A stretch of 64,000 bases of DNA from Chloroflexota bacterium. GTDB taxonomy: Bacteria; Chloroflexota; Dehalococcoidia; Bin125. The position numbers and the translations under genes were made by a program. Under the pieces are notes generated by a model. That model saw only the letters and a list, made by a program, of their open reading frames with translations, did not search any database and was not told where the DNA came from. Below, in pieces: positions 1 through 64,000 of this stretch. The first letter of the stretch is position 1. Every line of letters starts with the position of its first letter. The stretch spans positions 74,060 to 138,059 of the forward strand of contig JAPPBN010000046.1 of NCBI GenBank assembly GCA_026705025.1, in the 5' to 3' direction.

Positions 1-819
1 TACTCACCGCGCGAAGCGAACGTCACCCGCCTGTCGCGGTTTCGGATTGTGCAGGGACAGGCGTTCGTCGGGTCGGAGCTGGTGATTCTCGAGATTCCCC
101 AGCCCTACTCGAACCACAACGGCGGCGCGATCCGCTTTGGGCCCGACGGCATGCTCTACCTGGGCCTGGGCGATGGCGGCGCCGCCAATGATCCGCAGGG
201 CCACGGCCAGAATCGCGAGACCTTGCTGGGCACGATCATCCGCATCGACGTCAACGACATCGACACCACCACCCCCTACCGGATCCCTACCGACAATCCA
301 TTCCTCGGCATCGCCGGCGTACGGCCCGAGATCTGGGCATTCGGATTGCGCAATCCCTGGCGAATGGCGTTCGATCAGGAGACAGGATCGCTCTGGGCGG
401 GAGACGTCGGACAGGACCGGGTCGAGGAGATCGTGATCGTCCAGGCTGGCGAAAATCACGGCTGGAACGTCTTCGAGGGCGATCAGTGTTTCCGCAGCGA
501 GGACGACTGCGCAGCGCTGTCCGAGGCTGTCGCGCCGGTTGGCGTCTACGGTCACGACGAAGGCTGTTCGGTTACCGGCGGCGTGGTCTATCGCGGCCAG
601 GCACATCCGCATCTCGTTGGCGCCTACGTCTTTGGCGATTTCTGTTCGGGCACAATCTGGGGCCTCAGGCCGGACGACGGCGCAGAGACGGGCTGGACGA
701 GGGATGTGATCCTGGAGACCGGCGAGCTGATCGCGTCATTTGGGGTAGACAACGCAGGCGAGATCTACGTGCTGGTCTTCGGCGGTCCAATCTTCAAGCT
801 GGTTGGGGAGGAGCGCTAG
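1..819 (+). CDS. PQQ-dependent sugar dehydrogenase (glucose/sorbosone dehydrogenase family), 5'-truncated at window edge
   Basis: Frame is open from nt 1 with no stop upstream of the listed M at 49. Motifs NHNGGxIxFGPDGxLYxGxGDGG and GWN/GENHGWN are typical of the soluble aldose/sorbosone dehydrogenase beta-propeller family. Confidence 0.75.
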   Translation, partial: YSPREANVTRLSRFRIVQGQAFVGSELVILEIPQPYSNHNGGAIRFGPDGMLYLGLGDGGAANDPQGHGQNRETLLGTIIRIDVNDIDTTTPYRIPTDNPFLGIAGVRPEIWAFGLRNPWRMAFDQETGSLWAGDVGQDRVEEIVIVQAGENHGWNVFEGDQCFRSEDDCAALSEAVAPVGVYGHDEGCSVTGGVVYRGQAHPHLVGAYVFGDFCSGTIWGLRPDDGAETGWTRDVILETGELIASFGVDNAGEIYVLVFGGPIFKLVGEER

Positions 820-858
820 TCTGAGTCGACAGCACTCGATGGTCGGAGAGAATCCCCT

Positions 859-2367
859 ATGACCACCTCCCGCGCGTTTGGCAAGACGCCCGCGCCCGAC
901 GTTCCAGCTGGGATGACCTGGCTAAACACCGGACGCGAAATGTCGATGGGCGACTTCAACGGCCGCCTGCTGATCCTGCACTTCTGGACCTACGCTTGAA
1001 TCAACTGTCTGCACGTGCTTCCGCAGTTGCGGAAGCTTGAACGCCGCTACGCCGACACGCTGCAGATCGTCTCGGTCCATTCGCCCAAGTTCCCGACCGA
1101 GCGCGAGACCGAAAATCTGCGCCAGGCGATCCTGCGTCTGCGAATTGAGCACCCGGTGCTCAATGACGCCGATTTCAAGTATTGGCAGACCTTCGGCGCG
1201 CGGGCCTGGCCGACGCTCTACTTCATCGACCCACGCGGCAATGTGATCGGCATTCACGAGGGCGAGCTGACGGAAGACATGGCTGCCCCCCTAATCGAAG
1301 GTTGGCTGGTCGAGTACGAAGCCGAACAGATTCTGACGCGTAAAGACCTCGGACTGGTCCGCGAAACCGGCCGGGACAGCGCCCTCTCCTTCCCCGGTAA
1401 GGTCGCCTGGGACGACGCCTCTGGACGGCTGGTCGTCTCCGACAGCAACAACGACCGGATCATCGTGGCCGACATCGAGGGCAACGTGTCTCAGATGATC
1501 GGCGGCTCGGAAGCGGGCTTCACGGACGGTTCGGCCTCAGAGGCTCGGTTCAATCAGCCTCAGGGCGTCGAGGTATTCGGCGACCACGTCTTCGTCGCCG
1601 ACAACGAGAACCACGCCCTGCGCCGGATCGATCTGCGCGACGGCAGTGTCACCACGATTGCCGGCACCGGTGAGCAGGCGCGGATGATGCCCTCGGGCGA
1701 GCCCGCGACCCGAACGGCGCTCAGTTCTCCCTGGGATGTGGCCGTCCACGAGGGAGACCTGTACATCGCAATGGCCGGCATCCACCAAATTTGGCGGATG
1801 CCGCTCGGCGATCAGGTCGGCGACGCCTCCTATATCGGTCCCTGGGGAGGCTCGGGTCGCGAGGGAATCGTCGACGGGCCGCGAATGCAGTCGGAGCTGG
1901 CCCAGGTATCCGGTCTGGCGCCCGGACCTTCCGGTCTTGCCTTCGCCGATTCCGAATCAAGCGGCGTGCGAGAGATCAGCTGGGATCCTGACGGCCGAAC
2001 GACGACCTTCATCGGCAAGACCGGCCAGGGCGGACTCTTCCATTTCGGCGACGCCGACGGCGGTCGCTCGGTGGCGAGGCTGCAGCATCCGCTCGATGTG
2101 GCCCGCGTGGGCGATGAGCTCTACGTGGCGGACACGTTCAACCACAAGATCAAGCAAGTGTTCCCACTGACCGAGAACGTCAACACGCTCGTCGGCGGGC
2201 ACGGAGCCGCACTAGGCAGCTTCAGCGAGTTGGAACTCGACGAGCCCGGCGGATTGACCACCGGTCCCGGCCGCTCCCTGCTGGTAGCCGACACCAACAA
2301 CCACCGGATCGTGCACCTGGACCTGGAATCCCGCCAGGGCAGGGAGATCGTGCTGAAGTTTCCCTAA
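859..2367 (+). CDS. Thioredoxin-fold (TlpA/ResA-like) + NHL-repeat protein, NHLRC2 homolog; in-frame TGA at 997..999 proposed to encode selenocysteine (UxxC redox motif)
   Basis: ATG 859 with GGAGAG 10 nt upstream. Frame 859 is continuous with ORF 1015..2367 except for one TGA (997-999). Translation reads ...GRLLILHFWTYA-U-INCLHVLPQL...HSPKFP...NDADFKYW...WPTLYFIDPRGN..., i.e. TGA replaces the first Cys of the CxxC motif. Downstream are NHL-repeat blocks (FPGKV..., FNQPQGV..VADNENH, SSPWDV...IAMAGIHQIW, VADSESS, LQHPLDV, YVADTFNHKIK, LLVADTNNHRIV). Confidence 0.7.
1017..1036 (+). promoter_or_regulatory. Candidate bacterial SECIS hairpin (GCUUCCGC-AGUU-GCGGAAGC) 18 nt downstream of the in-frame UGA
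   Basis: Perfect 8-bp stem with 4-nt apical loop containing G-U; loop starts 25 nt after the UGA, within the range of known bacterial SECIS elements. Confidence 0.5.
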
Positions 2368-3599
2368 CTCGGAGCAACGACAACCGTCCCGCGCTGCATG
2401 ACGAACACTGGTTGATCAAGGTCGCGGATGTTGGCGGCAGGGTCGCCTCGAAACGCGGCCAGGTCGGCGTCGAGGCCGGGTTGAATGCGCCCGACCTGTT
2501 CTCCGACGCCGATGGCCCGAGCTGTGTCGCAGGTCATGATTCGTATGGCGTGCCACTCAGACAGGCCCACGTCCTCCACGAACGCCCAGGCCTCGGCCGG
2601 CGCTCGGTTGAAGTCGGCATAGGCCATGCCCATGTCGAGACCCGAGGTGAAGCGGACGCCGCGCTCGCGCATGTCTCGCAAGATCTCAAGGCCTTGCTGC
2701 CTCGGCGATGGTCCCTGCAGATTCGGATTGCGCCGCGGAGCGGCATCTCCCCGGTTTCGGGCCTCGGCGGCGAGCAGACCGAGGCCGATGGTCGGGTTGA
2801 CCCAGATGCCTTCATCGGCGATCCGTTGCGCCAGCTCAGGCTCGTACCGGAACCCCTCTTCCGGATTGGCCGACAGCCAGCGGCAGTGAATCAGGTGTCG
2901 GACGCCGCCCTCGACGGCGGCGCGGATGCCCTCGGCGGCGTGCGTGTGAGCCGCCACCTCGATCCCGCTGGATTTGCCGGCCTCGACGATTTCGCGGATC
3001 GTCTCAGGCGGGTACTGGCGGTCGCGTGGATTAGAGGTCGGGGTGAAGTTCCCGCCCGACGCCATGACCTTGAGTACGTCCGCGCCCTCGTCGACGTGCG
3101 CCTGGGCCATGGCGCGAACCGCTTCCGGCGAATCGGCTTCGCCGCCCCAGAACCAGCAGTGGTCCATCGTGCGGGTGATCGGAGCGCCGGCGGCAAGCAG
3201 TCGCGGTCCAGGGATGACGCCTGAGGCAATCGCGTCGCGGACTGCGAACACGACTTCGTTCTTCGATCCGAGATCGCGCATCGTCGTGATCCCGCTGCGC
3301 AGCGCCAGGCCGACGGCGTGGGCCGCACGCATCAGCGCCGGTTCGTTGGGCTCCTGCGAGATGATGTCGAACGCGTCGATTCGAGGTGGACAGGGAATGT
3401 GCGTGTGGCCCTCAACCAGGCCCGGCAAGAGCGAAACGTCGCCCAGGTCGACGGTTTCGTCCGCCGGAGCGTCGGCCGCGGGAAGAACATCGAAGATCCT
3501 GCTGTTGGCGACGCCGACGGCATGGTCCGGCAGCCAGTCGTCCATCGCCGCATTCGCGACGCGCGCAGCTCGATAGAAGCGCCGCTCGGACTCCGCCAT
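2364..3599 (-). CDS. Amidohydrolase family metal-dependent hydrolase
   Basis: 411-aa ORF with an HxH metal-binding start of the TIM barrel (EGHTHIP) and overall amidohydrolase-like composition. Its start overlaps the stop of the upstream crotonase gene (operon-like). Confidence 0.75.
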   Translation of the reverse strand: MAESERRFYRAARVANAAMDDWLPDHAVGVANSRIFDVLPAADAPADETVDLGDVSLLPGLVEGHTHIPCPPRIDAFDIISQEPNEPALMRAAHAVGLALRSGITTMRDLGSKNEVVFAVRDAIASGVIPGPRLLAAGAPITRTMDHCWFWGGEADSPEAVRAMAQAHVDEGADVLKVMASGGNFTPTSNPRDRQYPPETIREIVEAGKSSGIEVAAHTHAAEGIRAAVEGGVRHLIHCRWLSANPEEGFRYEPELAQRIADEGIWVNPTIGLGLLAAEARNRGDAAPRRNPNLQGPSPRQQGLEILRDMRERGVRFTSGLDMGMAYADFNRAPAEAWAFVEDVGLSEWHAIRIMTCDTARAIGVGEQVGRIQPGLDADLAAFRGDPAANIRDLDQPVFVMQRGTVVVAPS

Positions 3600-4366
3600 C
3601 AGTGAGCGCCCCAGCTGGGCGCGCGTTTCTCACGGAAGGCTTGCGGGCCCTCTTTGGCGTCGGCGGTTTCTCGGGCGACGCGGCGCATCGTTTCGCCAAA
3701 ACGGATCGCCTGCACGAAGGGCAACTCCTGGCCTCGGTGGGCGACTTCTTTGGTTGCGCGAACCGCGAGCGGCGCGCCCTTGCACAGGCGCTCGGCGAGG
3801 TTGCGGGCGGCGGGCAACAGATCGTCGTGCGGCACGATCTCCCAGACCAGACCCATCTCCTTGGCCCGCCACGCGTCGACGCGGTCGCCAATCAGCAGGA
3901 GTTCCATCGCATGATGCCAGGCGACCCGTTTGGGCATGCGGATCGCTCCCTGGATCGTGGGCACGCCGATTTGCACCTCGGGGAAGCCGAACTGGGCGCG
4001 GTCGGATGCGATGACGAAATCGCAGGCGGCGACCATGGTCAGGCCGAATCCGAGGGCGTATCCGTTGACCGCTGCGATCGTCGGTTTCCAGACTTCCATA
4101 CCCGATTCGAGTGAGGTCAACGAGGGCACCTCCCAGAAGGTGTGTTCCTCCGGCGGCGCCGGAGATCGCAAGTCGGCGCCGGCCGAAAACGCGCGGCCCG
4201 CGCCGGTGACGATCCCAACCCAGGCCTCGTCGTCGTTGCGGAACGACTCCCAGGCGGCATTGAGATCGGAACGCAACTCATGGTTGATCGCGTTCAGAGC
4301 CTCGGGCCGGTTGTAGGTGATCGTGCCAATTCGGCCGCTGCGCTCGTAGGTGACGGTGTCGCCCAT
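3599..4366 (-). CDS. Enoyl-CoA hydratase/isomerase (crotonase) family protein
   Basis: Internal ATG at 4366 preceded by GGAGG. Crotonase signatures are present (ALNAIN, AVNGYALGFG, oxyanion-hole region). Confidence 0.8.
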   Translation of the reverse strand: MGDTVTYERSGRIGTITYNRPEALNAINHELRSDLNAAWESFRNDDEAWVGIVTGAGRAFSAGADLRSPAPPEEHTFWEVPSLTSLESGMEVWKPTIAAVNGYALGFGLTMVAACDFVIASDRAQFGFPEVQIGVPTIQGAIRMPKRVAWHHAMELLLIGDRVDAWRAKEMGLVWEIVPHDDLLPAARNLAERLCKGAPLAVRATKEVAHRGQELPFVQAIRFGETMRRVARETADAKEGPQAFREKRAPSWGAH

Positions 4367-4440
4367 CTGGTGCCTCCAGGGATTCCTTCGCGGTTCACAC
4401 TTGCCGAACAGCTTATTCGTGCAATACGACGAGCTGAGAA

Positions 4441-5574
4441 TCAATCGAACGGATTGAGCTCTTCATGCAAGATCGCCAGGTAGTTTCGGTACACAAACAA
4501 CCGGTTTCGCCGTCTTCCTGTGATCTCCTCAACGATGCCGAGTTCGGCGAGATGCTGGACTGCGGATGAAGCGGTCGACAGTGATAATTGCGCTTGAGCG
4601 CCGACAGAGGCGATAGATCGCAGCGGACGCTGCATGAACTCGTGATGCGCACGAAGAGCCGAGCCGGCCTTTCTTCCGGATTCCTCGATCTGACGCCGAT
4701 CCGTCGCGAAGCATTCATTGAGCCGCTTGGCAGTTTTCACGCCATGGCGAGCTGTCTGTACCACGCCCTCGAGAAAGAACGAGAGCCAGGTCTCCCAATC
4801 GCCGTCGCTTCTGGTTCGATTCAGCAGTTCGTAGTACTCAGAACGGAACTGCTTGAGATACAGACTCAGATAGAGAATCGGCTCAGAGAGCATGCCGGAT
4901 TGCATCAGAATGAACGGAATCAGCATTCTCCCGACACGTCCATTGCCATCGAGGAATGGATGGATTGTCTCGAATTGGGCATGAGCGAGACCGGCGCGAA
5001 CGATCGCAGGCAGGCCGTCCTCCCTGGTATGAATGAATTGCTCCAGGCTTGCCATGCAATCTTCGACTTCCTGGTGCGGAGGCGGAACATAGACCGCGGC
5101 CGAAGGACGCCTTCCGCCTATCCAGTTCTGAGATCTGCGGAACTGACCCGGCTGCTTTTCGGCACCTCGGCCACTGTTGAGCAGCAATCGATGAAGTTCA
5201 CGGATCAGGCGATTGCTCAACGGAAACTGGTCGGCACGCATGCGTTCCAGACCATGGTTCAGCGCAGCGACGTAGTTCGACACTTCTTCGACGTCGTCTG
5301 TTGGCGCTCCTGGAGCCCCTTCGAGTTCGTATTCGAGTAAGTCGGATAGCGATGATTGAGTTCCCTCGATCTCAGAGGAGAGCTGTGCCTCACGCCGAAC
5401 GTAGGAGTAGATGAACAGGTCGGGATCAGGTAGGTGTGTAGTAATCGCATCGAGTGATCCGAGCGCCGCGGAGGCTTGCTCGATGGACTGAGAGAGATCT
5501 GTCAAGTCCAGACTGGGCACAGGAGGCATGGGTGAGGGGACAAACGCACGGACGGTCTCGTCCCCGTAGTTCAT
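4441..5574 (-). CDS. Fic family protein (class II: Fic_N with inhibitory SxxxEG motif, FIC motif HPFLDGNGRVGR, C-terminal wHTH)
   Basis: Canonical HxFx(D/E)GNGRxxR motif; SSEIEG inhibitory helix motif N-terminal to it; likely start MNYGDE at 5574. Confidence 0.8.
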   Translation of the reverse strand: MNYGDETVRAFVPSPMPPVPSLDLTDLSQSIEQASAALGSLDAITTHLPDPDLFIYSYVRREAQLSSEIEGTQSSLSDLLEYELEGAPGAPTDDVEEVSNYVAALNHGLERMRADQFPLSNRLIRELHRLLLNSGRGAEKQPGQFRRSQNWIGGRRPSAAVYVPPPHQEVEDCMASLEQFIHTREDGLPAIVRAGLAHAQFETIHPFLDGNGRVGRMLIPFILMQSGMLSEPILYLSLYLKQFRSEYYELLNRTRSDGDWETWLSFFLEGVVQTARHGVKTAKRLNECFATDRRQIEESGRKAGSALRAHHEFMQRPLRSIASVGAQAQLSLSTASSAVQHLAELGIVEEITGRRRNRLFVYRNYLAILHEELNPFD

Positions 5575-5692
5575 CGTCTCAAATCGTCCCGTTCGCTCGC
5601 GTCTCACTTTGTTCTCCGGGTCTGTGTTCAGATCTGTGGGCCTGGACCCGTTCTCTTTGTTACGACTTTGGGCACGAAATCAGGATACGCGC

Positions 5693-5906
5693 CTTCAGCT
5701 ATTCCAGAAGTCCGGATAAGGCCGAGCGCTATTCTGATTAAGGCCATCAAGTCGGAATAACCCCCTAAGCTATTCCAGAAGTCGGGATAAGGCCGAACAC
5801 TATTCCGATTTAGGCCTTGAAGTTGGAATAACACCTTCAGCTATTCCAGAAGTCGGGATAAGGCCGAGCGCTATTCTGATTTAGGCCCTGAAGCTGGAAT
5901 AAGCTG
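5693..5906. repeat. Three tandem copies of a ~71-bp unit (cttcagctattccagaagtcGggataaggccgaRcRctattcYgatttaggcc..ggaataa) with internal dyad symmetry
   Basis: Direct comparison of the units starting at 5693, ~5764 and 5835 shows >85% identity between copies. The repeat lies in the intergenic region between Fic (5574) and the LLM oxidoreductase (5928). Confidence 0.75.
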
Positions 5907-5927
5907 TTCAAGTCTATCGTGCGCCTG

Positions 5928-6812
5928 TCACCCGCTCTGCAGACCCTGTAGATGCTTCCCCGCGAATTCGGCGAGCACGGCCTCGGCGTCGGCGGCGGGA
6001 TGCAGGTTGGCGATCGCCTGGTCGAAGCCTCTGGATTTCATCTCGTTGAGCGTCTCGGCCGCTTCGTCGATCGTGTCCTCGGCGAGCACCGTGATCCGGT
6101 TGATCATGAGCTGCATACCCGAGGAATCGCGGCCGTGCGACTCGGCCTCGGATTTGACCAGCGCCCAGTCGTCCTCAAGCGTGTCGAGCATCGCCGGGTT
6201 GGCCAGGTAGCCGTCGGCGAAGCGGCCGGCGCGGCGCAGCTGGCGGGGATTGTTGCCGCCCAGCAGGATCGGCACGCGGCGCGGCGGTTGGGGTCGGCAG
6301 TACCAGCCCTTGGTGTTGTAAAACTCGCCCTCGAACGAGCCGATCTCGTTCTCCCAGAGGTCGCGCAGGACCTGCAGGTACTCGTCCATCCGCGCGCCGC
6401 GGCGGTCGAACGGCATCGACAGCGCTTCGAACTCCTCTTTCCACCAGCCGACGCCGGCGCCGAGGATCAGCCGTCCGCCGGCCAGGTGGTCGAGCGTGGC
6501 CATCAGTTTGGCGTGCAGTACAGGCGCGCGCATCGGCGCGACCAGGACGGCGGTGCCCAGCTCGACCCGTTCGGTCACGGCGGCGGCGAAGGTCATCAGG
6601 GTGAGCGGTTCGAGAAAGGGCGCCTCGGCCGGGACCAGGAAGCGACCGTCCTCGGAGTAGGGGTAGTCGGAACCCTGATCCGGGCGCAGCACGACGTGGT
6701 CGAAGGTCCAGAGCGAGTCGTAGCCGTTGGCTTCGACCGCGGTCGCCACTCGCTTGATGTTCTCCGGGCTGGCGACGCCGCCGACCTGTGGCAAGTAGAT
6801 GCCGACCTTCAT
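5928..6812 (-). CDS. LLM-class F420-dependent oxidoreductase (luciferase-like monooxygenase family)
   Basis: Start MKVGIYLPQ at 6812 with GGGAGG RBS; TIM-barrel LLM motifs are present; family typical of F420-utilising organisms. Confidence 0.7.
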   Translation of the reverse strand: MKVGIYLPQVGGVASPENIKRVATAVEANGYDSLWTFDHVVLRPDQGSDYPYSEDGRFLVPAEAPFLEPLTLMTFAAAVTERVELGTAVLVAPMRAPVLHAKLMATLDHLAGGRLILGAGVGWWKEEFEALSMPFDRRGARMDEYLQVLRDLWENEIGSFEGEFYNTKGWYCRPQPPRRVPILLGGNNPRQLRRAGRFADGYLANPAMLDTLEDDWALVKSEAESHGRDSSGMQLMINRITVLAEDTIDEAAETLNEMKSRGFDQAIANLHPAADAEAVLAEFAGKHLQGLQSG

Positions 6813-6925
6813 GCTGACCTCCCATGAATCTCGGGGCGGGCGATACCCTCGGCAGATATGCCCCAACCGATCCCGCGTTCGCCGCATAGTATGCCCGACG
6901 CATCCCTGAAACGGCGGCGCTGCCC

Positions 6926-8191
6926 GTGAGCCAGCGTCCAACCTTCTCCCGACCGCCGCTGCGCAGTCTGTTCCGAATCCGCGACTACCGCGTGCTCTGG
7001 GTCGCGGCGCTCTGCATGATCATTTCGCAGATGATCCGCTTCGTCGCGATCCCGCAGTGGTTCGTCGACCAGACCGGCGGTGAGTCGTTCACCGAGGTGG
7101 CGATCATCGGCGCGGTGCAGTTGCCGATCCAAGCGTTCGGCGTGTTGTATGGCGGCGTCCTGGCCGACCGCTTTGATCGGCGCTGGCTGATGGCCTCGGC
7201 CAATGCAGCCGTGCTGGCCATCCTGGTGGCAGTCGCCACGGCAGCGACGCTCGACTTGCTCGAGTTCTGGATGGCCTGGGTCGCGCTGGGCGCGCTGGGC
7301 GGTCTGGCCACGTTCGTCGCGCCGGCGCGCGCGACGATCACGCCGCGCGTCGTGCCGCCGCGCTATCTCAGCGCCGCCGTCACGCTCGACACCAGCACTC
7401 AGATGACCGGCTGGATCCTGGGTGGCCTGATCGTCACGGCGCTGGCCGTTGGACTTGATGCGATCGGGATGCTCTGGGTGGCGGCGGGATTCGCCCTGAT
7501 CTCGGCAATCATGCCGGCCTTGATCAAGACTTCCGCCCGAGCGGTCTCTGAGCGGCAGTCGACGCTGCGCATGGTGATTGAAGGGACCCGCTATGTGATC
7601 CGACACCCGATTCTGCCGGGGCTGTTCATCCTCGACTGGGGGATCACCGTGATCTCGTACTACCGCGAGATCCTGCCCTTGCTGGCGACCGGGCTGTTCA
7701 TGGCCGGCGTCGGCGCGGCGGGCGCGTTGGGCACAGTCAATGCGGTGGGTTCGGCCTGCGGGATGCTGTTGGCGCTGTTCCTGGTCAACTATCGGGCCAA
7801 GGGCATCATGGTGCTGGCCGCGTCGGCGGTCTATGCGTCTCTGCTGTTCGCCCTGGGGGCGGCGCCCTGGCTCTGGGTCGGGATGATCGTGATCGCGATG
7901 CTGGGCGCGGCCGATGCCGTGACAGTGGCCGTGCGCCAGGTGACGGTGCATCTGACGACGCCGGACGAGATGCGCGGTCGGGCCTTCTCGGTGATGGTGC
8001 TGATGGCGCAAACGGCGAACAACCTGGGCATCATCTGGGTTGGCTTCTGGGGCGATGAGATCGGCGTGGACCGGACCTACTTCCTGGGCGGCGTGATCGG
8101 GCTGGGCGCGACCTTGCTGATCGGTTTGCTCTGGCGATCGATCAGCCGCTACCGCGCTCCCGATCATGCGCCCGATACTCTCGTCAGTTGA
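6926..8191 (+). CDS. MFS transporter
   Basis: 421 aa with 12 predicted hydrophobic segments and typical MFS N-terminal motif region (GVLADRFDRR). Confidence 0.75.
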   Translation: MSQRPTFSRPPLRSLFRIRDYRVLWVAALCMIISQMIRFVAIPQWFVDQTGGESFTEVAIIGAVQLPIQAFGVLYGGVLADRFDRRWLMASANAAVLAILVAVATAATLDLLEFWMAWVALGALGGLATFVAPARATITPRVVPPRYLSAAVTLDTSTQMTGWILGGLIVTALAVGLDAIGMLWVAAGFALISAIMPALIKTSARAVSERQSTLRMVIEGTRYVIRHPILPGLFILDWGITVISYYREILPLLATGLFMAGVGAAGALGTVNAVGSACGMLLALFLVNYRAKGIMVLAASAVYASLLFALGAAPWLWVGMIVIAMLGAADAVTVAVRQVTVHLTTPDEMRGRAFSVMVLMAQTANNLGIIWVGFWGDEIGVDRTYFLGGVIGLGATLLIGLLWRSISRYRAPDHAPDTLVS

Positions 8192-8217
8192 GAAGCCCAA
8201 GCGAAACGGGGACAACC

Positions 8218-8898
8218 ATGGTCTTCAGTGAGGAACTGATCGACTTCCTGGTCGGACTGTCGGCCAATAACGAACGTGAGTGGTTTAACGCGCGCAAGGA
8301 CGTGTACGAGACGGTCTTGCGCGAGCCTGCGCTGGAGTACATTCGGCAGGTCGGCGGGCCGCTGGCCGACATCTCGCCGCACATCCGCGCCTCCGATCGC
8401 AAGCAGGGTGGGTCGCTGATGCGGATCTACCGCGACGTGCGCTTCTCGCGGGACAAGTCGCCCTACAAGACCAACGTCGGGATTCAGTTCCGGCACGAGT
8501 CGGGCAAGGACGTGCATGCGCCGGGCTACTACGTGCACATCTCGATCGAGGAGTGCTTCATCGGCGCCGGCAGCTGGATGCCCGATCGCGACGCGCTGCT
8601 CGCCTATCGGCGCGCCGTCTCCGAGCATCCGCGCGAGTGGACTGCGCTCAAGGAACTGGCGGAGACGAGTGAGTGGAGCATCGACGGTCATCACGACATG
8701 CTCAAGCGTCCGCCGCGAGGCTTCTCCGCCGACGACCCGATGATCGAAGACATCAAACGCAAGCACTTCATCGTGACCCACCGCATGGAGATTGAGGACG
8801 TGACGGCGCCGGACTTCGTTGACTACACGATCGAACGGTTCAAGGAGTCGAGGGAGTGGATGGCGTTCCTGGCCAAGGCGATCGGGTTGCCGTTCTAA
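8218..8898 (+). CDS. DUF2461 (TIGR02453) family protein
   Basis: Motifs NNEREWF...YRDVRFSRDKSPYK are characteristic of this conserved family of unknown function. Confidence 0.6.
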   Translation: MVFSEELIDFLVGLSANNEREWFNARKDVYETVLREPALEYIRQVGGPLADISPHIRASDRKQGGSLMRIYRDVRFSRDKSPYKTNVGIQFRHESGKDVHAPGYYVHISIEECFIGAGSWMPDRDALLAYRRAVSEHPREWTALKELAETSEWSIDGHHDMLKRPPRGFSADDPMIEDIKRKHFIVTHRMEIEDVTAPDFVDYTIERFKESREWMAFLAKAIGLPF

Positions 8899-8958
8899 CT
8901 GGAGTTCCGCTGTCTCCTGTCTATCCTGCGAGCCGAAGGCATTGACGAGGAGGACGCG

Positions 8959-9444
8959 ATGACTCAAGAGACCCCTGAACGGAACATGCCGCCGGTGGCG
9001 CCGGCCCTGGAGGGCGACCCCGTCCCTCCGCCCGAGGACTCCCGCTTCGTGATCAAGCCGATCTCCGAGACAGAGGTCAGTGTGGGCCGGAACATTCACT
9101 CGCGGCGGATGTTCACGACGGCGGAGGGGCGGTTTGAGAGCTCCTTCCAGTTTGTGCTCTACAACGTGCTGCCGGTGGGCGAGACGAACGTGCGGCACAT
9201 TCATGAGGACATCGAGAAGGTCTACTACTTCCTCAAGGGCAATGCCGAGATCGACTGCGGGCCCTGGCGGACGACGGCGACGGCGGGCGACTTCCTCTTC
9301 TTCCCGGCCGACATCGCCCACCAGATTTACAGCCAGGGGCCCGAGGATCTGGAGTTCATCGTCTGCGCGGCGCAGACGGCGGGCGAGGCGCGGGGCATGT
9401 CCGACGGCGGCCTGCTGGAATCCAGCGACGGGGATGACGACTGA
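8959..9444 (+). CDS. Cupin domain protein
   Basis: 161 aa; conserved-barrel motifs (HIHEDIEKVYYFLKG ... GDFLFFPADIAHQ). Confidence 0.6.
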   Translation: MTQETPERNMPPVAPALEGDPVPPPEDSRFVIKPISETEVSVGRNIHSRRMFTTAEGRFESSFQFVLYNVLPVGETNVRHIHEDIEKVYYFLKGNAEIDCGPWRTTATAGDFLFFPADIAHQIYSQGPEDLEFIVCAAQTAGEARGMSDGGLLESSDGDDD

Positions 9445-10496
9445 TGGCCGACCAGGATGCGACCGAGGTCGCCCCGCTTGAGCCGCTGAGGGTGTTCGGC
9501 AAGTCGGTCTACGAGGCCTGCGGCGTTCCATCAGAAGACGCGGCCTTCACGGTCGAGATTCAACTGACCGCCGACCTGCGCGGGGTCGACACGCATGGGT
9601 TCCAGCGGCTTGGCTGGTACGCAGGCCATCTGCAGGCGGGCCGCTATAACCCGACGCCGAGCCTTGAGGTGCTGAAAGAGACGCCGGTTTCGCACGTGGT
9701 TGACGGCGACGGCGGGATTGGGCAGCTGATCGTGGCTCGGACGATGGAGCGCACGATCGCCAAGGCGAAGCAGACCGGCCTGGCGCTGGGCACGCTGCGC
9801 AACAGCAACGACTGGGGGATGGGCGCGTTCTATCCGATGATGGCGGCGGCCGAGGGCTTCGTCTCGTTCTGCACGACGACGAGCGTCCCGAACATCGCGC
9901 CGTTCGGCTCTCGGACCCGGATTTCGGGCAACAATCCGATGGCCTTCGCCGCGCCACGGGCGGCGGGTCCGCCGGTCGTGCTCGATATGGCGCTGACGCC
10001 GGTCGCGCTGGGCAAGGTCATGCGGGCCAGAGCCGAGGGCCGCGAGATTCCTGAGGAATGGGGCTTCCTCGACATCGAGGGATTGCCGACGACCGATCCG
10101 GAGACTGCGCTGTCGGGCATCATCCCGGCGCTGGGCGCGGTCGCGGCCTACAAGGGCTCGGGCCTAAGCATGTTCATGAACCTGCTCGCCGGCGCGCTGC
10201 CGGGCGGATACCACTCGAAAGACGTGAACATCGGCAAGCGGGGACAGTTCCTGCTCGTGATCGACCCTGAGATCTTCGGAGACGCCGGCGAGTTCGCCGA
10301 GAAGGTGGACTCGATGGTCGAACAGATCAAGTCGGCCGATCCGCTGCCGGACGTCGGTGAGGTCTTCGCTCCGGGCGAGATCGAGCAGCGCGCCTATGAG
10401 GAGCGGATTGCGGCCGGGCACGTCGTCTATCCCGCCTCGACGTTGCAGGAACTGCGGGAGTTGTCGGCGGAGATGGGGATCCCGTTGGAGATCTGA
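9444..10496 (+). CDS. Ldh family oxidoreductase (malate/L-lactate dehydrogenase type 2, Ldh_2)
   Basis: GVDTHG and NPMAFAAP motifs match the Ldh_2 family. The ATG overlaps the stop of the cupin gene. Confidence 0.7.
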   Translation: MADQDATEVAPLEPLRVFGKSVYEACGVPSEDAAFTVEIQLTADLRGVDTHGFQRLGWYAGHLQAGRYNPTPSLEVLKETPVSHVVDGDGGIGQLIVARTMERTIAKAKQTGLALGTLRNSNDWGMGAFYPMMAAAEGFVSFCTTTSVPNIAPFGSRTRISGNNPMAFAAPRAAGPPVVLDMALTPVALGKVMRARAEGREIPEEWGFLDIEGLPTTDPETALSGIIPALGAVAAYKGSGLSMFMNLLAGALPGGYHSKDVNIGKRGQFLLVIDPEIFGDAGEFAEKVDSMVEQIKSADPLPDVGEVFAPGEIEQRAYEERIAAGHVVYPASTLQELRELSAEMGIPLEI

Positions 10497-10626
10497 TCGA
10501 GCGTCGCTGCATTGTGGTTTACGGAGTGTCGATCGGCGTCGCCACGGCGCTGGCGCCGGGCTTGGCGATCGCTGGCGAGCTCCAGAATGGGGTGCGGAGT
10601 GGGTGACGGGCGAAATTGGGTCAATT

Positions 10627-10770
10627 TTGGACAATTTCCAGTGCTCAGCGGCAGTTGATGTGTGTTGGAGTCCAGATTTGTCCAGATCAGTCCAGATTCG
10701 TCCAGATGAGTCCGGGTTTTGTGAGGGTGAGTCCGGCGTGTTCCGGAAGAGTCCGGGAGTGTCTGGATGG
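10627..10770. repeat. Helically phased direct repeats: 4 x GTCCAGAT at 10-bp spacing, then 3 x GAGTCCGG at ~20-bp spacing, preceded by an inverted TTGGACAA
   Basis: Read directly: gtccagat at 10670, 10680, 10690 and 10700; gtccggg at 10710, 10731 and 10751. The array is intergenic between the Ldh_2 gene and the 11216 ORF. Confidence 0.65.
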
Positions 10771-11215
10771 GGAACCGGCTGTCGGTGAGGCATGCCGCCG
10801 CTCGTTGGAAGTGATAAGCTCAAATGTTCGCATTGTATTCGGAATCGGGCCAATGGACCCGAGGACCGGAGATCATCGGGGTTGACCGGTGGGTAGAGGC
10901 GGCGAGCGGATCCCGGCGTGAAGCGGAGACGGGCCGATCGCTCACTGAAGACGTCCTCGCCGTCCTCCACGCGACGCCTGCGGCATCCGCTTAGCGGCAC
11001 TCTTCCCATAGGCGGTAGGGGAGTTCTCCGGTGTCTGCGCTGGCGCAGTTGCGGGAGCCGTCGTCGCAGATGGGGACTCCGCCAGACCCCGGACGATCGT
11101 TCGCCCTGCCCGGGCAACGGTGCCGTTGAACATGTCACAACTCTCCGGGAATCGGCGTACATTGAAATCAGGCAGGCGCTTGTTTCGGGAGTGGCCCGGG
11201 CTCGGAGGTATCGAC

Positions 11216-11899
11216 ATGACCTGGGAATCTGAAGCGCAAGCGCTGGAATTGAGCCGGTCCTTCCGCGCCCTTGACGAACGGGGTCGCGGGAACAACGCGA
11301 TCAAGGATCAGGTGACGTCTCGCATGCGGGACATCGAGATCAAACCAGCAACATTCCGCGAGCAGATATCGTACCTGGTCCGCCGCTCGAGGTTGCACCC
11401 GAGTGATCCGCTTTATCGGCTGATGATGCGTGTGTCGGTGGCGGGCGACAAGGCACTCAGGCGCGCGAGGAACATCTGGGACGAGTTGGAGCGGGGACGT
11501 GGCAAGATTAAGGTCGAACGCGGTCTTCATCGCAGTGAACACCTGTACCGAATCGAGAGCGGCGTCGCCACTGCAGATTGGACGCCGATCCAACCGCTGA
11601 CAGAGCTATTCACCGACCACGACAAGCTCAAGGACCTGACCGGCGATTGGATTTTCGAACACGACCGCCTGGATGTCGCGCTGAGGAAGGAACAGAACGA
11701 ATTGAGTCAGCGGCTCCGAGATGCGGTGAGCATGGACGATGAGGTCTTCCGATTGGCCACGGAGTTGCAACTCTGGATTCAGGAGTTCCAACGGTGGTTG
11801 GATGCGGCTGAACGGTTCTACATGAATCGCGTGTATCGACTCGACGGTGATTACAAGGTGAACATGCACGCTCTCGAAGACAGCCAACCGTTGTTCTAG
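11216..11899 (+). CDS. Hypothetical protein (no recognisable domain)
   Basis: ATG 11216 with GGAGG 5 nt upstream; codon usage looks lower in GC than neighbouring genes; no motif recognised. Confidence 0.45.
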   Translation: MTWESEAQALELSRSFRALDERGRGNNAIKDQVTSRMRDIEIKPATFREQISYLVRRSRLHPSDPLYRLMMRVSVAGDKALRRARNIWDELERGRGKIKVERGLHRSEHLYRIESGVATADWTPIQPLTELFTDHDKLKDLTGDWIFEHDRLDVALRKEQNELSQRLRDAVSMDDEVFRLATELQLWIQEFQRWLDAAERFYMNRVYRLDGDYKVNMHALEDSQPLF

Positions 11900-12934
11900 T
11901 CACTGTTCGCAGACGAGTCCGTCGCCGTCTCCATCTCGAGCTGAGGGCACCGTTTGTCTGGGGAACCCCTGGCCGGTTCCCTTCGAGCCCTGCTGTCGTT
12001 CAACGCCCGCTGCCTCGGCCTCGTCGCAGGAGGCGTAGGGACCAGATGGCTGCTCTGCGGCGTCCGGGCGCTGTTGATCGTTCTGCTCGCGCTGGACGTG
12101 GATCACGGTCGGCTGTCGCTCCGGGTACTCGGCCCGGCGCTGGTAGCTGGCGGGGCAGGTCTGGAGCATGTCACGTAGAGCGACGACCTCTTGCCGGTCG
12201 GCGGTGAGCGACCACTTGACCTTGACGGCGATCCAGTCGTGCGCGTACTGGCACCAGGCGCTCCTGAGCGGAGGCTTCCAGTCGGCGGGATCGTCAGCTC
12301 GCTTGGTTCGGTTGCTTGAGGCTGAGACTGCCGTGAGCGCTGCGGGGAGATCGAGGTCGTTGGCGAAGGCCGACTTGCGCTCGGCCGGCCAGGCGGCGGC
12401 ACCGGAGTCGTGCGCTTCAGCGAGCGGGACCATGTGGTCGATGTCCAGTAGTGAAGGGTCGTCGAACGGATCGTCGTCGTACCAGGAATGCCAGAGGCCG
12501 TCCAACGGACGACAGTCCTGGTTGACCTCAGTGATGGTGATTGCTTCGGCGATCAGCACGAGTTCGCGGACGTTACAGGCCGGTCGATCGGTCTCCAGCC
12601 ATCCGTCGGGCATGTACAGCTCGCGGTCGTAGTTGATCCCTGAATCCGATTCAGGAGCCACCGTGAGCTGGGCGAGCAACGCTTCGTACCGATCCTGTGG
12701 CTCCTGTCGTGGCTCCGATTGAGGTTGGGCGTCAGGTTGCTCCGGAACGGTCTGCTGGACGGGCTGCGCTTCGCCTACGCCCTGCTGCGGCTCGGGCGCG
12801 GCTGTCTGGCCAGCGGACTGATCGGACTGACTCTGCGGTTCGATCGCGCAGGCCGACAGCGCGAGGCCGGTGAGCAGGAAGCAGACGGCGAGCGCACGGA
12901 CGATTCGGAGCCTCATGGTGTTCTTCAGCAGCAT
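11900..12934 (-). CDS. Secreted lipoprotein with DUF1524 (HNH/GmrSD-C-like nuclease) domain and C-terminal Excalibur calcium-binding domain
   Basis: Signal peptide plus lipobox (LTGLALSAC). [16 protein letters not shown]...W...NDLDLPAA...NRTK matches the DUF1524 His-Me finger. C-terminal CDEAEAAGV...[10 protein letters not shown] is an Excalibur motif. Confidence 0.65.
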
Positions 12935-13019
12935 GCCTCGGGTTTGGGAAGACGAACCATAGCAGCGAGCGGACGTCGTATCCCTCTATCCTGATTCGGA
13001 AGCCGAGAGGACGAGTGTC

Positions 13020-14156
13020 ATGGTCAGCGAGATTGTCTACTCCTGCGATTCCCACGTGGTTGAGGGTCCGGAGGTCTTTGACGGATTGGTAGAAAAATTC
13101 GGCGATCGCGCGCCGCGCGTGGTCGACGGCTGGAAGGGCCGCCAGGGGGTGTACCTGGCCTGGCCGCAGATTGACTTCGCCATGCTGGTCGGTCGCCTGG
13201 GGATCGCCGGGGCGAACCTGAACCTGCCCGAAACCAAGGAGAAGATGCAACGCGGCTGGGACCTAATCAATCCCGGGGTCAAGGATCCGGTTGCTCGGCT
13301 GACGGAGCAGGACACCGACGGCGTGGTCGGCGAGGTGATGTATCCGTCGATCAACATGCTGACCTACATGGTCGATGACGTGGAGGTGGTGAACGCCGTC
13401 TTCCAGCGTCACAACGACTGGATCCGCGACTACTGCTCGCACAGCCCCGAGCGGCTGATCGGCGTCGGTTGTCTGACGCTGCGCGACGTTGAGGTCGGGA
13501 TCGCCGAGCTTGAGCGCTGCGCCAACATGGGGATCAAGGGCGTGGCGATTCCCTGTACCGCGCCCAAGGACAAGCCGTACTCGGACGCCTACTACGAGCC
13601 GTTCTGGACGGCGGCCGAGGAAGCCGGACTGCCGCTGACGATGCACATTTTCTGCGGCGCGGAGCCGGGGATGGGATTGCCCAAGGAGTGGGACGAGGTC
13701 GTGAGCTACACGCTGGCGCATTCGGCCGCCTGGAACACGATCTCCAACCTCGTTACCTCAGGGGTTTGCGAGCGGCACCCAGGTCTGAAGTTCGTGATGG
13801 CCGAGTGGGAGACGGGCTGGATCGCGCACACGCTGGAGCGCTGGGACCACGCCTACTACCGCGCCCGCGCGGTCGACCGGACGCCCGAGTTGGAGATGCT
13901 GCCTTCGGAATACTTCCACCGCAACTTCATGGTCACGTTTGAGGACGACGAGATCGGCGTGCAAACGCGCGACCGCATTGGCGTGGACAACCTGCTCTGG
14001 GGCAACGACTATCCGCATCACGACGCGATCTGGCCGAACTCGCGCCGGATCCTGGACGAGATCATGGAAGGCGTCCCGCAAGAGGACGTCGACAAGATGG
14101 TCTGGGGCAACGTGCAGAAGTTGTACAACATCGACGTGAAGGCGCTGCCCGTGTAG
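13020..14156 (+). CDS. Amidohydrolase-2 family protein (ACMSD-like metal-dependent hydrolase)
   Basis: SCDSHV N-terminal metal ligands and WGNDYPHHD near the C-terminus are typical of PF04909. Confidence 0.75.
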   Translation: MVSEIVYSCDSHVVEGPEVFDGLVEKFGDRAPRVVDGWKGRQGVYLAWPQIDFAMLVGRLGIAGANLNLPETKEKMQRGWDLINPGVKDPVARLTEQDTDGVVGEVMYPSINMLTYMVDDVEVVNAVFQRHNDWIRDYCSHSPERLIGVGCLTLRDVEVGIAELERCANMGIKGVAIPCTAPKDKPYSDAYYEPFWTAAEEAGLPLTMHIFCGAEPGMGLPKEWDEVVSYTLAHSAAWNTISNLVTSGVCERHPGLKFVMAEWETGWIAHTLERWDHAYYRARAVDRTPELEMLPSEYFHRNFMVTFEDDEIGVQTRDRIGVDNLLWGNDYPHHDAIWPNSRRILDEIMEGVPQEDVDKMVWGNVQKLYNIDVKALPV

Positions 14157-14166
14157 GGACATGCTC

Positions 14167-14197
14167 TTGTTATCGGATTGACAGTATCCGATAACAA
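14167..14197. promoter_or_regulatory. Perfect 12-bp inverted repeat TTGTTATCGGAT-N7-ATCCGATAACAA (operator-like / hairpin)
   Basis: Read directly. It lies 11 nt after the stop of the 13020..14156 gene and 100 nt upstream of the Fic gene at 14300. Confidence 0.5.
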
Positions 14198-14237
14198 ACT
14201 GACAGTTGGGCCAATTCGAGCTCTCTCCGACTTTCGA

Positions 14238-14280
14238 ATCGGATTACTATCGGATCAAGAGTTTCCGATAGTAATCCGAT
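14238..14280. promoter_or_regulatory. Perfect 17-bp inverted repeat ATCGGATTACTATCGGA-N9-TCCGATAGTAATCCGAT (operator-like), shares ATCGGA core with the 14167 palindrome
   Basis: Read directly; it lies 20 nt upstream of the Fic start at 14300. Confidence 0.55.
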
Positions 14281-14299
14281 AGCTCGTTTCGAGGGAACA

Positions 14300-15637
14300 A
14301 TGGCACTTCCGGATGTCGCTCCGCCGTTCAGCGCTTTGCAGGTCGACTTCGAGGTGCTCAGTTTCGAGGAACGGGCCCAGTTTCAGGGGACGCTCACCCC
14401 GGTCGACGCACAGGGTCGCTACCTACCGTGGGACGAAGTCCGCTATCGAAAGGCGCCGAACGGGCTGACGCGCCGGCAATGGTGGCTGAGCCTGGCGACC
14501 GCCCGCCGAGCAGCCCGGAACGAACTGCCCCTACTTGGACGCGGTGGCCAAGCCTTCTGGTTCTGCGAAACCGGCCCGCTTCCCGGATTCCTCAAGCGTT
14601 GGGATGCGGCGGTCTCTTCGCATAACGTCCATCGCGATCTGGGCCTACAGGATGCCGAGCGGAACCAGCTTCGGGTTAGTTCGCAGATGTATGAGTCGAT
14701 TCAATCCAGTCGCCTTGAGGGAGCGAACACGACACGAGAGGTCGCACTGGAGATGCTGAGGGACGGACGACGCCCGCGGGACTACGGCGAGCGCATGATC
14801 GCCAACAACTATGCCGCGATGGAGTTGATCAGCAAATGGACAACTGAACAGGAACCGTTCGACATCGATCACATCCTCGAGGTCCACCGTGTCGTGACCG
14901 ACGGCACCCTTCGAGCCGACGATGTTGGGCGCTTGCAGAATCCAGGGGACCCGCGCGTGTATGTGGTCAGCCGCGGTGGGGAGATCGTCCATACGCCGCC
15001 TCCGGCTTCCGAATTGCCGGAGCGGATGCAGCGGCTCTGCGACTTCGAGAATCAACTGCCTGAGGCAAGCGACCTGCACCACCTGCTGAAGGCGATTCTT
15101 GTGCATTTCATGATCGGCTACGACCATCCGTTTGCCGACGGCAACGGACGTACCGCTCGTGCGCTGTTCTACTGGTCGCTGCTTCGTTCTGGAATCTGGC
15201 TTTCCCAATACCTGCCGATTTCGGAGTTCCTCCTCGCGGCGCCGGGGCAATACTCGCGGGCGTACCAATTCGTTCATGCCGACGGCAACGACGTGACTCA
15301 CTTCTTGCTGCACCAGCTTGATGTCGTCGAGCGATCAGTTGAACGGCTCGACAGCCACGTGCGAGGCATCCGCTCCTGGATGGAGGACGCGAGAGAGGCC
15401 ACTGGCCTTGAGTCGGGACTGAACCAGCGCCAATCCGACCTGCTGGCGGAACTGCTGAACGATCCGACGCGATACATCACTATCGCCCGCTACCGGCGGA
15501 CGAATGATGTGAGCTATGCCGTCTCTCACGGAGATCTGGCCGATTTGGTGAAACGAGGGCTGTTAGAACGGGAGCGGGTCGGCAGACGGCTTCAGTTTCG
15601 AGCCGCGCCGGGCTTCCAGGAGAGATTGGGCGGGTAG
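14300..15637 (+). CDS. Fic family protein (class II: SSRLEG inhibitory motif, FIC motif HPFADGNGRTAR, C-terminal wHTH)
   Basis: Canonical FIC motif with an upstream SxxxEG motif; ~150-aa N-terminal extension; C-terminal RYRRTNDVSYAVSHGDLADLVKRGLL resembles a winged helix. Confidence 0.8.
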   Translation: MALPDVAPPFSALQVDFEVLSFEERAQFQGTLTPVDAQGRYLPWDEVRYRKAPNGLTRRQWWLSLATARRAARNELPLLGRGGQAFWFCETGPLPGFLKRWDAAVSSHNVHRDLGLQDAERNQLRVSSQMYESIQSSRLEGANTTREVALEMLRDGRRPRDYGERMIANNYAAMELISKWTTEQEPFDIDHILEVHRVVTDGTLRADDVGRLQNPGDPRVYVVSRGGEIVHTPPPASELPERMQRLCDFENQLPEASDLHHLLKAILVHFMIGYDHPFADGNGRTARALFYWSLLRSGIWLSQYLPISEFLLAAPGQYSRAYQFVHADGNDVTHFLLHQLDVVERSVERLDSHVRGIRSWMEDAREATGLESGLNQRQSDLLAELLNDPTRYITIARYRRTNDVSYAVSHGDLADLVKRGLLERERVGRRLQFRAAPGFQERLGG

Positions 15638-15661
15638 TCTGCAGGGGTACAGGAGTGAGCG

Positions 15662-16576
15662 ATGGCGTCGCGTCGTGAGCAAGCTGGACTACCCAAAGGC
15701 GCCGAAATGCGTGCGCTGGTGCTCGACTGCCTCAGACACATGGTTAATCCTGTGAATCGGAAGCAGATCGGCGACGCGGTTGCGCAACGGCTCGGTTTGT
15801 CACCAGAGCAACTGGCGGTGCGAGAACCTGCGAGCGGAGGCGGCGATAGCTCTCGTCCATTCGTTGATTGGTGGTGCGAGTGGGCGTGTAACGACCTCAA
15901 GCACATTGGTGTCACGGAACAACCCGGGCGTGGCCTGTATCAGCTGACCCAAGAGGGCAGGGCTATCTCGCTCAATGACGTTGAGCAGCGGAATCGCGAA
16001 CGCCATCGACGCTATCGAGAACAACGCCAACGGACCCGCCGAGCCAAAGTCCAGGAACCGAGCGACGCGATAGACAGCGACGACTCAGAAGTCGCAGGTG
16101 ATTGGCAAAGCCAACTTCTCGACCGGCTCATGAACGCTTCGCCTACAGCGTTCGAACATCTTGCCGGCGCCCTGCTGCAAGCAGCGGGTTTCGACGACGT
16201 AGAAGTTACGGGTCGGGGTGGCGATGGTGGAATTGACGGCATTGGAACGTACCGACCCTCAGGCTTGATTTCGTTTCACACAGCGTTTCAGTGCAAGCGA
16301 TACAAAGGGTCCGTGGGGTCGTCCACAGTCCGAGACTTCCGAGGATCGTTCATCGGGCGCTCAGACCGCGGAATCATCATTACAACGGGATCCTTCACGC
16401 GTGACGCTAGGGACGAAGCTGCCAGACCGGGCGCAAATCCCGTTGACCTGATTGATGGCGAAGCGCTCTGCGAACTGCTCAAGGAGCATTCCTTGGGTGT
16501 TCGCACGACGCTACGAACTGTTGAAGATGTCGCCATTGACGACTCCTACTTCGACCAATTCGAGGACTCCCGATGA
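15662..16576 (+). CDS. mrr: Mrr-like restriction system protein (Mrr_N winged helix + Mrr_cat nuclease domain)
   Basis: The N-terminus matches the E. coli Mrr N-terminal domain (LxxL...PxxRKQIxDAV...LGLS); the core has TGRGGDGGIDGIG...FQCKRY (PD-(D/E)xK Mrr_cat). An alternative start is at 15707. Confidence 0.75.
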   Translation: MASRREQAGLPKGAEMRALVLDCLRHMVNPVNRKQIGDAVAQRLGLSPEQLAVREPASGGGDSSRPFVDWWCEWACNDLKHIGVTEQPGRGLYQLTQEGRAISLNDVEQRNRERHRRYREQRQRTRRAKVQEPSDAIDSDDSEVAGDWQSQLLDRLMNASPTAFEHLAGALLQAAGFDDVEVTGRGGDGGIDGIGTYRPSGLISFHTAFQCKRYKGSVGSSTVRDFRGSFIGRSDRGIIITTGSFTRDARDEAARPGANPVDLIDGEALCELLKEHSLGVRTTLRTVEDVAIDDSYFDQFEDSR

Positions 16577-17340
16577 GCAACATGCGATCTGTCCTGGTTG
16601 ATGTTCTGGTTGCGTTGCTGATCATGATCTTTGGCGGGATCATCTTTGCCCGGCTTGCGGGGGTGGAGGAGGGGGAGACGGCTCCGGATTGGGCTCAGTT
16701 TGCTCCGCTGGTTCTGGCGATGATTTATCTGGGCTGGCGGACGCTTCGGCGCAGCCGACAGCGGCGCGAAGCCGAAGCCCGGATGGAGGAATCCGCCCCG
16801 GAGCGCGATGGTTGGGGCGATGAGGGCCGCGCGGACGTTCCGCCGATGGACGACTACGAGTGGCGTTCGCGGTTGGAGTCTTCGATACGCAACCTGGGGC
16901 GCGACGCATTTGAGCAGTTCACGATTCGGATCCTCAGCGCGCTGGCGGTGGTGGACGTCAAGGTCGAACGGATTGCCTTCGACGGGGCCGTCGAGAGTCT
17001 TGGCGTCCATGACGACGAGGAGCGGGCGAGCGTATACGCCATCTTCCGCCGCTCGTTTGGCTCGCTGGGAGCGAATCAGATTCGGGATCTTCGGGCGTCG
17101 ATGGAGGGCAAGGCGGCTGAGGGTCTGTTCGTCTCGAATGGCGAGTTTTCTTCGTCGGCCATCGACGAAGCGGACGGTGGGGAACCACCGATTGAGCTGG
17201 TCGACGGGGACGACTTGCTGGACCTGATGTACACGAATCGGCTGGGCTTGATTTTCGACGAGATCGGACGCGTCACAGGAGTCGACGATGAGTGGTTCCG
17301 CGGTCTCGCCCGCGACGAACGAGTCCGGGACGGAGACTGA
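16573..17340 (+). CDS. Membrane-anchored restriction-endonuclease-domain (Mrr_cat-like) protein
   Basis: Two N-terminal TM helices, then a region resembling the PF04471 restriction endonuclease fold (AIFRR...LFVSNGEFSSSAIDEA...IELVDGDDLLDLM). The start overlaps the mrr stop by 4 nt. Confidence 0.5.
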   Translation: MSNMRSVLVDVLVALLIMIFGGIIFARLAGVEEGETAPDWAQFAPLVLAMIYLGWRTLRRSRQRREAEARMEESAPERDGWGDEGRADVPPMDDYEWRSRLESSIRNLGRDAFEQFTIRILSALAVVDVKVERIAFDGAVESLGVHDDEERASVYAIFRRSFGSLGANQIRDLRASMEGKAAEGLFVSNGEFSSSAIDEADGGEPPIELVDGDDLLDLMYTNRLGLIFDEIGRVTGVDDEWFRGLARDERVRDGD

Positions 17341-17342
17341 GG

Positions 17343-18458
17343 ATGAGCACTTCAGCTGACGCGCAACCGACGGTCGGCGTGCTGCCGGGGGACGACGCGG
17401 CGCCCGAGGCGGTGCATGCCTCGCTGGCGGTGCTGCAGGCGATGGAGTTGCCGATCGCGTTCGAGGTCCTGCCCGACGGCGCGGAGATGGCTCGGGAGAT
17501 GTCGCGCGAAGAGGGCGAGCAGCTGGTGATCGACACTGCCGAGCGCTGCGACACGGTGCTGTTCGGCTCGACCAATGGCCAGACGCCGGGCGTCGGCTAT
17601 TTCCGCTGGGGGCGCCAAACATACGCGAACGTGCGGCCGATCAAGTGGCGGCCCGGCTTCCGCTCGCCGATGGCCCGGCCGGAGGGCATCAACTACGTCA
17701 TCGTGCGCGAGAACCTGGAGGACCTGTACGCCGGAATTGAGGGTGATCTGTCGGAGGTCGCCGCTTCGGGTCTGGCCGACCGTCCGCGGTTCGGCGGCGT
17801 CTCGCGCACCCAGATTCCAGGGGGATTCGGCCACTTTGCCGAGGCCGACGGACGCTATGCGATCAAGTACTTCACCCGTGCCAACGTCGAGCGCGTGGCG
17901 CATTTCGCCTGCCGGCTGACGCAACAGCGCAAGGCGGAGGGGTTTGAGGGCAAGCTGACCTGCTCGGCCAAGTACAACGTGTTGTCGCGGACCGACGGCT
18001 GGTTCGTCGAGATCGCGGCCGAGGTCGCGTCGGGCTATCCCGATATCACCTTTGAGTCCTTCATCGCCGACGATTTCGCCCGTCGGATCGTGGCCTCGCC
18101 GCACGATCTTGATGTGGTGCTGCTGCCCAATCTGTACGGCGACATCTTCTCGGACGAGGGCGCGGGCACGATCGGCGGCCTGGGACTGGCGCCGTCGGGT
18201 TGTTTCGGGGAGGACTGGGCCTACTTCGAGTCGGTCCACGGGACCGCGCCGGACATCGCCGGGATGCACCAGATCAATCCGACGGCGACGATGCTCTCGG
18301 CCGTGATGATGCTGCACCATCTCGGTCAGCACGAGCGGGCGTCGGCGTTGGAGTCGGCGATTGACGCGGTCTACGAGGCCGGGGAGCGGCTGACGCCGGA
18401 CCAGGGCGGTTCGGCAAGCACCGAGGAGTTCGCGCAGGCTGTGATCGACGCGCTGTAG
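17343..18458 (+). CDS. Isocitrate/isopropylmalate dehydrogenase family protein (tartrate/3-isopropylmalate dehydrogenase-like)
   Basis: NLYGDIFSDEGAGTIGGLGLAPSG and YESVHGTAPDIAG motifs; probable start ATG 17343 (MSTSADAQPTVGVLPGDD). Confidence 0.8.
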   Translation: MSTSADAQPTVGVLPGDDAAPEAVHASLAVLQAMELPIAFEVLPDGAEMAREMSREEGEQLVIDTAERCDTVLFGSTNGQTPGVGYFRWGRQTYANVRPIKWRPGFRSPMARPEGINYVIVRENLEDLYAGIEGDLSEVAASGLADRPRFGGVSRTQIPGGFGHFAEADGRYAIKYFTRANVERVAHFACRLTQQRKAEGFEGKLTCSAKYNVLSRTDGWFVEIAAEVASGYPDITFESFIADDFARRIVASPHDLDVVLLPNLYGDIFSDEGAGTIGGLGLAPSGCFGEDWAYFESVHGTAPDIAGMHQINPTATMLSAVMMLHHLGQHERASALESAIDAVYEAGERLTPDQGGSASTEEFAQAVIDAL

Positions 18459-18476
18459 GTCAACTCTTGGTTGTCG

Positions 18477-18574
18477 TGGCGGGAGCGCATGGGAGTCGAA
18501 CCCACCCGAGACGGTGCGGACCGCCCCGCATCAGTTTTGAAGACTGTGGAAGACACCGGTCCCCTTCCGCTCCC
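18477..18574 (-). tRNA. selC: tRNA-Sec (selC), anticodon UCA
   Basis: The reverse complement gives GGGAGCGGAAGGGGACCGGUGUCUUCCACAGUCUUCAAAACUGAUGCGGGGCGGUCCGCACCGUCUCGGGUGGGUUCGACUCCCAUGCGCUCCCGCCA (98 nt). It has a 7/8-bp acceptor stem, a 6-bp D-stem with a 4-nt D-loop, the anticodon loop CUUCAAA (UCA), a long variable arm, a T-loop UUCGACU identical to E. coli selC, discriminator G and an encoded CCA. Confidence 0.8.
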
Positions 18575-18596
18575 GTGCCAGTGAGGTTAGCGGAGA

Positions 18597-19286
18597 CTAG
18601 CCCACGTAGAGGTCGATTGAGGCGGGGGCGATGGTGGACTCGAGGGCGGTGCGGAACTCGGCCCAGCGATCGTCGTAGTTGGAGCGGCGGAAGTTGGCGT
18701 GCAGGCTGGCGGTTCCGGCGTTCTGGGTGGATGAAGCGATCTTGAAGCCGCGCAGGTTAGTCCGTAGGAAGCTCAATAACTCTGCCTCGTGTTGGGTGTA
18801 GTCGGCCGAGGGCATGGTGATGATCAGGTCTCGGCTGCCCGCGGTCAGGCCTCTGAGGCCGGTCGAGCCGAAGATGCGCTGGCCGACCAGGACCAGTGCG
18901 ACGGCGGCGAAGAGGATGCCGATCAGCTCGTAGTTGTAGGTCGCGGCGCCGATTGACGAGGCGATGACCACCAGGAGGTAGCCGATTTCCGCCGGGTCCT
19001 TGATCGGCGTGCGGAAGCGGACAAACGAGAGCGCGCCGAGCAGGCCGAGCGAGAGCGGCAGCGACCATTGGATGGCGATGAAGAGCAGCGTGATCGCTGG
19101 TCCGGCGAGCAGGAAGACTCGGTGGATGCCGGCCCCGCGCTGCCAGTCGCGATAGAAGATGAGATAGAGCACATAGATCGCGATCGACGCGGCCAGCGAG
19201 ACGACCATCGCGAGCAGGTACTCCTCGAGCGCGATTTCCGAGGTCGGGCCGAGAATGTCGGGCCACTCGATCATGACAATGGGCAT
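18597..19286 (-). CDS. DUF4956 domain membrane protein
   Basis: Four N-terminal TM helices plus a C-terminal soluble region; sits in the typical position next to a VTC-domain gene. Confidence 0.55.
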   Translation of the reverse strand: MPIVMIEWPDILGPTSEIALEEYLLAMVVSLAASIAIYVLYLIFYRDWQRGAGIHRVFLLAGPAITLLFIAIQWSLPLSLGLLGALSFVRFRTPIKDPAEIGYLLVVIASSIGAATYNYELIGILFAAVALVLVGQRIFGSTGLRGLTAGSRDLIITMPSADYTQHEAELLSFLRTNLRGFKIASSTQNAGTASLHANFRRSNYDDRWAEFRTALESTIAPASIDLYVG

Positions 19287-19322
19287 CGGCTCCTCCAGGT
19301 GTGTCCAGGTGCGCGGGGCTGT

Positions 19323-20057
19323 TCAGCCGGCGCGGGCGGATTCGCCGCCGTAGAGCGTCTCGACGGCGAGCGCGTACTTCGAGTGGGCGGTGCGGCGGAG
19401 GCCGAGGCGTCCGAGGTGGGCAAGTTGCGTCGGCAGATCGCCGGTTGACTTGAGTTCGAGGACAGAGCCATTGGGAACGGGCAACCAGACCGGGGCTCCT
19501 CGCGGGTTTGACGTGCGGACGTCGGTGTCCAGTGATGCGCGGACTGAACCATCGGCGGATTGCCAGCGAATTCGTTGGTAGCGAATCAGGGCGGTGGGTA
19601 TGACTGTCGGCTCGAGGGGCAACGTGGCGACGCCGGTCAGGTCACGAAGGCGTCGTACGAGCTCGTCGCGCTCGGGGATGATCAGCCCGAGCTGATTGGG
19701 CACTCCGGTCGAGGGATAGCGAACGCGCTGCTTGGTTGAGCGAGCGCCGTCGCGCGACTTGAGTTCGAGCCAGACGCCGGCGTACGGGTCGACGGGATCG
19801 CCATACCAGCGCAGGCGCAGCTTCTGTTTGGCGAACTCGCCGTCGGCCGATTCCTGGTAGGAGTCGAGCTCGGGCGTGTCGTAGTAGCAGCTGGTAATGA
19901 CGCCGAGCGGATACTGGGAGTCGCGGGGCAGGCGGGCGTCGAGCCAGGCGGTCAACAGCGCGGCGCGGGCTGCCGGCAGCGGATACTTGCGTTCCTCCCG
20001 CGAATCCGCTTTCGTTATCTGGTTCCGAGTGTCCGGGCGACGTAAGGTGAGCGCCAT
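19323..20057 (-). CDS. VTC-domain (polyphosphate polymerase / CYTH-like domain) protein
   Basis: 244 aa with conserved basic/acidic blocks (RLRWYG...WLELKSR...LELKSTG) typical of bacterial VTC-domain proteins found adjacent to DUF4956 and CotH genes. Confidence 0.6.
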   Translation of the reverse strand: MALTLRRPDTRNQITKADSREERKYPLPAARAALLTAWLDARLPRDSQYPLGVITSCYYDTPELDSYQESADGEFAKQKLRLRWYGDPVDPYAGVWLELKSRDGARSTKQRVRYPSTGVPNQLGLIIPERDELVRRLRDLTGVATLPLEPTVIPTALIRYQRIRWQSADGSVRASLDTDVRTSNPRGAPVWLPVPNGSVLELKSTGDLPTQLAHLGRLGLRRTAHSKYALAVETLYGGESARAG

Positions 20058-20108
20058 GCCGATATGCTATCCCGTCGTTGACGCGGCTCAAGAGGCCCCG
20101 GAGGCGCG

Positions 20109-21509
20109 ATGAACAAGCGGTCGGCGCTGGCGCTTGTCCTGGCGGTCGCGGTGATCGTTGCCGGCGTGGTCATTGCGACCACCGGTGACGCCTCGGCTCC
20201 GCGGGTGCCGTCGAGGGCGGCGGAGACCACGATTGGCGTCGATCAACAGCGCAGCGATCCGTTCAACATCGTCTTTGACCTGAACACGGTTCGGGTCTAC
20301 GACATCCAGCTCGGCGAAGCCGAGCAGGCCAAGCTGGACGCCAACCCGACCGCTGAGCAGTACGTCGAGGGCGCGGTGGTCATCGACGGCAAGCGCTACG
20401 GGCCGATCGGCGTGCGGTACAAGGGTTTCTTCGGGGTGCTGCGGCAGTGCTTCTTCACCGGCGTGAACACCTGCGACAAGCTGGCCTGGAAGCTGAAGTT
20501 CAACCACTATGAGCCGTCGCTGCGCTATCACGGTCTGAAGCGGCTCAACTTCCACCAGATGAACAGCGACGAAGCGCAGATGCGCGAGGTGTTGACCTAC
20601 CAGGTCTTCCGCGACGCCGGCGTGCCTGCGCCGCGCTCGGTCTTCGCGCTATTGCGCCTCAACGGCGAGCCGCTGGGCTTCTACACGCTGACGGAGGATA
20701 TCGACGATCGCTTCATTGCCGATCGTTTCCGCGACGGTGGGCGCGGCGTGCTCTACAAGGAGATCTGGCCGGGCAACATCGAGCGGCTGCCGGCCTTCAG
20801 CGAGACCATCGAGGGGGCGATCGCGCGCGGCCCCGAGGATCCGTCGGGCCTGCGCGAGTTCTCGGCAGCGCTGACCGAAGCGGAGCAGTCGGATGATTCA
20901 GCCGCGAGGGTATTCGTCGTGCTGGAGGACTACATCCAGGATCTGGATGCGCTCTACGGCTACTTGGCAGCGGATCGGCTGACCGACAACTGGGACGGGA
21001 TCGTGGCCTGGTACTGCGTGCCGGTCTGCGGCAATCACAACTTTTTCTGGTACGAGGATGCGCTTTCTGGTGAGTTCAGCCTGATTCCCTGGGACGTTGA
21101 GAACAGCTGGCGCTCGCCCAGCCCGATCCGGACGTACTACGAGATGCCCGACTGGGATGAAACGGAACGCAGTTGCCGGTTGCGCAAGGTGTTCTGGGAC
21201 ATCGATGCGCGAGCGCCTCACTGCAACCCCGTGATCCACGCGCTGGCGACGCAGGGCTGGGAACGATACATCGAGGCGTCGCGCGAGCTGATGGAACACG
21301 TTGTCACGCTGGACGAGATGCACGCCAGGGTCGATGCGATCACCGAACTGATTGAGCCGCACGTGCTGGCCGACGAGAACGGTCCAGGCGAGATCCAGTG
21401 GCGAGCGGCGGTGCGGCTGCTGCATGACGAGATCGACGACCGCTGGCGGTACATTGCCGACAAGATTGCGGCCTGGGACGCGACGGGAGAGGTTCCGGGA
21501 GATGGCTGA
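20109..21509 (+). CDS. CotH kinase family protein (secreted)
   Basis: N-terminal signal/TM; the size and motif spacing of spore-coat-protein-H-like atypical kinases; conserved VTC-DUF4956-CotH neighbourhood. Confidence 0.6.
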   Translation: MNKRSALALVLAVAVIVAGVVIATTGDASAPRVPSRAAETTIGVDQQRSDPFNIVFDLNTVRVYDIQLGEAEQAKLDANPTAEQYVEGAVVIDGKRYGPIGVRYKGFFGVLRQCFFTGVNTCDKLAWKLKFNHYEPSLRYHGLKRLNFHQMNSDEAQMREVLTYQVFRDAGVPAPRSVFALLRLNGEPLGFYTLTEDIDDRFIADRFRDGGRGVLYKEIWPGNIERLPAFSETIEGAIARGPEDPSGLREFSAALTEAEQSDDSAARVFVVLEDYIQDLDALYGYLAADRLTDNWDGIVAWYCVPVCGNHNFFWYEDALSGEFSLIPWDVENSWRSPSPIRTYYEMPDWDETERSCRLRKVFWDIDARAPHCNPVIHALATQGWERYIEASRELMEHVVTLDEMHARVDAITELIEPHVLADENGPGEIQWRAAVRLLHDEIDDRWRYIADKIAAWDATGEVPGDG

Positions 21510-23085
21510 TCTGATCCTGCGGGGAGGAAGCGTCGTCGATGGTACGGGGGCAGCGGCGTTCGACGCCGATGTGGCGGTCGACGGAGAGCGAATATCTGCC
21601 GTGGGCGATCTTTCCGGCATGTCGGCGCAGCGGGAGATCGACGCGACCGGCCTGACGGTCTCGCCCGGCTTTATCGACACCCACGCACATTCGGATGGTG
21701 TGCTCTTGCGTGATCCGGTCCATGCGCATGGATTGCTGCAAGGCGTGACGACGGAGTTCATCACGCAGGACGGGCTCTCGTATGCGCTGCTCTCAGCCGG
21801 GAATCTCGATTCCTACGGCCGATACATCGCGGGACTGTACGGTCCGCCGCCGGTCGGTCTGGACATGTCGACGATGGCGGCGTTTCGCTCGCACTATGAG
21901 GGCAAGGGCTGCAACGTCGCCGTGCAGGCCCCGCATGGTCCGGTGCGCCTGGAGAGCGTCGGCTTTGAGGACGTGCCGCTTGAGGGTGAGGGGCTCGCCA
22001 GGGCGGAGCGGATGGTCGCCGAAGCAATGGAGCAGGGCGCGACCGGGTTTTCGACCGGGCTATCCTACTACCCCAACTCCTACTCGGACACCGACGAGTT
22101 GGTTGCACTGAACAGGGTCGTCGCTCGCTATGACGGCGTCTACGTGACGCACATCCGCAACCACAACGACGACCGCGCGCCCGATGGCTCCGGCATCGTC
22201 GAGGCGATGAACATTGGCCGCCGCAGCGGGGTCAAGGTGCACATCTCGCACTACCGCACGTTCCCGAGCAACGCCGGTGACATCGATTCGATCATGTCGG
22301 AAGTCGACCGGGCCAAGGCCGACGGCGTCGATGTGACGCTCGAGTGTTACCCCTACGCCGCAGCGGCGACGGTGCCGGGCTACTTCCTGCGTGGCGAGTA
22401 CCACGTGGGCGGGATCGATCGGTTGCTGGAGCGTCTGGGCGACCCGGCCTGGCATGACCGGTTGGTTGATTCACTCGAGAATTTGTTCCCCGGTCGCAAC
22501 GACGCCGCTACGTTCACCTGGATTGGGGCGGGTCACCTCAAGCATCTGGAAGGTCTGTCGTTCGCCGACGCCGCTGCGCGGATGGACATGTCGGTCTCGG
22601 ACCTGACCCTGATGGTGATGCGCGAGTCGGGGTTGCAGTGCGGCTTCCGCGACGCCATGCCGGCCAGTCCGTCGGTCGCGCGGCAGGTCGAAGCGGACGT
22701 GATCGCCCTGCTGTCGCGCGACGACTACATGGTCGGCTCGGACGGGATCCCGTTCGACGAGGGCATCCCCCATCCACGCGCGTATGGAACGTTTCCGCGG
22801 ATTGTCGGTCGCTTGCGTCGGCGGACGGGCGTTTCGCTCGAACACCTGGTGCGGGGGATGACGTCGCTGCCGGCGAGCCGATTCGGGCTGGCCGATCGAG
22901 GCGTGGTCACGGAAGGATGGTTCGCCGATCTGGTCGTGTTCGACGCGGATTCGGTGATCGATACGGCCGACTTCAACGATCCTCGAACGCCGCCGGCGGG
23001 GATTCCATACGTGGTTGTGAATGGGCAGATTGCAGTTGATCGCGGAAGGCCAACGGGTGTATTGGCTGGCCGGTCGGTGCCCTGA
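21502..23085 (+). CDS. N-acyl-D-amino-acid deacylase (D-aminoacylase) family amidohydrolase
   Basis: MADLILRGGSVVDGTG...ERISAVGDL...GFIDTHAH...YVTHIRN...KVHISHY: classic D-aminoacylase motifs. The ATG at 21502 overlaps the cotH stop. Confidence 0.75.
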   Translation: MADLILRGGSVVDGTGAAAFDADVAVDGERISAVGDLSGMSAQREIDATGLTVSPGFIDTHAHSDGVLLRDPVHAHGLLQGVTTEFITQDGLSYALLSAGNLDSYGRYIAGLYGPPPVGLDMSTMAAFRSHYEGKGCNVAVQAPHGPVRLESVGFEDVPLEGEGLARAERMVAEAMEQGATGFSTGLSYYPNSYSDTDELVALNRVVARYDGVYVTHIRNHNDDRAPDGSGIVEAMNIGRRSGVKVHISHYRTFPSNAGDIDSIMSEVDRAKADGVDVTLECYPYAAAATVPGYFLRGEYHVGGIDRLLERLGDPAWHDRLVDSLENLFPGRNDAATFTWIGAGHLKHLEGLSFADAAARMDMSVSDLTLMVMRESGLQCGFRDAMPASPSVARQVEADVIALLSRDDYMVGSDGIPFDEGIPHPRAYGTFPRIVGRLRRRTGVSLEHLVRGMTSLPASRFGLADRGVVTEGWFADLVVFDADSVIDTADFNDPRTPPAGIPYVVVNGQIAVDRGRPTGVLAGRSVP

Positions 23086-23086
23086 T

Positions 23087-24331
23087 CTACTCGACGACGC
23101 CGTCGACGATGAGTTGCTGGAACTCTTCCTCGCTGTAGCCGCAGAGCTCCCGATAGACGTACTCGGAGTCCTCGCCGAGCAGGGGAGACGGCGCCGGCAT
23201 GGGCGGCGGTGTCTCGCTGAGGCGCCAGGCGGGACTCTCGTAGGACATCTCGCCGATCACGGCATGGTCACTGGTCCACCAGTGGTTGCGATGCGCGAGC
23301 TGCGGGTCTTCGTGCGCGTCGCGCACATTTGAGGCTCGGTGCGCCGGCACGCCGACTGCCTGGAGCAGTTGTTCGACCTCGGCGACTGTCTGCGTCGATG
23401 TCCAGCGGCTGATGCCCTCGTCGAGGTCGTCCTGGGCGGACAGACGACCGGTCGCGTCACAGAGTTGCTCGGACTCGAGCCAATCCTGACGGTCCATGAT
23501 CAGCGCCAGGCGACGCCACTGGTCGTCGTTGGTGACGGCGATCGCGACCCAGCGGTCGCCGCCGGTGTGGTCGTCGGCGCAGGGATAGACCCCGTGCGGC
23601 GCATGCCGGAGATCGCGGTTGCCGAGCGGTTGGGCAATGCGTCCGGTGTTGGCGGCATCCATGACACCCGCGTCGAGGACCAGCGTCGAGGCTTCCAGCT
23701 GGGAGAGATCCACGTACTGACCCTCACCGGTGCGGCGGCGATGATCGAGCGCGGCCAGGATTCCGATGATCGCAACGTGCGTCGCGACCCAGTCGGTGTA
23801 GGCGACCCCCGTGCCGACCGGTGGCCGGTCGGGCCAGCCCGTGACGCCGGTGACGCCGGCTGTCGCTTGCAGCGTGAGCCCGAAGCCGCGGAACTTCGCG
23901 TGGGGACCGGTCTGGCCTTCCATCGACATGGAACACATGATCGCGTCGGGCTTGATCTTGCGGACCTCGTCGTAGCTCAGCCCTATGCGCTCCATGAAGC
24001 CTGGCGCGAAGGACTCGGTCACGATGTCGGCACTCGCGATCAGTCGCCTGGCTACCTCGGCGCCACGGGGATGAGCAAGATTGATCGCGACCGAGCGTTT
24101 GCCCCGATTGAACTTGGCGAAGTAAGCGGAGGCGTCGAGCGAGCCGTCACCGTCGGGTCGCGGGCCGCTGGAGCGGAACGTGTCAGGCCGGTGCGAGGAC
24201 TCGACCCGGATCACCTCTGCGCCATGGAAGGCCATCTGCATGGTCGCGTTCGGCCCGACACCGACCCAGGCGAAGTCGGCAATCCGGATGCCGTTGAAGA
24301 CGTGTGCGCCGGGAACTTCGCTGCTGGTCAT
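23087..24331 (-). CDS. CoA-transferase family III (CaiB/BaiF) protein
   Basis: GIRIADFAWVGVGP...RVES, followed by an Asp-containing active-site region; likely start MTSSEV at 24331. Confidence 0.75.
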   Translation of the reverse strand: MTSSEVPGAHVFNGIRIADFAWVGVGPNATMQMAFHGAEVIRVESSHRPDTFRSSGPRPDGDGSLDASAYFAKFNRGKRSVAINLAHPRGAEVARRLIASADIVTESFAPGFMERIGLSYDEVRKIKPDAIMCSMSMEGQTGPHAKFRGFGLTLQATAGVTGVTGWPDRPPVGTGVAYTDWVATHVAIIGILAALDHRRRTGEGQYVDLSQLEASTLVLDAGVMDAANTGRIAQPLGNRDLRHAPHGVYPCADDHTGGDRWVAIAVTNDDQWRRLALIMDRQDWLESEQLCDATGRLSAQDDLDEGISRWTSTQTVAEVEQLLQAVGVPAHRASNVRDAHEDPQLAHRNHWWTSDHAVIGEMSYESPAWRLSETPPPMPAPSPLLGEDSEYVYRELCGYSEEEFQQLIVDGVVE

Positions 24332-24344
24332 CAGGTTGTCGAAC

Positions 24345-25136
24345 CTAGCGCCGCTGGAACTGAGGGTCGCGCTTCTCGACGAACGAGCGCGCGCCCTCAC
24401 CCGCATCAAGTGAGCCGCGCAGCCAGGATTGGTAGAGCTCTTCCAGCTGTGCCTGCTGGGTCGCGTCGTTGTTCAGCGCGGCATAGATCGCGCGCTTGGT
24501 CAACCCGACCGCGAACGGCGCCATGCTTGCGAGTCGATCGGCAAAGGCGAACGTCTCGGTCATCAGGTCGTCGTGCGGGATCACACGGTTGGCGAGTCCG
24601 ATCGCGACGGCTTGTTGAGCGTCAATCGGGTCGGAGGTCCAGAACAATTCCATCGCCTTCGCGTGCCCGACGAGGCGGGTCATCGTCCACGAGGCGGCCC
24701 AATCGGGACCGAGTCCGATCTTGAGGAAGCCGGGGTGGATGCGGGCGCGGTCGGACATCAGGCGAATGTCGCAGGCGAGAGCGATCGCCATGCCGGCGCC
24801 GGCGGCCGCGCCATTGACCGCGGCGATCACGGGAATCTCGAGCTGTTGCAGCTCGGCTGCGAAACCGTAGCGCAGATCGGTCGATGTCAGGCCGGGCTCG
24901 TTCTCGGCGGCAACGCGCTCGTCGCGGTTGGAAAGGTCGGCGCCGGAGCAGAAGCCGCGCCCGGCGCCCGTGATCACCAGGACGCGCGCATCCTGGTCGC
25001 CGCGCAGGTCTGCTGCCATCTCGCGCAGTCCAGTGCGGATCCTGGGCGAGAGCGCATTGAGCACTTCCGGTCGATTCAGCGTCGCCACGACGACGCCGTT
25101 GTCGCGTTGTTCAATCAGCAGATGATCATCACTCAT
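24345..25136 (-). CDS. Enoyl-CoA hydratase/isomerase family protein
   Basis: VATLNRPEVLNAL...VLVITGAGRGFCSGADL...AAVNGAAAGAGMAIALACD crotonase signatures. Confidence 0.8.
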   Translation of the reverse strand: MSDDHLLIEQRDNGVVVATLNRPEVLNALSPRIRTGLREMAADLRGDQDARVLVITGAGRGFCSGADLSNRDERVAAENEPGLTSTDLRYGFAAELQQLEIPVIAAVNGAAAGAGMAIALACDIRLMSDRARIHPGFLKIGLGPDWAASWTMTRLVGHAKAMELFWTSDPIDAQQAVAIGLANRVIPHDDLMTETFAFADRLASMAPFAVGLTKRAIYAALNNDATQQAQLEELYQSWLRGSLDAGEGARSFVEKRDPQFQRR

Positions 25137-25139
25137 GGG

Positions 25140-26348
25140 TCAGTCTCCGATTGGTTGGGCCTGTGTACGGTCTTCCAGTACCTCAAGGCTGTGCTGTCCC
25201 GGCATGGGCGCCGGTCGGGTGCGCCATGGCGTCGCCGACATCTTCAGCGGCGCGCCCGGGACTGTGAGTCGCCCGAGCGCGGGGTCGTCGACTTCAGCGA
25301 AGAAGGCGCGAGCATTGAGCTGAGGGCTGTCGACGATGTCCTGCATGGTGTTGACGGGGCAGATCATCACGTTGAAGTGTTGTCCCGACTCGTACAGCGC
25401 CTGCGCTCCGTGCGCGGCAAAGAACTCTTCGATCTCTGCTTCCAGCTCGGCGATTTCATCTTCAGTCGGCAGCGTGTTCCCCGCGATCGCGAAGCTGGCC
25501 CATCTCTCTGCATCGAACCGCGGTTCGGCGCCTTCTGCGGTCATCCATTTGTGCAGGCGGATCATCGAAGCTGGAACCCGGACGAAGGCGACGTAGCCGT
25601 CGGCGCAGGGATAGATGATCCGCGTCGCGCTGTCGGCGAAGGCGCGTGCGCCGCCGGCGCGTTCGGTGATGATTCCATCCATCTCGTAGTAGAGCCGGGC
25701 GTTACCGAGGGTGTTGGCCATAGCAGCCTGCATCGAGACATCGACGTGTTGGCCGCGGCCGGTCAGGTGTCGGGCGTGGAGGGCGATCATCGCGGCCGAG
25801 CCGGCACTAAGAGCGGTGATGTTGTAGGCCTGTTCGACGGAGGGCCGCAGCGGGGCACGGTCAGGGTCGCCGACGAGTGAACTGAGACCGCCGGAGACGT
25901 GGCCGATCAAGTCGGAGGCGGCCCACATCGATTTTGGCCCGCTCTGTCCGAACGGGGTGATCGAGATGTAGATGAGCTGCGGCGCGCGGTCACGCAGGTC
26001 TTCGAATCCGAGGCCGAGCGCCGGCATGTTGCCGGGCGCATCCGACTCAAACAGGAAATCGGCAGTCTCGCACAGGCCGCGCAGGCGTTCACGGTCGGCC
26101 TCATCCTCAAGGTCGAGTGTGATCGACCGTTTGCCGGCGTTCATCTGGGCCCAGTAGAGGGATGAGGTTGTGTCTTCCCGCAGCATCGGACCGCGTTGTC
26201 TGGTTGGATGGCCGGCGGGCGGCTCGACACGGATGACGTCGGCGCCAAGACCGGCCAGCACCACGCTCGAGAGCGCGCCGATATCGGCGGTCAGGTCAAT
26301 GACTCGGTAGGGACCGAGCGCACCGTTCGTAGTCTGAGACATAGTCAA
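25140..26348 (-). CDS. CoA-transferase family III (CaiB/BaiF) protein
   Basis: YRVIDLTADIGALSSVVLAGLGADVIRVEPP family III N-terminal motif. Confidence 0.75.
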   Translation of the reverse strand: MTMSQTTNGALGPYRVIDLTADIGALSSVVLAGLGADVIRVEPPAGHPTRQRGPMLREDTTSSLYWAQMNAGKRSITLDLEDEADRERLRGLCETADFLFESDAPGNMPALGLGFEDLRDRAPQLIYISITPFGQSGPKSMWAASDLIGHVSGGLSSLVGDPDRAPLRPSVEQAYNITALSAGSAAMIALHARHLTGRGQHVDVSMQAAMANTLGNARLYYEMDGIITERAGGARAFADSATRIIYPCADGYVAFVRVPASMIRLHKWMTAEGAEPRFDAERWASFAIAGNTLPTEDEIAELEAEIEEFFAAHGAQALYESGQHFNVMICPVNTMQDIVDSPQLNARAFFAEVDDPALGRLTVPGAPLKMSATPWRTRPAPMPGQHSLEVLEDRTQAQPIGD

Positions 26349-26455
26349 TACAGTACGACAGACAGTACGGCAGGTAGTGCCGTCGAGATTCCGTGTATCT
26401 TCTTCTTTTCTGACGGGCGAGTCGGCAACAGCGCCGCAGTTGAACGGAACAGGTT

Positions 26456-27529
26456 GTGAGCACCTCGGCCTCCGGATCGCCGATCCGGGCAGCGATCATC
26501 AATGTGACGGGTTACGTCGGAGCGGAGTTGGCGCGTCTGCTGGCGCAACACCCGCGTGTGGAGATCGTCTGTGTGACCGGCCGTTCCGAGGTGGGTAAGC
26601 GTTTGCCCGAGGTGTTTCCGCACCTCTGGTCGCTCGATCTGCCGATCGTCGCGGAGGTCGACGATGACATCGATGTGATTTTCTCCGGCCTGCCCCACGC
26701 AGCTGCGGCCGAGCGACTCACCCCGTTCATTGAGGGCGGCACACCCGTGATCGACGCTTCGGCCGATTTCCGTCTCTACGACGAGGAGACCTACGAGCAG
26801 TGGTATGGCGAACACCCGTCGCCGCACCTGCTGCCGGAGTCGGTGTATGGCCTGCCGGAGCTGCACCGCGATGCGATCGCGGAATCACGACTGGTCGGCG
26901 TGCCGGGCTGTTACCCCACCTCCGCCATCCTCGCGCTGGCTCCGCTCGCGGCGAAGGGTTGGCTGGATGGCCGCACCGTCGTCGATGCCAAGTCGGGCGT
27001 TTCCGGCGCGGGTCGCGCGCTGAAGATTACCTCTCACTTCTCTGAAGTTGATTCCAACTTCTCTGCCTACGGGCTGAGCGGTCATCGGCACCAGCCAGAG
27101 ATGGTTCAGGAACTCTCGACACTGCAGGACGGCGCCGACAGCGATTCCGATCTGAGCGTCACCTTCGTGCCGCACCTCGTACCGATGACGAGAGGGATCC
27201 TGGCCACCTGCTACCCCTCTATTGCTGACGGAAGCCTACCTCCGAACTCAGAAGAGCGAGTAGAAGCATTGCGCGACGTCTACGAGTCCTACTACGAGGA
27301 CGAGCCGTTTGTGCATGTCGCGCCGAATGCGCCCTCGACCAAGCAGACGCTGGGTTCGAATGCCTGCATCGTCTATCCCACTGTCGACCCGATGACCGGA
27401 GAGGTGATGGTGATCAGTGCGATCGACAACCTGGTCAAGGGCACTGCCGGCGCTGCCGTGCAGTGCTTCAACCTGATGTTCGGTTTGCCGGAAGAGCTTG
27501 GGCTGAGCAAGATCGGCGTGTATCCATGA
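26456..27529 (+). CDS. argC: N-acetyl-gamma-glutamyl-phosphate reductase
   Basis: NVTGYVGAELARLL NAD-binding N-terminus and GCYPT active-site Cys region. Confidence 0.85.
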   Translation: MSTSASGSPIRAAIINVTGYVGAELARLLAQHPRVEIVCVTGRSEVGKRLPEVFPHLWSLDLPIVAEVDDDIDVIFSGLPHAAAAERLTPFIEGGTPVIDASADFRLYDEETYEQWYGEHPSPHLLPESVYGLPELHRDAIAESRLVGVPGCYPTSAILALAPLAAKGWLDGRTVVDAKSGVSGAGRALKITSHFSEVDSNFSAYGLSGHRHQPEMVQELSTLQDGADSDSDLSVTFVPHLVPMTRGILATCYPSIADGSLPPNSEERVEALRDVYESYYEDEPFVHVAPNAPSTKQTLGSNACIVYPTVDPMTGEVMVISAIDNLVKGTAGAAVQCFNLMFGLPEELGLSKIGVYP

Positions 27530-28743
27530 CCGGCAATCACGATGCGCTGGCCGCGAATCCCGACGCCGAAGGGGCTCTCACCAGAGCGCAGGGATTCTCG
27601 GCCTGCGGATTCACAGCCGGGATCAAGGAGTCGGGTCTGCCCGATCTGGCCTTGATGGTCTCGGACCGCCCGGCGACGGCGGCGGCTGTCTACACCCAGA
27701 ACCAGAGCACGGCCGCGCCCGTACACGTCAGCAAGGCGCATACGGCGAACGGATCGTTGCGAGCCGTCGTGGTCAACTCGGGCAACGCCAACTGCGCGAC
27801 CGGTGAGCAAGGACTCGCCGATGCCCGCGAGATGACACGACTGACGGCTTCATTGATCGGCTGCGAAGCCGAGGAGGTGTTCGTCAACTCCACCGGGATC
27901 ATCGGGCACTACCTGCCCATGGACCTGTTGCGCTCTGCGATTCCTCAACTCGCGCCGGCGTCCGACGGTGGCGCCGATTTTGCCCAGTCGATCATGACCA
28001 CCGACACCTTCCAGAAGGAAGCCGTTGCGACGTTCGAAGCCAACGGCGTGAGCTACACCGTTGGCGGCTGCGCCAAGGGCGCGGGCATGATTCATCCCGA
28101 CATGGCAACGATGCTGGCCTTCTTCACCACGGATGCGCCGGTTGCTGCCGGCGCTCTGGAGTCTTGCTTCCGCTCCGCCATGGATCGATCATTCAACATG
28201 GTCACGGTTGATGGGGATACGTCGACGAACGATTCATCCGTGATCCTCGCCAACGGGGCTGCCGGCGGCGAACCGCTCTCCAGGGCCTCGCTCGAAGCGT
28301 TTGGCTCCGCCTTGCTGGATGTGTCGACGGCGTTGGCCAAGATGATGGCCCGCGATGGCGAGGGGGCGACCAAGCGGATTTCGATCACAGTCTCGGGTGC
28401 GATGTCCTGGGAGGACGCGCGCGATGTGGCGCGCACGATCGCGGTGTCGCCGCTGCTGAAGGCCGCCTTGAGCAAGTACGACCCGAACTGGGGCCGGATC
28501 CTGATGGCCGCCGGCCGCGCGGGCGTGCCGTACGACCTCGATCAGGTCAGCATTTGGATTTCCGACCTGTGCGTCTTCGACGGCACGGCCACCGGCGTGC
28601 CCGAAGCAGAGGCCTCGGAGAAGACGCAGGGCGAAGAAGTGTTCCTGAGGATGGACCTCGGGCAGGGCGACGCTGCGGCCACCGCCTGGGGCTGCGATCT
28701 GACCGAGGAGTACGTCCGCTTCAACGCCGACTACGTGACGTAG
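27526..28743 (+). CDS. argJ: Bifunctional glutamate N-acetyltransferase / amino-acid acetyltransferase
   Basis: The ATMLAFFTTDA self-cleavage site (T of ATML) and overall ArgJ motifs; the start overlaps the argC stop (ATGA). Confidence 0.85.
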   Translation: MTGNHDALAANPDAEGALTRAQGFSACGFTAGIKESGLPDLALMVSDRPATAAAVYTQNQSTAAPVHVSKAHTANGSLRAVVVNSGNANCATGEQGLADAREMTRLTASLIGCEAEEVFVNSTGIIGHYLPMDLLRSAIPQLAPASDGGADFAQSIMTTDTFQKEAVATFEANGVSYTVGGCAKGAGMIHPDMATMLAFFTTDAPVAAGALESCFRSAMDRSFNMVTVDGDTSTNDSSVILANGAAGGEPLSRASLEAFGSALLDVSTALAKMMARDGEGATKRISITVSGAMSWEDARDVARTIAVSPLLKAALSKYDPNWGRILMAAGRAGVPYDLDQVSIWISDLCVFDGTATGVPEAEASEKTQGEEVFLRMDLGQGDAAATAWGCDLTEEYVRFNADYVT

Positions 28744-28764
28744 CGGATTTCCTATCGTGGACAC

Positions 28765-29133
28765 GTGGAGGATCTGATGACGTCGCGACACGTTTGGCGA
28801 CCGCCGGGTCAGGAGCCGTCAAAGCTCCCGCCCGTGCGAATCGGCGAGGCTTGGTACGACGCCGACACTTGCGCGGAGATCCAACGGCTGATCGACGAAC
28901 ACGACGCTCGCGACGATGGTCTCACGGAAGACCGGATGATGATGCTCGAGTACGGACAGACGCCGCACGAGCTCCTGGATTCGACCGGACTCACCAATGA
29001 GGAGATCCTCGAGCAGTTCGGCGCGGAGCGGGATGAATTGGCAGCATCACTAGGCATGCCAAGCCGGGAAGAGCTGATTATCTTCAAGCACCTGCGCGCG
29101 GAGAAGCATGCCCTTCAGAGTCAGCTGGACTGA
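28765..29133 (+). CDS. Putative antitoxin-like small protein (hypothetical)
   Basis: A small acidic ORF whose 3' end overlaps the following RelE/ParE-like toxin ORF by 26 nt; no confident domain recognised. Confidence 0.35.
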   Translation: MEDLMTSRHVWRPPGQEPSKLPPVRIGEAWYDADTCAEIQRLIDEHDARDDGLTEDRMMMLEYGQTPHELLDSTGLTNEEILEQFGAERDELAASLGMPSREELIIFKHLRAEKHALQSQLD

Positions 29134-29362
29134 ACCCGCCAACCTGCAGTTCAACGGCCTGACGGAACCCTTTGGCATCGTCTGGACTCGCCAAATGGTC
29201 GGAAGCTTCCAACACGATAGGTGGGTGCGCGGTCGGATCATCTCAGATCCCACGGCGACGGGCGTTGACCTCCGCGAGCTTGAGAACGGCCCGATTCGGC
29301 TCAGGTACGAGCTCCTGATGGACGACGAATCAGTCAGAATCACGTCGGTTCGAATCACCTGA
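29108..29362 (+). CDS. RelE/ParE family toxin (type II toxin-antitoxin system)
   Basis: 84 aa; the C-terminal IRLRYELLMDDESVRITSVRIT matches the RelE/ParE beta-strand pattern (YRLxYxVDDxxxxVxVLRIGHR-like). Confidence 0.5.
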   Translation: MPFRVSWTEPANLQFNGLTEPFGIVWTRQMVGSFQHDRWVRGRIISDPTATGVDLRELENGPIRLRYELLMDDESVRITSVRIT

Positions 29363-29377
29363 GCATCTACCTGACGC

Positions 29378-30448
29378 CTACTGCAGCGGCAGTGGCGATT
29401 GCCACCACGACGGCTTGCTGCTGACCTCAATCGACGTCACCCATTTGACCCAGTTGTATCCGCGATGCCCGGGCGCAACCAGTCGGAGGGGAAATCCGTG
29501 TCCCGATGAGAGCGGCTCGCCAGAGATGTGGGTGGCCAGCAGCAGTCGGTCTGTCTCCTCCATCGAGAAGCGGCGATTGAAACCGGTCGCGGACGTGATC
29601 ACGACGCTCTCTGCCGTTTCTCCAACCTGGACTCGTGCCAGTACATCCGACAATCTCACGCCGCTCCAGTCCTGGATGGTGTACCAACCTCCGGTGCAAT
29701 CGAGCGTGGCCGTAGCTCTGTGATTGGCGATGGCTTGCAGCTCTTCATAGGCAAGTTGCACAGGCGGGTCCACCTGGCCATGGATCGTGAGGCTCCAATC
29801 GTCCACGTCGATTCGTTGGCGGCTGTCGAAGAGCCACTGCGTAACAGGATGAGCGTTACCTCGACCGCTGGCTTCTTCACGTGAGCCGGTGAATCGAGGC
29901 CGTTGACCGACCGCCGGCGCTGCGGCCGATGCACCCTGCCAGAGGACGAGGCCGCCCAGCCCGACTGCCATCAGCCTGAGTGCGGCGCGGCGATTGGTGA
30001 AGTCGGTGCGCTTGACTCGTCGCGGCCAACGCATGGCCGCATGGACGATCAATGGAATCGTCAGGGCCAGCCCGAGTGTCGTGTGGATCACCAGCAACCG
30101 GGCGTTGCCATACCCGGGTATGTCGAGACTGCCTCGGCCGATGATCGCCCAGAGCGTGCCCGTGGTCAGGACGCCGACGAAGAGCAGCACGAGAATGATC
30201 GAGCCAACTGTTTCAGATGCGACTCCGCGCCGGCGAAATGAACGCAGCACGATGCGGTACTTCCAGATCACCAGACCGACCAGCGAGAATCCCCCAATCC
30301 CGTGAAGCCAGAACACCCACTCGCCGCTGGGTCGCCCGACTGTGAAGGAAATCAGCCCGGAGAGCAGTTCGACGCCAAGCAGGAAGAGGATCGCGTGATT
30401 GGTCGCGCGGGCGCTCATACTGCGACGGTATCGGTTCGTGATTGCCAA
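29378..30448 (-). CDS. Membrane-anchored molybdopterin-dependent oxidoreductase (sulfite-oxidase-fold Moco domain; MsrQ/MsrP-like fusion)
   Basis: An N-terminal ~170 aa segment with multiple TM helices, then a Moco-binding core (CTGGWYTIQDWSGVRLSDVL...GFPLRLVAPGHRGYNWVKWV). Confidence 0.65.
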   Translation of the reverse strand: MAITNRYRRSMSARATNHAILFLLGVELLSGLISFTVGRPSGEWVFWLHGIGGFSLVGLVIWKYRIVLRSFRRRGVASETVGSIILVLLFVGVLTTGTLWAIIGRGSLDIPGYGNARLLVIHTTLGLALTIPLIVHAAMRWPRRVKRTDFTNRRAALRLMAVGLGGLVLWQGASAAAPAVGQRPRFTGSREEASGRGNAHPVTQWLFDSRQRIDVDDWSLTIHGQVDPPVQLAYEELQAIANHRATATLDCTGGWYTIQDWSGVRLSDVLARVQVGETAESVVITSATGFNRRFSMEETDRLLLATHISGEPLSSGHGFPLRLVAPGHRGYNWVKWVTSIEVSSKPSWWQSPLPLQ

Positions 30449-30492
30449 CTCCGGCGGCGTCCGTGAGGCAGGTGTCGGCTAGGCTGGCATCC

Positions 30493-31272
30493 ATGAGATC
30501 TGCCAGTCCCGGCAACGGTGCGATCGTGATCAAAATCGGTGGCTCCACCCTTGGCGAACATGACACGTCGTTGTCCGACTGCGTGGAACTGCACCGCGAG
30601 GGACGACGAGTCGTCGTCGTCCACGGCGGCGGCGCGGCGGTCACTGACTGGCAACAGCGTCTGGGAGCCGAGGCTGCCTGGGTCGACGGCCTGCGTTCGA
30701 CCACTCCAGAGTCGCTGGAAGTCGTCGTCGCCGTGCTGGCCGGCCTGATCAACAAGGAGTTGACGCGTCGTCTGCAAGAGTTGGGAGCGCCGGCCGTGGG
30801 ACTCAGCGGGGTCGACGGGCGCACGCTCAGATCGCCAATCTCAACTCGGATCGGGCTGGTCGGGGAAACGCCGTGCTGCGACCCGCAAACCCTGTGGCGA
30901 GTCCTGGAGGCGGGCCTGCTGCCGGTGCTCGCGCCGGTCGGGCTGGCCGACGATCTGTCGACGACACTCAACATCAATGCCGATGCGGCCGCGGGTGCGG
31001 TTGCGTCAGCGCTGGGTGCGGCCGCGCTGGTGTTTCTGACGGATGTGCCGCAGGTACTGGATGGACAAGGCGCGGGCATGGACTGTCTGTCCGAAGCACA
31101 ACAACGTGCGCTCACGGAGGCCGGGGTGATCGCCGGCGGCATGTTGCCCAAATTGCGCGCCGGACGCCAGGCGTTCGCTGAAGGAGTGATCGTGCGTATC
31201 GTGGACGGAAGACAACCGCATGTTGTCCGCGATGCGGTCGACGGTGCAGCGGTGGGGACGGCGCTTTCGTGA
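30493..31272 (+). CDS. argB: Acetylglutamate kinase
   Basis: IVIKIGGS...VVVHGGG...NINAD amino-acid kinase motifs; probable start ATG 30493. Confidence 0.85.
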   Translation: MRSASPGNGAIVIKIGGSTLGEHDTSLSDCVELHREGRRVVVVHGGGAAVTDWQQRLGAEAAWVDGLRSTTPESLEVVVAVLAGLINKELTRRLQELGAPAVGLSGVDGRTLRSPISTRIGLVGETPCCDPQTLWRVLEAGLLPVLAPVGLADDLSTTLNINADAAAGAVASALGAAALVFLTDVPQVLDGQGAGMDCLSEAQQRALTEAGVIAGGMLPKLRAGRQAFAEGVIVRIVDGRQPHVVRDAVDGAAVGTALS

Positions 31273-34200
31273 GCAGTGTGAACTTGAACTGGCCGGGCTG
31301 GATCCAGCGCACTCAGGGCGGCTGGCGTAACGGCAATGACGGCCCCCGCGACGTGCCGCCCTCGGATGAGGGCCGTTCCGGACAGCTGGGACCGCCGCCG
31401 CCGGTATTCCGCGAAGGATTGAGCGGTGGCGGAGTCGGCGACGACGAGCCGCCGCCCTATACAGCGGCTGAAGGCCAGCCGCCGCAGGGCGGTCGGACGT
31501 GGCCCCGTGTTGTCGTGGCCGGCGTGGCCCTGCTGGTGCTGCTGATCCTGCTCAACATCGGCATCGACATCTACGTCGACCGGCTCTGGTTCGGCAATGT
31601 CGGATACCAGGGAGTGTTTGATCTCCGGATCGTGACGCAGGTCTGGCTGTTCGCAGCGGGAGCGGGAGTAGCCCTGCTGGTGCTGGGCGGCACGTATGCG
31701 ATCGCCTGGCGCATGCCAGTGGAGGCCCTGGCCCCGGCAGTCGATGACCCGCGCCTGTCGCGAGTCATTCACATCATTGCCGCCGTGGCGATGATCCTGC
31801 TGGCGATCATCTTCGGCTCGGTCGCCGCCGGGCAGTGGGACCTGATTCTGCAGTATCTGAACGCCAAGCCGTTTGGCACCACGGATCCCCAATTCGGCAA
31901 GGATCTGGGCTTCTACGTCTTCGAGCTCGAGGCGCTGCAGTTCATGAAGGGCTGGGCGACCGGGCTGGCGATCATGGCCATGCTCACCACCGCCGCCACC
32001 TACGGCGTTCGGTTGATGATGCACCGCGGCAACGCTCGCTCGACGCTGGCCGTGCGGATCCACATCGCGCTGACCATCGCCGCCGTCATGGGGCTGTTCG
32101 TCTGGAGCTACTGGTTGGCTCGCTTCGAACTCGCGCTCAACCCCGGCGGCTTCGTCTTCGGCGCGACCTTCACCGACGACAACATTCGCTCGCCGGTCCA
32201 GATCGTCAAAATGGTCGCCGGCGTCCTGGTCATCCTTGGCGTACTCTCCTGGCCGTTCCATGAGCGGCTGCGATTCCCGTTGACTTCGATTGCGCTGCTG
32301 ATTCTGGTCTCGATCGTCGGTGGCGCCATACTGCCGGCCGCGATCCAGCGCTTCACCGTCGAGCCGAACGAGCTGCAGCGCGAGACTCCATACATCGAAC
32401 GCAACATCGCGGCGACCCGCTCGGCCTTCGCCCTGGACCAGATCCAGGAACGAGAATTTGCGGCAGACGACTTCGTTGATGAAGGTGACCTGTCGCTCAA
32501 CCCGGAGGCGCTGCTCAACGTTCGCCTGTGGGACCACCGTCCGCTCAACGACACGCTGAACACCATCCAGACGATTCGGCCGCTCTATGTCTATCCGGAT
32601 GTGGATGTAGATCGCTACAAGGTGGGCGGCGTGGAACACCAGGTGTTCCTGGCGGCGCGCGAGCTGTCGCAGGCCAATTTGCAGCCGACGCAGCAGGGCT
32701 GGGTCAACCGGCGGTTGCAATTCACGCACGGATTCGGCGTTGTAATGACGCCGGTAGACGAAGTCTCACCTGCCGGTGAGCCCGTCTTCTGGGTCTCGAA
32801 TATCCCGCCCGAGGTGATTGAAGAAACGTCGTCGGGACCGATTGACCTGGAAATCGTCGAGCCGCGCATCTATTACGGCGAAGTGACCGACGCCTATGTG
32901 ATCGCCAATAGCGAAACCGAAGAATTCGACTACCCGCTGAGCGGCGAGGAATCGGACGGCGAGGCCGACCAGGCCACGACGCGCTACTCCGGCGAGGGCG
33001 GGATCGAACTGGGCGGCTTCTTCCGTCGCCTGGCCTTCGCCTGGTCGTTTGGCGACGCCAACATTCTCATCTCCGGTTCCGTGGACGGCGACAGTCGGAT
33101 CCTCTTCCGACGTCTGATCCAGGAGCGCGTCAATGAACTGGCGCCATTCCTGCAACTCGACGCCGATCCGTACATCGTAGTCGGCGAGGACGGCCGTCTG
33201 TACTGGATCCAGGACGCCTACACGGTCACCGACCGCTACCCCTATTCACAGCCGCACGGCGTCGGCTACAACTACGTGCGCAACTCGGTCAAAGCGGTGA
33301 TCGATGCGTACCACGGGACGGTGGACCTGTACATCGTTGACGACGATGACCCGATCATTCAGGTCTGGGATGACATCTTCCCTGAACTGTTCAAGCCTGC
33401 CGAGCAATTCCCCGGCGACCTGCAGCAACACTGGCGCTACCCACAGGACTACTTCCAGATTCAAGCCGACCAGTATCTGACCTATCACATCGAGTCGGCC
33501 CGAGGCCTCTTCAACCGCGAAGACCTCTGGGCGATCCCCCAGGAACTCTTGCGTCAACAGGAGATCGCGGTCGAGCCCTACTACGTGACGTTGCGTCTGC
33601 CCGACCAGGAAGAGCCGGAGTTCCTGCTGATCCTGCCCTTCACCCCGCGCAATCGGCTCAACTCGATCGCCTGGATGGCCGGCCGCTCGGACGGCGAGAA
33701 CTACGGCAAGCTGTTCGCGTTCCGCTTCCCGGCCAACAAGAATGTCGACGGCCCCAAACAGATTGAGAACCGGATCGACCAGGATGTCGCGGTGTCGCGG
33801 CAATTCACGCTGCTTGGACAGCAGGGCTCGGAGGTGATCCGCGGCAACCTGCTCTTCATCCCGGTCGGCGATTCCTATGTGTACGTGGAACCGATCTATC
33901 TGCAGGCGGAGACCGGACGTTTCCCGCAGCTCAAGGGGGTGATCGTCGTCAACGGCGACACGATTGCCTTCGAGGACACGTTCGTCAACGCCGTCGATGT
34001 CGCGCTGGGGCGTCGCGCTGCGCAGGGGCTTTCATTCCTCGGCGACGTCCCCGGGCAGGAGACGCCAGTAGAGCCTGCCGCTGCTCCTGAACCCGAGCAA
34101 CAAGAGCAGGAAGCGGAGCCAGCGGCCCCGATCGAACTGTCCGACGATGCCGCCGAGCTGGCCGATCAGGCGCAGGTTGCCTTTGAGGAGGCGCTGCAAA

Positions 34201-34289
34201 AGCAGCGCGAAGGAGACTGGGCCGGCTACGGCGCAGCGATCGAACGGCTGGGCCAGATCCTCGAGCGTCTGTCTGCCGCTGCGGAGTAA
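31269..34289 (+). CDS. UPF0182 family membrane protein
   Basis: 1006 aa; N-terminal DRLWFGNVGYQGVF motif and ~7 TM helices followed by a large extracytoplasmic domain, as in the UPF0182/COG1615 family. Confidence 0.7.
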   Translation: MSSVNLNWPGWIQRTQGGWRNGNDGPRDVPPSDEGRSGQLGPPPPVFREGLSGGGVGDDEPPPYTAAEGQPPQGGRTWPRVVVAGVALLVLLILLNIGIDIYVDRLWFGNVGYQGVFDLRIVTQVWLFAAGAGVALLVLGGTYAIAWRMPVEALAPAVDDPRLSRVIHIIAAVAMILLAIIFGSVAAGQWDLILQYLNAKPFGTTDPQFGKDLGFYVFELEALQFMKGWATGLAIMAMLTTAATYGVRLMMHRGNARSTLAVRIHIALTIAAVMGLFVWSYWLARFELALNPGGFVFGATFTDDNIRSPVQIVKMVAGVLVILGVLSWPFHERLRFPLTSIALLILVSIVGGAILPAAIQRFTVEPNELQRETPYIERNIAATRSAFALDQIQEREFAADDFVDEGDLSLNPEALLNVRLWDHRPLNDTLNTIQTIRPLYVYPDVDVDRYKVGGVEHQVFLAARELSQANLQPTQQGWVNRRLQFTHGFGVVMTPVDEVSPAGEPVFWVSNIPPEVIEETSSGPIDLEIVEPRIYYGEVTDAYVIANSETEEFDYPLSGEESDGEADQATTRYSGEGGIELGGFFRRLAFAWSFGDANILISGSVDGDSRILFRRLIQERVNELAPFLQLDADPYIVVGEDGRLYWIQDAYTVTDRYPYSQPHGVGYNYVRNSVKAVIDAYHGTVDLYIVDDDDPIIQVWDDIFPELFKPAEQFPGDLQQHWRYPQDYFQIQADQYLTYHIESARGLFNREDLWAIPQELLRQQEIAVEPYYVTLRLPDQEEPEFLLILPFTPRNRLNSIAWMAGRSDGENYGKLFAFRFPANKNVDGPKQIENRIDQDVAVSRQFTLLGQQGSEVIRGNLLFIPVGDSYVYVEPIYLQAETGRFPQLKGVIVVNGDTIAFEDTFVNAVDVALGRRAAQGLSFLGDVPGQETPVEPAAAPEPEQQEQEAEPAAPIELSDDAAELADQAQVAFEEALQKQREGDWAGYGAAIERLGQILERLSAAAE

Positions 34290-34375
34290 GCCGCTCAAGC
34301 GCCACCAACTGCATAGACGCGCACTGAGCGCTCGCGTAGTCTGAATCGGTTGAATGTCCCGTCTGCGTAGCCGGA

Positions 34376-35569
34376 GTGACGACCATGCCCACCACCGCTG
34401 AGCGCGAGTCCGCCGTATTCATGATGTCGGCGGGCCGTCTGCCCGTCACGCTGGTGCGCGGCGAGGGCTCCAGGGTCTGGGACGACGAGGGCAACGAGTA
34501 CCTCGACTTCGTCGCTGGCATCGCCGCCGACAACCTCGGTCACTGCCATCCGCGGATCGTCGAGGCGATCAAGCAACAGGCCGAGACGCTGCTGCATGTC
34601 TCGAACTACTTCTACACGATCCCCCAGCTCGACCTCGCCGATGTCATCCTCGAACAGTCGGGCATGACCAGGATCTTTTTCTGCAACAGCGGCGCCGAGG
34701 CGACTGAGGGCGCCATCAAGATCGGCCGCAAGTGGGGTCAGACCCGGCGCGACGGCGCGACCGAAATCATCGTCATGGATGAGGCGTTCCACGGCCGCAC
34801 CCTGGCTTCCGTCAATGCATCAGGCAATCCCAACTACCGCGAGCCCTTCGGTCCGCTCGACGGCTTCAGCCACGTGCCGTTCAACGATGTCGGCGCGGTG
34901 CGGGATGCCATCGGTCCGCAGACCGCGGCCATCCTGGTCGAACCTCTACAGGGCGAGGGCGGCGTCAACGTCGCCGACGAGGGCTACCTCGTCGCTCTGC
35001 GCCAGATCTGCGACGAGCACAACCTGCTGCTGATGCTCGACGAGGTCCAGACTGGTATCGGCCGCACCGGCAAACTGTTCGCCTGGCAGCACGAGAACGT
35101 CCAGCCCGACGTGATGGCGCTGGCCAAGGGACTGGGCAGCGGCGTGCCGATCGGCGCAATCGTGGCCAACGAGCGCGGCGACATCCTCGAGCCCGGTGAT
35201 CACGGCACGACGTTCGGCGGCCAGCCGTTCACGACTTCCGTGGCCCTGGAGACGTTGCGCGTCATCATCGAGGAAGACATTCCCGCCCAGGCGGCCGCGC
35301 GCGGAGAACAGCTGACCTCCGGCATCCGCGCGCTTGAGGATCGGCACCCGCTGATCGACCACGTGCGCGGCAAGGGATTGCTGGTCGCGGTCCAACTCAG
35401 TGAGGACGTCGGCCCGGCGCTGGTCGCAGCGATTCGAGAGCGCGGGCTGATCTGCAACGTCGTGAAGCCGAACGTGCTGCGCCTCGTTCCGCCGCTGACC
35501 ATCTCCGAAGACGAAATCAACGACGCGATCGGCATCATCGACGACGCACTGGCCTCAATCGCCGAATAG
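34376..35569 (+). CDS. argD: Acetylornithine aminotransferase
   Basis: Class III aminotransferase motifs (FFCNSGAEATEGAIK, LLMLDEVQTGIGRTG). Confidence 0.85.
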   Translation: MTTMPTTAERESAVFMMSAGRLPVTLVRGEGSRVWDDEGNEYLDFVAGIAADNLGHCHPRIVEAIKQQAETLLHVSNYFYTIPQLDLADVILEQSGMTRIFFCNSGAEATEGAIKIGRKWGQTRRDGATEIIVMDEAFHGRTLASVNASGNPNYREPFGPLDGFSHVPFNDVGAVRDAIGPQTAAILVEPLQGEGGVNVADEGYLVALRQICDEHNLLLMLDEVQTGIGRTGKLFAWQHENVQPDVMALAKGLGSGVPIGAIVANERGDILEPGDHGTTFGGQPFTTSVALETLRVIIEEDIPAQAAARGEQLTSGIRALEDRHPLIDHVRGKGLLVAVQLSEDVGPALVAAIRERGLICNVVKPNVLRLVPPLTISEDEINDAIGIIDDALASIAE

Positions 35570-35706
35570 GCCCGAACGGAACCGAACAGGATCGAACGCC
35601 AGCGAACGAGATCGACCCGACGCGAATACTCCACGTCCGTCAACGGTCGCTCAGAATCGAACGCGATCGAACAAGATCGAACAGATCCGAACAAATCGAA
35701 CACAGT
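35570..35706. repeat. Array of ~10 CGAAC-containing repeats at 9-10-bp spacing, ending in 4 tandem (A/G)ATCGAACA decamers, immediately upstream of argG
   Basis: Read directly: ccgaacgg, ccgaacagg, atcgaacgcc, gcgaacgag, atcgaccc, aatcgaacgc, gatcgaacaa, gatcgaacag, atccgaacaa, aatcgaacac. Confidence 0.6.
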
Positions 35707-35719
35707 TGGGAGCACTGGG

Positions 35720-36973
35720 GTGGCAAGACGAACTGACGACAAGCGGGTCGTGTTGGCCTATTCGGGCGGACTCGATACATCTGTCGTGACACGTTGGTTG
35801 ACCGAGCGCGGTTGGGAAGTCATCTGCATGACTGCCGACATGGGCTATCTCGAGGCGGACGAAGAACTTGAGAGCCGCGCCTATGCCGCCGGCGCGGTCG
35901 GATTCGAAATGCTCGACCTGCGCGACGACTTTGCCCGAGCCTTCTGCTTTCCCGCGTTGATGGCCGGAGCGCTCTACGAGGGCCGCTATCCGCTGGCCAC
36001 GGCGCTGGCCCGGCCGCTCATCGCCAAGGCGTTGGTTGACGTCGCTCGCCGGCACAACGCGACCGCCGTTGCGCATGGCTGCACCGGCAAGGGCAACGAC
36101 CAGGTCCGCTTCGACGTCTCCGTCCAGGCGCTGGCGCCCGATCTGCGCATCCTCGCGCCGGTCAGAGAATGGGAGTTGACGACACGGGAATCGGAGATCG
36201 TTTACGCCCAGGCGCACAGCATCCCGATCACCGTGAGCGTCGACAAGCAATACTCCACCGACGAAAACCTCTGGGGCCGCTCAATCGAAGCCGGTCCGCT
36301 GGAAGATCCGTGGACCGAACCGCCCAACAATGTCTGGGAATGGACGGCCAATCCCGAGGACGCTCCCGATAACCCGACCTATATCGAGATCGGCTTCAAG
36401 CGCGGGCGTCCGGTCTCCCTGGACGGCGAGGATCTCGATCCGGTCACGCTGATCAGCCGTGTACACGACGTCGCCGGCGCAAACGGCGTCGGACGAATCG
36501 ACATGGTCGAGGACCGGCTGGTCGGGATTAAATCCCGCGAGGTTTACGAAGCGCCGGCTGCAACAACGCTGCGGATCGCGCACCAGGCGCTGGAAACGTT
36601 GACCCTGTCCAAGACCCAGATTCGGCTCAAGCATCGTCTGATGCAGGATTACGCCGACCTGATCTACGACGGCCTCTGGTTCACCGGCACACACCAGGAC
36701 CTGGCCGCTTTCACTGCCTCGATGCAGCGTCACGTGACAGGCACCTCGCGAGTCAAGCTGTACAAGGGCCAGGCAGTGACCGTCGGCGTCGAGAGCCCCA
36801 GCAGCCTCTACCAATACTCGTTGGCCACCTATGACGAAGGCGACGTGTTCGACCAGACATCGGCCGTCGGCTTCATCGACATCTTCGGGTTGCCGGTCCG
36901 GGTCCAGGCCGAAAAGCAGTTGCTGCAACAACCGGGCGGCGTCCTCGACGTATCATCAGGTCGTACGACCTGA
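35720..36973 (+). CDS. argG: Argininosuccinate synthase
   Basis: VVLAYSGGLDTS PP-loop and conserved ArgG blocks; GTG start with GGGAGC RBS. Confidence 0.9.
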   Translation: MARRTDDKRVVLAYSGGLDTSVVTRWLTERGWEVICMTADMGYLEADEELESRAYAAGAVGFEMLDLRDDFARAFCFPALMAGALYEGRYPLATALARPLIAKALVDVARRHNATAVAHGCTGKGNDQVRFDVSVQALAPDLRILAPVREWELTTRESEIVYAQAHSIPITVSVDKQYSTDENLWGRSIEAGPLEDPWTEPPNNVWEWTANPEDAPDNPTYIEIGFKRGRPVSLDGEDLDPVTLISRVHDVAGANGVGRIDMVEDRLVGIKSREVYEAPAATTLRIAHQALETLTLSKTQIRLKHRLMQDYADLIYDGLWFTGTHQDLAAFTASMQRHVTGTSRVKLYKGQAVTVGVESPSSLYQYSLATYDEGDVFDQTSAVGFIDIFGLPVRVQAEKQLLQQPGGVLDVSSGRTT

Positions 36974-37020
36974 CACCCGGCAGGTTCGCCTGACGATTCG
37001 GCCAGACAGGAGAGCGTGCG

Positions 37021-37380
37021 ATGACGACGAACGCCTCTGATGCAGAAATCGACATTCGCTACGAAACGGCCGTGGACACGGCCGGCGGTCCCGACGCGGC
37101 AGACTTCGAAATCCGCCGTCCCGGCCATCCGACACTGGAAGTCGCCCTGTACCTGGCGCTCGACGCCAGGCAGGCCTTCGAGGCTGCCTGCGGCCCTCTG
37201 TCCGATGCGCAGACGCAGGCGCTCATCCGCGCAATCGCGGGCGACCTCTATCCGGCCCTGATCGCCGGTGGCGCCATTCCCCCCGCGATCATCACGGTGC
37301 GCGCCGGAGACTTCGACGACGAACAGTTCGAACACACGATCAACGCAGCAGGACTGACCAGGCTGCCCGCAGACGAATAG
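37021..37380 (+). CDS. Hypothetical acidic protein embedded between argG and argH
   Basis: 119-aa ORF; no domain recognised. Confidence 0.4.
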   Translation: MTTNASDAEIDIRYETAVDTAGGPDAADFEIRRPGHPTLEVALYLALDARQAFEAACGPLSDAQTQALIRAIAGDLYPALIAGGAIPPAIITVRAGDFDDEQFEHTINAAGLTRLPADE

Positions 37381-37390
37381 CAGGCGGCGC

Positions 37391-38926
37391 ATGGCAGACG
37401 CCGGCAACCCGAACGAAGACCCACAACGCCTCTGGGGCGGACGCTTCGAAGAAGCGCCCGACGCCCTGGTCCAGGCCTACACGTCTTCGATCCAGACCGA
37501 TCTGCTGCTCTTCCGGCACGACATCGCCGGCTCACGCGCCCACGCACGCATGCTCGCTGCCCAGGGAATCATCGATACGGCGGACGCCGCAACGATCATC
37601 CAGGGACTCGACCAGGTTGAGTCGGAGATCGAATCGGGCGGATTCGAGATCAATCACGAGCTCGAGGACATCCACACGCACGTCGAGGCGCGGCTCAGCC
37701 AGATCATCGGCGCCGACGCTGCCGGTCGGCTGCATACCGCGCGTTCGCGCAACGACCAGGTCGCGCTCGACACTCGAATGTTCGTCCGCGACGCGATTGT
37801 CCAGGCGGTCGGCGCCGTGCGAGGGTTGCAAGCCTCGCTGATCGAACTGGCCGAGCGCTCGCTCGACGTCTACCTGCCCGGCTACACCCACCTGCAACGA
37901 GCTCAGCCAGTGCTCTTCGCGCACCACCTGTTGGCCTACCTGGAAATGCTGGACCGCGACGCCGAGCGCCTGGTCGACTCGTTCGCCCGCGCCGACGTCA
38001 TGCCGCTGGGCAGCGCCGCGCTGGCCGGCGCCGCGTACCCGCTTGACCGACAGGCCGTCGCCGACGAACTCGGATTCGAAGCAATCTCCCGCAACAGCAT
38101 CGACGCGGTGTCGTCACGCGACTACATCGTTGAGTTCCTTTCCAATGCGGCGATCTGCATGGTCAACATTTCGCGGCTCTGCGAGGACGTGATTCTCTGG
38201 AGTTCTGCCGAGTTCGGCATCCTCCAGTTTGGCGACGCATTCACGACCGGCTCCTCGATCATGCCGCAGAAGCGCAATCCCGACATCGCTGAGCTGGCCC
38301 GCGGTCGCAGCGGCAAGGTGCTCGGCCACCTGACCGGCCTGTTGACCACGCTCAAGGGTCTGCCCCTGGCCTACAATCGCGACCTGCAGGAAGACAAATC
38401 GGGCCTGTTCGACACGGCCGAGACCCTGATCGGCACGCTGCACGTCCTTGCCCGGGCGCTCTTGACGGCCCAGGTAAACGGCGACCGTGCGCGAGCCATG
38501 GTCGACCAGGATCCGTTCATCCTGGCCACCGACTACGCCGATTACATCACTCGAAAAGGCGTGCCCTTCCGCGAGGCCCACGGAGTCGTTGGCCGCCTGG
38601 TCAGACTGTGCGAGCAGCGCGGGTGCGGACTGTCGGACCTCACGCTTGAGGACCTGCAGTCGGAGCATCCCTCGTTCGAGGCCGACGCCGTCGGGATGAC
38701 CGCGCAGACGGCGCTGGAGTCGAGAGACGTTCCCGGCGGGACAGCGCCGAGCCAGGTTCTGGCGGCGTTGAAGGAAGCGAAGGAACGGCTGCAACTGAAG
38801 CCCGCCGGACAGCCATCGAGCCAGCCGACCACCTCCTCGTCGGAACCACAGCTCGAGACTGGACTTAACCGGGCTCAGCGACGCGCGGCCGAACGAGCGG
38901 CCGCCAAACAGCAGGGACGGCGATGA
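37391..38926 (+). CDS. argH: Argininosuccinate lyase
   Basis: Fumarate-lyase signature GSSIMPQKRNPD; it has a ~45-aa low-complexity C-terminal tail. Confidence 0.9.
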   Translation: MADAGNPNEDPQRLWGGRFEEAPDALVQAYTSSIQTDLLLFRHDIAGSRAHARMLAAQGIIDTADAATIIQGLDQVESEIESGGFEINHELEDIHTHVEARLSQIIGADAAGRLHTARSRNDQVALDTRMFVRDAIVQAVGAVRGLQASLIELAERSLDVYLPGYTHLQRAQPVLFAHHLLAYLEMLDRDAERLVDSFARADVMPLGSAALAGAAYPLDRQAVADELGFEAISRNSIDAVSSRDYIVEFLSNAAICMVNISRLCEDVILWSSAEFGILQFGDAFTTGSSIMPQKRNPDIAELARGRSGKVLGHLTGLLTTLKGLPLAYNRDLQEDKSGLFDTAETLIGTLHVLARALLTAQVNGDRARAMVDQDPFILATDYADYITRKGVPFREAHGVVGRLVRLCEQRGCGLSDLTLEDLQSEHPSFEADAVGMTAQTALESRDVPGGTAPSQVLAALKEAKERLQLKPAGQPSSQPTTSSSEPQLETGLNRAQRRAAERAAAKQQGRR

Positions 38927-39609
38927 GCACGGCGACGATCCGGCCGGTGCAGATCGCGCCGTCCATCCTCAACGCTGATTGGACCCGGCTGGCCGACCAG
39001 ATCGCCGAGGCGGAGGCGGCCGGCGTCGACTGGATCACGCTCGACGTGATGGACGGCAACTTCGTCCCGCCGATCACATTCGGCGCGCAGATGGCCTCCG
39101 CCGTGCGCTCCTTGACCGAGTTGCCGATCGAGGCGCACCTGATGGTCGAACATCCCGAGGATCACATCGAGGACTTCATCGCCGCCGGTGTCAATTGTGT
39201 GACCATCCACATCGAGACCACGCGTCACCCGCATCGACTGCTCCAGCAGATTACCGACGCCGGCGTCGAGGCCGGCGTGACCCTCAATCCGGGCACGCCG
39301 ATGAGCGAACTCGACGCGGTCGTCCCGATCTGCGACCGTATCCAGATCATGAGCGTCAATCCCGGATGGGGCGGTCAACAGTTCATCCCCGAGTCGCTCG
39401 ACCGAATCAACCAGGCGCGAACCATGCTCGACGCCTGCGGCCGTGAACGTGCGCACGTCGCCGTCGACGGCGGCGTCAACGAATCGACGATCGCCGCCAT
39501 CGTCAAGGCCGGCGCCGACTGGCTGGTCGCCGGTTCGGCCGTCTACAACGACCGCGAGTCCGTCGCCGACGCCGTGGCGCGTCTGCGACGGGCGCTGCCG
39601 AGCGACTAG
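38923..39609 (+). CDS. rpe: Ribulose-phosphate 3-epimerase
   Basis: IAPSILNAD...LDVMDG...HLMVE...IMSVNPGWGGQ motifs. Confidence 0.85.
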   Translation: MSTATIRPVQIAPSILNADWTRLADQIAEAEAAGVDWITLDVMDGNFVPPITFGAQMASAVRSLTELPIEAHLMVEHPEDHIEDFIAAGVNCVTIHIETTRHPHRLLQQITDAGVEAGVTLNPGTPMSELDAVVPICDRIQIMSVNPGWGGQQFIPESLDRINQARTMLDACGRERAHVAVDGGVNESTIAAIVKAGADWLVAGSAVYNDRESVADAVARLRRALPSD

Positions 39610-40739
39610 AGCGTCTTCTCGAAGATCCGATAGACCTTGTACACCTCGGCATCGGTGCGTCGCAGCGCATGGTTGAGCAGGTGGTTGTCCTCCAGCACCC
39701 AGCCAAGTTCGGCCCACTGGTACCCCTGGGCTGCGCCGCGCACGTGGACCTCGGCGGTCAACATGACCCCGAGTTGCGCGAACTCCCGTGTGCGCCACTT
39801 CTGACGCACGCCCAGCAGCATCACCCGCCCGCTCTCCGGGCCTCGCTTGAGCCGCCAGAGCACCTTGGCCCAACCGAATGGGAACAGCCGGCCGTCGATG
39901 TCGCGCGCGCATTCATTGAGATTCGGGATCGATATCACCATCGCCGCCGCCTCGCCGTCGATCTCGACAAACGCGGTCAGCCGTGGATCGGCGAACTGAG
40001 CGAGGTCGGCGGCCAGGCGGTCGGCTTCCTCCGCCGTGATCGGGACCGATCCCCAGTTCTCGACCCATGCCTCGTTGAAGATTTCGGCCGCAATGCGCAC
40101 GTCGCGCTGAAAATTGCGTTTGTCGAACGGCCGCACCGTAATCCGGGGATGGTCGTGAATCCGCCGCCAGGCGCGCTCGCGCCGATCACCGAGCGGGGCG
40201 TCGACGGGATAGCGATACGCCCAGAGGTCTTTGGCCTTCTGGTAGCCGTTGGCCGCGATCAGCTCGGGAAACCAGGTCCGGCCGTGCGGCATGGCGACCA
40301 TCGGCGGCGTGTCGAACCCCTTGACCAGGCATCCCGACTCGTCATTGATAGTGAAACTGAACGGCCCCCGCGAGAATCTGGCCCCGCGTTCGCGTAGCCA
40401 CGACTCCGCGGCCTCAAACAACGCGGTTGCTGCCTCGCCGTCATCGATGCAGTCGAAATGACCGAAGAATCCTGCGGATTCGTTCCATTTGTCATCGTGC
40501 AACGGATTGATCTGCGCGGAGATTCGGCCGATGTCGCGGCCATCTCGCTCGGCAATGAAGAGTTGCGCCTCGCCGTATCGCAGGAACGGTGTCTTACCAG
40601 GGTCGAGGCGCTCCATCTGCGCCCGGCGCAGCATCGGGATCCAGTTGGGATCACCGTCGTAGACGGTCCAGAGCAGATCGACGAACGGAGCGGCCTGACG
40701 CCCGAATCCGATCGCTCGGACCCGGACGCCGGAAGTCAT
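39606..40739 (-). CDS. Putative GNAT-family N-acetyltransferase (large ~380-aa family)
   Basis: Resemblance to the conserved actinobacterial/Chloroflexi ~380-aa GNAT-like family (N-terminal VYDGDPNWIP...FLxYGExQLFIAERDG). Assigned from memory, not verified. Confidence 0.45.
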   Translation of the reverse strand: MTSGVRVRAIGFGRQAAPFVDLLWTVYDGDPNWIPMLRRAQMERLDPGKTPFLRYGEAQLFIAERDGRDIGRISAQINPLHDDKWNESAGFFGHFDCIDDGEAATALFEAAESWLRERGARFSRGPFSFTINDESGCLVKGFDTPPMVAMPHGRTWFPELIAANGYQKAKDLWAYRYPVDAPLGDRRERAWRRIHDHPRITVRPFDKRNFQRDVRIAAEIFNEAWVENWGSVPITAEEADRLAADLAQFADPRLTAFVEIDGEAAAMVISIPNLNECARDIDGRLFPFGWAKVLWRLKRGPESGRVMLLGVRQKWRTREFAQLGVMLTAEVHVRGAAQGYQWAELGWVLEDNHLLNHALRRTDAEVYKVYRIFEKTL

Positions 40740-40775
40740 GTCGACAGGTGAAGCGAGGGCAGCGCCGGTGCTGTG

Positions 40776-41252
40776 CTACCAGCGGCGTCCACGGTCGGCG
40801 TAGCTGTCGCGTGAGCCACGGTCGTCATAGCGCGGCTCACGGCTGCCGCCGCCGCGATTCTCGCGGTAACCGCCTTCCCGGCCGCCGCCGTCGCGGTAAC
40901 CGCCACCGCCGCCGCGCTCTTCGCGGTAGCCGCCACCACCGCCGCGCTCTTCGCGGTAGCCGCCGCCACCACCGCCGCCGCCTCGGTAGCCGCCACCGCC
41001 GCCACCGCCGGCACCTCGCGGGCGCGCTTCATTGACACGCAACTGGCGACCATCGAGGTCGTAGCCATCGAGTGCGGTAATCGCGTTGCGGGCTTCGTCA
41101 TCGGACATATCCACGAAGCCGAAACCTCGTGATCGGCCGCTGTCGCGGTCGACGGGGATCACGCAGTCATGGACTTCGCCGTGCTCGGCGAACAGATCGC
41201 GCAGTTCTTCAGAGTTCGTACGGAAGGGCAGGTTTCCAACGTAGATTCGCAT
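40776..41252 (-). CDS. RRM-domain RNA-binding protein with glycine-rich (GGGGYREER) tandem-repeat tail
   Basis: The RNP motifs are RGFGFVDM (RNP1) and IYVGNL (RNP2), followed by four GGGGGYRE(E)R repeats. Confidence 0.8.
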   Translation of the reverse strand: MRIYVGNLPFRTNSEELRDLFAEHGEVHDCVIPVDRDSGRSRGFGFVDMSDDEARNAITALDGYDLDGRQLRVNEARPRGAGGGGGGGYRGGGGGGGGYREERGGGGGYREERGGGGGYRDGGGREGGYRENRGGGSREPRYDDRGSRDSYADRGRRW

Positions 41253-41398
41253 ATTCCTCGGTCTCGGTGTGGCAGCGCGAGTGCGCCGTCTTCGGGCTGG
41301 TACAGGTCGTCAGGGGCGGACGCTTCGTCCGCGGCTCTGGCTCTCAGGCGGTTGGATAATCCGATCCGGCTCGGGCTTGGTCGATCGTCATGGATGAA

Positions 41399-41614
41399 TC
41401 AGGCGGCGAGCCGCTTCATCATCGTTCTCAGGCATGCGGTGCAAACGTTAAGCCGTTGGGATTTACCGTCAACGGTTACTTTGTGTCGGTGAATATTCGG
41501 CTTGAACGTGCGCGACGTGCGAGGCGCCTTGCGCTTCCAGCGTCCGGAGTGCTTGTGGCGGATGTTGCGGCCGAAGCTGGTCCGCTTTGGACAGAGATCG
41601 CACTTGCCCGCCAT
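41399..41614 (-). CDS. rpmB: 50S ribosomal protein L28
   Basis: MAGKCDLCPKRTSFGRNIRHKHSGRWKRKAPRT...NVCTACLR: bL28 with a zinc-ribbon Cys quartet. Confidence 0.8.
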   Translation of the reverse strand: MAGKCDLCPKRTSFGRNIRHKHSGRWKRKAPRTSRTFKPNIHRHKVTVDGKSQRLNVCTACLRTMMKRLAA

Positions 41615-41763
41615 CGATCGTCCCTCAAGTCCTTCGTCCGCCCACGCGCACTGGCCAAATGACGCCACAGTCTCCGGCGCCTGGCAGGTATCATACCAGC
41701 ACCCTGACCCGCTTCCGGGCGGGTGCCTGTGGCGACGTTGGCACTCTATACGGGAGGCTACAA

Positions 41764-43356
41764 ATGGTCGACAGCGTACTCACCGGGGCCGACGTCAAGC
41801 GCATGATCCAGGGCGCCGCCGGCTGGGTCGCCTTGCATCGTGAAGCGCTGAATCTGATCAACGTCTATCCCGTGCCCGATGGTGACACCGGCGCCAACCT
41901 CGGCCGCACCCTGGCCGCGGCCAGCGAGGCGATGGCAGATGTCGCCGCCGACGCCTCGGCCCGCGAGATCGCGACGAGCGCCGCCTCTGCGGCCCTGCTC
42001 GGCGGTCGAGGCAGCTCAGGAGTCATCGGGGCCCAATGGCTGCGTGGATTTGCCGCCGGACTCTCGGAGGACGGCGACGCGTCGCTCACCGCGGCATTTG
42101 CCAGCGCCGCGGAGGCGGCACGCAACGCCGTGACGGAACCCCGCGGCGGCACCATGATTTCCGTCGCCGCCGATACCGCCACCGCTGTGCAAGACGCCGA
42201 TACCGATCTGCTCGCGCAGTTGCAGCGCGCCGTCGAGGCGGCCTATGAGTCGGTCGAGCACACGCCCGAGCAGAACCCAGTGCTCAAGGACGCCGGCGTC
42301 GTCGACGCCGGCGCGCGCGGCCTCGAGTTCATGCTGCGCGGCATGGCCGGCGCCCTCGCCGGCGAGCCCATTCCCGACGTACCCGCCGAGCTGGGCGCCA
42401 TCGACCCCGGCTGGCTGGCGCGCCGCCTCGACGACGGAGGCGAGTTCGACGGATTCTGCACCGAACTCGTCGTCGCCAATGTCCAGGACATCGACGGACT
42501 GCGCGAGGTGCTGTCCGGAGATGATGAGACCGTCATGCTCGCGCCCGACGGCGAGGACCTGCGAATCCACCTGCACACCACCGAGCCCGCCGACGCCTAC
42601 GCCGCCGCGGACGAGGCCGGCCGGATTCGCGTCTTCCGCGCCGTCGACATGCGCATGCAGGCTGCTCGGACCCACGAGTCAGAGTCCGACGCCGCAGTCG
42701 TTGCTGTCGTCCAGGGCAGCGGCTTTGTCCGCGTCTTCACCGAGCTTGGCGCAGCGGCGATCGTCTCCGGCGGCGCCGCCGACAATCCCTCGGTCGAGAT
42801 GCTGTTCTCGGCCGCCGAGTCGGTCAAGGGCGAGGACGTGATCATCCTGCCCAACAATCACAACGTCACCCCCGCCGCCGAGCGCGCCGGTGAACTGGCC
42901 GCTGAGGCCGACGAACCGCAGCGCGTCCACGTGATTCACAACGACAGCCAGGCCGAAGGTGTGGCCGCCCTCGCCGCCGTAATCGGCGGAGTGCCGGCCG
43001 AGGATGTCGTCGCCGAGATGCAGGATGCGCTACAGGCGGTCCGCATCGGACGCGTCACCCACGCCGCCAGAACGCTTGAAGGCGATGTCCCGATTACCGA
43101 AGGTCAGCCCTTCGCGATGCTCGACGGTGAGATCGCCGGCGCCGGCGAGTCAATCGACGAAGTCGCGCTGTCCCTGGCATCGCAAATGGCAGACTCCCTC
43201 AGCGGCGCGTCGCTATTCACGGCCTACGTCGGCGAGGACGTCAGCGAGGAGCGGGCCGACGCGCTGGCCGAAGCGATTGAAGAATCAACGGGTCTGGAAG
43301 TCGACCTGATTGAAGGCGGACAGCCTCACTACCCGTGGCTGCTCGCGCTCGAGTAA
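41764..43356 (+). CDS. yloV: DAK2-domain fusion protein YloV
   Basis: An N-terminal Dak2 domain (PVPDGDTGANL...GGRGSSGV) plus the C-terminal YloV-specific domain; conserved position next to degV/recG. Confidence 0.8.
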   Translation: MVDSVLTGADVKRMIQGAAGWVALHREALNLINVYPVPDGDTGANLGRTLAAASEAMADVAADASAREIATSAASAALLGGRGSSGVIGAQWLRGFAAGLSEDGDASLTAAFASAAEAARNAVTEPRGGTMISVAADTATAVQDADTDLLAQLQRAVEAAYESVEHTPEQNPVLKDAGVVDAGARGLEFMLRGMAGALAGEPIPDVPAELGAIDPGWLARRLDDGGEFDGFCTELVVANVQDIDGLREVLSGDDETVMLAPDGEDLRIHLHTTEPADAYAAADEAGRIRVFRAVDMRMQAARTHESESDAAVVAVVQGSGFVRVFTELGAAAIVSGGAADNPSVEMLFSAAESVKGEDVIILPNNHNVTPAAERAGELAAEADEPQRVHVIHNDSQAEGVAALAAVIGGVPAEDVVAEMQDALQAVRIGRVTHAARTLEGDVPITEGQPFAMLDGEIAGAGESIDEVALSLASQMADSLSGASLFTAYVGEDVSEERADALAEAIEESTGLEVDLIEGGQPHYPWLLALE

Positions 43357-43366
43357 TCCACTCGTT

Positions 43367-43387
43367 CCCTCTCCCTCTGGGAGAGGG
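43367..43387 (+). terminator. Hairpin CCCTCTCCC-TCT-GGGAGAGGG 11 nt after the yloV stop (possible intrinsic terminator, no U-tract)
   Basis: A perfect 9-bp GC-rich stem read directly; there is no downstream T-run, which is common in high-GC genomes but keeps the call weak. Confidence 0.25.
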
Positions 43388-43425
43388 TTAGGGTGAGGGC
43401 AACCACTGATAGTCTGGTAGAACAT

Positions 43426-44274
43426 ATGTCCATCGCAATCGTCACCGACTCCGCCTCCGACCTGGAACAGGGCGAGATCGAAGGCATCACCGTCGTCCCG
43501 CTGCATCTGCACTTCGGCGATGAAGTCTTCGAAGACGGCGTCACCCTGACCAAGCCCGACTTCTGGCAACGGCTCAATCGCGTCGTCGAGGAGGGCGGTG
43601 TACTGCCCACGACCTCGCAGCCCGCTCCGGGAGCATTCCGCGATGCCTACCAGCAGCTGATCGACGATGGCGCGGACGGCGTCATCTCGGTCCACATCAG
43701 CGGCAAGCTCTCCGGCACCCTCAACTCGGCCCGCCAGGGAGCGTCGCTCCTCGATAATGCGCCGCCCTTCGAGTTCGTTGACACCGAGACCGCTTCGATG
43801 TCGGTTGCCTGGGCCGCGCAGGCCGCGCTCGACGCCGACCGCGAGGGCGCGAGCATTGAGCGGGCCGCCGACGCAGCGCGTGAGAGCGCTGCCCGCTCGC
43901 GTGCGGTGCTGTTCGTCGAAACGCTTGACTACCTCCAGCGCGGCGGACGCATCGGCCGCGCCCGTCACCTCGCCGGTCGTTTGCTGCGCATGCGCCCACT
44001 GCTGGAGGTGATCGACGGTGAGATCGTCGACATCGAGAAGCCGCGCACACGCAAGAAGGCGCTCGATCGGCTCTACGCGCAGATCATGGCGCAGGGAACG
44101 CCGGAACGCGTCGCGATCATGCACGGAGGCGTAGAGTCTGACGCTCGCGATCTCGCCAATCGCGTCTCGGAAGCCTGCGACGGCATGACCGTGCCCGTCG
44201 TCCTCTCCTCGCCCGTGATCGGTGCTCACGTCGGGCCTGGAACGGTTGGAGCCTCGGTCCTGAGACGGGCCTGA
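43426..44274 (+). CDS. DegV family fatty-acid-binding protein
   Basis: IAIVTDSASDL N-terminus and DegV fold motifs. Confidence 0.8.
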   Translation: MSIAIVTDSASDLEQGEIEGITVVPLHLHFGDEVFEDGVTLTKPDFWQRLNRVVEEGGVLPTTSQPAPGAFRDAYQQLIDDGADGVISVHISGKLSGTLNSARQGASLLDNAPPFEFVDTETASMSVAWAAQAALDADREGASIERAADAARESAARSRAVLFVETLDYLQRGGRIGRARHLAGRLLRMRPLLEVIDGEIVDIEKPRTRKKALDRLYAQIMAQGTPERVAIMHGGVESDARDLANRVSEACDGMTVPVVLSSPVIGAHVGPGTVGASVLRRA

Positions 44275-46829
44275 TGACCAACCAGCGCCGGCCCACGCAG
44301 ACGCTCCAGTCGATGCTGGCGTTGGAGGAGAAACTCGGCTACGAGGATCGCGCCGTCGCCGGCGGACTCGACCGGTTCCTGCGCCACGTCCTCAAGGACG
44401 GCGAGCAGGCGCAGTTCTTCAAACAGATCGTCGCAGCCCTACCGCAGGATGGCTACGCCTCGCTCACCCCCAACGAGCGCAAGCGCTGGGCCGCGGATGT
44501 GGGCGCCGCCCTGCGCCCGGGCGCCGCCCCGGGCAGCTTCAACCGCTCGGACAAGTCCAGAACCGCCAGGACAAACGCGCAGCTGGCGAATAACGACCAG
44601 GAACAATCCACACGAAATCTGGACAAATCTGGACAAATCCGGACAACGAAACGCACGAAGTCCAGCCGTAGACGGCCTCCGGCCACATTCGACGACGAAA
44701 ATCCCCTCGCCCGCGACGTCTCCGTCCTCGGCCGCATTCCGCCAATCTCGCGCAGGGCGATGACCTCGATTGGACTGCAGACCGTCTACGACCTGCTCTG
44801 GCATTTGCCTCGCCGCTACGAGGATTGGCGCAACGTACGCACGATCTCGGAGGCGCTTGAGGGGATTGAACTGACCATCGTCGCCGAGATCGCCAGCATT
44901 GGCGTCAAGTACCTGCGCGGCGGACGCACAGCGACCGAGGCTGTCGTGCGCGACGGCACGGGCAGCCTCCGCATCTGGTGGTGGCAGCAGCCCTACCTGG
45001 CGCGCACGCTCAAGGAGGGAATGCGAGTCGGGCTCTCCGGCAAAGTCGAGATCCAGGGACGCAGATTGCGCATGGTCTCGCCCGAATGGGAGCGGCTCGA
45101 CGATCCCGACGACGACACCGTCCACGTGGGACGGCTGTCGCCCGTGTACCCCCGGACCAAGGGCCTGCCCAACCGGACCATCCGCCGCCTGGCTCACGCC
45201 GCCGTCCGCGACTATCTGCCCTTGTTGGCCGAGTCATTGCCCCCGCAGATCATCGCCGAACAGGGCTATCAGTCCGAGGCTGACGCCCTGGCCACCATTC
45301 ACTTTCCCGACCGCCTCGAAGACGTCGATCTCGCCAAAGAGCGCATCGCGTTCCAGGAACTGCTGTCAATCCAACTCGCTGTGCTCTCGCGCAAGCGCGA
45401 GGCCCGCCTCCGGGCCGACGCGCCGCCAATCCCGATGCCGGGCGACTTCCTCGACAAGTTCATCGGCGCCCTGCCGTTTGAACTGACGGTCGCGCAGCAG
45501 CGCGTGTTGACCGAGATTCGCAACGACATGTTCCGCCGCGAACCGATGGCGCGGCTGCTGCAGGGCGACGTCGGTTCCGGCAAGACCGTCGTCGCCGCGG
45601 CGGCGATGCTTGCAGCCGTGCGAGCCGGTCACCAGACGGTGCTCATGGCCCCGACCGAGGTGCTCGCGTCACAGCACTACGAGACGTTCCAACGCCTATT
45701 CGCAGGCGACGAGTACGTTGGCGGAGAACAGCTGTGGTACAACTTCAGCCTCGCCCCTGCCCTCGGCCGTCCGGTACGGATGGCGCTGCTAACCGGCAGC
45801 GTTCGCGCGGCGCGGAAGCGCCAGATTCACCAGGAAATGGCATCAGGCATGCTCGACCTCGTGGTCGGTACGCACGCGCTGATCCAGGAGAGCGCCAACT
45901 TCAGCGACCTCGGCCTGGCCGTCGTTGACGAGCAGCACCGCTTCGGCGTGCTCCAGCGGGACGCACTGCGCAGCAAGGGACGCAGCCTGCACCTGCTGGT
46001 CATGACTGCCACCCCGATCCCGCGCACCCTCGCGCTGACGGTCTACGGCGAGTTGGACAACTCGGTGATCGACGAACTGCCGCCGGGCAGACAGCGGGTA
46101 CGGACCCAGGTCGTCGAACCGTCACAGCGTGAGGAGATTGTTTACCAGCGCATCAGGGAAGAAGCCGCTCAGGGCCGGCAAGCGTTCGTCATCTGTCCCT
46201 TGATTGAAGAGTCCGACAAGCTCGAGGTTGAGGCCGCGACCGAGCAGTACGAGTTCCTGCGCAGCGGCCCGCTGCGCGAACTGGCCTCCCGGATTCGCCT
46301 GTTGCACGGGCGCATGTCCGCCGAGGAGAAACGATCGGTCATGGCCGACCTCGCCCGAGGCGACGCCGATGTGTTGGTTTCCACGATCGTCGTCGAAGTC
46401 GGCGTTGACTTGCCCCGGGCGACCGTGATGGCGATCGAGGGCGCCGAGCGGTTCGGCCTGGCCCAGCTGCATCAGTTGCGCGGTCGCGTCGGCCGCAGCG
46501 ATCTGCCTTCGGTCTGTTACCTGATCTCGGAGACGGACATCGAGCAGAGCCAGCGCCGGTTGGACCTCATGGTCCAGACCTCGAATGGATTCGACTTGGC
46601 CGAGGCCGACCTCGAAATGCGCGGTCCGGGCGAATACTTCGGCACTCGCCAGTCGGGCCTGCCCGAGCTACGGGTAGCAAAACTGACCGACCACCAAACA
46701 TTGAACCTCGCCCGCAACTGGGCCAACCGCATCCTTGACGACGACCCCCACCTCCGAGCCCCCGAACACCGTCTCCTCCGCGCCCGAGCCGAGACCCTGA
46801 ATGTGTCAGGGGCGACGGCCGTGCATTAG
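44274..46829 (+). CDS. recG: ATP-dependent DNA helicase RecG (with ~140-aa N-terminal extension containing a repeat-encoded low-complexity segment; true start uncertain)
   Basis: The conserved RecG region starts at LQTVYDLLWHLPRRYED (~nt 44770). Helicase motifs GDVGSGKT, DEQHRFG, MTATPIPRTL and QLHQLRGRVGR follow. The upstream ~140 aa are in frame with no alternative start codon between 44666 and 44696. Confidence 0.85.
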   Translation: MTNQRRPTQTLQSMLALEEKLGYEDRAVAGGLDRFLRHVLKDGEQAQFFKQIVAALPQDGYASLTPNERKRWAADVGAALRPGAAPGSFNRSDKSRTARTNAQLANNDQEQSTRNLDKSGQIRTTKRTKSSRRRPPATFDDENPLARDVSVLGRIPPISRRAMTSIGLQTVYDLLWHLPRRYEDWRNVRTISEALEGIELTIVAEIASIGVKYLRGGRTATEAVVRDGTGSLRIWWWQQPYLARTLKEGMRVGLSGKVEIQGRRLRMVSPEWERLDDPDDDTVHVGRLSPVYPRTKGLPNRTIRRLAHAAVRDYLPLLAESLPPQIIAEQGYQSEADALATIHFPDRLEDVDLAKERIAFQELLSIQLAVLSRKREARLRADAPPIPMPGDFLDKFIGALPFELTVAQQRVLTEIRNDMFRREPMARLLQGDVGSGKTVVAAAAMLAAVRAGHQTVLMAPTEVLASQHYETFQRLFAGDEYVGGEQLWYNFSLAPALGRPVRMALLTGSVRAARKRQIHQEMASGMLDLVVGTHALIQESANFSDLGLAVVDEQHRFGVLQRDALRSKGRSLHLLVMTATPIPRTLALTVYGELDNSVIDELPPGRQRVRTQVVEPSQREEIVYQRIREEAAQGRQAFVICPLIEESDKLEVEAATEQYEFLRSGPLRELASRIRLLHGRMSAEEKRSVMADLARGDADVLVSTIVVEVGVDLPRATVMAIEGAERFGLAQLHQLRGRVGRSDLPSVCYLISETDIEQSQRRLDLMVQTSNGFDLAEADLEMRGPGEYFGTRQSGLPELRVAKLTDHQTLNLARNWANRILDDDPHLRAPEHRLLRARAETLNVSGATAVH
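44549..44665. repeat. Second copy of the GTCCAGAT/ATCTGGAC phased-repeat element (3 x ATC(T/C)GGACAA decamers plus flanking GGACAA/GTCCAG copies), lying inside the recG reading frame
   Basis: Read directly: atctggacaa at 44617 and 44627, atccggacaa at 44637; ggacaa at 44549 and 44569; gtccag at 44555 and 44660. The reverse complement matches the 10670-10707 array. Confidence 0.6.
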
Positions 46830-46871
46830 CGCGATTCGATGCAGGACGCAGTCACCGCAGTTTCCTCCGTC

Positions 46872-47008
46872 ATACCCGCGCTTGTCGCGGGTATCTCGCA
46901 TTGGTCCGTAGCGCGATGACATCCGAACGGCCCCACGGAACGGTAGGAGTTCCGTGAATGGCGAGGCTATGCAGAGTCAAGCGAGATTCCCGCGACAAGC
47001 GCGGGAAT
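46872..47008. repeat. Pair of inverted REP-like palindromic elements (ATACCCGCG-CTTGT-CGCGGGTAT and ATTCCCGCG-ACAAG-CGCGGGAAT) flanking a third hairpin (CACGGAAC-N7-GTTCCGTG) in the recG-argS spacer
   Basis: Read directly; the second element is the reverse complement of the first, 114 bp away, with a BIME-like arrangement. Confidence 0.55.
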
Positions 47009-47144
47009 GACGGGATCCGCCTTTGGGCTGCGTGTGAATCAGCCCACGGTAGTCGAGTGTGTCGCACTCGACCCGCGATATCCTAATCCTTTGGCCCGCG
47101 CCCGACTACAGTGTGAGTCTGGCGAATGAAAGTGTGATTTCGAC

Positions 47145-48827
47145 ATGGCGCGCGCGACGCGGGATCTGGTCGGTGAACTGGTCCGCAATGCCCTGGAACT
47201 GGCGCAGGCCGACGGCGCGTTGCCGCCGATTCCACCGATCGAGCTGCGAATAGAACGGCCCAAGGAGCGCGAACACGGCGATTATTCCTGCAACGTCGCC
47301 TTGAGGCTGGCCAGCGCCGTGCGGATGCCGCCGATGGACGTCGCCGCGGCGATCGCGCAGCGCATCATGCGCACCGAGCCAATCGCCGATGTCGATGTCG
47401 CCCGGCCGGGATTCATCAATGTCACGCTCGATGCCGAGTGGCAACGCAATCTGTTGCTCACCGTGATCGACGCTGGAGACCAATGGGGACGGGTCGATCA
47501 GGGCTCCGGACATCGCGTCCAGGTCGAGTTCGTCTCGGCCAATCCGACCGGACCTCTGCAGGTCGGCAACGGACGCGGCGCGGTCCTCGGCGATGCCCTG
47601 GCCTCCGTCCTGGATGCAGCTGGATTCGAGGTCCAGCGCGAGTACTACGTCAACGACGCCGGCGCGCAGATCCGCCTCTTCGGCCGGACCCTGTTCGCCC
47701 GCTATCAGCAACAGTTCGGGCGCGAGGTCCCGCTGCCCGAGGGCGGGTACCAGGGCGCGTACATGATTGACGTAGCCAAACAGCTCAAAGACGAGGAAGG
47801 CGACCGCTGGCTGCAGAGCAGCGATGACCCGCCGCCAGAACTCTCCGAGCGCGGGCTGCAACTGATGATCGAGCAGATTCGCGACGACCTGGCACTGCTG
47901 CGGGTCGAGTTCGACCATTGGCAGCGGGAATCCGCGCTCTACGACGGCGCGAGCGGATCGTCGACCTATGACGTCGCGATGGATCGATTGCGCAGCGGCT
48001 CCTACGTGATTGAGAAGGAGGGCGCGGTCTGGTTCCGCTCGGAAGATCTGGGCGAGGACAAGGACAACGTCCTCATCCGCTCGTCCGGCGAGCCGACCTA
48101 CTTCGCCTCGGATGTCGCCTACCACTACGACAAGTTCCTCACCCGCGAGTTCGACACGGTCATCGATGTTTGGGGCGCCGACCACCAGGGCCACGTCGCG
48201 CGGACGAAGGCAGCGGTCTCCGCCGTCGGCGGCGACGGCGAAGCGCTGGAAGTGCTGCTCTACCAGCTCGTGCACTTGCGCCGCGGGGACGAGCGCGTTC
48301 GCATGTCCAAGCGGACCGGCGAGATCGTGACGTTGCGAGAGCTCGTGCAAGAGGTCGGCGCGGACGCCGCCCGGTTTTTCATGCTCCAGCGCTCGGCCGA
48401 TGCCCAAATGGACTTCGACTTGGCCGCGGCGGCATCGGCCGATCCTCGCCAGAATCCGGCCTCATACGTCAAGTACGCTCACGCGCGCTGCGCCAGCGTC
48501 TTGCGCAACGCAGCGGAAGCTGGCCTGGACCCGTCGTCGGACCATCTGGAATTGCTGACTGAAGAGCAGGAATCCGTCCTGATCGGCGAAATCCTGCGGC
48601 TGCCGGAGCTGGTCGCCGACATGGCCGCGCGACGAGAGCCGCACCATCTGACCTACTACGCGCAGAGTCTGGCCCAGGCGTTCACGCAGTTCTACGACGC
48701 CCTCCGGATCGTCGTGCCGGACGAGCCCGATCGCTCTGGCGCACGATTGACCCTGACCCAGGCGTCGCAAGCGGCGTTGGCGGCAACGCTCCGTCTGATC
48801 GGCGTCGATGCGCCGGAAGAGATGTAA
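47145..48827 (+). CDS. argS: Arginine--tRNA ligase
   Basis: Class I HIGH-type motif SANPTGPLQVGNGRGAVLGD and the KMSK-equivalent MSKRTG. Confidence 0.9.
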   Translation: MARATRDLVGELVRNALELAQADGALPPIPPIELRIERPKEREHGDYSCNVALRLASAVRMPPMDVAAAIAQRIMRTEPIADVDVARPGFINVTLDAEWQRNLLLTVIDAGDQWGRVDQGSGHRVQVEFVSANPTGPLQVGNGRGAVLGDALASVLDAAGFEVQREYYVNDAGAQIRLFGRTLFARYQQQFGREVPLPEGGYQGAYMIDVAKQLKDEEGDRWLQSSDDPPPELSERGLQLMIEQIRDDLALLRVEFDHWQRESALYDGASGSSTYDVAMDRLRSGSYVIEKEGAVWFRSEDLGEDKDNVLIRSSGEPTYFASDVAYHYDKFLTREFDTVIDVWGADHQGHVARTKAAVSAVGGDGEALEVLLYQLVHLRRGDERVRMSKRTGEIVTLRELVQEVGADAARFFMLQRSADAQMDFDLAAAASADPRQNPASYVKYAHARCASVLRNAAEAGLDPSSDHLELLTEEQESVLIGEILRLPELVADMAARREPHHLTYYAQSLAQAFTQFYDALRIVVPDEPDRSGARLTLTQASQAALAATLRLIGVDAPEEM

Positions 48828-48846
48828 GTCTTCGGAGGATTTCAAC

Positions 48847-49848
48847 ATGCAGGATCGCGTGTTCGCGGGCATCCGCGCGACCGGCCGACAACACATCGGC
48901 AACTACCTGGGCGCGATCCAGAACTTCGTCGCGCTGCAGGACAAATACGAGTGCGTCTACTCGATCGTCGATCTGCACTCGTTGACGACGCTGACCGAGA
49001 CCGATCAGCTCCGAGACAACGTGCGCGAGACCGCAATTGACCTGTTGGCCGCCGGCATTCGCCCGGAGGAAACGATCCTCTACGCACAGAGCCACGTGCC
49101 GGAGATCTCCGAGCTGCACCTGTTGCTCTCGATGGTCACGCCCATCGGTCGGCTGATGAACGTGCCCACGTTCAAGGAGAAGGCCAAGTCCCAGCCCGAG
49201 AATGTCAACTATGGTCTGGTCGGCTATCCCGTGTTGCAGACCGCCGACATCGTGCTCTACCGGGCCAACAAGGTGCCGGTCGGCGAGGATCAGTTGCCGC
49301 ACCTGGAGCTGGCCCGCGAAATCGTGCGCCGCTTCAACAACATCTTCGGCGACACCTTCCCCGAGCCGGAAGCCGAGCTGACCAGCGCGCCGATGGTGCT
49401 GGGGTTCGACAACCGCAAGATGTCCAAGTCCTACGGCAACGCCGTCGACATGGCCGCCACGCCCGAAGAGACCTTCCAGGCGATCCGCACCGCAATCACC
49501 GACCCGCAGCGAGTACGCCGCAACGACCCGGGCCGGCCCGAGGTCTGCAACGTGTACTCACTGCACGGCTTCTTCGGACCGGACAAGCAGCCGCAGATCG
49601 CGTCAGACTGCCGTAGCGCCGAGATCGGCTGCGTCGACTGCAAGAAGATGCTGACTGACTCAGTCAACGACTATTTTGCCCCGATCCGCGAGCGCCGGCA
49701 GGAACTGTCGACCGATCCGGGCGCTGTCGATGAAATCCTCATTGATGGCGCCCGCCGAGCGCGCGTGATTGCGGCGGAGGTCCTGGCCGACGTCAAGGAG
49801 GCAATCGGACTGCCCGCGTCGCTGCCGGAAGTGGCGAACCTCCGGTAG
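48847..49848 (+). CDS. trpS: Tryptophan--tRNA ligase
   Basis: N-terminal GIRATGRQHIGNYLGA (HIGH region) and KMSKS as KMSKSYGN. Confidence 0.9.
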   Translation: MQDRVFAGIRATGRQHIGNYLGAIQNFVALQDKYECVYSIVDLHSLTTLTETDQLRDNVRETAIDLLAAGIRPEETILYAQSHVPEISELHLLLSMVTPIGRLMNVPTFKEKAKSQPENVNYGLVGYPVLQTADIVLYRANKVPVGEDQLPHLELAREIVRRFNNIFGDTFPEPEAELTSAPMVLGFDNRKMSKSYGNAVDMAATPEETFQAIRTAITDPQRVRRNDPGRPEVCNVYSLHGFFGPDKQPQIASDCRSAEIGCVDCKKMLTDSVNDYFAPIRERRQELSTDPGAVDEILIDGARRARVIAAEVLADVKEAIGLPASLPEVANLR

Positions 49849-50316
49849 TTACTTCCGCTCCAGCACCACGATCGGAATCTGTCGACCGGCGCCGCCTGCC
49901 CGGATTGCGTAATCGAGATACGGCGCGAAGTCCTTGGCCATCAGACTGAACAGCTTGTCGCGCTCGGCGCCTTCGGCGGTGCGGGCGGTGGCCTCGAACT
50001 GCTCGGTGCCGACCATCAACTGGACGTCAGGGTTGGCGTCGATATTGAGGTACCAGGCCGGATGACTTCGATGGCCGCCCTTGCTGGCCACGATCACGTA
50101 GGCGTCGTCGGCCTCGCCATAAATCAGCGGCAGAGTGCGCCACTCGCCTGAGCGCCGGCCCCTGGCTGCCAGCAGCAGACAGGGAATCGGGCCGGAACCG
50201 TCGGGCCGGTCCCACATGTGGCCCTCTTCGCCGCCGGAGCCGAGATATTGCTCAGTGTGCTCGCGGATCCAGTCGGGGAGGTTGGGGTCGACGCTGAAGA
50301 TGTCGGACATGTTCAC
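49849..50316 (-). CDS. Deazaflavin (F420H2)-dependent nitroreductase family protein (DUF385, PNPOx-like split barrel)
   Basis: SGEWRTLPLIY...HPAWYLN...QLMVG...ATAR...ERDKLF is the characteristic DUF385/Ddn-like pattern. Confidence 0.7.
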   Translation of the reverse strand: MNMSDIFSVDPNLPDWIREHTEQYLGSGGEEGHMWDRPDGSGPIPCLLLAARGRRSGEWRTLPLIYGEADDAYVIVASKGGHRSHPAWYLNIDANPDVQLMVGTEQFEATARTAEGAERDKLFSLMAKDFAPYLDYAIRAGGAGRQIPIVVLERK

Positions 50317-50354
50317 ACTCGTTTCTTGATCTGGTGAGGCGCTCTCGACCGAGT

Positions 50355-51923
50355 CTAAGGGCGGACCCCTGCCTTGCCCTTGACGCCGAGGGTGGTCGAG
50401 ATCGTGTCGTAGGCATGCTCGAGGAAGCGGTAGATGTAGGAGCGGGTCTGGCGCGGGTCGATGATGTCCTCAATCCCGAACGCCTCCGCCGTGCGGAACG
50501 GGTTGCGGAACTGGAGCAGGTGCTCCTCGATCTCACGACGCCGCTTGTCCGGATCGGGCGCGCTCTCAATCTCCCGCCGGTACGCCGCGGCGACGCCTCC
50601 CTCGATCGGGATCGAACCCCAGTCGCCCGAAGGCCAGCCGACGCGGTAGTTCATCGTGCCGACGTTGGCCGTCGCCTGACCGGCCATGCCGTAGTTCTTG
50701 CGCGTGATCACGGTGAACACGGGAACTGAGGCGAGGTACGTCGCCCAGTAGGCGCGCATTCCGTGACGCAGCGTGCCCGTAGCTTCGGCCTGCGGACCCA
50801 GCATGAAGCCGGGCACGTCGGCGATGAACACAATCGGAATGTGGAAGTGATCGCAGAGCTCGACGAAATGTCCCTGCTTGTCAGCCGAGTCGGCGGTCAT
50901 CGCGCCGGCCAGCATGCTGGGATTGTTGGCCACAATGCCAACGACATAACCGCCGATCCGGGCGAAGAGCGTATGCACCGTCGTGCCAAACTCCGGCTTG
51001 ATCTCGAAGAACTCGCCGTCGTCGACAAGGAGCTTGATCAGCTTGAGCATGTTGTACGGCCTCGTCCGCTTGCGCGGAACGATGCTGAGCAGCGCCTCCT
51101 CCTCGCGGTCGGGCGAATCGTCGGTCGCTTTGAATGGCGGTTGCTGATAGACGTTCTGCGGCATGTAACTGAGAAACGTCTTCATCTGATCGATTGCGTC
51201 GTACTCGTCCGTGGCCCGGTTGTCGATGGCCCCGGATTGGGCCACGTGAATGTCCGGCCCGCCCAGCTGGTCTTTGGTGATGTCGAGTCCTAGCGCCCGT
51301 TTGACCAGCGGCGGACCGCCGGCAAACAATGCCCCCTGTGGCGTCATCACCGTGAAGTGTCCGAGCATCACCCGCGCGGCGACTCCGCCAGCGGTCGAAC
51401 CGGAGGCGCCGAAGACGAGCGGCACTTCCTGGCCGGCGCGGATGTCGGGACCGAACACGTCGAAACTACTGGGCAGGTGCCCGTGCCCGTCGCCTTCGGC
51501 GGCGACGTTGGCCCCGGCGCCTTCGTGGAAGACGATCAGCGGCACGCGGTACTCACGCGCCATGTCGGCCAGAAACAGGCTCTTGAAGCGCTCTTGGGTG
51601 CTGATGTCGGCGGCCCCGCCGCCGACCGTGAAATCCTCGCCGCCGACCACGACCGAACGACCATCGACCTTGGCCAGTCCGCCGATGTAGGGCAGCGGTG
51701 TGAAGTCCCTGAACTCGCGGTCTTCGTATGTCCCGTACCCGGCCAGACCGCCGATTTCGTGGAAGCTGCCCGGATCGACGAGCGCGTCGATGCGGTCGCG
51801 GATGGTCAGCTTGCCCAGCTCGCGTTGGCGATTGACGCGTTCCTCGCCGCCCATCTTGAGCGCCAGCTTGCGGCGGAGGTTGAGTTCATCGACTTCGGGT
51901 TGCCAGTTGGTCGGTTCGGACAT
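50355..51923 (-). CDS. Acyl-CoA carboxylase carboxyltransferase (beta) subunit (PccB/AccD5-like)
   Basis: A 522-aa tandem carboxyltransferase-fold protein with conserved GGGAADIS... and GxxxGGxAY blocks. Confidence 0.8.
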   Translation of the reverse strand: MSEPTNWQPEVDELNLRRKLALKMGGEERVNRQRELGKLTIRDRIDALVDPGSFHEIGGLAGYGTYEDREFRDFTPLPYIGGLAKVDGRSVVVGGEDFTVGGGAADISTQERFKSLFLADMAREYRVPLIVFHEGAGANVAAEGDGHGHLPSSFDVFGPDIRAGQEVPLVFGASGSTAGGVAARVMLGHFTVMTPQGALFAGGPPLVKRALGLDITKDQLGGPDIHVAQSGAIDNRATDEYDAIDQMKTFLSYMPQNVYQQPPFKATDDSPDREEEALLSIVPRKRTRPYNMLKLIKLLVDDGEFFEIKPEFGTTVHTLFARIGGYVVGIVANNPSMLAGAMTADSADKQGHFVELCDHFHIPIVFIADVPGFMLGPQAEATGTLRHGMRAYWATYLASVPVFTVITRKNYGMAGQATANVGTMNYRVGWPSGDWGSIPIEGGVAAAYRREIESAPDPDKRRREIEEHLLQFRNPFRTAEAFGIEDIIDPRQTRSYIYRFLEHAYDTISTTLGVKGKAGVRP

Positions 51924-51988
51924 CGCATGCTCCTGGAGTCTGCGCGATCAACCTAGCGGATCGGTTGGTCTACAGATTCAGGACCCGT

Positions 51989-52813
51989 TCAGACCGAAGC
52001 GGCGGCCCCCAGCCAACCGATCAGCAAAAGCGGCAAGAACGGGACGATCAGCCAGCGCTGAAGTCGTAGGCGCACCTCGGAGACGCGCCTCATCAGCAAC
52101 CAGATGCAGAACAGACCGGCCACGATGAAGTAGAGCAACGGACCGAGCAGCCAGGCGAGGTTGCCGCCGGAGAGATTGATCGATGCGGCCGCGAGCGCCA
52201 GTGCGGCGGCGACCACTGCCCAGGACATTGAGATCGCCGTATCGATCCCCAGCCAATGCAGGACCGAGCGCGCACCGTCGAAGTCGTCGAGTTCGAAGTC
52301 GGGCAGTTTGTAGATCATGAATGTGGCCGCGCCGGACAACGCCCCCACGGGAACGACCCAGATCAGATGAGCGTTGGAGAACCCCTCATCTGCAGTTTGA
52401 ATCGCCCCGACTGGCAAGAGCACGCCGATCAGCGCAAAGGCCAGAAATCCCAGAATCGATCCGCGCCAGGCGAAGTTGTAGATCGCGCTGGCCGCAAGCA
52501 TGGCCAGGCCGATGACGCCGACGCGCCAGTCAGTCGCGAATCCGATCGCGGTGCCGAGTGCGAATGGCACCGCTGCGCCAATCAACGACCCTTGGGACGA
52601 AATCTTGCCGGACGGAATCGGCCGCATGAGACGCGTGGTCGAGTCGATTTCGGCATCGAGGGCGTTGCCGATCAGCGCTGCGGCGTAAGCGAACGCGACG
52701 ATCATTGCGCCGTACTGGAAGGGCAGTCCCCATTCGAGCGAGCCTTCAGCCGCCGTGAGGACCATCAGCGCGGCCGAGACGAGCAACCAGGTCCCGGTGG
52801 CGGGCCGGGACAT
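51989..52813 (-). CDS. UbiA family prenyltransferase
   Basis: A polytopic membrane protein with an Asp-rich region NALDAEID (NDxxDxxxD-like). The likely start MSRPATG is at 52813; the listed ORF extends further upstream to 53038 but would overlap the divergent SPFH gene start. Confidence 0.6.
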   Translation of the reverse strand: MSRPATGTWLLVSAALMVLTAAEGSLEWGLPFQYGAMIVAFAYAAALIGNALDAEIDSTTRLMRPIPSGKISSQGSLIGAAVPFALGTAIGFATDWRVGVIGLAMLAASAIYNFAWRGSILGFLAFALIGVLLPVGAIQTADEGFSNAHLIWVVPVGALSGAATFMIYKLPDFELDDFDGARSVLHWLGIDTAISMSWAVVAAALALAAASINLSGGNLAWLLGPLLYFIVAGLFCIWLLMRRVSEVRLRLQRWLIVPFLPLLLIGWLGAAASV

Positions 52814-53031
52814 TTCCAGCCAGGCATAGGCGCGGCTGCGAAAGACCCTGGTCTGCCAGGGGATCTGAGGCTCGGGCCGCGGATCTTGTTCGGCTGGGTT
52901 CACTACCGGCAGCTTATTCGCCCGGCTTGCAACCGCGGGCTGCACCAGGCGTGTACATTCGCAACCAGGACGAATCCATATACTCGCAGCGACCGCACCA
53001 CTGGCGGCGAGGAAAGTTAGGGGAGCACACA

Positions 53032-53892
53032 ATGGCAATCATCAACATGGTCCGCGACTATGAGCGCGTTGCCAAGTTTCAACTGGGACGGTACGTGGGC
53101 CTCAAGGGCCCAGGGCTGGTCTGGATTATTCCAATCATCCAGGCGGGAACCAAGGTCGACACCCGTGAGCAGTATTTCGATGTTCCGCCGCAGCGCAACA
53201 TTACGCGTGACAACGCCGGTGTGGATGTCGATTTCGTGGTGTACCTGCGCGTGATGGATCCGGAGCGCACGGTGCTCGAGGTTCGCGACTACCTCGGGGC
53301 GGCGCGCCAACTGGCGACCACGACATTGCGCGCAGTGGTCGGCGAAATGGCGTTGGACGAAGTGCTGTCCCGACGCGACGACATCAATGATCAGATGCAG
53401 GTCAAGCTTGATGAGGTGACGAACCGTTGGGGTGTCAAGGTGACGGCCGTGGAAATCCGTGAGATCGAGCCGCCGCCGGCGATCGCCGAGGCGATGACCC
53501 GTCAGATGTCGGCGGAACGCACGCGGCGCGCGCAGATCACCGAGTCGGAAGGTTCACGCGACGCACAGATCAACGTCGCCCAGGGTGAACGGCAGGCCGC
53601 CATTCTCGAGGCGGAGGGTGAGAAACAGGCGCAGATCCTGCGGGCCGAAGGTCACCGCGAAGCGCAGATTCTCGAAGCCCAGGGTTATGCGGACGCGCTG
53701 AACTCGATCAACACGGCCGCTCAGGTCGCGCACGGCAACACGATGGGTCTGCAATACCTCGACACGCTGCGCAATCTGGCGAACAGCGACAGCACCAAGT
53801 GGATCATTCCGATGGAACTGACCAACGCAGCGCGCACAATTGCAGAGCGATTGGGCGTCAGCGTGGCGGGCGGCAACGGCAACGACGACTAG
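53032..53892 (+). CDS. SPFH/Band 7 (stomatin/prohibitin-like) family protein
   Basis: A classic SPFH core (NITRDNAGVDVDFVVYLRV...RAVVGEMALDEVLSRRDDIN) plus a coiled-coil EAQxxEAxG repeat tail. Confidence 0.8.
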   Translation: MAIINMVRDYERVAKFQLGRYVGLKGPGLVWIIPIIQAGTKVDTREQYFDVPPQRNITRDNAGVDVDFVVYLRVMDPERTVLEVRDYLGAARQLATTTLRAVVGEMALDEVLSRRDDINDQMQVKLDEVTNRWGVKVTAVEIREIEPPPAIAEAMTRQMSAERTRRAQITESEGSRDAQINVAQGERQAAILEAEGEKQAQILRAEGHREAQILEAQGYADALNSINTAAQVAHGNTMGLQYLDTLRNLANSDSTKWIIPMELTNAARTIAERLGVSVAGGNGNDD

Positions 53893-53898
53893 ACGGAT

Positions 53899-54621
53899 CT
53901 ACTGCGGCCCTGCGTGATCGTGGACGAACTGGTGCATTTCCGACATCACGATGTCGGGCTCCTCAGCCAGGCCGTGCCCTCCGTCGGGAATCAGGACCAG
54001 CTTCTTTGGTTCGTTGGCCCGCTCGTAGATGTCCTCGGAGGCCATGTGGTGGAGGATCGCGTCGGCCGTGCCGTGGATCAGCAGCAGAGGCTTGTGCATC
54101 TCATCGACCTGTCGTGTGCCGAAGAGTTGTGGCGACAGCGAGATTACGCCGCGGACCTGAGGCATGATCTGAGCGGTCTTGATCACGACGGCGCCGCCAA
54201 ATGAGTGGCCGGCCAGGATGATTCGCTCGGCCCCGAGGCCGGCGAGAAACGAGCAGGCGCCGAGCAGGTCGAGGACGCATTCCTCGAACTCCCCGGCTGT
54301 TCGGTAGTGGATGCGAAGCGTTGATACGCCTTCGCCCGGCAACTGCTCCGCCAACCTCTGATAGACGCTGTCGGCCGGACCGCGGACCTCGTGCTCGCCG
54401 CCCATTGCTCCGGAACACGTGATCAGCGCCCCGGTCTGTCCTTCCGAGACATCGAGCAGGGCACTGATCTCGCCCCGGGTCGTACCGAGACGCAGTTCCA
54501 GGCGCGAGGGGTCGGGTTCGCCCTCCTCGACCGGTCGGGGACGCGCCTGCACGCCAGTGATTCTCAGCGTCAGGTCTTCCGGTTCGGGTTCTCCCGGAGT
54601 CGGGTTGAGGCGGAAGGTCAT
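53899..54621 (-). CDS. Alpha/beta hydrolase (dienelactone-hydrolase-like)
   Basis: GHSFGG nucleophile elbow, downstream Asp/His; 240 aa. Confidence 0.7.
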   Translation of the reverse strand: MTFRLNPTPGEPEPEDLTLRITGVQARPRPVEEGEPDPSRLELRLGTTRGEISALLDVSEGQTGALITCSGAMGGEHEVRGPADSVYQRLAEQLPGEGVSTLRIHYRTAGEFEECVLDLLGACSFLAGLGAERIILAGHSFGGAVVIKTAQIMPQVRGVISLSPQLFGTRQVDEMHKPLLLIHGTADAILHHMASEDIYERANEPKKLVLIPDGGHGLAEEPDIVMSEMHQFVHDHAGPQ

Positions 54622-54671
54622 GGCCGCAGGCTAGCGGCTACTCGTGGGTCTCCAGGCCGCGTGACCCACCG

Positions 54672-55955
54672 TTACTTCGCCAGGGGAGCGTAGTGGAGGA
54701 AGCGGCCGATGCGCTCGAGTGCGTCCTCGATCTCGTCGTAGCTGGTCGCGTAGCAGGCGCGCACGTGTCCGGCGCCGGCCGCGCCGAAGGCAGAGCCGGG
54801 TACGACGGCGACCTGTTCCTGGATCAGCAGTTGTTCGGCGAACGTCTCGTCGTCGTAGCCGGTCTGTGCGACCGAGGGGAAGGCGTAGAACGCGCCGCGC
54901 GGCTCGGCGCAGGCCAGGCCGAGCTTGTTGAATCCGCGCCACATCAACTGGCGGCGGCGGTCGTATTCCTCGCGCATGGCGACGACGTATTCCTCGCCTG
55001 CGCGAACGGCCTCCAGCGCGGCGTACTGGGCCACCGTTGGCGCGGACATCATCGCGTACTGGTGAATCTTGAGCATGCCGGCGAAGAGGTCGGACGGCGC
55101 GGCCGCCCAGGCGACGCGCCAGCCGGTCATCGCGTGCGACTTGGAGAAGCCGCCCAGCGTGATCGTGCGCTCTTTCATTCCTGGCAGCGAGGCGATCGGT
55201 GTGTGCTCAAAGCCGCCGTAGACGAGGCGGTCGTAGATCTCGTCAGAAATCACGAGGAGGTCGTGTCGGCGGGCGATCTCGGCGAGCGCCTCCAGTGTCG
55301 GTCGCTCGAGCACGGCGCCGGTGGGATTGGATGGATAGGCGATCAGCAGGGCCTTGCTCCTGGGAGTGATAGCCGCTTCGACCGCCTTGGGGTCGAGCGC
55401 GAAGCCCTGCGAGGCACGCGTTGTGATCGGCACCGGCACGCCGCCGGCGAGAACGACCGCGGGCGCGTGCGCGGCGTACGACGGATCGGCGACAATCACC
55501 TCGTCGCCGGGATTGATGATCGCTCGGGCGGCCAGGTCGAGGCCCTCAGAGACGCCGGTGGTGATCAGCAACTCCTCGCGCGGATCCCATTCGACGCCGT
55601 AGCGGCGTTCCAGATCGCGCGCGATCGCCTCGCGAAGCTCCAGCAACCCAAGATTCGAGGTGTAGTGCGTGTGACCCTGCTCGATCGCGCGGATGCCGGC
55701 TTCGCTGATCGGCCAGGGCGTGACAAAGTCCGGCTCACCAACGCCGAGCGAGATCACATGGTCCATTGAGGCGATGATGTCGAAGAAGCGCCTGATGCCT
55801 GAGCCGGGCACAGCCTGCACCCGCTCGGCGACCCGAGCTATTCCATCCGCCGATCCCGCACCTTGCGCCGCAGCCGCCGATCCGGCACCCGCGGCGCCGG
55901 TATGCCGGGGATCGTCGTCGCTCGAGTATGGGCGGTCGTTGGACGCTATCGGCAT
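54672..55955 (-). CDS. Pyridoxal-phosphate-dependent aminotransferase (class I/II, AspC-like)
   Basis: Aminotransferase class I motifs: a PLP-lysine region SFSKSHAMTGWRVAW and YPSNPTG. Confidence 0.8.
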   Translation of the reverse strand: MPIASNDRPYSSDDDPRHTGAAGAGSAAAAQGAGSADGIARVAERVQAVPGSGIRRFFDIIASMDHVISLGVGEPDFVTPWPISEAGIRAIEQGHTHYTSNLGLLELREAIARDLERRYGVEWDPREELLITTGVSEGLDLAARAIINPGDEVIVADPSYAAHAPAVVLAGGVPVPITTRASQGFALDPKAVEAAITPRSKALLIAYPSNPTGAVLERPTLEALAEIARRHDLLVISDEIYDRLVYGGFEHTPIASLPGMKERTITLGGFSKSHAMTGWRVAWAAAPSDLFAGMLKIHQYAMMSAPTVAQYAALEAVRAGEEYVVAMREEYDRRRQLMWRGFNKLGLACAEPRGAFYAFPSVAQTGYDDETFAEQLLIQEQVAVVPGSAFGAAGAGHVRACYATSYDEIEDALERIGRFLHYAPLAK

Positions 55956-55999
55956 GGTTCTCTCGCTCTGAACTCATTCCTACTGCTGCGATTGACGGG

Positions 56000-56494
56000 T
56001 CAAAAGACGACCTTCTGGCGGTCGTTCTGTAGGTCGGCGTCGATGTAGACGCCGTCTTCCTTGTAGCGGCGCATGAGAACGCGAGTGGTGGTGCCTTTGA
56101 CGCCGGACATGGTGGCCAGGCGTTCGCCGACGAAGTCGGAGATGCCGCGCATATTGTCGGCGGCAATCATGACCAGCAGGTCGTAGGCGCCGGAGACGAA
56201 GTAGACGGTCTGCACCTCATCGAACCGTGCGATTCGCCGGGCGACGGCGTTGTAGCCGACGTTCGGTTGCGGCTCGACGGTGACCTCAACGACCGCGTAG
56301 ACGGTTGAGAGGCCGAGCGTTTCCCAGTTGATCTTGGCGCCGTAGCCGAGGATGATGCTGCGCTCTTCGGCGTCCTGGACCGCCTCCGCAACACTGGCTT
56401 CGTCTGCATTGACGCGCTCGGCGATCTGCGCCGCCGACTGGCGGGCGTCGCGCGCGAGTTCGCGGAGTACGGGTTCGAGAATTGGATCCATCAA
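56000..56494 (-). CDS. Lrp/AsnC family transcriptional regulator
   Basis: N-terminal HTH (LRELARDARQSAAQIAERV) plus a C-terminal RAM/AsnC_trans_reg domain. Confidence 0.8.
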   Translation of the reverse strand: MMDPILEPVLRELARDARQSAAQIAERVNADEASVAEAVQDAEERSIILGYGAKINWETLGLSTVYAVVEVTVEPQPNVGYNAVARRIARFDEVQTVYFVSGAYDLLVMIAADNMRGISDFVGERLATMSGVKGTTTRVLMRRYKEDGVYIDADLQNDRQKVVF

Positions 56495-56556
56495 GATCGA
56501 ACTTTACGTGAAGAAACCGGCAGTGTCAGTGCCGGACGCTGTCGCATCGTTTCTCG

Positions 56557-58047
56557 TTACGTTGAGCCAACATTCCCTGCCGGGAAGGTGGGCCATTGTG
56601 TCAGTTGCTCGTAGGCGTTGGCGACCCCCAGCAGTGTGGTTTCGTCCAGTCGCTGACCAACGAACTGGAGTCCGACCGGCATCCCGGCGTTGCCGAATCC
56701 TCCGGGAACGGAGATTGCGGGGAGTCCTGCGATGTTGGCCGGGATCGTGAAGATGTCGTTGAGATACATCTGATACGGGTCGGTGATTTCGCCCTGCCTG
56801 AATGCGACGGTCGGTGCCGTGGGAGCAACGATCACATCGTGATCGGCGAAGACCCGATCGAACTCTCTTCGGATCAGGGTGCGCACTTTCTGCGCCTGTA
56901 AGTAGTAGGCGTCGTAGTAGCCGGCCGAAAGCGCGTAGGCGCCCAGCAGGATGCGTCGTTTGACTTCGCGCCCGAAACCGTGCTGGCGTGTGGCTTCCAT
57001 GTCGGCCCACATCGACTCGCCACCGCGCGCGCCGTAGCCGTACTTGACCCCGTCGAAGCGGGCCAGGTTGGCCGAGCATTCCGAGGGCGCGAGGATGTAA
57101 TAGACCGGCAGAGCCATCGGCACGGACGGCATCGACGGCGTGCGGTCGATGATCGCTCCGTTGGCGGCCAGCAGTTCGAGCGCCGTCTCAACAGCGCTCG
57201 CGACGTCGTCGTCCATGCCGTCGCCGAAGAACTCCTGCGGGGCTGCGACGCGCAGGCCGTCGAGTCCGCGGTCCAGTCGTTCGCTGAAGTCAGGGACCGG
57301 TTCGTTATAGCAGGTGGAATCAAGCGGATCCGGTCCGGCGATCGCCTGCAGTAGCAGCGCAGCATCTTCGACCGTGCTGGTGAAGGGTCCGATTTGATCG
57401 AGCGAACTGGCGAACGCGATCAGGCCGTAGCGAGAGACTCGGCCATATGTCGGTTTGAGTCCAACCACGCCGCAAAACGAGGCGGGCTGGCGGATTGAGC
57501 CACCCGTGTCGGAACCGAGCGCGGCGATGCACTGGCGCGCAGCGACCGCAGCAGCCGAGCCGCCCGAGGATCCGCCCGGCACACGCTCGTGATCCCAGGG
57601 ATTGGCGGTCGGAAACCAGGCCGAGTGTTCGGTCGAGGAACCCATCGCGAACTCGTCCATGTTGAGCTTGCCCAGGGAGATCGCTCCGGCTTCGCGCAGG
57701 CGAGCGACGACGGTCGCGTCGTAGGGCGGAACCAGGCTGTCCAGCATCCTGGAGCCGGCTGTCGTCCGGACGCCGCTGGTCATCAGCACGTCCTTAAGGC
57801 CGATTGGCAGACCAGTCAGCGGGGCCGTGGCGTCGCCGCGAGCAAGCGCCGCGTCCGCTTCAGCTGCCTGTTCGAGGGCCGACTCCGCCGTCACCGTGAC
57901 GAATGCGCGGACCTCGTCGTCGGTGGCTGCGATCCGATCGAGGAACGTCTGGGTCAGTTGGCCTGAGGTGACTTCACCGGCAAGCAGTCGTCGGCGGCCC
58001 TCAGCCAACGTGATCGTCAGCAGCTCGGGTTCGCTAGGAGCATTCAT
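56557..58047 (-). CDS. gatA: Asp-tRNA(Asn)/Glu-tRNA(Gln) amidotransferase subunit A
   Basis: Amidase signature [13 protein letters not shown] and overall GatA blocks; the start overlaps gatC. Confidence 0.9.
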
Positions 58048-58355
58048 GACTGATCGAGCACGGCGTGCACGCGGAAGTACTCGTCTTCGCGCTGCGGTGC
58101 GTTGGCAAGCACTTGATCGCGCTGCATCGCTGGAATCGACGCATCGTCGTCCTGGACATTGATCAGGTCCGCGCCGTTGTTGGTCGGCGGCACGCCGCTG
58201 GTATCGATCTCCGACAGCGCATCGATGTGCGAAAGGATGCTGGCCAGTTCGCCGCGGAACTCTTCGACCTCGGAATCCGTCAATTCAATACGCACCAGCG
58301 ATGCGAGATGGCGCACCTGCGCGCTCGTGAACTGATTGCTGTCGGTATCGGACAT
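58044..58355 (-). CDS. gatC: Asp-tRNA(Asn)/Glu-tRNA(Gln) amidotransferase subunit C
   Basis: A 103-aa acidic protein with the GatC pattern (VRHLASLVRIELTDSEVEEF...LSHIDAL), directly upstream of gatA. Confidence 0.85.
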   Translation of the reverse strand: MSDTDSNQFTSAQVRHLASLVRIELTDSEVEEFRGELASILSHIDALSEIDTSGVPPTNNGADLINVQDDDASIPAMQRDQVLANAPQREDEYFRVHAVLDQS

Positions 58356-58472
58356 TTTGGGCGGCTCGAGGCGAAGGACAGGGAACGTTATTCGTGCGTG
58401 AAATGCAGCCTATCGCGCCGCTGAGTTCCAGGGCAGAAGACGTAATGTGGAAGCTGAGACGGAGTACCGCGA

Positions 58473-61292
58473 TTGACATCCGAACGTAACGGCGAACGCA
58501 GCCGGCGGCTGAGCCTGGCCACGCGCCTCGCGATCAGATCGCGGCGGCGCAAGCGCGGCGAACGCGTCGAGCCGGTTCGGATGAGAGGCTGGATGATCGC
58601 CCTGGTGATCGTGCTTGGCGTGCCGTTGGTCATGCTCGGCGCTGCAGCGGGCACGGCCTATCTGATCTATTCGGACTTCGCCAACGATCTGGCTCCGCCC
58701 GACGAAATCGAGGAAACGCAGCAACTGCTGGGCAGCAGCCGCATCTTCGATCGCAACGGCGAGGACGGCGTGCTGCTGTTTGAGTACGCGCGTCCTTCGG
58801 ACGGTCTGCGCGCGCCGGTTCGGCTGCACCGAGTTTCGCAACACCTGATCGACGCGACAGTGGCGACAGAAGACGCCACGTTCTGGACGAACGAGGGAAT
58901 CAACTTCCGCGGTCTGCTGCGCGCGGCCTGGGAGAACTTCGGCGTCGGCAGTTCGGACTTCCTCGGCGGTTCGGGCGGCTCCTCGATCACACAACAACTG
59001 GTCAAGAACGTACTGATTCCGCCTGAGGAGCGAACCGGTCGCACGCTCAACCGTGTCCGCGGGAAACTGAAGGAAACGATCCTCGCCATTGAGTTGACCA
59101 ACGAGTACGGCAAGGAGCAGATTCTCGAGTGGTATCTGAACTCGATTTTCTATGGCAATTTCTCTTACGGGATCGGAGCTGCCAGCCAGCGTTACTTCGG
59201 CAAGTCGCCGGCCCAGCTGACGCTGGCCGAGTCTGCGATGCTGGCCGGCCTGCCGCAGGCGCCATCGCTCTACAACCCGCTGGAGAACTTTGACGGAGCG
59301 AAGCAGCGACAGGGCGACGTGCTGGAGTTGATGGTGCGGCACGGGTTCATCACTCGCGCCCAGGCCGATACCGCCTGGCGCGAAGAGTTGGAGTTCGACT
59401 CGGCCGAGTTCGACATCGAGGCGCCGCACTACGTGATTTATGTAAGAGAGCAGGTTGAGCGCCTGTGCCGGCTGGAGCGGTTCGTGCCGCCCTCAGGTAC
59501 GGGCGGTTGCGAGAACTTGATGAACAACGGCGGTTTGAGGATTACGACCTCGCTCGACTTTGGCCTCCAGGCCCGAGCCGAAGCCGAAGTGCGCTCGGCG
59601 ATCGACGATTTCGAAGCGTCGACCGGTGCACATAACGGCGCACTGGTGGCAATCGATCCGTCGACCGGACAAATCCTTGCCATGGTCGGCAGCCGAGACT
59701 TCTTTGACGAGACGATTGACGGTCAGGTCAACCTGGCGACGGCGACGCACTCACCGGGATCCGCACTGAAGCCGCTGACCTACCTGGCTGCGTTCCAGCT
59801 CGATCCACGCACATGGCACCCGGCAACGGTGCTCTGGGACGTGCCGACCACGTACGTCGAAGCGGACGGCACGGAATTCAAGCCGGTCAACTTCGACGGC
59901 GTGTTTCGGGGACCGGTGACTGTGCGCAGCGCCCTGGCCAACTCGATGAATGTACCGGCGTTCAAGGTGGCCGAACGACTGGGAAGCGCGGCCCTGCTGG
60001 ACACGCTGCATCGGCTGGGGATCACCACGATGCACGACCCCGGCGACTACGGACCCTCGATCACCCTCGGTGGCGGCGAGGTGACGTTGCTCGATTTGAC
60101 CTATGCCTACGCGACGCTGGCCAATCTCGGCGAGATGAAGGGCCAACTCACAGTCCAGGCACTCCCGGACGGATTCCGCCAACTCGATCCGGTCGCCGTG
60201 CTGGAGATCCGCGATGTTGAAGGACGGCTGTTGTATGAGTGGTCGGCGTCGGGAGAGCCGGAAGTCCGCTCCGCCGCACGTCCCGGGCAGGTCTATCAGA
60301 TCACTGACATCCTCTCGGACAACAACGCCCGCTCCCTGCTGTACGGGACGAGCAGCCCGCTCGTGTTGGATCGTCCGGCTGCAGCCAAGACAGGAACGGC
60401 CGGTGATCCGGGTCAGGACGACGTGCGCCGCGACTACTGGACGATGGGCTACACGCCGCAGCTGGCCGTCGGCGTCTGGATCGGCAACGCCGACGAGTCG
60501 GCGATGACCGGTGGCTCGTCGGTGCAGACGGCAGGATTGATCTGGAACCGATTCATGCGCTCAGCGCACGAGGGCGTGACAGCCGAGGCGTTTACAGAAC
60601 CTGACGGGATTCATCGGTCCCTGGTGTACGCGCCCGCGGTGAACTTGCATGCGGCGGTGCAACCCGATTCGAGTCTGCACAACCCTTGTTCCTCTCCGCG
60701 AGAGGAATTGTTCGTGTCGGCCCGCGTCGCGCCACCGCTCGACAACTTCATCTGCTACGAGGTTGAAGTTGATCGACGAACATTGCAGCGGGCAACCGTC
60801 GACACGCCTGAGGACTATCTGCAGCAGGGCGTCTGGTTGGAACCACCCGCAGTGTCGCGACGCGGGGCGACGGCGCTTGATCCCATTGCAGTCGAGTGGC
60901 TGCGTCGGAACCGCGTCGCCTATCTCCAGCCGGGGACGGTTGATGACGCGGATGCGCCGGTGAGGTTCGATACGCCTGGCGACGCCGCGATCATCGATCG
61001 CGGCGAGATTCTGATCACCGGGCGGGCACACAGCTCGGAGTTGACCGGTTGGACGCTGACTGCGCGCCGGTTGGGTAGTGAAGATGTTCTCACCATCGCG
61101 ACCGGCTCGCAGGGTGTCGACGGCGGCGTCCTGGCACGTTGGGACAGCAGCGACATCGTCGGCGGCGTCTATGAGCTGAGCCTGGAGTTGATGGACGCGT
61201 ACCTGGGGTCGATCAGTGAGACGATCATGATTGCCCTGCCTGAGCAGCCGAGTGTGTCCGGACTGGAGTCCGAGACGGCTGAATCGGAGTGA
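58473..61292 (+). CDS. Class A penicillin-binding protein (PBP1A family transglycosylase/transpeptidase) with long C-terminal extension
   Basis: GT51 motifs EDATFWTNEGIN and GGSSITQQLVKN; a transpeptidase SxxK region and KTGT. The TTG at 58473 and the ATG at 58581 are alternative starts. Confidence 0.8.
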   Translation: MTSERNGERSRRLSLATRLAIRSRRRKRGERVEPVRMRGWMIALVIVLGVPLVMLGAAAGTAYLIYSDFANDLAPPDEIEETQQLLGSSRIFDRNGEDGVLLFEYARPSDGLRAPVRLHRVSQHLIDATVATEDATFWTNEGINFRGLLRAAWENFGVGSSDFLGGSGGSSITQQLVKNVLIPPEERTGRTLNRVRGKLKETILAIELTNEYGKEQILEWYLNSIFYGNFSYGIGAASQRYFGKSPAQLTLAESAMLAGLPQAPSLYNPLENFDGAKQRQGDVLELMVRHGFITRAQADTAWREELEFDSAEFDIEAPHYVIYVREQVERLCRLERFVPPSGTGGCENLMNNGGLRITTSLDFGLQARAEAEVRSAIDDFEASTGAHNGALVAIDPSTGQILAMVGSRDFFDETIDGQVNLATATHSPGSALKPLTYLAAFQLDPRTWHPATVLWDVPTTYVEADGTEFKPVNFDGVFRGPVTVRSALANSMNVPAFKVAERLGSAALLDTLHRLGITTMHDPGDYGPSITLGGGEVTLLDLTYAYATLANLGEMKGQLTVQALPDGFRQLDPVAVLEIRDVEGRLLYEWSASGEPEVRSAARPGQVYQITDILSDNNARSLLYGTSSPLVLDRPAAAKTGTAGDPGQDDVRRDYWTMGYTPQLAVGVWIGNADESAMTGGSSVQTAGLIWNRFMRSAHEGVTAEAFTEPDGIHRSLVYAPAVNLHAAVQPDSSLHNPCSSPREELFVSARVAPPLDNFICYEVEVDRRTLQRATVDTPEDYLQQGVWLEPPAVSRRGATALDPIAVEWLRRNRVAYLQPGTVDDADAPVRFDTPGDAAIIDRGEILITGRAHSSELTGWTLTARRLGSEDVLTIATGSQGVDGGVLARWDSSDIVGGVYELSLELMDAYLGSISETIMIALPEQPSVSGLESETAESE

Positions 61293-61298
61293 GCCGCG

Positions 61299-62447
61299 CT
61301 ACCGGGGGAGCAGAGCATCCGCCTCTTCGGGAGAACCGACCCCGCGCACTGCTTGAAGAAACTCGGACAGCGACTCATGGTCAGCGCGAAACTGGATCAA
61401 TCGTGGGCCCCAGGGACTGGCCGACGACGGGCTGGCGCCGTAACCGCCGCGAAACGCGAGAAATGCCTGGTTAATCCGGCGGAATGGTCGATCCAGGTCG
61501 ATCAGCCGTAGTCGCGTCGATTCCATCAGACGCTCCGCCTCTTCAATCTGACCATCGGCCAGCAACGCGTCCACGTCGATTCGAAGTTGGCGCAGCAGCG
61601 GATCAGTGGCAGCGCGAATCTCAGTGCGGAGTTGCACTCGGTCGTCAATGTCTGGAGGTTCAAACGCTGACAACCCTGCGGCAATCTCGCCCAACTCGTC
61701 GCCGACGATATCTGCGACGGTCTCATTGATCGTGCGCATGTCGGATCCCCGGCCGTAGGCCAGCCCAAGCGGGTAGAAGCCGAGGTAGTGATGGGTCCAC
61801 TCATGGGCCATGATCCGCAGTGTGCTGAGATAGTCGCGTGACGAGACGACCGAAGCCGGATACAGCGCGACGCCGCCGATCGGTCCGACCCACGCGGACC
61901 AGCGTCCGTCTGCTTCGACTGCCGCTTCGATTCGTTCGTAGTCGTCGCGCTCGACATCCGATGTAAGCAGCACCGAACGGACCATTCGGACCTCGTCCCT
62001 CAGGGAGACAGCGACCACGTGCAACCGCTCACTCAAGTCAACATCGACCGGCGGCCAGACAACTCTGACCCGCCCGAAGAGGGGCAGCGGAGTATCCAAT
62101 CCCAGGTCCGATGCCGCATTGCTGAGCTGCCGTTCCAGCAGCAGTTCCGCCTTCTTTCGGTCTTCCTCGTGCCCCTGCTCGAACCAGCGCTGGAGCGTCG
62201 CTTGCTCGTCCAGATCCGGTTGATCAAGCCAGCCGGCCACATTGGTCAGCCAGCGGTTGGGCAGGTGAGTGACCTCGTACTTGAAGAACGAGAAGCGATG
62301 GGTCTCGGTCGCCCGTTCCACGATGTCGTCGAGGCCGGTTGAGGACTGGGCTCTCAACGTGGTCGAGACGAACAGCGCACAGAGAACGGTCATGCCGATG
62401 GCAACCGATGCCAGCGAAACGGTCAGCGCGAGACGACGCCGCATCAT
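61299..62447 (-). CDS. Membrane-anchored hypothetical protein with HExxH zinc-metallopeptidase motif (MAHEWTHH)
   Basis: An N-terminal TM helix; AHEWTHHYLGF contains HEWTH; no family assigned. Confidence 0.45.
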   Translation of the reverse strand: MMRRRLALTVSLASVAIGMTVLCALFVSTTLRAQSSTGLDDIVERATETHRFSFFKYEVTHLPNRWLTNVAGWLDQPDLDEQATLQRWFEQGHEEDRKKAELLLERQLSNAASDLGLDTPLPLFGRVRVVWPPVDVDLSERLHVVAVSLRDEVRMVRSVLLTSDVERDDYERIEAAVEADGRWSAWVGPIGGVALYPASVVSSRDYLSTLRIMAHEWTHHYLGFYPLGLAYGRGSDMRTINETVADIVGDELGEIAAGLSAFEPPDIDDRVQLRTEIRAATDPLLRQLRIDVDALLADGQIEEAERLMESTRLRLIDLDRPFRRINQAFLAFRGGYGASPSSASPWGPRLIQFRADHESLSEFLQAVRGVGSPEEADALLPR

Positions 62448-62454
62448 GCATTCG

Positions 62455-62922
62455 ATGCTACGCTCAACCGCGTTGATGACCCGTTCAGAGTCCGAATCTC
62501 TCTACATCCCCATCGTCCGCCGTGAAGTCCGTGTGGTCGCTGCAGCGATCGACTTCGTTGTGATTGGCCTGTTCAGCGCGTTGTGCGCTGCGGCCGCACT
62601 GACGGCCATGTTGCTGCAAATCGATCCGCTGGAGCGTGACCCAACGGCAGGTGAGTGGGGAGTTGGCTATGCCATCGCCCTCTGTTGGTTCATGCTCTCG
62701 TCGTTGTATGCAGGTCTGGGGGCACGCACGCTCGGAGCTCGGGCACTCGGCCTCAGGGAACTACGCGGCGGCAGGCGGACGTTTGTGGTTCGCGGGCTCA
62801 TCTGGTGGCCTTCGGTGCTATTGCTGGGGATTGGATTGTGGTGGCCATGGATCGATCCGCAGGGACGCAGCCTGCCCGACATGATGTCCGGCTCACTGCT
62901 GATCGAGACTCGGCCGAGGTGA
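62455..62922 (+). CDS. RDD family membrane protein
   Basis: An R-rich entry (VRREVRVVAAAIDFVVIGLF), TM helices and a terminal D typical of RDD. The start was chosen downstream of the convergent gene end; 62476 is an alternative. Confidence 0.55.
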   Translation: MLRSTALMTRSESESLYIPIVRREVRVVAAAIDFVVIGLFSALCAAAALTAMLLQIDPLERDPTAGEWGVGYAIALCWFMLSSLYAGLGARTLGARALGLRELRGGRRTFVVRGLIWWPSVLLLGIGLWWPWIDPQGRSLPDMMSGSLLIETRPR

Positions 62923-63761
62923 ACAGGCGCCCGACGCTGTACCGGCCGGTGGTGGATCGGGAGCCTGGATGGCGGCGGCCCGTGCTGGTCCTCACCCTGC
63001 TCTTGACCGCGCTGACGACGGCCGTCGCAATCGTGTTCATGTCCGCCACTCAGCTGACGGAACGGAACATGGCTCAGCGCTTCCTCGCCCGCGCGCTGCA
63101 CTCTCTGCTCGAGATCGATCAGTTTGTGCTCCATGCCTGGCCGGAACTGGAGGCAGCGGCGGCGGATGGAAGTCCGATTCTGCTGGAAGACTTCCCGGTT
63201 GCACTCCAACTCGATCGCGCCGGACTGGCGGAGGGACCAATCGCAGTATCCGAGGCAATCGCGGCCGCAACCGCCTCGCTGGTGTACGACGCCGGACTCG
63301 ATGTGCTGTCGGAATCGCCACGAGCCTTCCGGATCCTGTCGCGGGGCGCCTTGTTTGACGGCTCCGTTGGCCGGCTGACGGGCGGCGGTCACGAGTTGGC
63401 CAGCATCGGGTTCATCGTCAGTGGGACGCTCGCCGTGCTACTGGTCCTCGCCACCGCAGCCCAGGTCCGAGGCCTCTACCGGATCGGCGCGCCGGCCCTC
63501 GCGATCGGACTGGGGGCGGCGCTGGTCTGGATCGTCGCGGCTGTGGCGCGGTCCGCATTCGAAGGGCAAGCGGAGACGAGTGCGGATCCATTCGCTGCAG
63601 ATCTCGGATTGATCGCCGCCGACGCAGTTTCCGTGCTGGTGCGCAACGGGGCCATTGTGACGGTGACAGCCGGTGTTGTCGGCGTGTTGAGTCTGGCCGC
63701 GGGAGGGTTGTTGCGAGCCCTCGAACGCGCGAATATCGCTCAGTCGGCGCGGAATCGGTAG
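62919..63761 (+). CDS. Hypothetical membrane protein
   Basis: A GTG overlapping the RDD stop (GTGA); several hydrophobic helices; no recognisable domain. Confidence 0.4.
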   Translation: MNRRPTLYRPVVDREPGWRRPVLVLTLLLTALTTAVAIVFMSATQLTERNMAQRFLARALHSLLEIDQFVLHAWPELEAAAADGSPILLEDFPVALQLDRAGLAEGPIAVSEAIAAATASLVYDAGLDVLSESPRAFRILSRGALFDGSVGRLTGGGHELASIGFIVSGTLAVLLVLATAAQVRGLYRIGAPALAIGLGAALVWIVAAVARSAFEGQAETSADPFAADLGLIAADAVSVLVRNGAIVTVTAGVVGVLSLAAGGLLRALERANIAQSARNR

Positions 63762-63846
63762 CTGCCCACTTGATTCCGTCGTCGCGAGCACGGCGTGTAC
63801 GATGCAAGAAAGTGATTCGGGTATGCCTGACGCAGATCCGAGCGCC

Positions 63847-63921
63847 GCGGGAGTAGCTCAGTGGTAGAGCATCTGCTTCCCAAGCAGAGGGTCGCGGGTT
63901 CGAATCCCGTCTCCCGCTCCA
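63847..63921 (+). tRNA. tRNA-Gly (anticodon CCC)
   Basis: GCGGGAGUAGCUCAGUGGUAGAGCAUCUGCUUCCCAAGCAGAGGGUCGCGGGUUCGAAUCCCGUCUCCCGCUCCA: a 7-bp acceptor stem, anticodon loop UUCCCAA, T-loop UUCGAAU, discriminator U and encoded CCA. Confidence 0.85.
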
Positions 63922-64000
63922 GCAAGTCAGGTGGTCCGAACAAGTCCCGATCGACGGGATAGCGAGGTAGACACGATGGAACTGAGATTCTCCGAAGCCG

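Follow-up and report, generated by a model that had tools for sequence, protein, structure and literature searches.

Human NHLRC2 (6GC1) and the lumenal region of Arabidopsis SOQ1 (7DJJ) share the same architecture, a thioredoxin-like (Trx-like; Thioredoxin_8) domain with a six-bladed NHL propeller, and both have a C-terminal domain (CTD) with a Cys pair. NHLRC2, which is essential in mammals and mutated in FINCA disease, contains the motif CCINC at residues 89–93, in the CxxC position, with a conserved cis-Pro beside it. Its Trx-like domain was reported to be inactive in an insulin reduction assay, leading to the suggestion that NHLRC2 does no thiol-disulfide chemistry. Work on SOQ1, however, argues the opposite; the Trx-like cysteines of SOQ1 are reported to be redox-active, and its methionine sulfoxide reductase activity has been assigned to the CTD. 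TlpA, ResA and DipZ, the last with the motif SCINC, belong to the same thioredoxin-like superfamily.

A thioredoxin fold with the pattern UxxC is the commonest among the 119 prokaryotic selenoprotein families listed in a 2026 catalogue. The catalogued UxxC families (Sec-thioredoxin, Prx-like thiol:disulfide oxidoreductase, thiol:disulfide interchange protein, the thiol-disulfide isomerase-like protein from the Sargasso Sea, and the Redoxin family / Prx-like 3 from GOS) share Sec as the first residue of UxxC, a thioredoxin fold, a bacterial SECIS just downstream and numerous Cys homologues. No NHLRC2/SOQ1-type Sec family is entered by name in that catalogue, "NHL" is absent from the selenoprotein catalogues that we examined, and no catalogued UxxC family is described as an NHL-propeller fusion. 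Dehalococcoidia MAGs are reported to contain up to 46–49 selenoprotein genes (BSepDB, PMC13326102).

A Trx-NHL reading frame with an internal TGA

Positions 859..2367 (+) of the window, as we call the whole 64-kb stretch of DNA analysed here, are one gene, very likely for a 502-residue selenoprotein whose UGA is read as Sec (Table 1). Direct translation gave a single frame from ATG 859 to TAA 2365–2367, with TGA 997–999 as its sole interruption; this UGA is codon 47, preceded by 46 sense codons, and the read-through peptide around it is ...LLILHFWTYA*INCLHVLPQL... A previous, sequence-only reading of this DNA had described two ORFs in the same frame, parted only by this TGA, and translation bore this out; its first ORF, at 859–996, exists as described, except that the 47 codons attributed to it include the UGA.

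Table 1. Positions in the window of the proposed selenoprotein gene, its parts and the tRNA-Sec gene.
Feature	Position	Strand	Basis
Putative Shine-Dalgarno GGAGAG	845..850	+	8 nt ahead of ATG 859; read from sequence
Proposed selenoprotein gene, 502 codons including UGA-47	859..2367	+	Single frame; start region and frame shared by 58 related genomes
Thioredoxin-like (Thioredoxin_8 / TlpA-like) core, residues 35-129	961..1245	+	PF13905, E 8.5e-12
Proposed Sec-47 codon (in-frame UGA), first residue of U-I-N-C	997..999	+	TGA in window and 58 loci
TGT, Cys-50, proposed resolving Cys of UxxC	1006..1008	+	INC invariant across all Sec and Cys forms
GTG, start of shorter 450-aa ORF in public annotation	1015..1017	+	ORF list; GenBank match
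Bacterial SECIS-type hairpin, loop AGUU 1025-1028	1017..1036	+	Comparative folding and SECIS criteria
CCG, Pro-118 in WPT, candidate cis-proline of thioredoxin fold	1210..1212	+	Alignment with WPT of SOQ1
NHL-repeat beta-propeller, residues ~174-498	1378..2352	+	PF01436, E 6.7e-25
tRNA-Sec (selC), anticodon UCA	18477..18574	-	ARAGORN; Rfam RF01852

A profile search with the read-through translation, proposed earlier as a check, detected Thioredoxin_8 plus NHL repeats in Pfam, and a structure search returned SOQ1 (7djj, E 7.9e-101 over residues 10–498) and NHLRC2 (6gc1, E 5.2e-99) as the best solved relatives. The Trx-like domain reached approximately residues 10–160 in the PDB comparison and could be aligned to those of SOQ1, NHLRC2 and DipZ, and residues 174–498 matched two structures of the propeller alone, 7djm and 6g7w (E about 1e-60). 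As the sequence-only reading had noted for NHLRC2, the UGA aligned with the first Cys of CxxC, which is the second Cys of CCINC in both NHLRC2 and SOQ1 (SOQ1 FWTYCCINCMHVLPDL to query FWTYA[U]INCLHVLPQL). The family motif C-C-(I/V)-N-C is thus represented here by A-U-I-N-C, with x-[C/U]-I-N-C at the same position, Sec in place of the attacking Cys and Ala in place of the extra first Cys. The WPT cis-Pro motif is also conserved, and its W65 and P66 were invariant in alignment A1. Alignment further indicates that a six-bladed NHL propeller would directly follow the Trx-like domain.

The beta-stranded domain at the C-terminus is missing; the protein stops at a point corresponding to residue 507 of the 667-residue 7djj construct. 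The block-by-block correspondence with NHLRC2 claimed earlier stands for the Trx-like and NHL parts. Compared with SOQ1, the protein is devoid of the HAD domain, the transmembrane segment and the CTD to which the methionine sulfoxide reductase activity is assigned; compared with NHLRC2, it has no N-terminal extension. It also differs from TlpA, ResA and DipZ (DipZ, E 1e-18; ResA, E 1e-6) in having a fused propeller and neither signal nor membrane anchor, and it scored far under the NCBIfam cut-offs for ResA (43 bits versus 170) and TlpA (22.6 versus 230).

Bacterial Cys-type homologues, such as those of Anaerolineales (L058), Gemmataceae (L060) and Acidimicrobiia (L068), showed 43–50% identity over the Trx-NHL core and had G/C-C-I-N-C at the same codon, with mostly Gly at the first CCINC position. 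Most of these Cys forms are 670–710 aa long and contain an N-terminal hydrophobic segment (Kyte-Doolittle maximum 1.7–2.6) and a SOQ1-type CTD with a Cys pair, suggesting that the long forms are exported; L058, for instance, runs through the CTD (7djj residues 7–638). Around 447–467 residues follow Sec in all Sec forms, versus around 590 after the equivalent Cys in long Cys forms, and one Cys form of 499 aa, L065, shares the short architecture of the Sec forms. Judged from its sequence, the Sec protein falls short of a full NHLRC2 orthologue, being without the CTD and without the N-terminal hydrophobic segment of most bacterial Cys forms.

Conservation of the UGA codon and public annotation

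The sequence-only reading had asked which codon relatives carry at the UGA site and whether Cys-containing orthologues exist. The same codon was TGA in 58 species-representative genomes of Chloroflexota/Dehalococcoidia, with 43–97% protein identity, and TGC or TGT in the remaining 20 of the 78 related loci, which are more distant homologues; SOQ1 likewise has Cys there. The codon is consequently part of a Sec/Cys pair, and for the comparisons below we used 59 TGA sequences (the window and the 58 loci) and the 20 TGC/TGT loci as the Cys set. The main Sec clade was monophyletic in the tree.

The peptide upstream of the UGA was conserved among the 58 TGA loci, with many synonymous differences; third positions accounted for most of the variation in the 40 codons upstream (0.135/0.092/0.299 for positions 1/2/3), and this third-position bias was found on both sides of the UGA. 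The substitution pattern indicates that the 46 upstream codons evolve as coding sequence, so that coding sequence lies on either side of a UGA that the orthologues share at this codon.

As the sequence-only reading had anticipated, automated annotation shortens the gene at its N-terminus: GenBank contains the gene only in its truncated form, the exact 450-aa product from GTG 1015, as "alkyl hydroperoxide reductase" (MCY3572106.1 and others). The best 82 database matches, from 98% down to 56% identity, were all of around 440–460 aa with approximately 89% query coverage, which places the truncation of every one of them at a single point. It could be argued from these annotations, and from the legality of GTG 1015 as a start codon, that the locus makes two products, a short ORF at 859–999 and an NHL protein from GTG 1015, or that it is a pseudogene created by a nonsense mutation. 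We regard either case as very improbable. A nonsense mutation would not last at one codon in 58 species-level genomes, down to 43% identity and with flanks under purifying selection, and distant homologues have Cys at exactly the UGA codon. Moreover, the 46 upstream codons specify the first thioredoxin strand and the active-site motif, residue by residue with SOQ1, whereas a protein from 1015 would start within the first helix, past CxxC. GTG 1015–1017 is therefore most likely an internal Val codon of the 502-codon frame.

We also rejected a peroxiredoxin/AhpC identity for the read-through protein. It lacks the PxxxTxxC peroxidatic Cys motif, with Leu in place of Pro in L-H-F-W-T-Y-A-U, no peroxiredoxin model appeared among the NCBIfam matches, and the Pfam AhpC-TSA match (33.7 bits) was weaker than that to Thioredoxin_8. 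Identity with the Sargasso thiol-disulfide isomerase-like family or with GOS Prx-like 3 was discarded as well: their motifs, DW-U-TWC and FASY-U-GLC, differ from WTYAUINC, and the best E value was 0.11 in a Trx-domain BLASTP that left out the current GenBank representatives MGB1650493.1 and HEU0032618.1.

A GSDH-like gene lies upstream of the Sec gene and was kept in 43 loci. This synteny occurred only at protein identities of at least 68% and was lacking in Sec loci of greater divergence; being confined to close loci, it gives no evidence of a functional link to this neighbour, an option that we dropped.

A conserved hairpin downstream of the UGA

The hairpin consists of the arms GCTTCCGC (1017–1024) and GCGGAAGC (1029–1036) around the loop AGTT (1025–1028), with GTG 1015 at its foot. 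It had been described as a perfect hairpin 18 nt after the UGA; the hairpin itself is there, although it begins 17 nt past the UGA and its loop 25 nt past it. The well-supported stem comprises 7 bp (1018–1024 with 1029–1035), and we take these as the functional stem because the outermost G-C pair, 1017/1036, is weakly conserved.

According to the published criteria, a bSECIS has a loop of 3–9 nt, a stem of 4–16 bp, a G within the first two loop positions, a distance of 16–37 nt from the UGA, and an MFE of -7.5 kcal/mol or lower. The hairpin agrees with all four bSECIS criteria in its 4-nt AGUU loop, with G then U at loop positions 2–3, its 25-nt spacing and its energy; the stem has 7–8 bp and the MFE ranged from -10.5 to -18.5 kcal/mol. 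The earlier view that position and shape fit a bacterial SECIS is in line with these values. Against shuffles of the same composition, however, the stability was unexceptional for a sequence of 64% GC (z = -0.01); we therefore dropped folding energy as a criterion and preferred comparative evidence.

The 59 TGA sequences always produced the same fold, with a mean of -13.7 kcal/mol, whereas the 20 Cys sequences folded inconsistently, with a mean of -5.5 kcal/mol, and lacked the hairpin. RNAalifold on its own returned the 7-bp helix, and 93.4% of the hairpin cells were base paired, as compared with only 32–64% in slid controls. The core CCGCAGTTGCGG was invariant in the 59 sequences, and CCGCAGUUGCGG was unchanged even at synonymous sites. 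Third-position minor-allele fractions for codons 8–12 after the UGA were 0, 0, 0, 0 and 0.02, versus a mean of 0.225, such that the four-fold and two-fold degenerate third positions of CCG CAG TTG CGG did not vary in any of the 59 sequences while neighbouring ones vary freely.

Orthologues thus keep the hairpin, and they do so with the compensatory changes that the sequence-only reading had proposed to look for. We counted these in three of the eight pairs (CUC..GAG, CUG..CAG and UUU..AAA). Pairs 22-39 and 24-37 showed compensatory changes, and pair 23-38 went from U-A to U-G. None of 500 shuffles reached the observed covariation. Pair 24-37 was a C-A or G-A mismatch in 7 of the 47 distinct sequences, and the stem core never varies, so the covariation support comes from three of the outer pairs, through a small number of independent events.

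The stem lies within a conserved protein segment and its stability is unremarkable for the GC content, so that it might be a mere by-product of the conserved peptide LPQLRKL, devoid of RNA function, with any Sec insertion directed by another signal. This we consider extremely improbable, given the fixed degenerate third positions of CCG CAG TTG CGG. Also, where the Leu codon CTT has become CTC, CTG or TTT, AAG in the other arm has correspondingly changed to GAG, CAG or AAA, which alters the amino acid yet restores pairing, and Cys-type homologues have a similar peptide, IPDLKRLE, but no hairpin. Double changes, excess conservation and absence from the Cys forms all point to RNA-level selection on a SECIS-type hairpin. 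The comparative evidence, with a TGA in 58 other genomes and a covarying hairpin, is decisive in placing the case beyond chance.

Proposed decoding of the UGA and predicted role of the protein

A tRNA-Sec in the window, reported by the sequence-only reading, was detected by both ARAGORN and Rfam (RF01852, 68.2 bits versus a threshold of 47), indicating that the genome contains selC. Searches of essentially all long ORFs of the window with Pfam and NCBIfam found no selA, selB or selD, and none was found by motif regex among the homologue loci. A search for the tRNA-Sec of relatives through the neighbouring Iso_dh gene gave no record, probably because the called start differs, and a search through DUF4956 returned the same strain only. 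No other TGA-interrupted genes were found in the window, where pairs of ORFs joined by TGA were adjoining genes or off-frame artefacts.

One might propose, from the failure to find selA and selD within the window, that the UGA is read as Cys, Trp or Gly, through near-cognate decoding, reassignment or Cys-tRNA(Sec) under selenium scarcity, and that the hairpin is only stimulatory. Global reassignment is excluded, since TGA is an ordinary stop elsewhere in the window, and the remaining variants appear very unlikely in view of the high-scoring tRNA-Sec gene, the fit of hairpin loop sequence and spacing to the SelB-type SECIS model, and the position of the recoded site at a redox-active Cys, the usual place of Sec/Cys pairs. 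This is almost certainly a real selenoprotein family, probably undescribed so far, that uses ordinary bacterial decoding.

By the standard bacterial mechanism, the hairpin at 1018–1035 would fold in the mRNA while the ribosome nears UGA 997–999. SelB, with GTP and the Sec-tRNA(Sec) encoded at 18477–18574, would bind the hairpin and bring selenocysteine to the A site, so that translation goes on without a stop. Sec-47 would then be the attacking residue of U-I-N-C, located where the first helix of the thioredoxin fold begins and beside the cis-Pro-118 loop. Its selenolate may attack an oxidised substrate bound in the interdomain cleft, the candidates being a disulfide, a sulfenate or possibly methionine sulfoxide; a selenenylsulfide would form with Cys-50 and would then be re-reduced by a cellular reductant. 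We infer the enzymatic role of the Sec protein from homology only. Lacking both an N-terminal hydrophobic segment and a CTD, the Sec forms are most likely cytoplasmic and would act directly, without electron transfer to a CTD.

To our knowledge, evolution keeps Sec almost exclusively at sites of redox catalysis. A Sec here would accordingly mark the second Cys of CCINC, Cys-90 of human NHLRC2, as a true nucleophile, and the natural Sec/Cys pair at CxxC would be independent evolutionary evidence for a catalytic redox centre in NHLRC2. The Sec form would also be a more reactive natural variant for substrate trapping.

The earlier remark that no Sec-containing NHLRC2 homologue was known to have been described agrees with the selenoprotein catalogues examined. 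On balance, we lean towards the view that this protein is the first recognised Sec member of the NHLRC2/SOQ1 family, clade-wide and vertically inherited in Chloroflexota/Dehalococcoidia and systematically truncated by pipelines, that it marks the Cys-90 position as catalytic, and that the Trx-NHL core may work without the CTD. In at least 58 genomes at species level, and in a much larger number of metagenomic clusters, it is carried as a truncated "alkyl hydroperoxide reductase" without its active site. The hairpin is a clear example of coding sequence under constraint from a SECIS, with LPQLRK invariable across Sec forms and IPDLKR present in Cys forms. The prokaryotic selenoproteome would gain one more family, in a lineage whose selenoproteomes are already known to be large, and, if our reading is true, a Trx-NHL core would be able to act as a redox enzyme without a C-terminal domain.

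An in-frame UGA at the redox cysteine

The ATG at 859, the TGA at 997-999 and the TAA at 2365-2367 share one frame, and translation through the UGA yields ...GRLLILHFWTYA*INCLHVLPQLRKLERRY..., as the sequence-only reading had described. The mechanical ORF list of the window contains only a 450-aa ORF from the GTG at 1015. This exact product is deposited in GenBank under four accessions as "alkyl hydroperoxide reductase", so that public annotation indeed truncates the gene N-terminally. We searched Pfam with the read-through protein, substituting Cys for the stop, and obtained Thioredoxin_8 (residues 35-129, E 8.5e-12) and NHL repeats (E 6.7e-25). NCBIfam returned no family-level match, with ResA, StoA and TlpA all far under their cut-offs. 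The best solved-structure match was to Arabidopsis SOQ1, whose lumenal region (7djj) aligned with residues 10-498 of the query at E 7.9e-101, followed by human NHLRC2 (6gc1, E 5.2e-99), in agreement with the proposed NHLRC2-type identity. In the alignment, SOQ1 FWTYCCINCMHVLPDL lies over query FWTYA[U]INCLHVLPQL, indicating that the UGA takes the place of the second Cys of CCINC. In canonical terms this Cys is the first of CxxC, as had been claimed, and it sits where helix alpha-1 begins. The query shares the WPT motif of SOQ1, with Pro-118 as the candidate cis-proline, but stops at the end of the propeller, at residue 507 of the 667-residue 7djj construct, and therefore lacks the C-terminal domain (CTD).

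The 82 best homologue clusters (98% to about 56% identity), mostly from Chloroflexi or Dehalococcoidia MAGs and several also named "alkyl hydroperoxide reductase", are all 440-460 aa long and cover about 89% of the query; full-length coverage returns only under about 50% identity. We translated the region upstream of each match in the DNA of 80 loci from species-representative genomes. TGA occupied the same codon in 58 of the 80, all from Chloroflexota/Dehalococcoidia and 43-97% identical to the window protein, and was preceded by a conserved in-frame peptide, M-TTSRAFG-TPAP-VP-GMTWLN-GRE-S---F-GRLLILHFWTYA. Conversely, 20 loci from Anaerolineae, Gemmataceae, Acidimicrobiia and others carried TGC or TGT, in the motifs YGCINC or FCCINC, providing the Sec/Cys pairing sought among orthologues; L046 and L056, truncated N-terminally by a contig end, are outside these counts. 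Over the 40 codons before the TGA, minor-allele fractions were 0.135, 0.092 and 0.299 at codon positions 1, 2 and 3, and close relatives differed by 9-13 synonymous versus 4-12 non-synonymous codons, indicating that the segment upstream of the TGA is translated in this frame. Elsewhere in the window TGA is an ordinary stop codon, and we found no other gene interrupted by TGA in these 64 kb.

A conserved hairpin downstream of the UGA

The hairpin reported from the sequence is present at its place, although it begins 17 nt after the UGA and not 18. Twelve bases, CCGCAGTTGCGG, are invariant in all 59 TGA sequences, including the third positions of CCG, CAG, TTG and CGG (variability 0.00), as compared with a mean third-position variability of 0.225 over the 40 codons after the UGA. 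The outer stem changes with pairing kept, as CTC...GAG (L044, L045), CTG...CAG (L050), CTG...CGG (L032) and TTT...AAA (L077), or through U-G wobbles (L034, L037, L040, L042, L061). In several of these cases a silent Leu-codon change is matched, on the opposite arm, by replacement of Lys with Glu, Gln or Arg; protein-level constraint alone would lead to the reverse pattern. The proposed hairpin thus covaries among orthologues: 93.4% of cells were paired, with double changes in 3 of 8 pairs, the observed covariation was reached by none of 500 shuffles, and slid controls paired only 32-64%. Because 18 of the 47 distinct sequences leave the outermost position unpaired, the true stem has 7 bp, and RNAalifold independently predicted the same 7-bp helix; seven sequences have a C-A or G-A mismatch at one pair.

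All TGA sequences folded alike over the 33-nt region, with energies of -10.5 to -18.5 kcal/mol (mean -13.7), whereas the 20 Cys sequences averaged -5.5 kcal/mol and lacked a common fold. The bacterial SECIS model specifies a loop of 3-9 nt on a stem of 4-16 bp, a G among the first two loop bases with G or U as the usual next base, a distance of 16-37 nt from UGA to loop, and an MFE of -7.5 kcal/mol or lower (PMC13188914). The window hairpin agrees on all four counts, with loop AGUU, a 7-8 bp stem, 25-nt spacing and an MFE in range. Folding energy alone does not single it out: the 71-nt region, in a sequence of 64% GC, does not exceed its shuffles in stability (z = -0.01).

Architecture, origin and genomic setting

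Sec forms are about 495-510 aa long; their N-terminus lies about 18 residues ahead of the conserved PAP motif, and their C-terminus directly follows the propeller. They carry no hydrophobic segment at the N-terminus, the Kyte-Doolittle maximum being <=0.6 wherever the start can be placed clearly. In contrast, most Cys forms in our sample are 670-710 aa long: their N-terminal segment is strongly hydrophobic (1.7-2.6), and they extend further at the C-terminus by about 135 residues. In the Cys form L058 this extension aligns to the SOQ1 CTD (7djj residues 7-638, E 4e-138). Most Cys-type loci (L058, L060, L063-L080) combine the hydrophobic segment with a SOQ1-like CTD, and a conserved Cys pair occurs in the CTD of most Cys forms (...LVYCEAEKQSLC... 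in L058). Most bacterial Cys-type homologues thus look like exported three-domain proteins, yet the Cys form L065 (Chloroflexota, 499 aa) has the short, apparently cytoplasmic architecture of Sec forms.

In a neighbour-joining tree, 56 TGA sequences (the window and 55 loci with complete genes) formed one clade, while the TGA-type L061 and L077 branched deeply. Because these two share with the main clade an identical SECIS core, CCGCAGUUGCGG, and the HV(L/F)PQLR(K/R)LE peptide, the data suggest that the Sec form arose once within Chloroflexota, through one ancient Cys-to-Sec conversion, with the caution that deep neighbour-joining topology is unreliable. In the region at 2983-3042 of each locus, these two genes have the motifs G-U-INC and C-U-INC, versus A-U-INC.

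Features of the window around the UGA-containing gene
Feature	Position	Strand	Source or remark
GSDH (glucose/sorbosone dehydrogenase-like, beta-propeller)	49-819		ends 40 nt upstream of selenoprotein start
Truncated product	1015-2364		MCY3572106.1, MCY3589582.1, MCY3685871.1, MDE2709639.1; on 12 contigs
SECIS-type hairpin	GCTTCCGC 1017-1024, loop AGTT 1025-1028, GCGGAAGC 1029-1036	+	
Fic/DOC family	4441-5607	-	also Fic_N domain, weak DUF1612 match
GmrSD_C	11900-12934		Pfam, identical locus L081
Fic	14300-15637	+	Pfam, L081
Mrr-type restriction endonucleases (two)	15662-16576, 16573-17340		Pfam, L081
tRNA-Sec (selC)	18477-18574	-	ARAGORN; Rfam RF01852, 68.2 bits vs gathering score 47
DUF4956	18597-19286	-	
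VTC domain protein	19323-20057	-	
CotH kinase-like protein	20109-21509	+	
Arginine biosynthesis set	26456-38926		

The tRNA-Sec gene noted in the same window was recovered by both ARAGORN and Rfam. It lies in a gap of about 139 nt between the DUF4956 gene, whose cluster (18597-21509) directly adjoins it, and an isocitrate/isopropylmalate dehydrogenase-like gene. A run of defence-like genes beside it (GmrSD_C, Fic and both Mrr-type genes, within 11900-18574) could represent an island that was inserted close to the tRNA gene; the window has two separate Fic-type genes within 10 kb. GSDH keeps its position in 43 Sec-type loci, at identities down to about 50%, and is absent from the more diverged L048-L054, so the adjacency probably reflects plain synteny instead of a functional link. 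The arginine set (argC-like semialdehyde dehydrogenase, ArgJ, class-III aminotransferase, argininosuccinate synthase and lyase) is interrupted by a minus-strand molybdopterin oxidoreductase-domain ORF and a 1006-aa UPF0182 protein.

A probable selenoprotein of NHLRC2/SOQ1 type

The evidence comprises a single conserved frame, a Sec/Cys pair, a SECIS-type hairpin under RNA-level selection, a tRNA-Sec and homology to the SOQ1/NHLRC2 core, and we hold with high confidence that gene 859-2367 encodes a selenoprotein, with an ordinary decoding mechanism. Both the observation and the interpretation of the sequence-only reading stand, with small corrections. By analogy with the established bacterial pathway (PMC13188914), SelB with GTP and Sec-tRNA(Sec) would bind the SECIS hairpin, and UGA 997-999 would be decoded as Sec. 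From thioredoxin-fold chemistry, Sec-47 would attack an oxidised substrate bound in the Trx-like/propeller cleft, Cys-50 would resolve the intermediate as a selenenylsulfide, and a reductant would recycle the enzyme. Given its architecture the protein is probably cytoplasmic, and it presumably could not use the Trx-to-CTD electron relay proposed for SOQ1. Sec is frequent in enzymes that reduce methionine sulfoxide or sulfenates. Speculatively, given that frequency and the SOQ1 preprint, such a reduction is a reasonable guess at its activity.

A May 2026 inventory lists 119 prokaryotic selenoprotein families, many of them Trx-fold UxxC, none described as NHL, NHLRC2 or SOQ1 type; neither "NHL" nor "propeller" occurs in its text, and "NHL" is likewise missing from a 2022 review and the BSepDB, GOS and deep-Sep papers. 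Our literature search found no work that links NHLRC2, SOQ1 or NHL repeats to selenocysteine in this way, consistent with the claim that such a homologue is undescribed. The two families closest by name, the Sargasso "thiol-disulfide isomerase-like" (DW-U-TWC) and GOS "Prx-like 3 / Redoxin family" (FASY-U-GLC) proteins, were rejected as different, since their motifs differ and BLASTP of the Trx domain against them gave nothing significant. The gene may already be in BSepDB, built by tblastn with known-family representatives as queries (E <=0.01), under a generic Trx-fold label. Some representative selenoproteins cited by the 2026 review bear accessions from neighbouring ranges (MCY36.../MDE0...), a lead hinting that related MAG submissions carry annotated selenoproteins. 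The novelty lies in the family itself, a Sec version of the NHLRC2/SOQ1 core that is widespread among Dehalococcoidia, is systematically mis-annotated and has apparently not been described. Besides correcting gene annotation, it matters chiefly because it supplies evolutionary evidence that the cysteine at the CxxC position of NHLRC2/SOQ1 acts as a catalytic redox residue.

Follow-up and report, generated by a model that had tools for sequence, protein, structure and literature searches.

The selC gene of E. coli is unlinked from selAB and from selD, and pathogenicity islands and prophages insert at selC in Enterobacteria. In Dehalogenimonas alkenigignens, a cultured member of the Dehalococcoidia, selC and the selB/selA/selD cluster also carry well-separated locus tags (PMC4918011). 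In the E. coli tRNA-Sec, SelB recognition and EF-Tu rejection both reside in the pairs 7:66, 49:65, and 50:64 (PMC9976931), and the importance of G73 has been described (PMC5330540). The crystal structure of the tRNA-Sec from Aquifex aeolicus contains a bulged U43a in the 6-bp anticodon stem, and bulges at the 43a site are frequent in bacterial tRNA-Sec (PMC3711452).

Here, we analysed a 64,000-nucleotide stretch of DNA (referred to as the window) from an uncultured Dehalococcoidia/Chloroflexota bacterium, in which a gene at 18477–18574 on the minus strand is a standard bacterial tRNA-Sec. The element is readily recognised by routine tools and is already known; identical copies of it are present in public MAG records. 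We estimate, with a probability of about 0.9, that it is the single functional selC gene of this bacterium and that it serves the decoding of selenocysteine (Sec) at the UGA codon at position 997 of the window.

The tRNA-Sec gene and its cloverleaf

ARAGORN found two tRNA genes in the window, and called the one at 18477–18574 (minus strand, 98 nt) as tRNA-SeC with the anticodon tca. The Rfam tRNA-Sec model RF01852 matched 18481–18574 on the same strand over its full length (model positions 1–91), with 68.2 bits (E = 8.3e-12) compared to a gathering score of 47 bits. The two methods agree with the initial annotation, which had proposed a 98-nt minus-strand tRNA-Sec; the covariance-model score exceeds the threshold, and every feature that had been listed for the tRNA is present. 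The features of the gene are as follows.

18477–18574, minus strand: tRNA-Sec (selC) gene, 98 nt, 8/5 cloverleaf with encoded CCA (ARAGORN; RF01852, 68.2 against 47 bits; covariation among 17 distinct sequences from 44 genomes).
18567–18574, minus strand: acceptor 5' strand GGGAGCGG, the last G of which (18567) lies opposite G18488 as the G-G layer 7:66 (sequence; layer unpaired in 17 of the 17 distinct sequences).
18549–18564, minus strand: D-arm with a 6-bp stem and the 4-nt loop CGGU (100% of the cells paired; columns 15:22 changed from A-U to C-G in 6 sequences).
18529–18548, minus strand: anticodon arm with 6 bp, in which A18531 (tRNA position 44, corresponding to 43a) is bulged (bulge model).
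18538–18540, minus strand: anticodon UCA, tRNA positions 35–37, in the 7-nt loop CUUCAAA (ARAGORN; sequence; Rfam).
18507–18528, minus strand: long extra (variable) arm with an 8-bp stem and a 6-nt loop (all cells paired; columns 49:66 changed from G-U to G-C or A-U).
18489–18505, minus strand: T-arm with the 5-bp stem GUGGG/CCCAU and the loop UUCGACU (G-U changed to G-C in the related locus L040).
18477–18488, minus strand: acceptor 3' strand GCGCUCCC, discriminator G73 (18480), and CCA (18477–18479) (sequence).

The full tRNA reads GGGAGCGG AA GGGGAC CGGU GUCUUC CACAGU CUUCAAA ACUGAUG CGGGGCGG UCCGCA CCGUCUCG G GUGGG UUCGACU CCCAU GCGCUCCC G CCA. The acceptor stem is formed by GGGAGCGG/GCGCUCCC with G-G as layer 8, and the acceptor/T branch comprises 13 layers (8+5), 12 of which are standard pairs. 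The D-stem, GGGGAC/GUCUUC as read from the sequence, contains two G-U pairs among its 6 bp, and the extra arm is CGGGGCGG-UCCGCA-CCGUCUCG. Both of the SerRS identity elements, the long extra arm and G73, are present.

The unconstrained minimum-energy fold of the tRNA is not the cloverleaf (−45.7 versus −40.7 kcal/mol). Non-cloverleaf minimum-energy folds are common among tRNA sequences. Since the unconstrained fold misses the cloverleaf, the structure is argued below from covariation instead.

An ordinary tRNA-Gly(CCC) gene is also present in the window, at 63847–63921 on the plus strand (Rfam tRNA, 75.5 bits).

Conservation of the tRNA and its structure among relatives

When the protein of the IDH-family gene beside the tRNA was used to search one genome per species, 43 loci were obtained (81–98% identity), all of which are labelled as Dehalococcoidia or Chloroflexota MAGs. 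In all 43, a tRNA-SeC(UCA) gene lies just downstream of the IDH-family gene in the convergent orientation. No comparable tRNA was seen in six more distant loci, five at 53–67% identity and one at 82%. Several of the isolate labels (RHO, IRC, and SB) hint at marine sponge hosts, and our literature search yielded no account of Sec use in sponge Chloroflexota. Exact matches of window proteins were present on metagenome contigs, for example on the 393-kb contig ENA ERZ27276914 k141_40916 and in the MAGs GCA_028875585.1 and GCA_026705165.1.

The 44 tRNA copies, those of the 43 relatives and that of the window, fall into 17 distinct sequences, and this comparative set is provided here. The mean column identity of the tRNA is 94%, and in a wider alignment both flanks diverge right at the tRNA ends. 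The UCA anticodon is invariant in the 44 genomes. For the 17 distinct sequences, 91.4% of the cells of the 8/5 cloverleaf hold standard pairs, compared to 49–64% when the partners were slid by 1–3 columns. Three pairs have changed on both sides, namely a D-stem A-U to C-G (6 sequences), an anticodon-stem C-G to U-A (3 sequences), and an anticodon-stem A-U to G-C (6 sequences). In addition, several G-U pairs have become G-C or A-U, and no Watson-Crick pair is broken in any of the 17 sequences.

Two details of the cloverleaf were settled by the same comparison. For the T-stem, the first pair, G-U in 16 sequences, is G-C in the one from L040, which supports the 5-bp T-stem and disfavours a 9/4 alternative. 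The 9/4 reading, which requires a pair between A9 and U, was rejected, because L040 has that U replaced by C and yet keeps the T-stem pair intact. For the anticodon stem, a 4-bp version with two mismatches (C-U and A-A) was replaced by a 6-bp stem with one bulge. In this bulge model, C27-G46 is paired in 17 of 17 sequences and A28-U45 is paired in the window copy, and the proportion of paired cells rises from 91.4% to 95.5%.

The last base of the anticodon loop (tRNA position 39, window position 18536; standard position 38) is A in the window (CUUCAAA) and C (CUUCAAC) in 6 of the 17 distinct sequences, which are carried by 21 of the 43 relatives. It is the sole variable loop position beside the anticodon.

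Gene neighbourhood and the question of integration

The genes next to the tRNA are as follows.

11900–17340: defence-type cluster with GmrSD_C, Fic (14300–15637), Mrr_N+Mrr_cat (15662–16576), and Mrr_cat (16573–17340).
17343–18458, plus strand: convergent IDH/IPMDH-family gene (Pfam Iso_dh, 3e-69; paired with selC in 43 of 43 relatives).
18597–19286, minus strand: DUF4956 gene (Pfam; gene called in public contigs).
19323–20057, minus strand: VTC gene (Pfam; gene called in public contigs).

The IDH-family gene scores under every NCBIfam equivalog cut-off, and "IDH/IPMDH family" is therefore the right level at which to name it. It ends at 18458, and the nearest Mrr-type gene ends at 17340; the convergent placement 18 nt from the tRNA 3' end and the distance of about 1.1 kb to the accessory block, both given in the initial annotation, are thus correct. 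On the other side, the stop codon of the DUF4956 gene and the tRNA 5' end are 22 nt apart on the same strand. The gene order across the clade is Ldh_2, GmrSD_C, Amidohydro_2, Fic, Mrr, Mrr_cat, IDH, selC, DUF4956, VTC, CotH, Amidohydro_3, and CoA-transferase. The DUF4956, VTC-domain, and CotH-kinase genes (18597–21509) stand as a trio beside selC in every relative with enough sequence, and their grouping is suggestive of a polyphosphate-related function.

tRNA genes had been pointed out as integration hotspots, and the tRNA might have served as the attachment site for a mobile island whose integration delivered the Fic-Mrr block. The G+C content of the block, about 0.60 compared to about 0.65, is in line with such an origin, as are the patchiness of the Fic and Mrr genes, which are missing from some genomes, and their divergence among relatives, in which they are 30–80% identical whereas their neighbours are about 90% identical. 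The flanks of the tRNA also vary, with DUF4268, GmrSD, and GIY-YIG genes located there in relatives. However, no integrase is present among the neighbouring genes of the tRNA, and a search of the window that allowed up to 3 mismatches gave no second copy of any tRNA segment. When the 43 related loci were scanned with 16-mers, 41 likewise showed no second tRNA copy; the extra single 16-mer matches in L014 and L016 are presumed to be due to chance. Moreover, the tRNA and the block are separated by the conserved IDH gene, and the block holds the same slot throughout the clade, with the Fic and Mrr genes behind the IDH gene in most relatives. In the strict sense, the hotspot idea finds no support at this tRNA, given that there is neither an integrase nor a tRNA-derived direct repeat and that the Fic-Mrr slot is fixed in most relatives. 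An island attached at the tRNA is therefore very unlikely, and the Fic-Mrr block looks like an old, fast-turning defence-type islet rather than one recently inserted at the tRNA.

The spacers that directly flank the tRNA differ in length among the relatives, from 3 to 1578 nt on the 3' side and from 12 to 2093 nt on the 5' side, and the window represents the compact form, in which they measure 18 and 22 nt. The larger spacers carry single genes, which encode DUF4268, a GmrSD-type enzyme, a GIY-YIG nuclease, a DUF1828 protein, or a NUDIX hydrolase. A DUF4268 gene (~320 aa) lies between the tRNA-Sec and the DUF4956 gene in 12 loci (L009, L015, L017, L027, L031, L033, L038, L042, L043, L045, L048, and L070), among which L038, the closest relative, carries this insert. 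The GmrSD-type enzyme that is wedged against the tRNA has 513 aa, and further loci with extra genes against the tRNA are L044 (11116–12695) and L013 (11615–12358). These extra genes come without an integrase or repeats, and all are absent from the window.

Other variations were seen in the spacer between the IDH-family gene and the tRNA-Sec. In L025, a tRNA-Leu(CAG) gene (11125–11204) is placed between the two. Spacers of 500–800 nt (L011, 3988–4723; L012/L014/L016; L020/L047) belong to two sequence families and contain internally repeated segments and no convincing ORF; the L011 spacer gave no Tandem Repeats Finder hit. Elsewhere in the window, a second Fic-family gene (Fic_N + Fic) at 4441–5607 on the minus strand is located in the stretch with the lowest G+C content (0.56–0.58 at 4001–6000), and it is also present in L258 and L084–L087.

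The G-G layer at 7:66

The G-G at 7:66 is invariant in all 44 genomes. For comparison, bacterial selC genes were gathered by a loose pattern from viral or prophage contigs (L208–L256) and from metagenome contigs (L262–L381), and the metagenome set was filtered for seven clean acceptor pairs, a clean T-stem, and G73, which left 58 genes. On the viral or prophage contigs, 7 of the approximately 25 well-formed genes have G-G or G-A at 7:66. On the metagenome contigs, 7:66 is standard in 20 of the 58 genes and non-standard in 38, fractions that are rough because the sample was shaped by the search pattern. The 38 non-standard layers consist of G-G (10), G-A (7), A-A (7), C-U (5), C-A (5), A-C (2), and U-C (2), and three of the 58 genes have exactly the acceptor stem of the window. 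In this pattern-selected sample, the layer adjoining the T-stem seems to be rarely Watson-Crick outside the E. coli type.

Since many other tRNA-Sec genes have non-standard 7:66 layers, the G-G represents a common natural state rather than a sign of decay, and it need not flag a pseudogene. The initial annotation had reported a G-G at the eighth acceptor pair and counted it as a mismatch; the G-G is indeed there, and it is no weakness, given its invariance in the 44 genomes and the 38 of 58 non-standard layers elsewhere. The layer is most readily regarded as a normal variant of the box formed by the three pairs 7:66, 49:65, and 50:64, and, by analogy with E. coli, a non-standard 7:66 may here serve SelB acceptance and EF-Tu rejection. 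A broader proposal would be that a non-standard, often purine-purine 7:66 is the usual natural state of bacterial tRNA-Sec and this lineage's way to reject EF-Tu and to fit SelB, and that the selC locus in the Dehalococcoidia clade is a fixed anchor for the integrase-free swapping of small nuclease or defence genes. We put this joint proposal forward as a speculation that is rather unlikely to hold in full.

A UGA-containing redox gene as the probable user of the tRNA

A gene that would use the tRNA is located near the start of the window, with the following features.

859–2367, plus strand: thioredoxin-like and NHL-repeat selenoprotein gene with the Sec codon UGA at 997–999 in the motif WTYA-U-INC (frame; domains; homologue alignment).
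1017–1036, plus strand: candidate SECIS hairpin GCUUCCGC-AGUU-GCGGAAGC, 17 nt after the UGA (kept in the orthologues L257, L258, and L259).

The frame from the ATG at 859 to 2367 is open except for the UGA at 997, around which it reads ...LILHFWTYA-UGA-INCLHVLPQLRKLE..., and its product has thioredoxin-like and NHL-repeat domains. A homologue database search was performed with Cys in place of the UGA. The 82 closest homologues (55–98% identity, 422–462 aa) span about 86–90% of the query and all lack the N-terminus, because they are annotated from the Met just after the UGA. More distant homologues (44–49% identity) span 94–100% of the query. The distant full-length homologues read DFWTY(C/G)-C-INC, so that UGA 997 matches the position of the first Cys in the CxxC motif (CINC).

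The UGA and the hairpin are kept at the DNA level in three orthologues (L257, L258, and L259; 57–83% identity). In L259, one U-A pair of the hairpin is changed to G-C on both sides, a change that also converts Lys to Arg. The hairpin is no more stable than shuffled sequence in its 71-nt G+C-rich context (z = −0.01), and no Rfam SECIS family matched around 997, where the sole match was at chance level (E = 1.7). Consequently, the SECIS role of the hairpin is argued from its position, its conservation, and the one compensated pair. A scan of the window for other in-frame UGA codons with coding signal on both sides returned only gene ends.

The UGA at 997 had already been proposed as a read-through codon, and the alignment with the first Cys of CxxC and the retention of the UGA and the hairpin in orthologues bear out its role as a Sec codon. 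Together with the tRNA-Sec call, this evidence supports the Sec-decoding trait that had been ascribed to the organism: the tRNA gene shows that an uncultured Dehalococcoidia/Chloroflexota clade decodes UGA as selenocysteine. As a consequence of this decoding, genes such as that at 859–2367 are wrongly split in public records, here by public gene calls into 46 aa and 450 aa at UGA 997, and the UxxC redox active site is missed. The importance of these results is mostly one of annotation hygiene.

The sel genes and the state of the tRNA

Scans with Pfam and NCBIfam revealed no SelA, SelB-specific, or SelD domains in the approximately 55 ORFs of the window, which include every ORF long enough for a sel gene, and no selA, selB, or selD was present in about 8 kb beyond either window end (about 80 kb in all). 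Two ORFs of 466 and 577 aa just beyond the tRNA, considered as selA and selB candidates, encode CotH and an amidohydrolase, and the gene of ~320 aa beside the tRNA in 12 relatives, a selD candidate by its size, encodes the DUF4268 protein. The absence of adjacent selA, selB, and selD, as claimed in the initial annotation, is thus upheld by the domain scans, whereas its description as unusual is not, because selC also lies apart from the sel genes in E. coli and D. alkenigignens. From the conservation of the tRNA and the UGA gene, we infer that selA, selB, and selD lie elsewhere in the genome.

The lack of sel genes within about 80 kb and the non-standard pair in the acceptor stem could also be explained if the tRNA-Sec were a relic, left in a lineage that has lost Sec decoding and no longer used. 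A relic would decay, whereas the 44 genomes keep the tRNA with only structure-compatible changes; the redox gene with the UGA has been retained together with it in orthologues of 57–98% identity, and the G-G layer is common in other tRNA-Sec genes. A relic is even less likely than an island at the tRNA. Least likely of all is an allo-tRNA or opal suppressor that puts Ser or Cys at UGA via EF-Tu, since the 12 standard acceptor/T pairs resemble the 12-bp allo-tRNAs (PMC5389517) and the 7/5 forms (PMC5330540) only superficially, whereas the 8 nt between the T-stem and G73 and the 5-bp T-stem make 13 layers rather than 8/4, 9/3, or 7/5, the anticodon is UCA in all 44 genomes, and the one UGA target that was found, a UxxC redox site with a hairpin behind it, presents the classical Sec context.

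A model for Sec decoding at UGA 997

For a single functional selC that serves UGA 997, the reading that we favour, the following steps would be expected from the established knowledge of bacterial Sec. Seryl-tRNA synthetase would charge the tRNA with serine via G73 and the long extra arm, and SelA would turn the Ser-tRNA into Sec-tRNA with selenophosphate from SelD. SelB, and not EF-Tu, would then bring the Sec-tRNA to a UGA with an mRNA hairpin behind it. At UGA 997, Sec would replace the first Cys of the CxxC redox motif in the thioredoxin-like/NHL gene.

As for the supply of the tRNA, a scan within 2 kb of it detected neither a sigma-70-like promoter nor an intrinsic terminator. Given this result and the 22-nt same-strand gap, co-transcription with the VTC and DUF4956 genes would be the simplest reading, and the tRNA probably rides on the VTC-DUF4956 transcript, from which it would be cut out by RNase P.

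Comparison with known systems

The locus shares with the enterobacterial selC insertion site a tRNA-adjacent gene content that varies among relatives, and the pattern search recovered many selC copies on viral or prophage contigs. In contrast to the enterobacterial site, the present locus has no integrase and no duplicated tRNA 3' end, and its inserts, which lie on both sides of the tRNA, each consist of one small gene.

The allo-tRNAs of the 8/4 and 9/3 types (PMC5389517), which are found in the same kinds of searches, resemble the present tRNA in their long extra arm and unusual acceptor/T branch. The present tRNA differs from them in its T-stem of 5 bp rather than 3–4 bp, in its fixed UCA anticodon, and in its Rfam tRNA-Sec score well above the threshold. 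The 12-bp (7/5) tRNA-Sec forms, which include that of Dehalogenimonas lykanthroporepellens (PMC5330540), also occur in Dehalococcoidia and likewise have only 12 standard acceptor/T pairs. Unlike these 7/5 forms, the present tRNA has 8 acceptor layers and keeps all 13 layers of the branch, with a purine-purine layer in place of the loss of one.

The comparison with E. coli was made through the E. coli-type selC copies of the comparison sample. With E. coli selC, the present gene shares the 8/5 branch, the 6-bp D-stem with the loop CGGU, the anticodon loop CUUCAAA, the T-loop UUCGACU, G49-U65 at the top of the T-stem, G73, and the encoded CCA. In contrast, 7:66 is C-G in E. coli and G-G here, and 50:64 is C-G in E. 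coli and U-A here; the present tRNA is also longer (98 versus 95 nt), as is its extra arm, and its anticodon stem carries a bulge.

Compared at the level of secondary structure with the tRNA-Sec of A. aeolicus (PMC3711452), the present tRNA differs in having no bulge in the D-stem, an extra stem of 8 bp instead of 9 bp, and G-G at 7:66. Conversely, the two share the 8-bp acceptor, the 5-bp T-stem, the 6-bp D-stem with a 4-nt loop, the 6-bp anticodon stem bulged at 43a, and the long extra stem followed by a single linker G.
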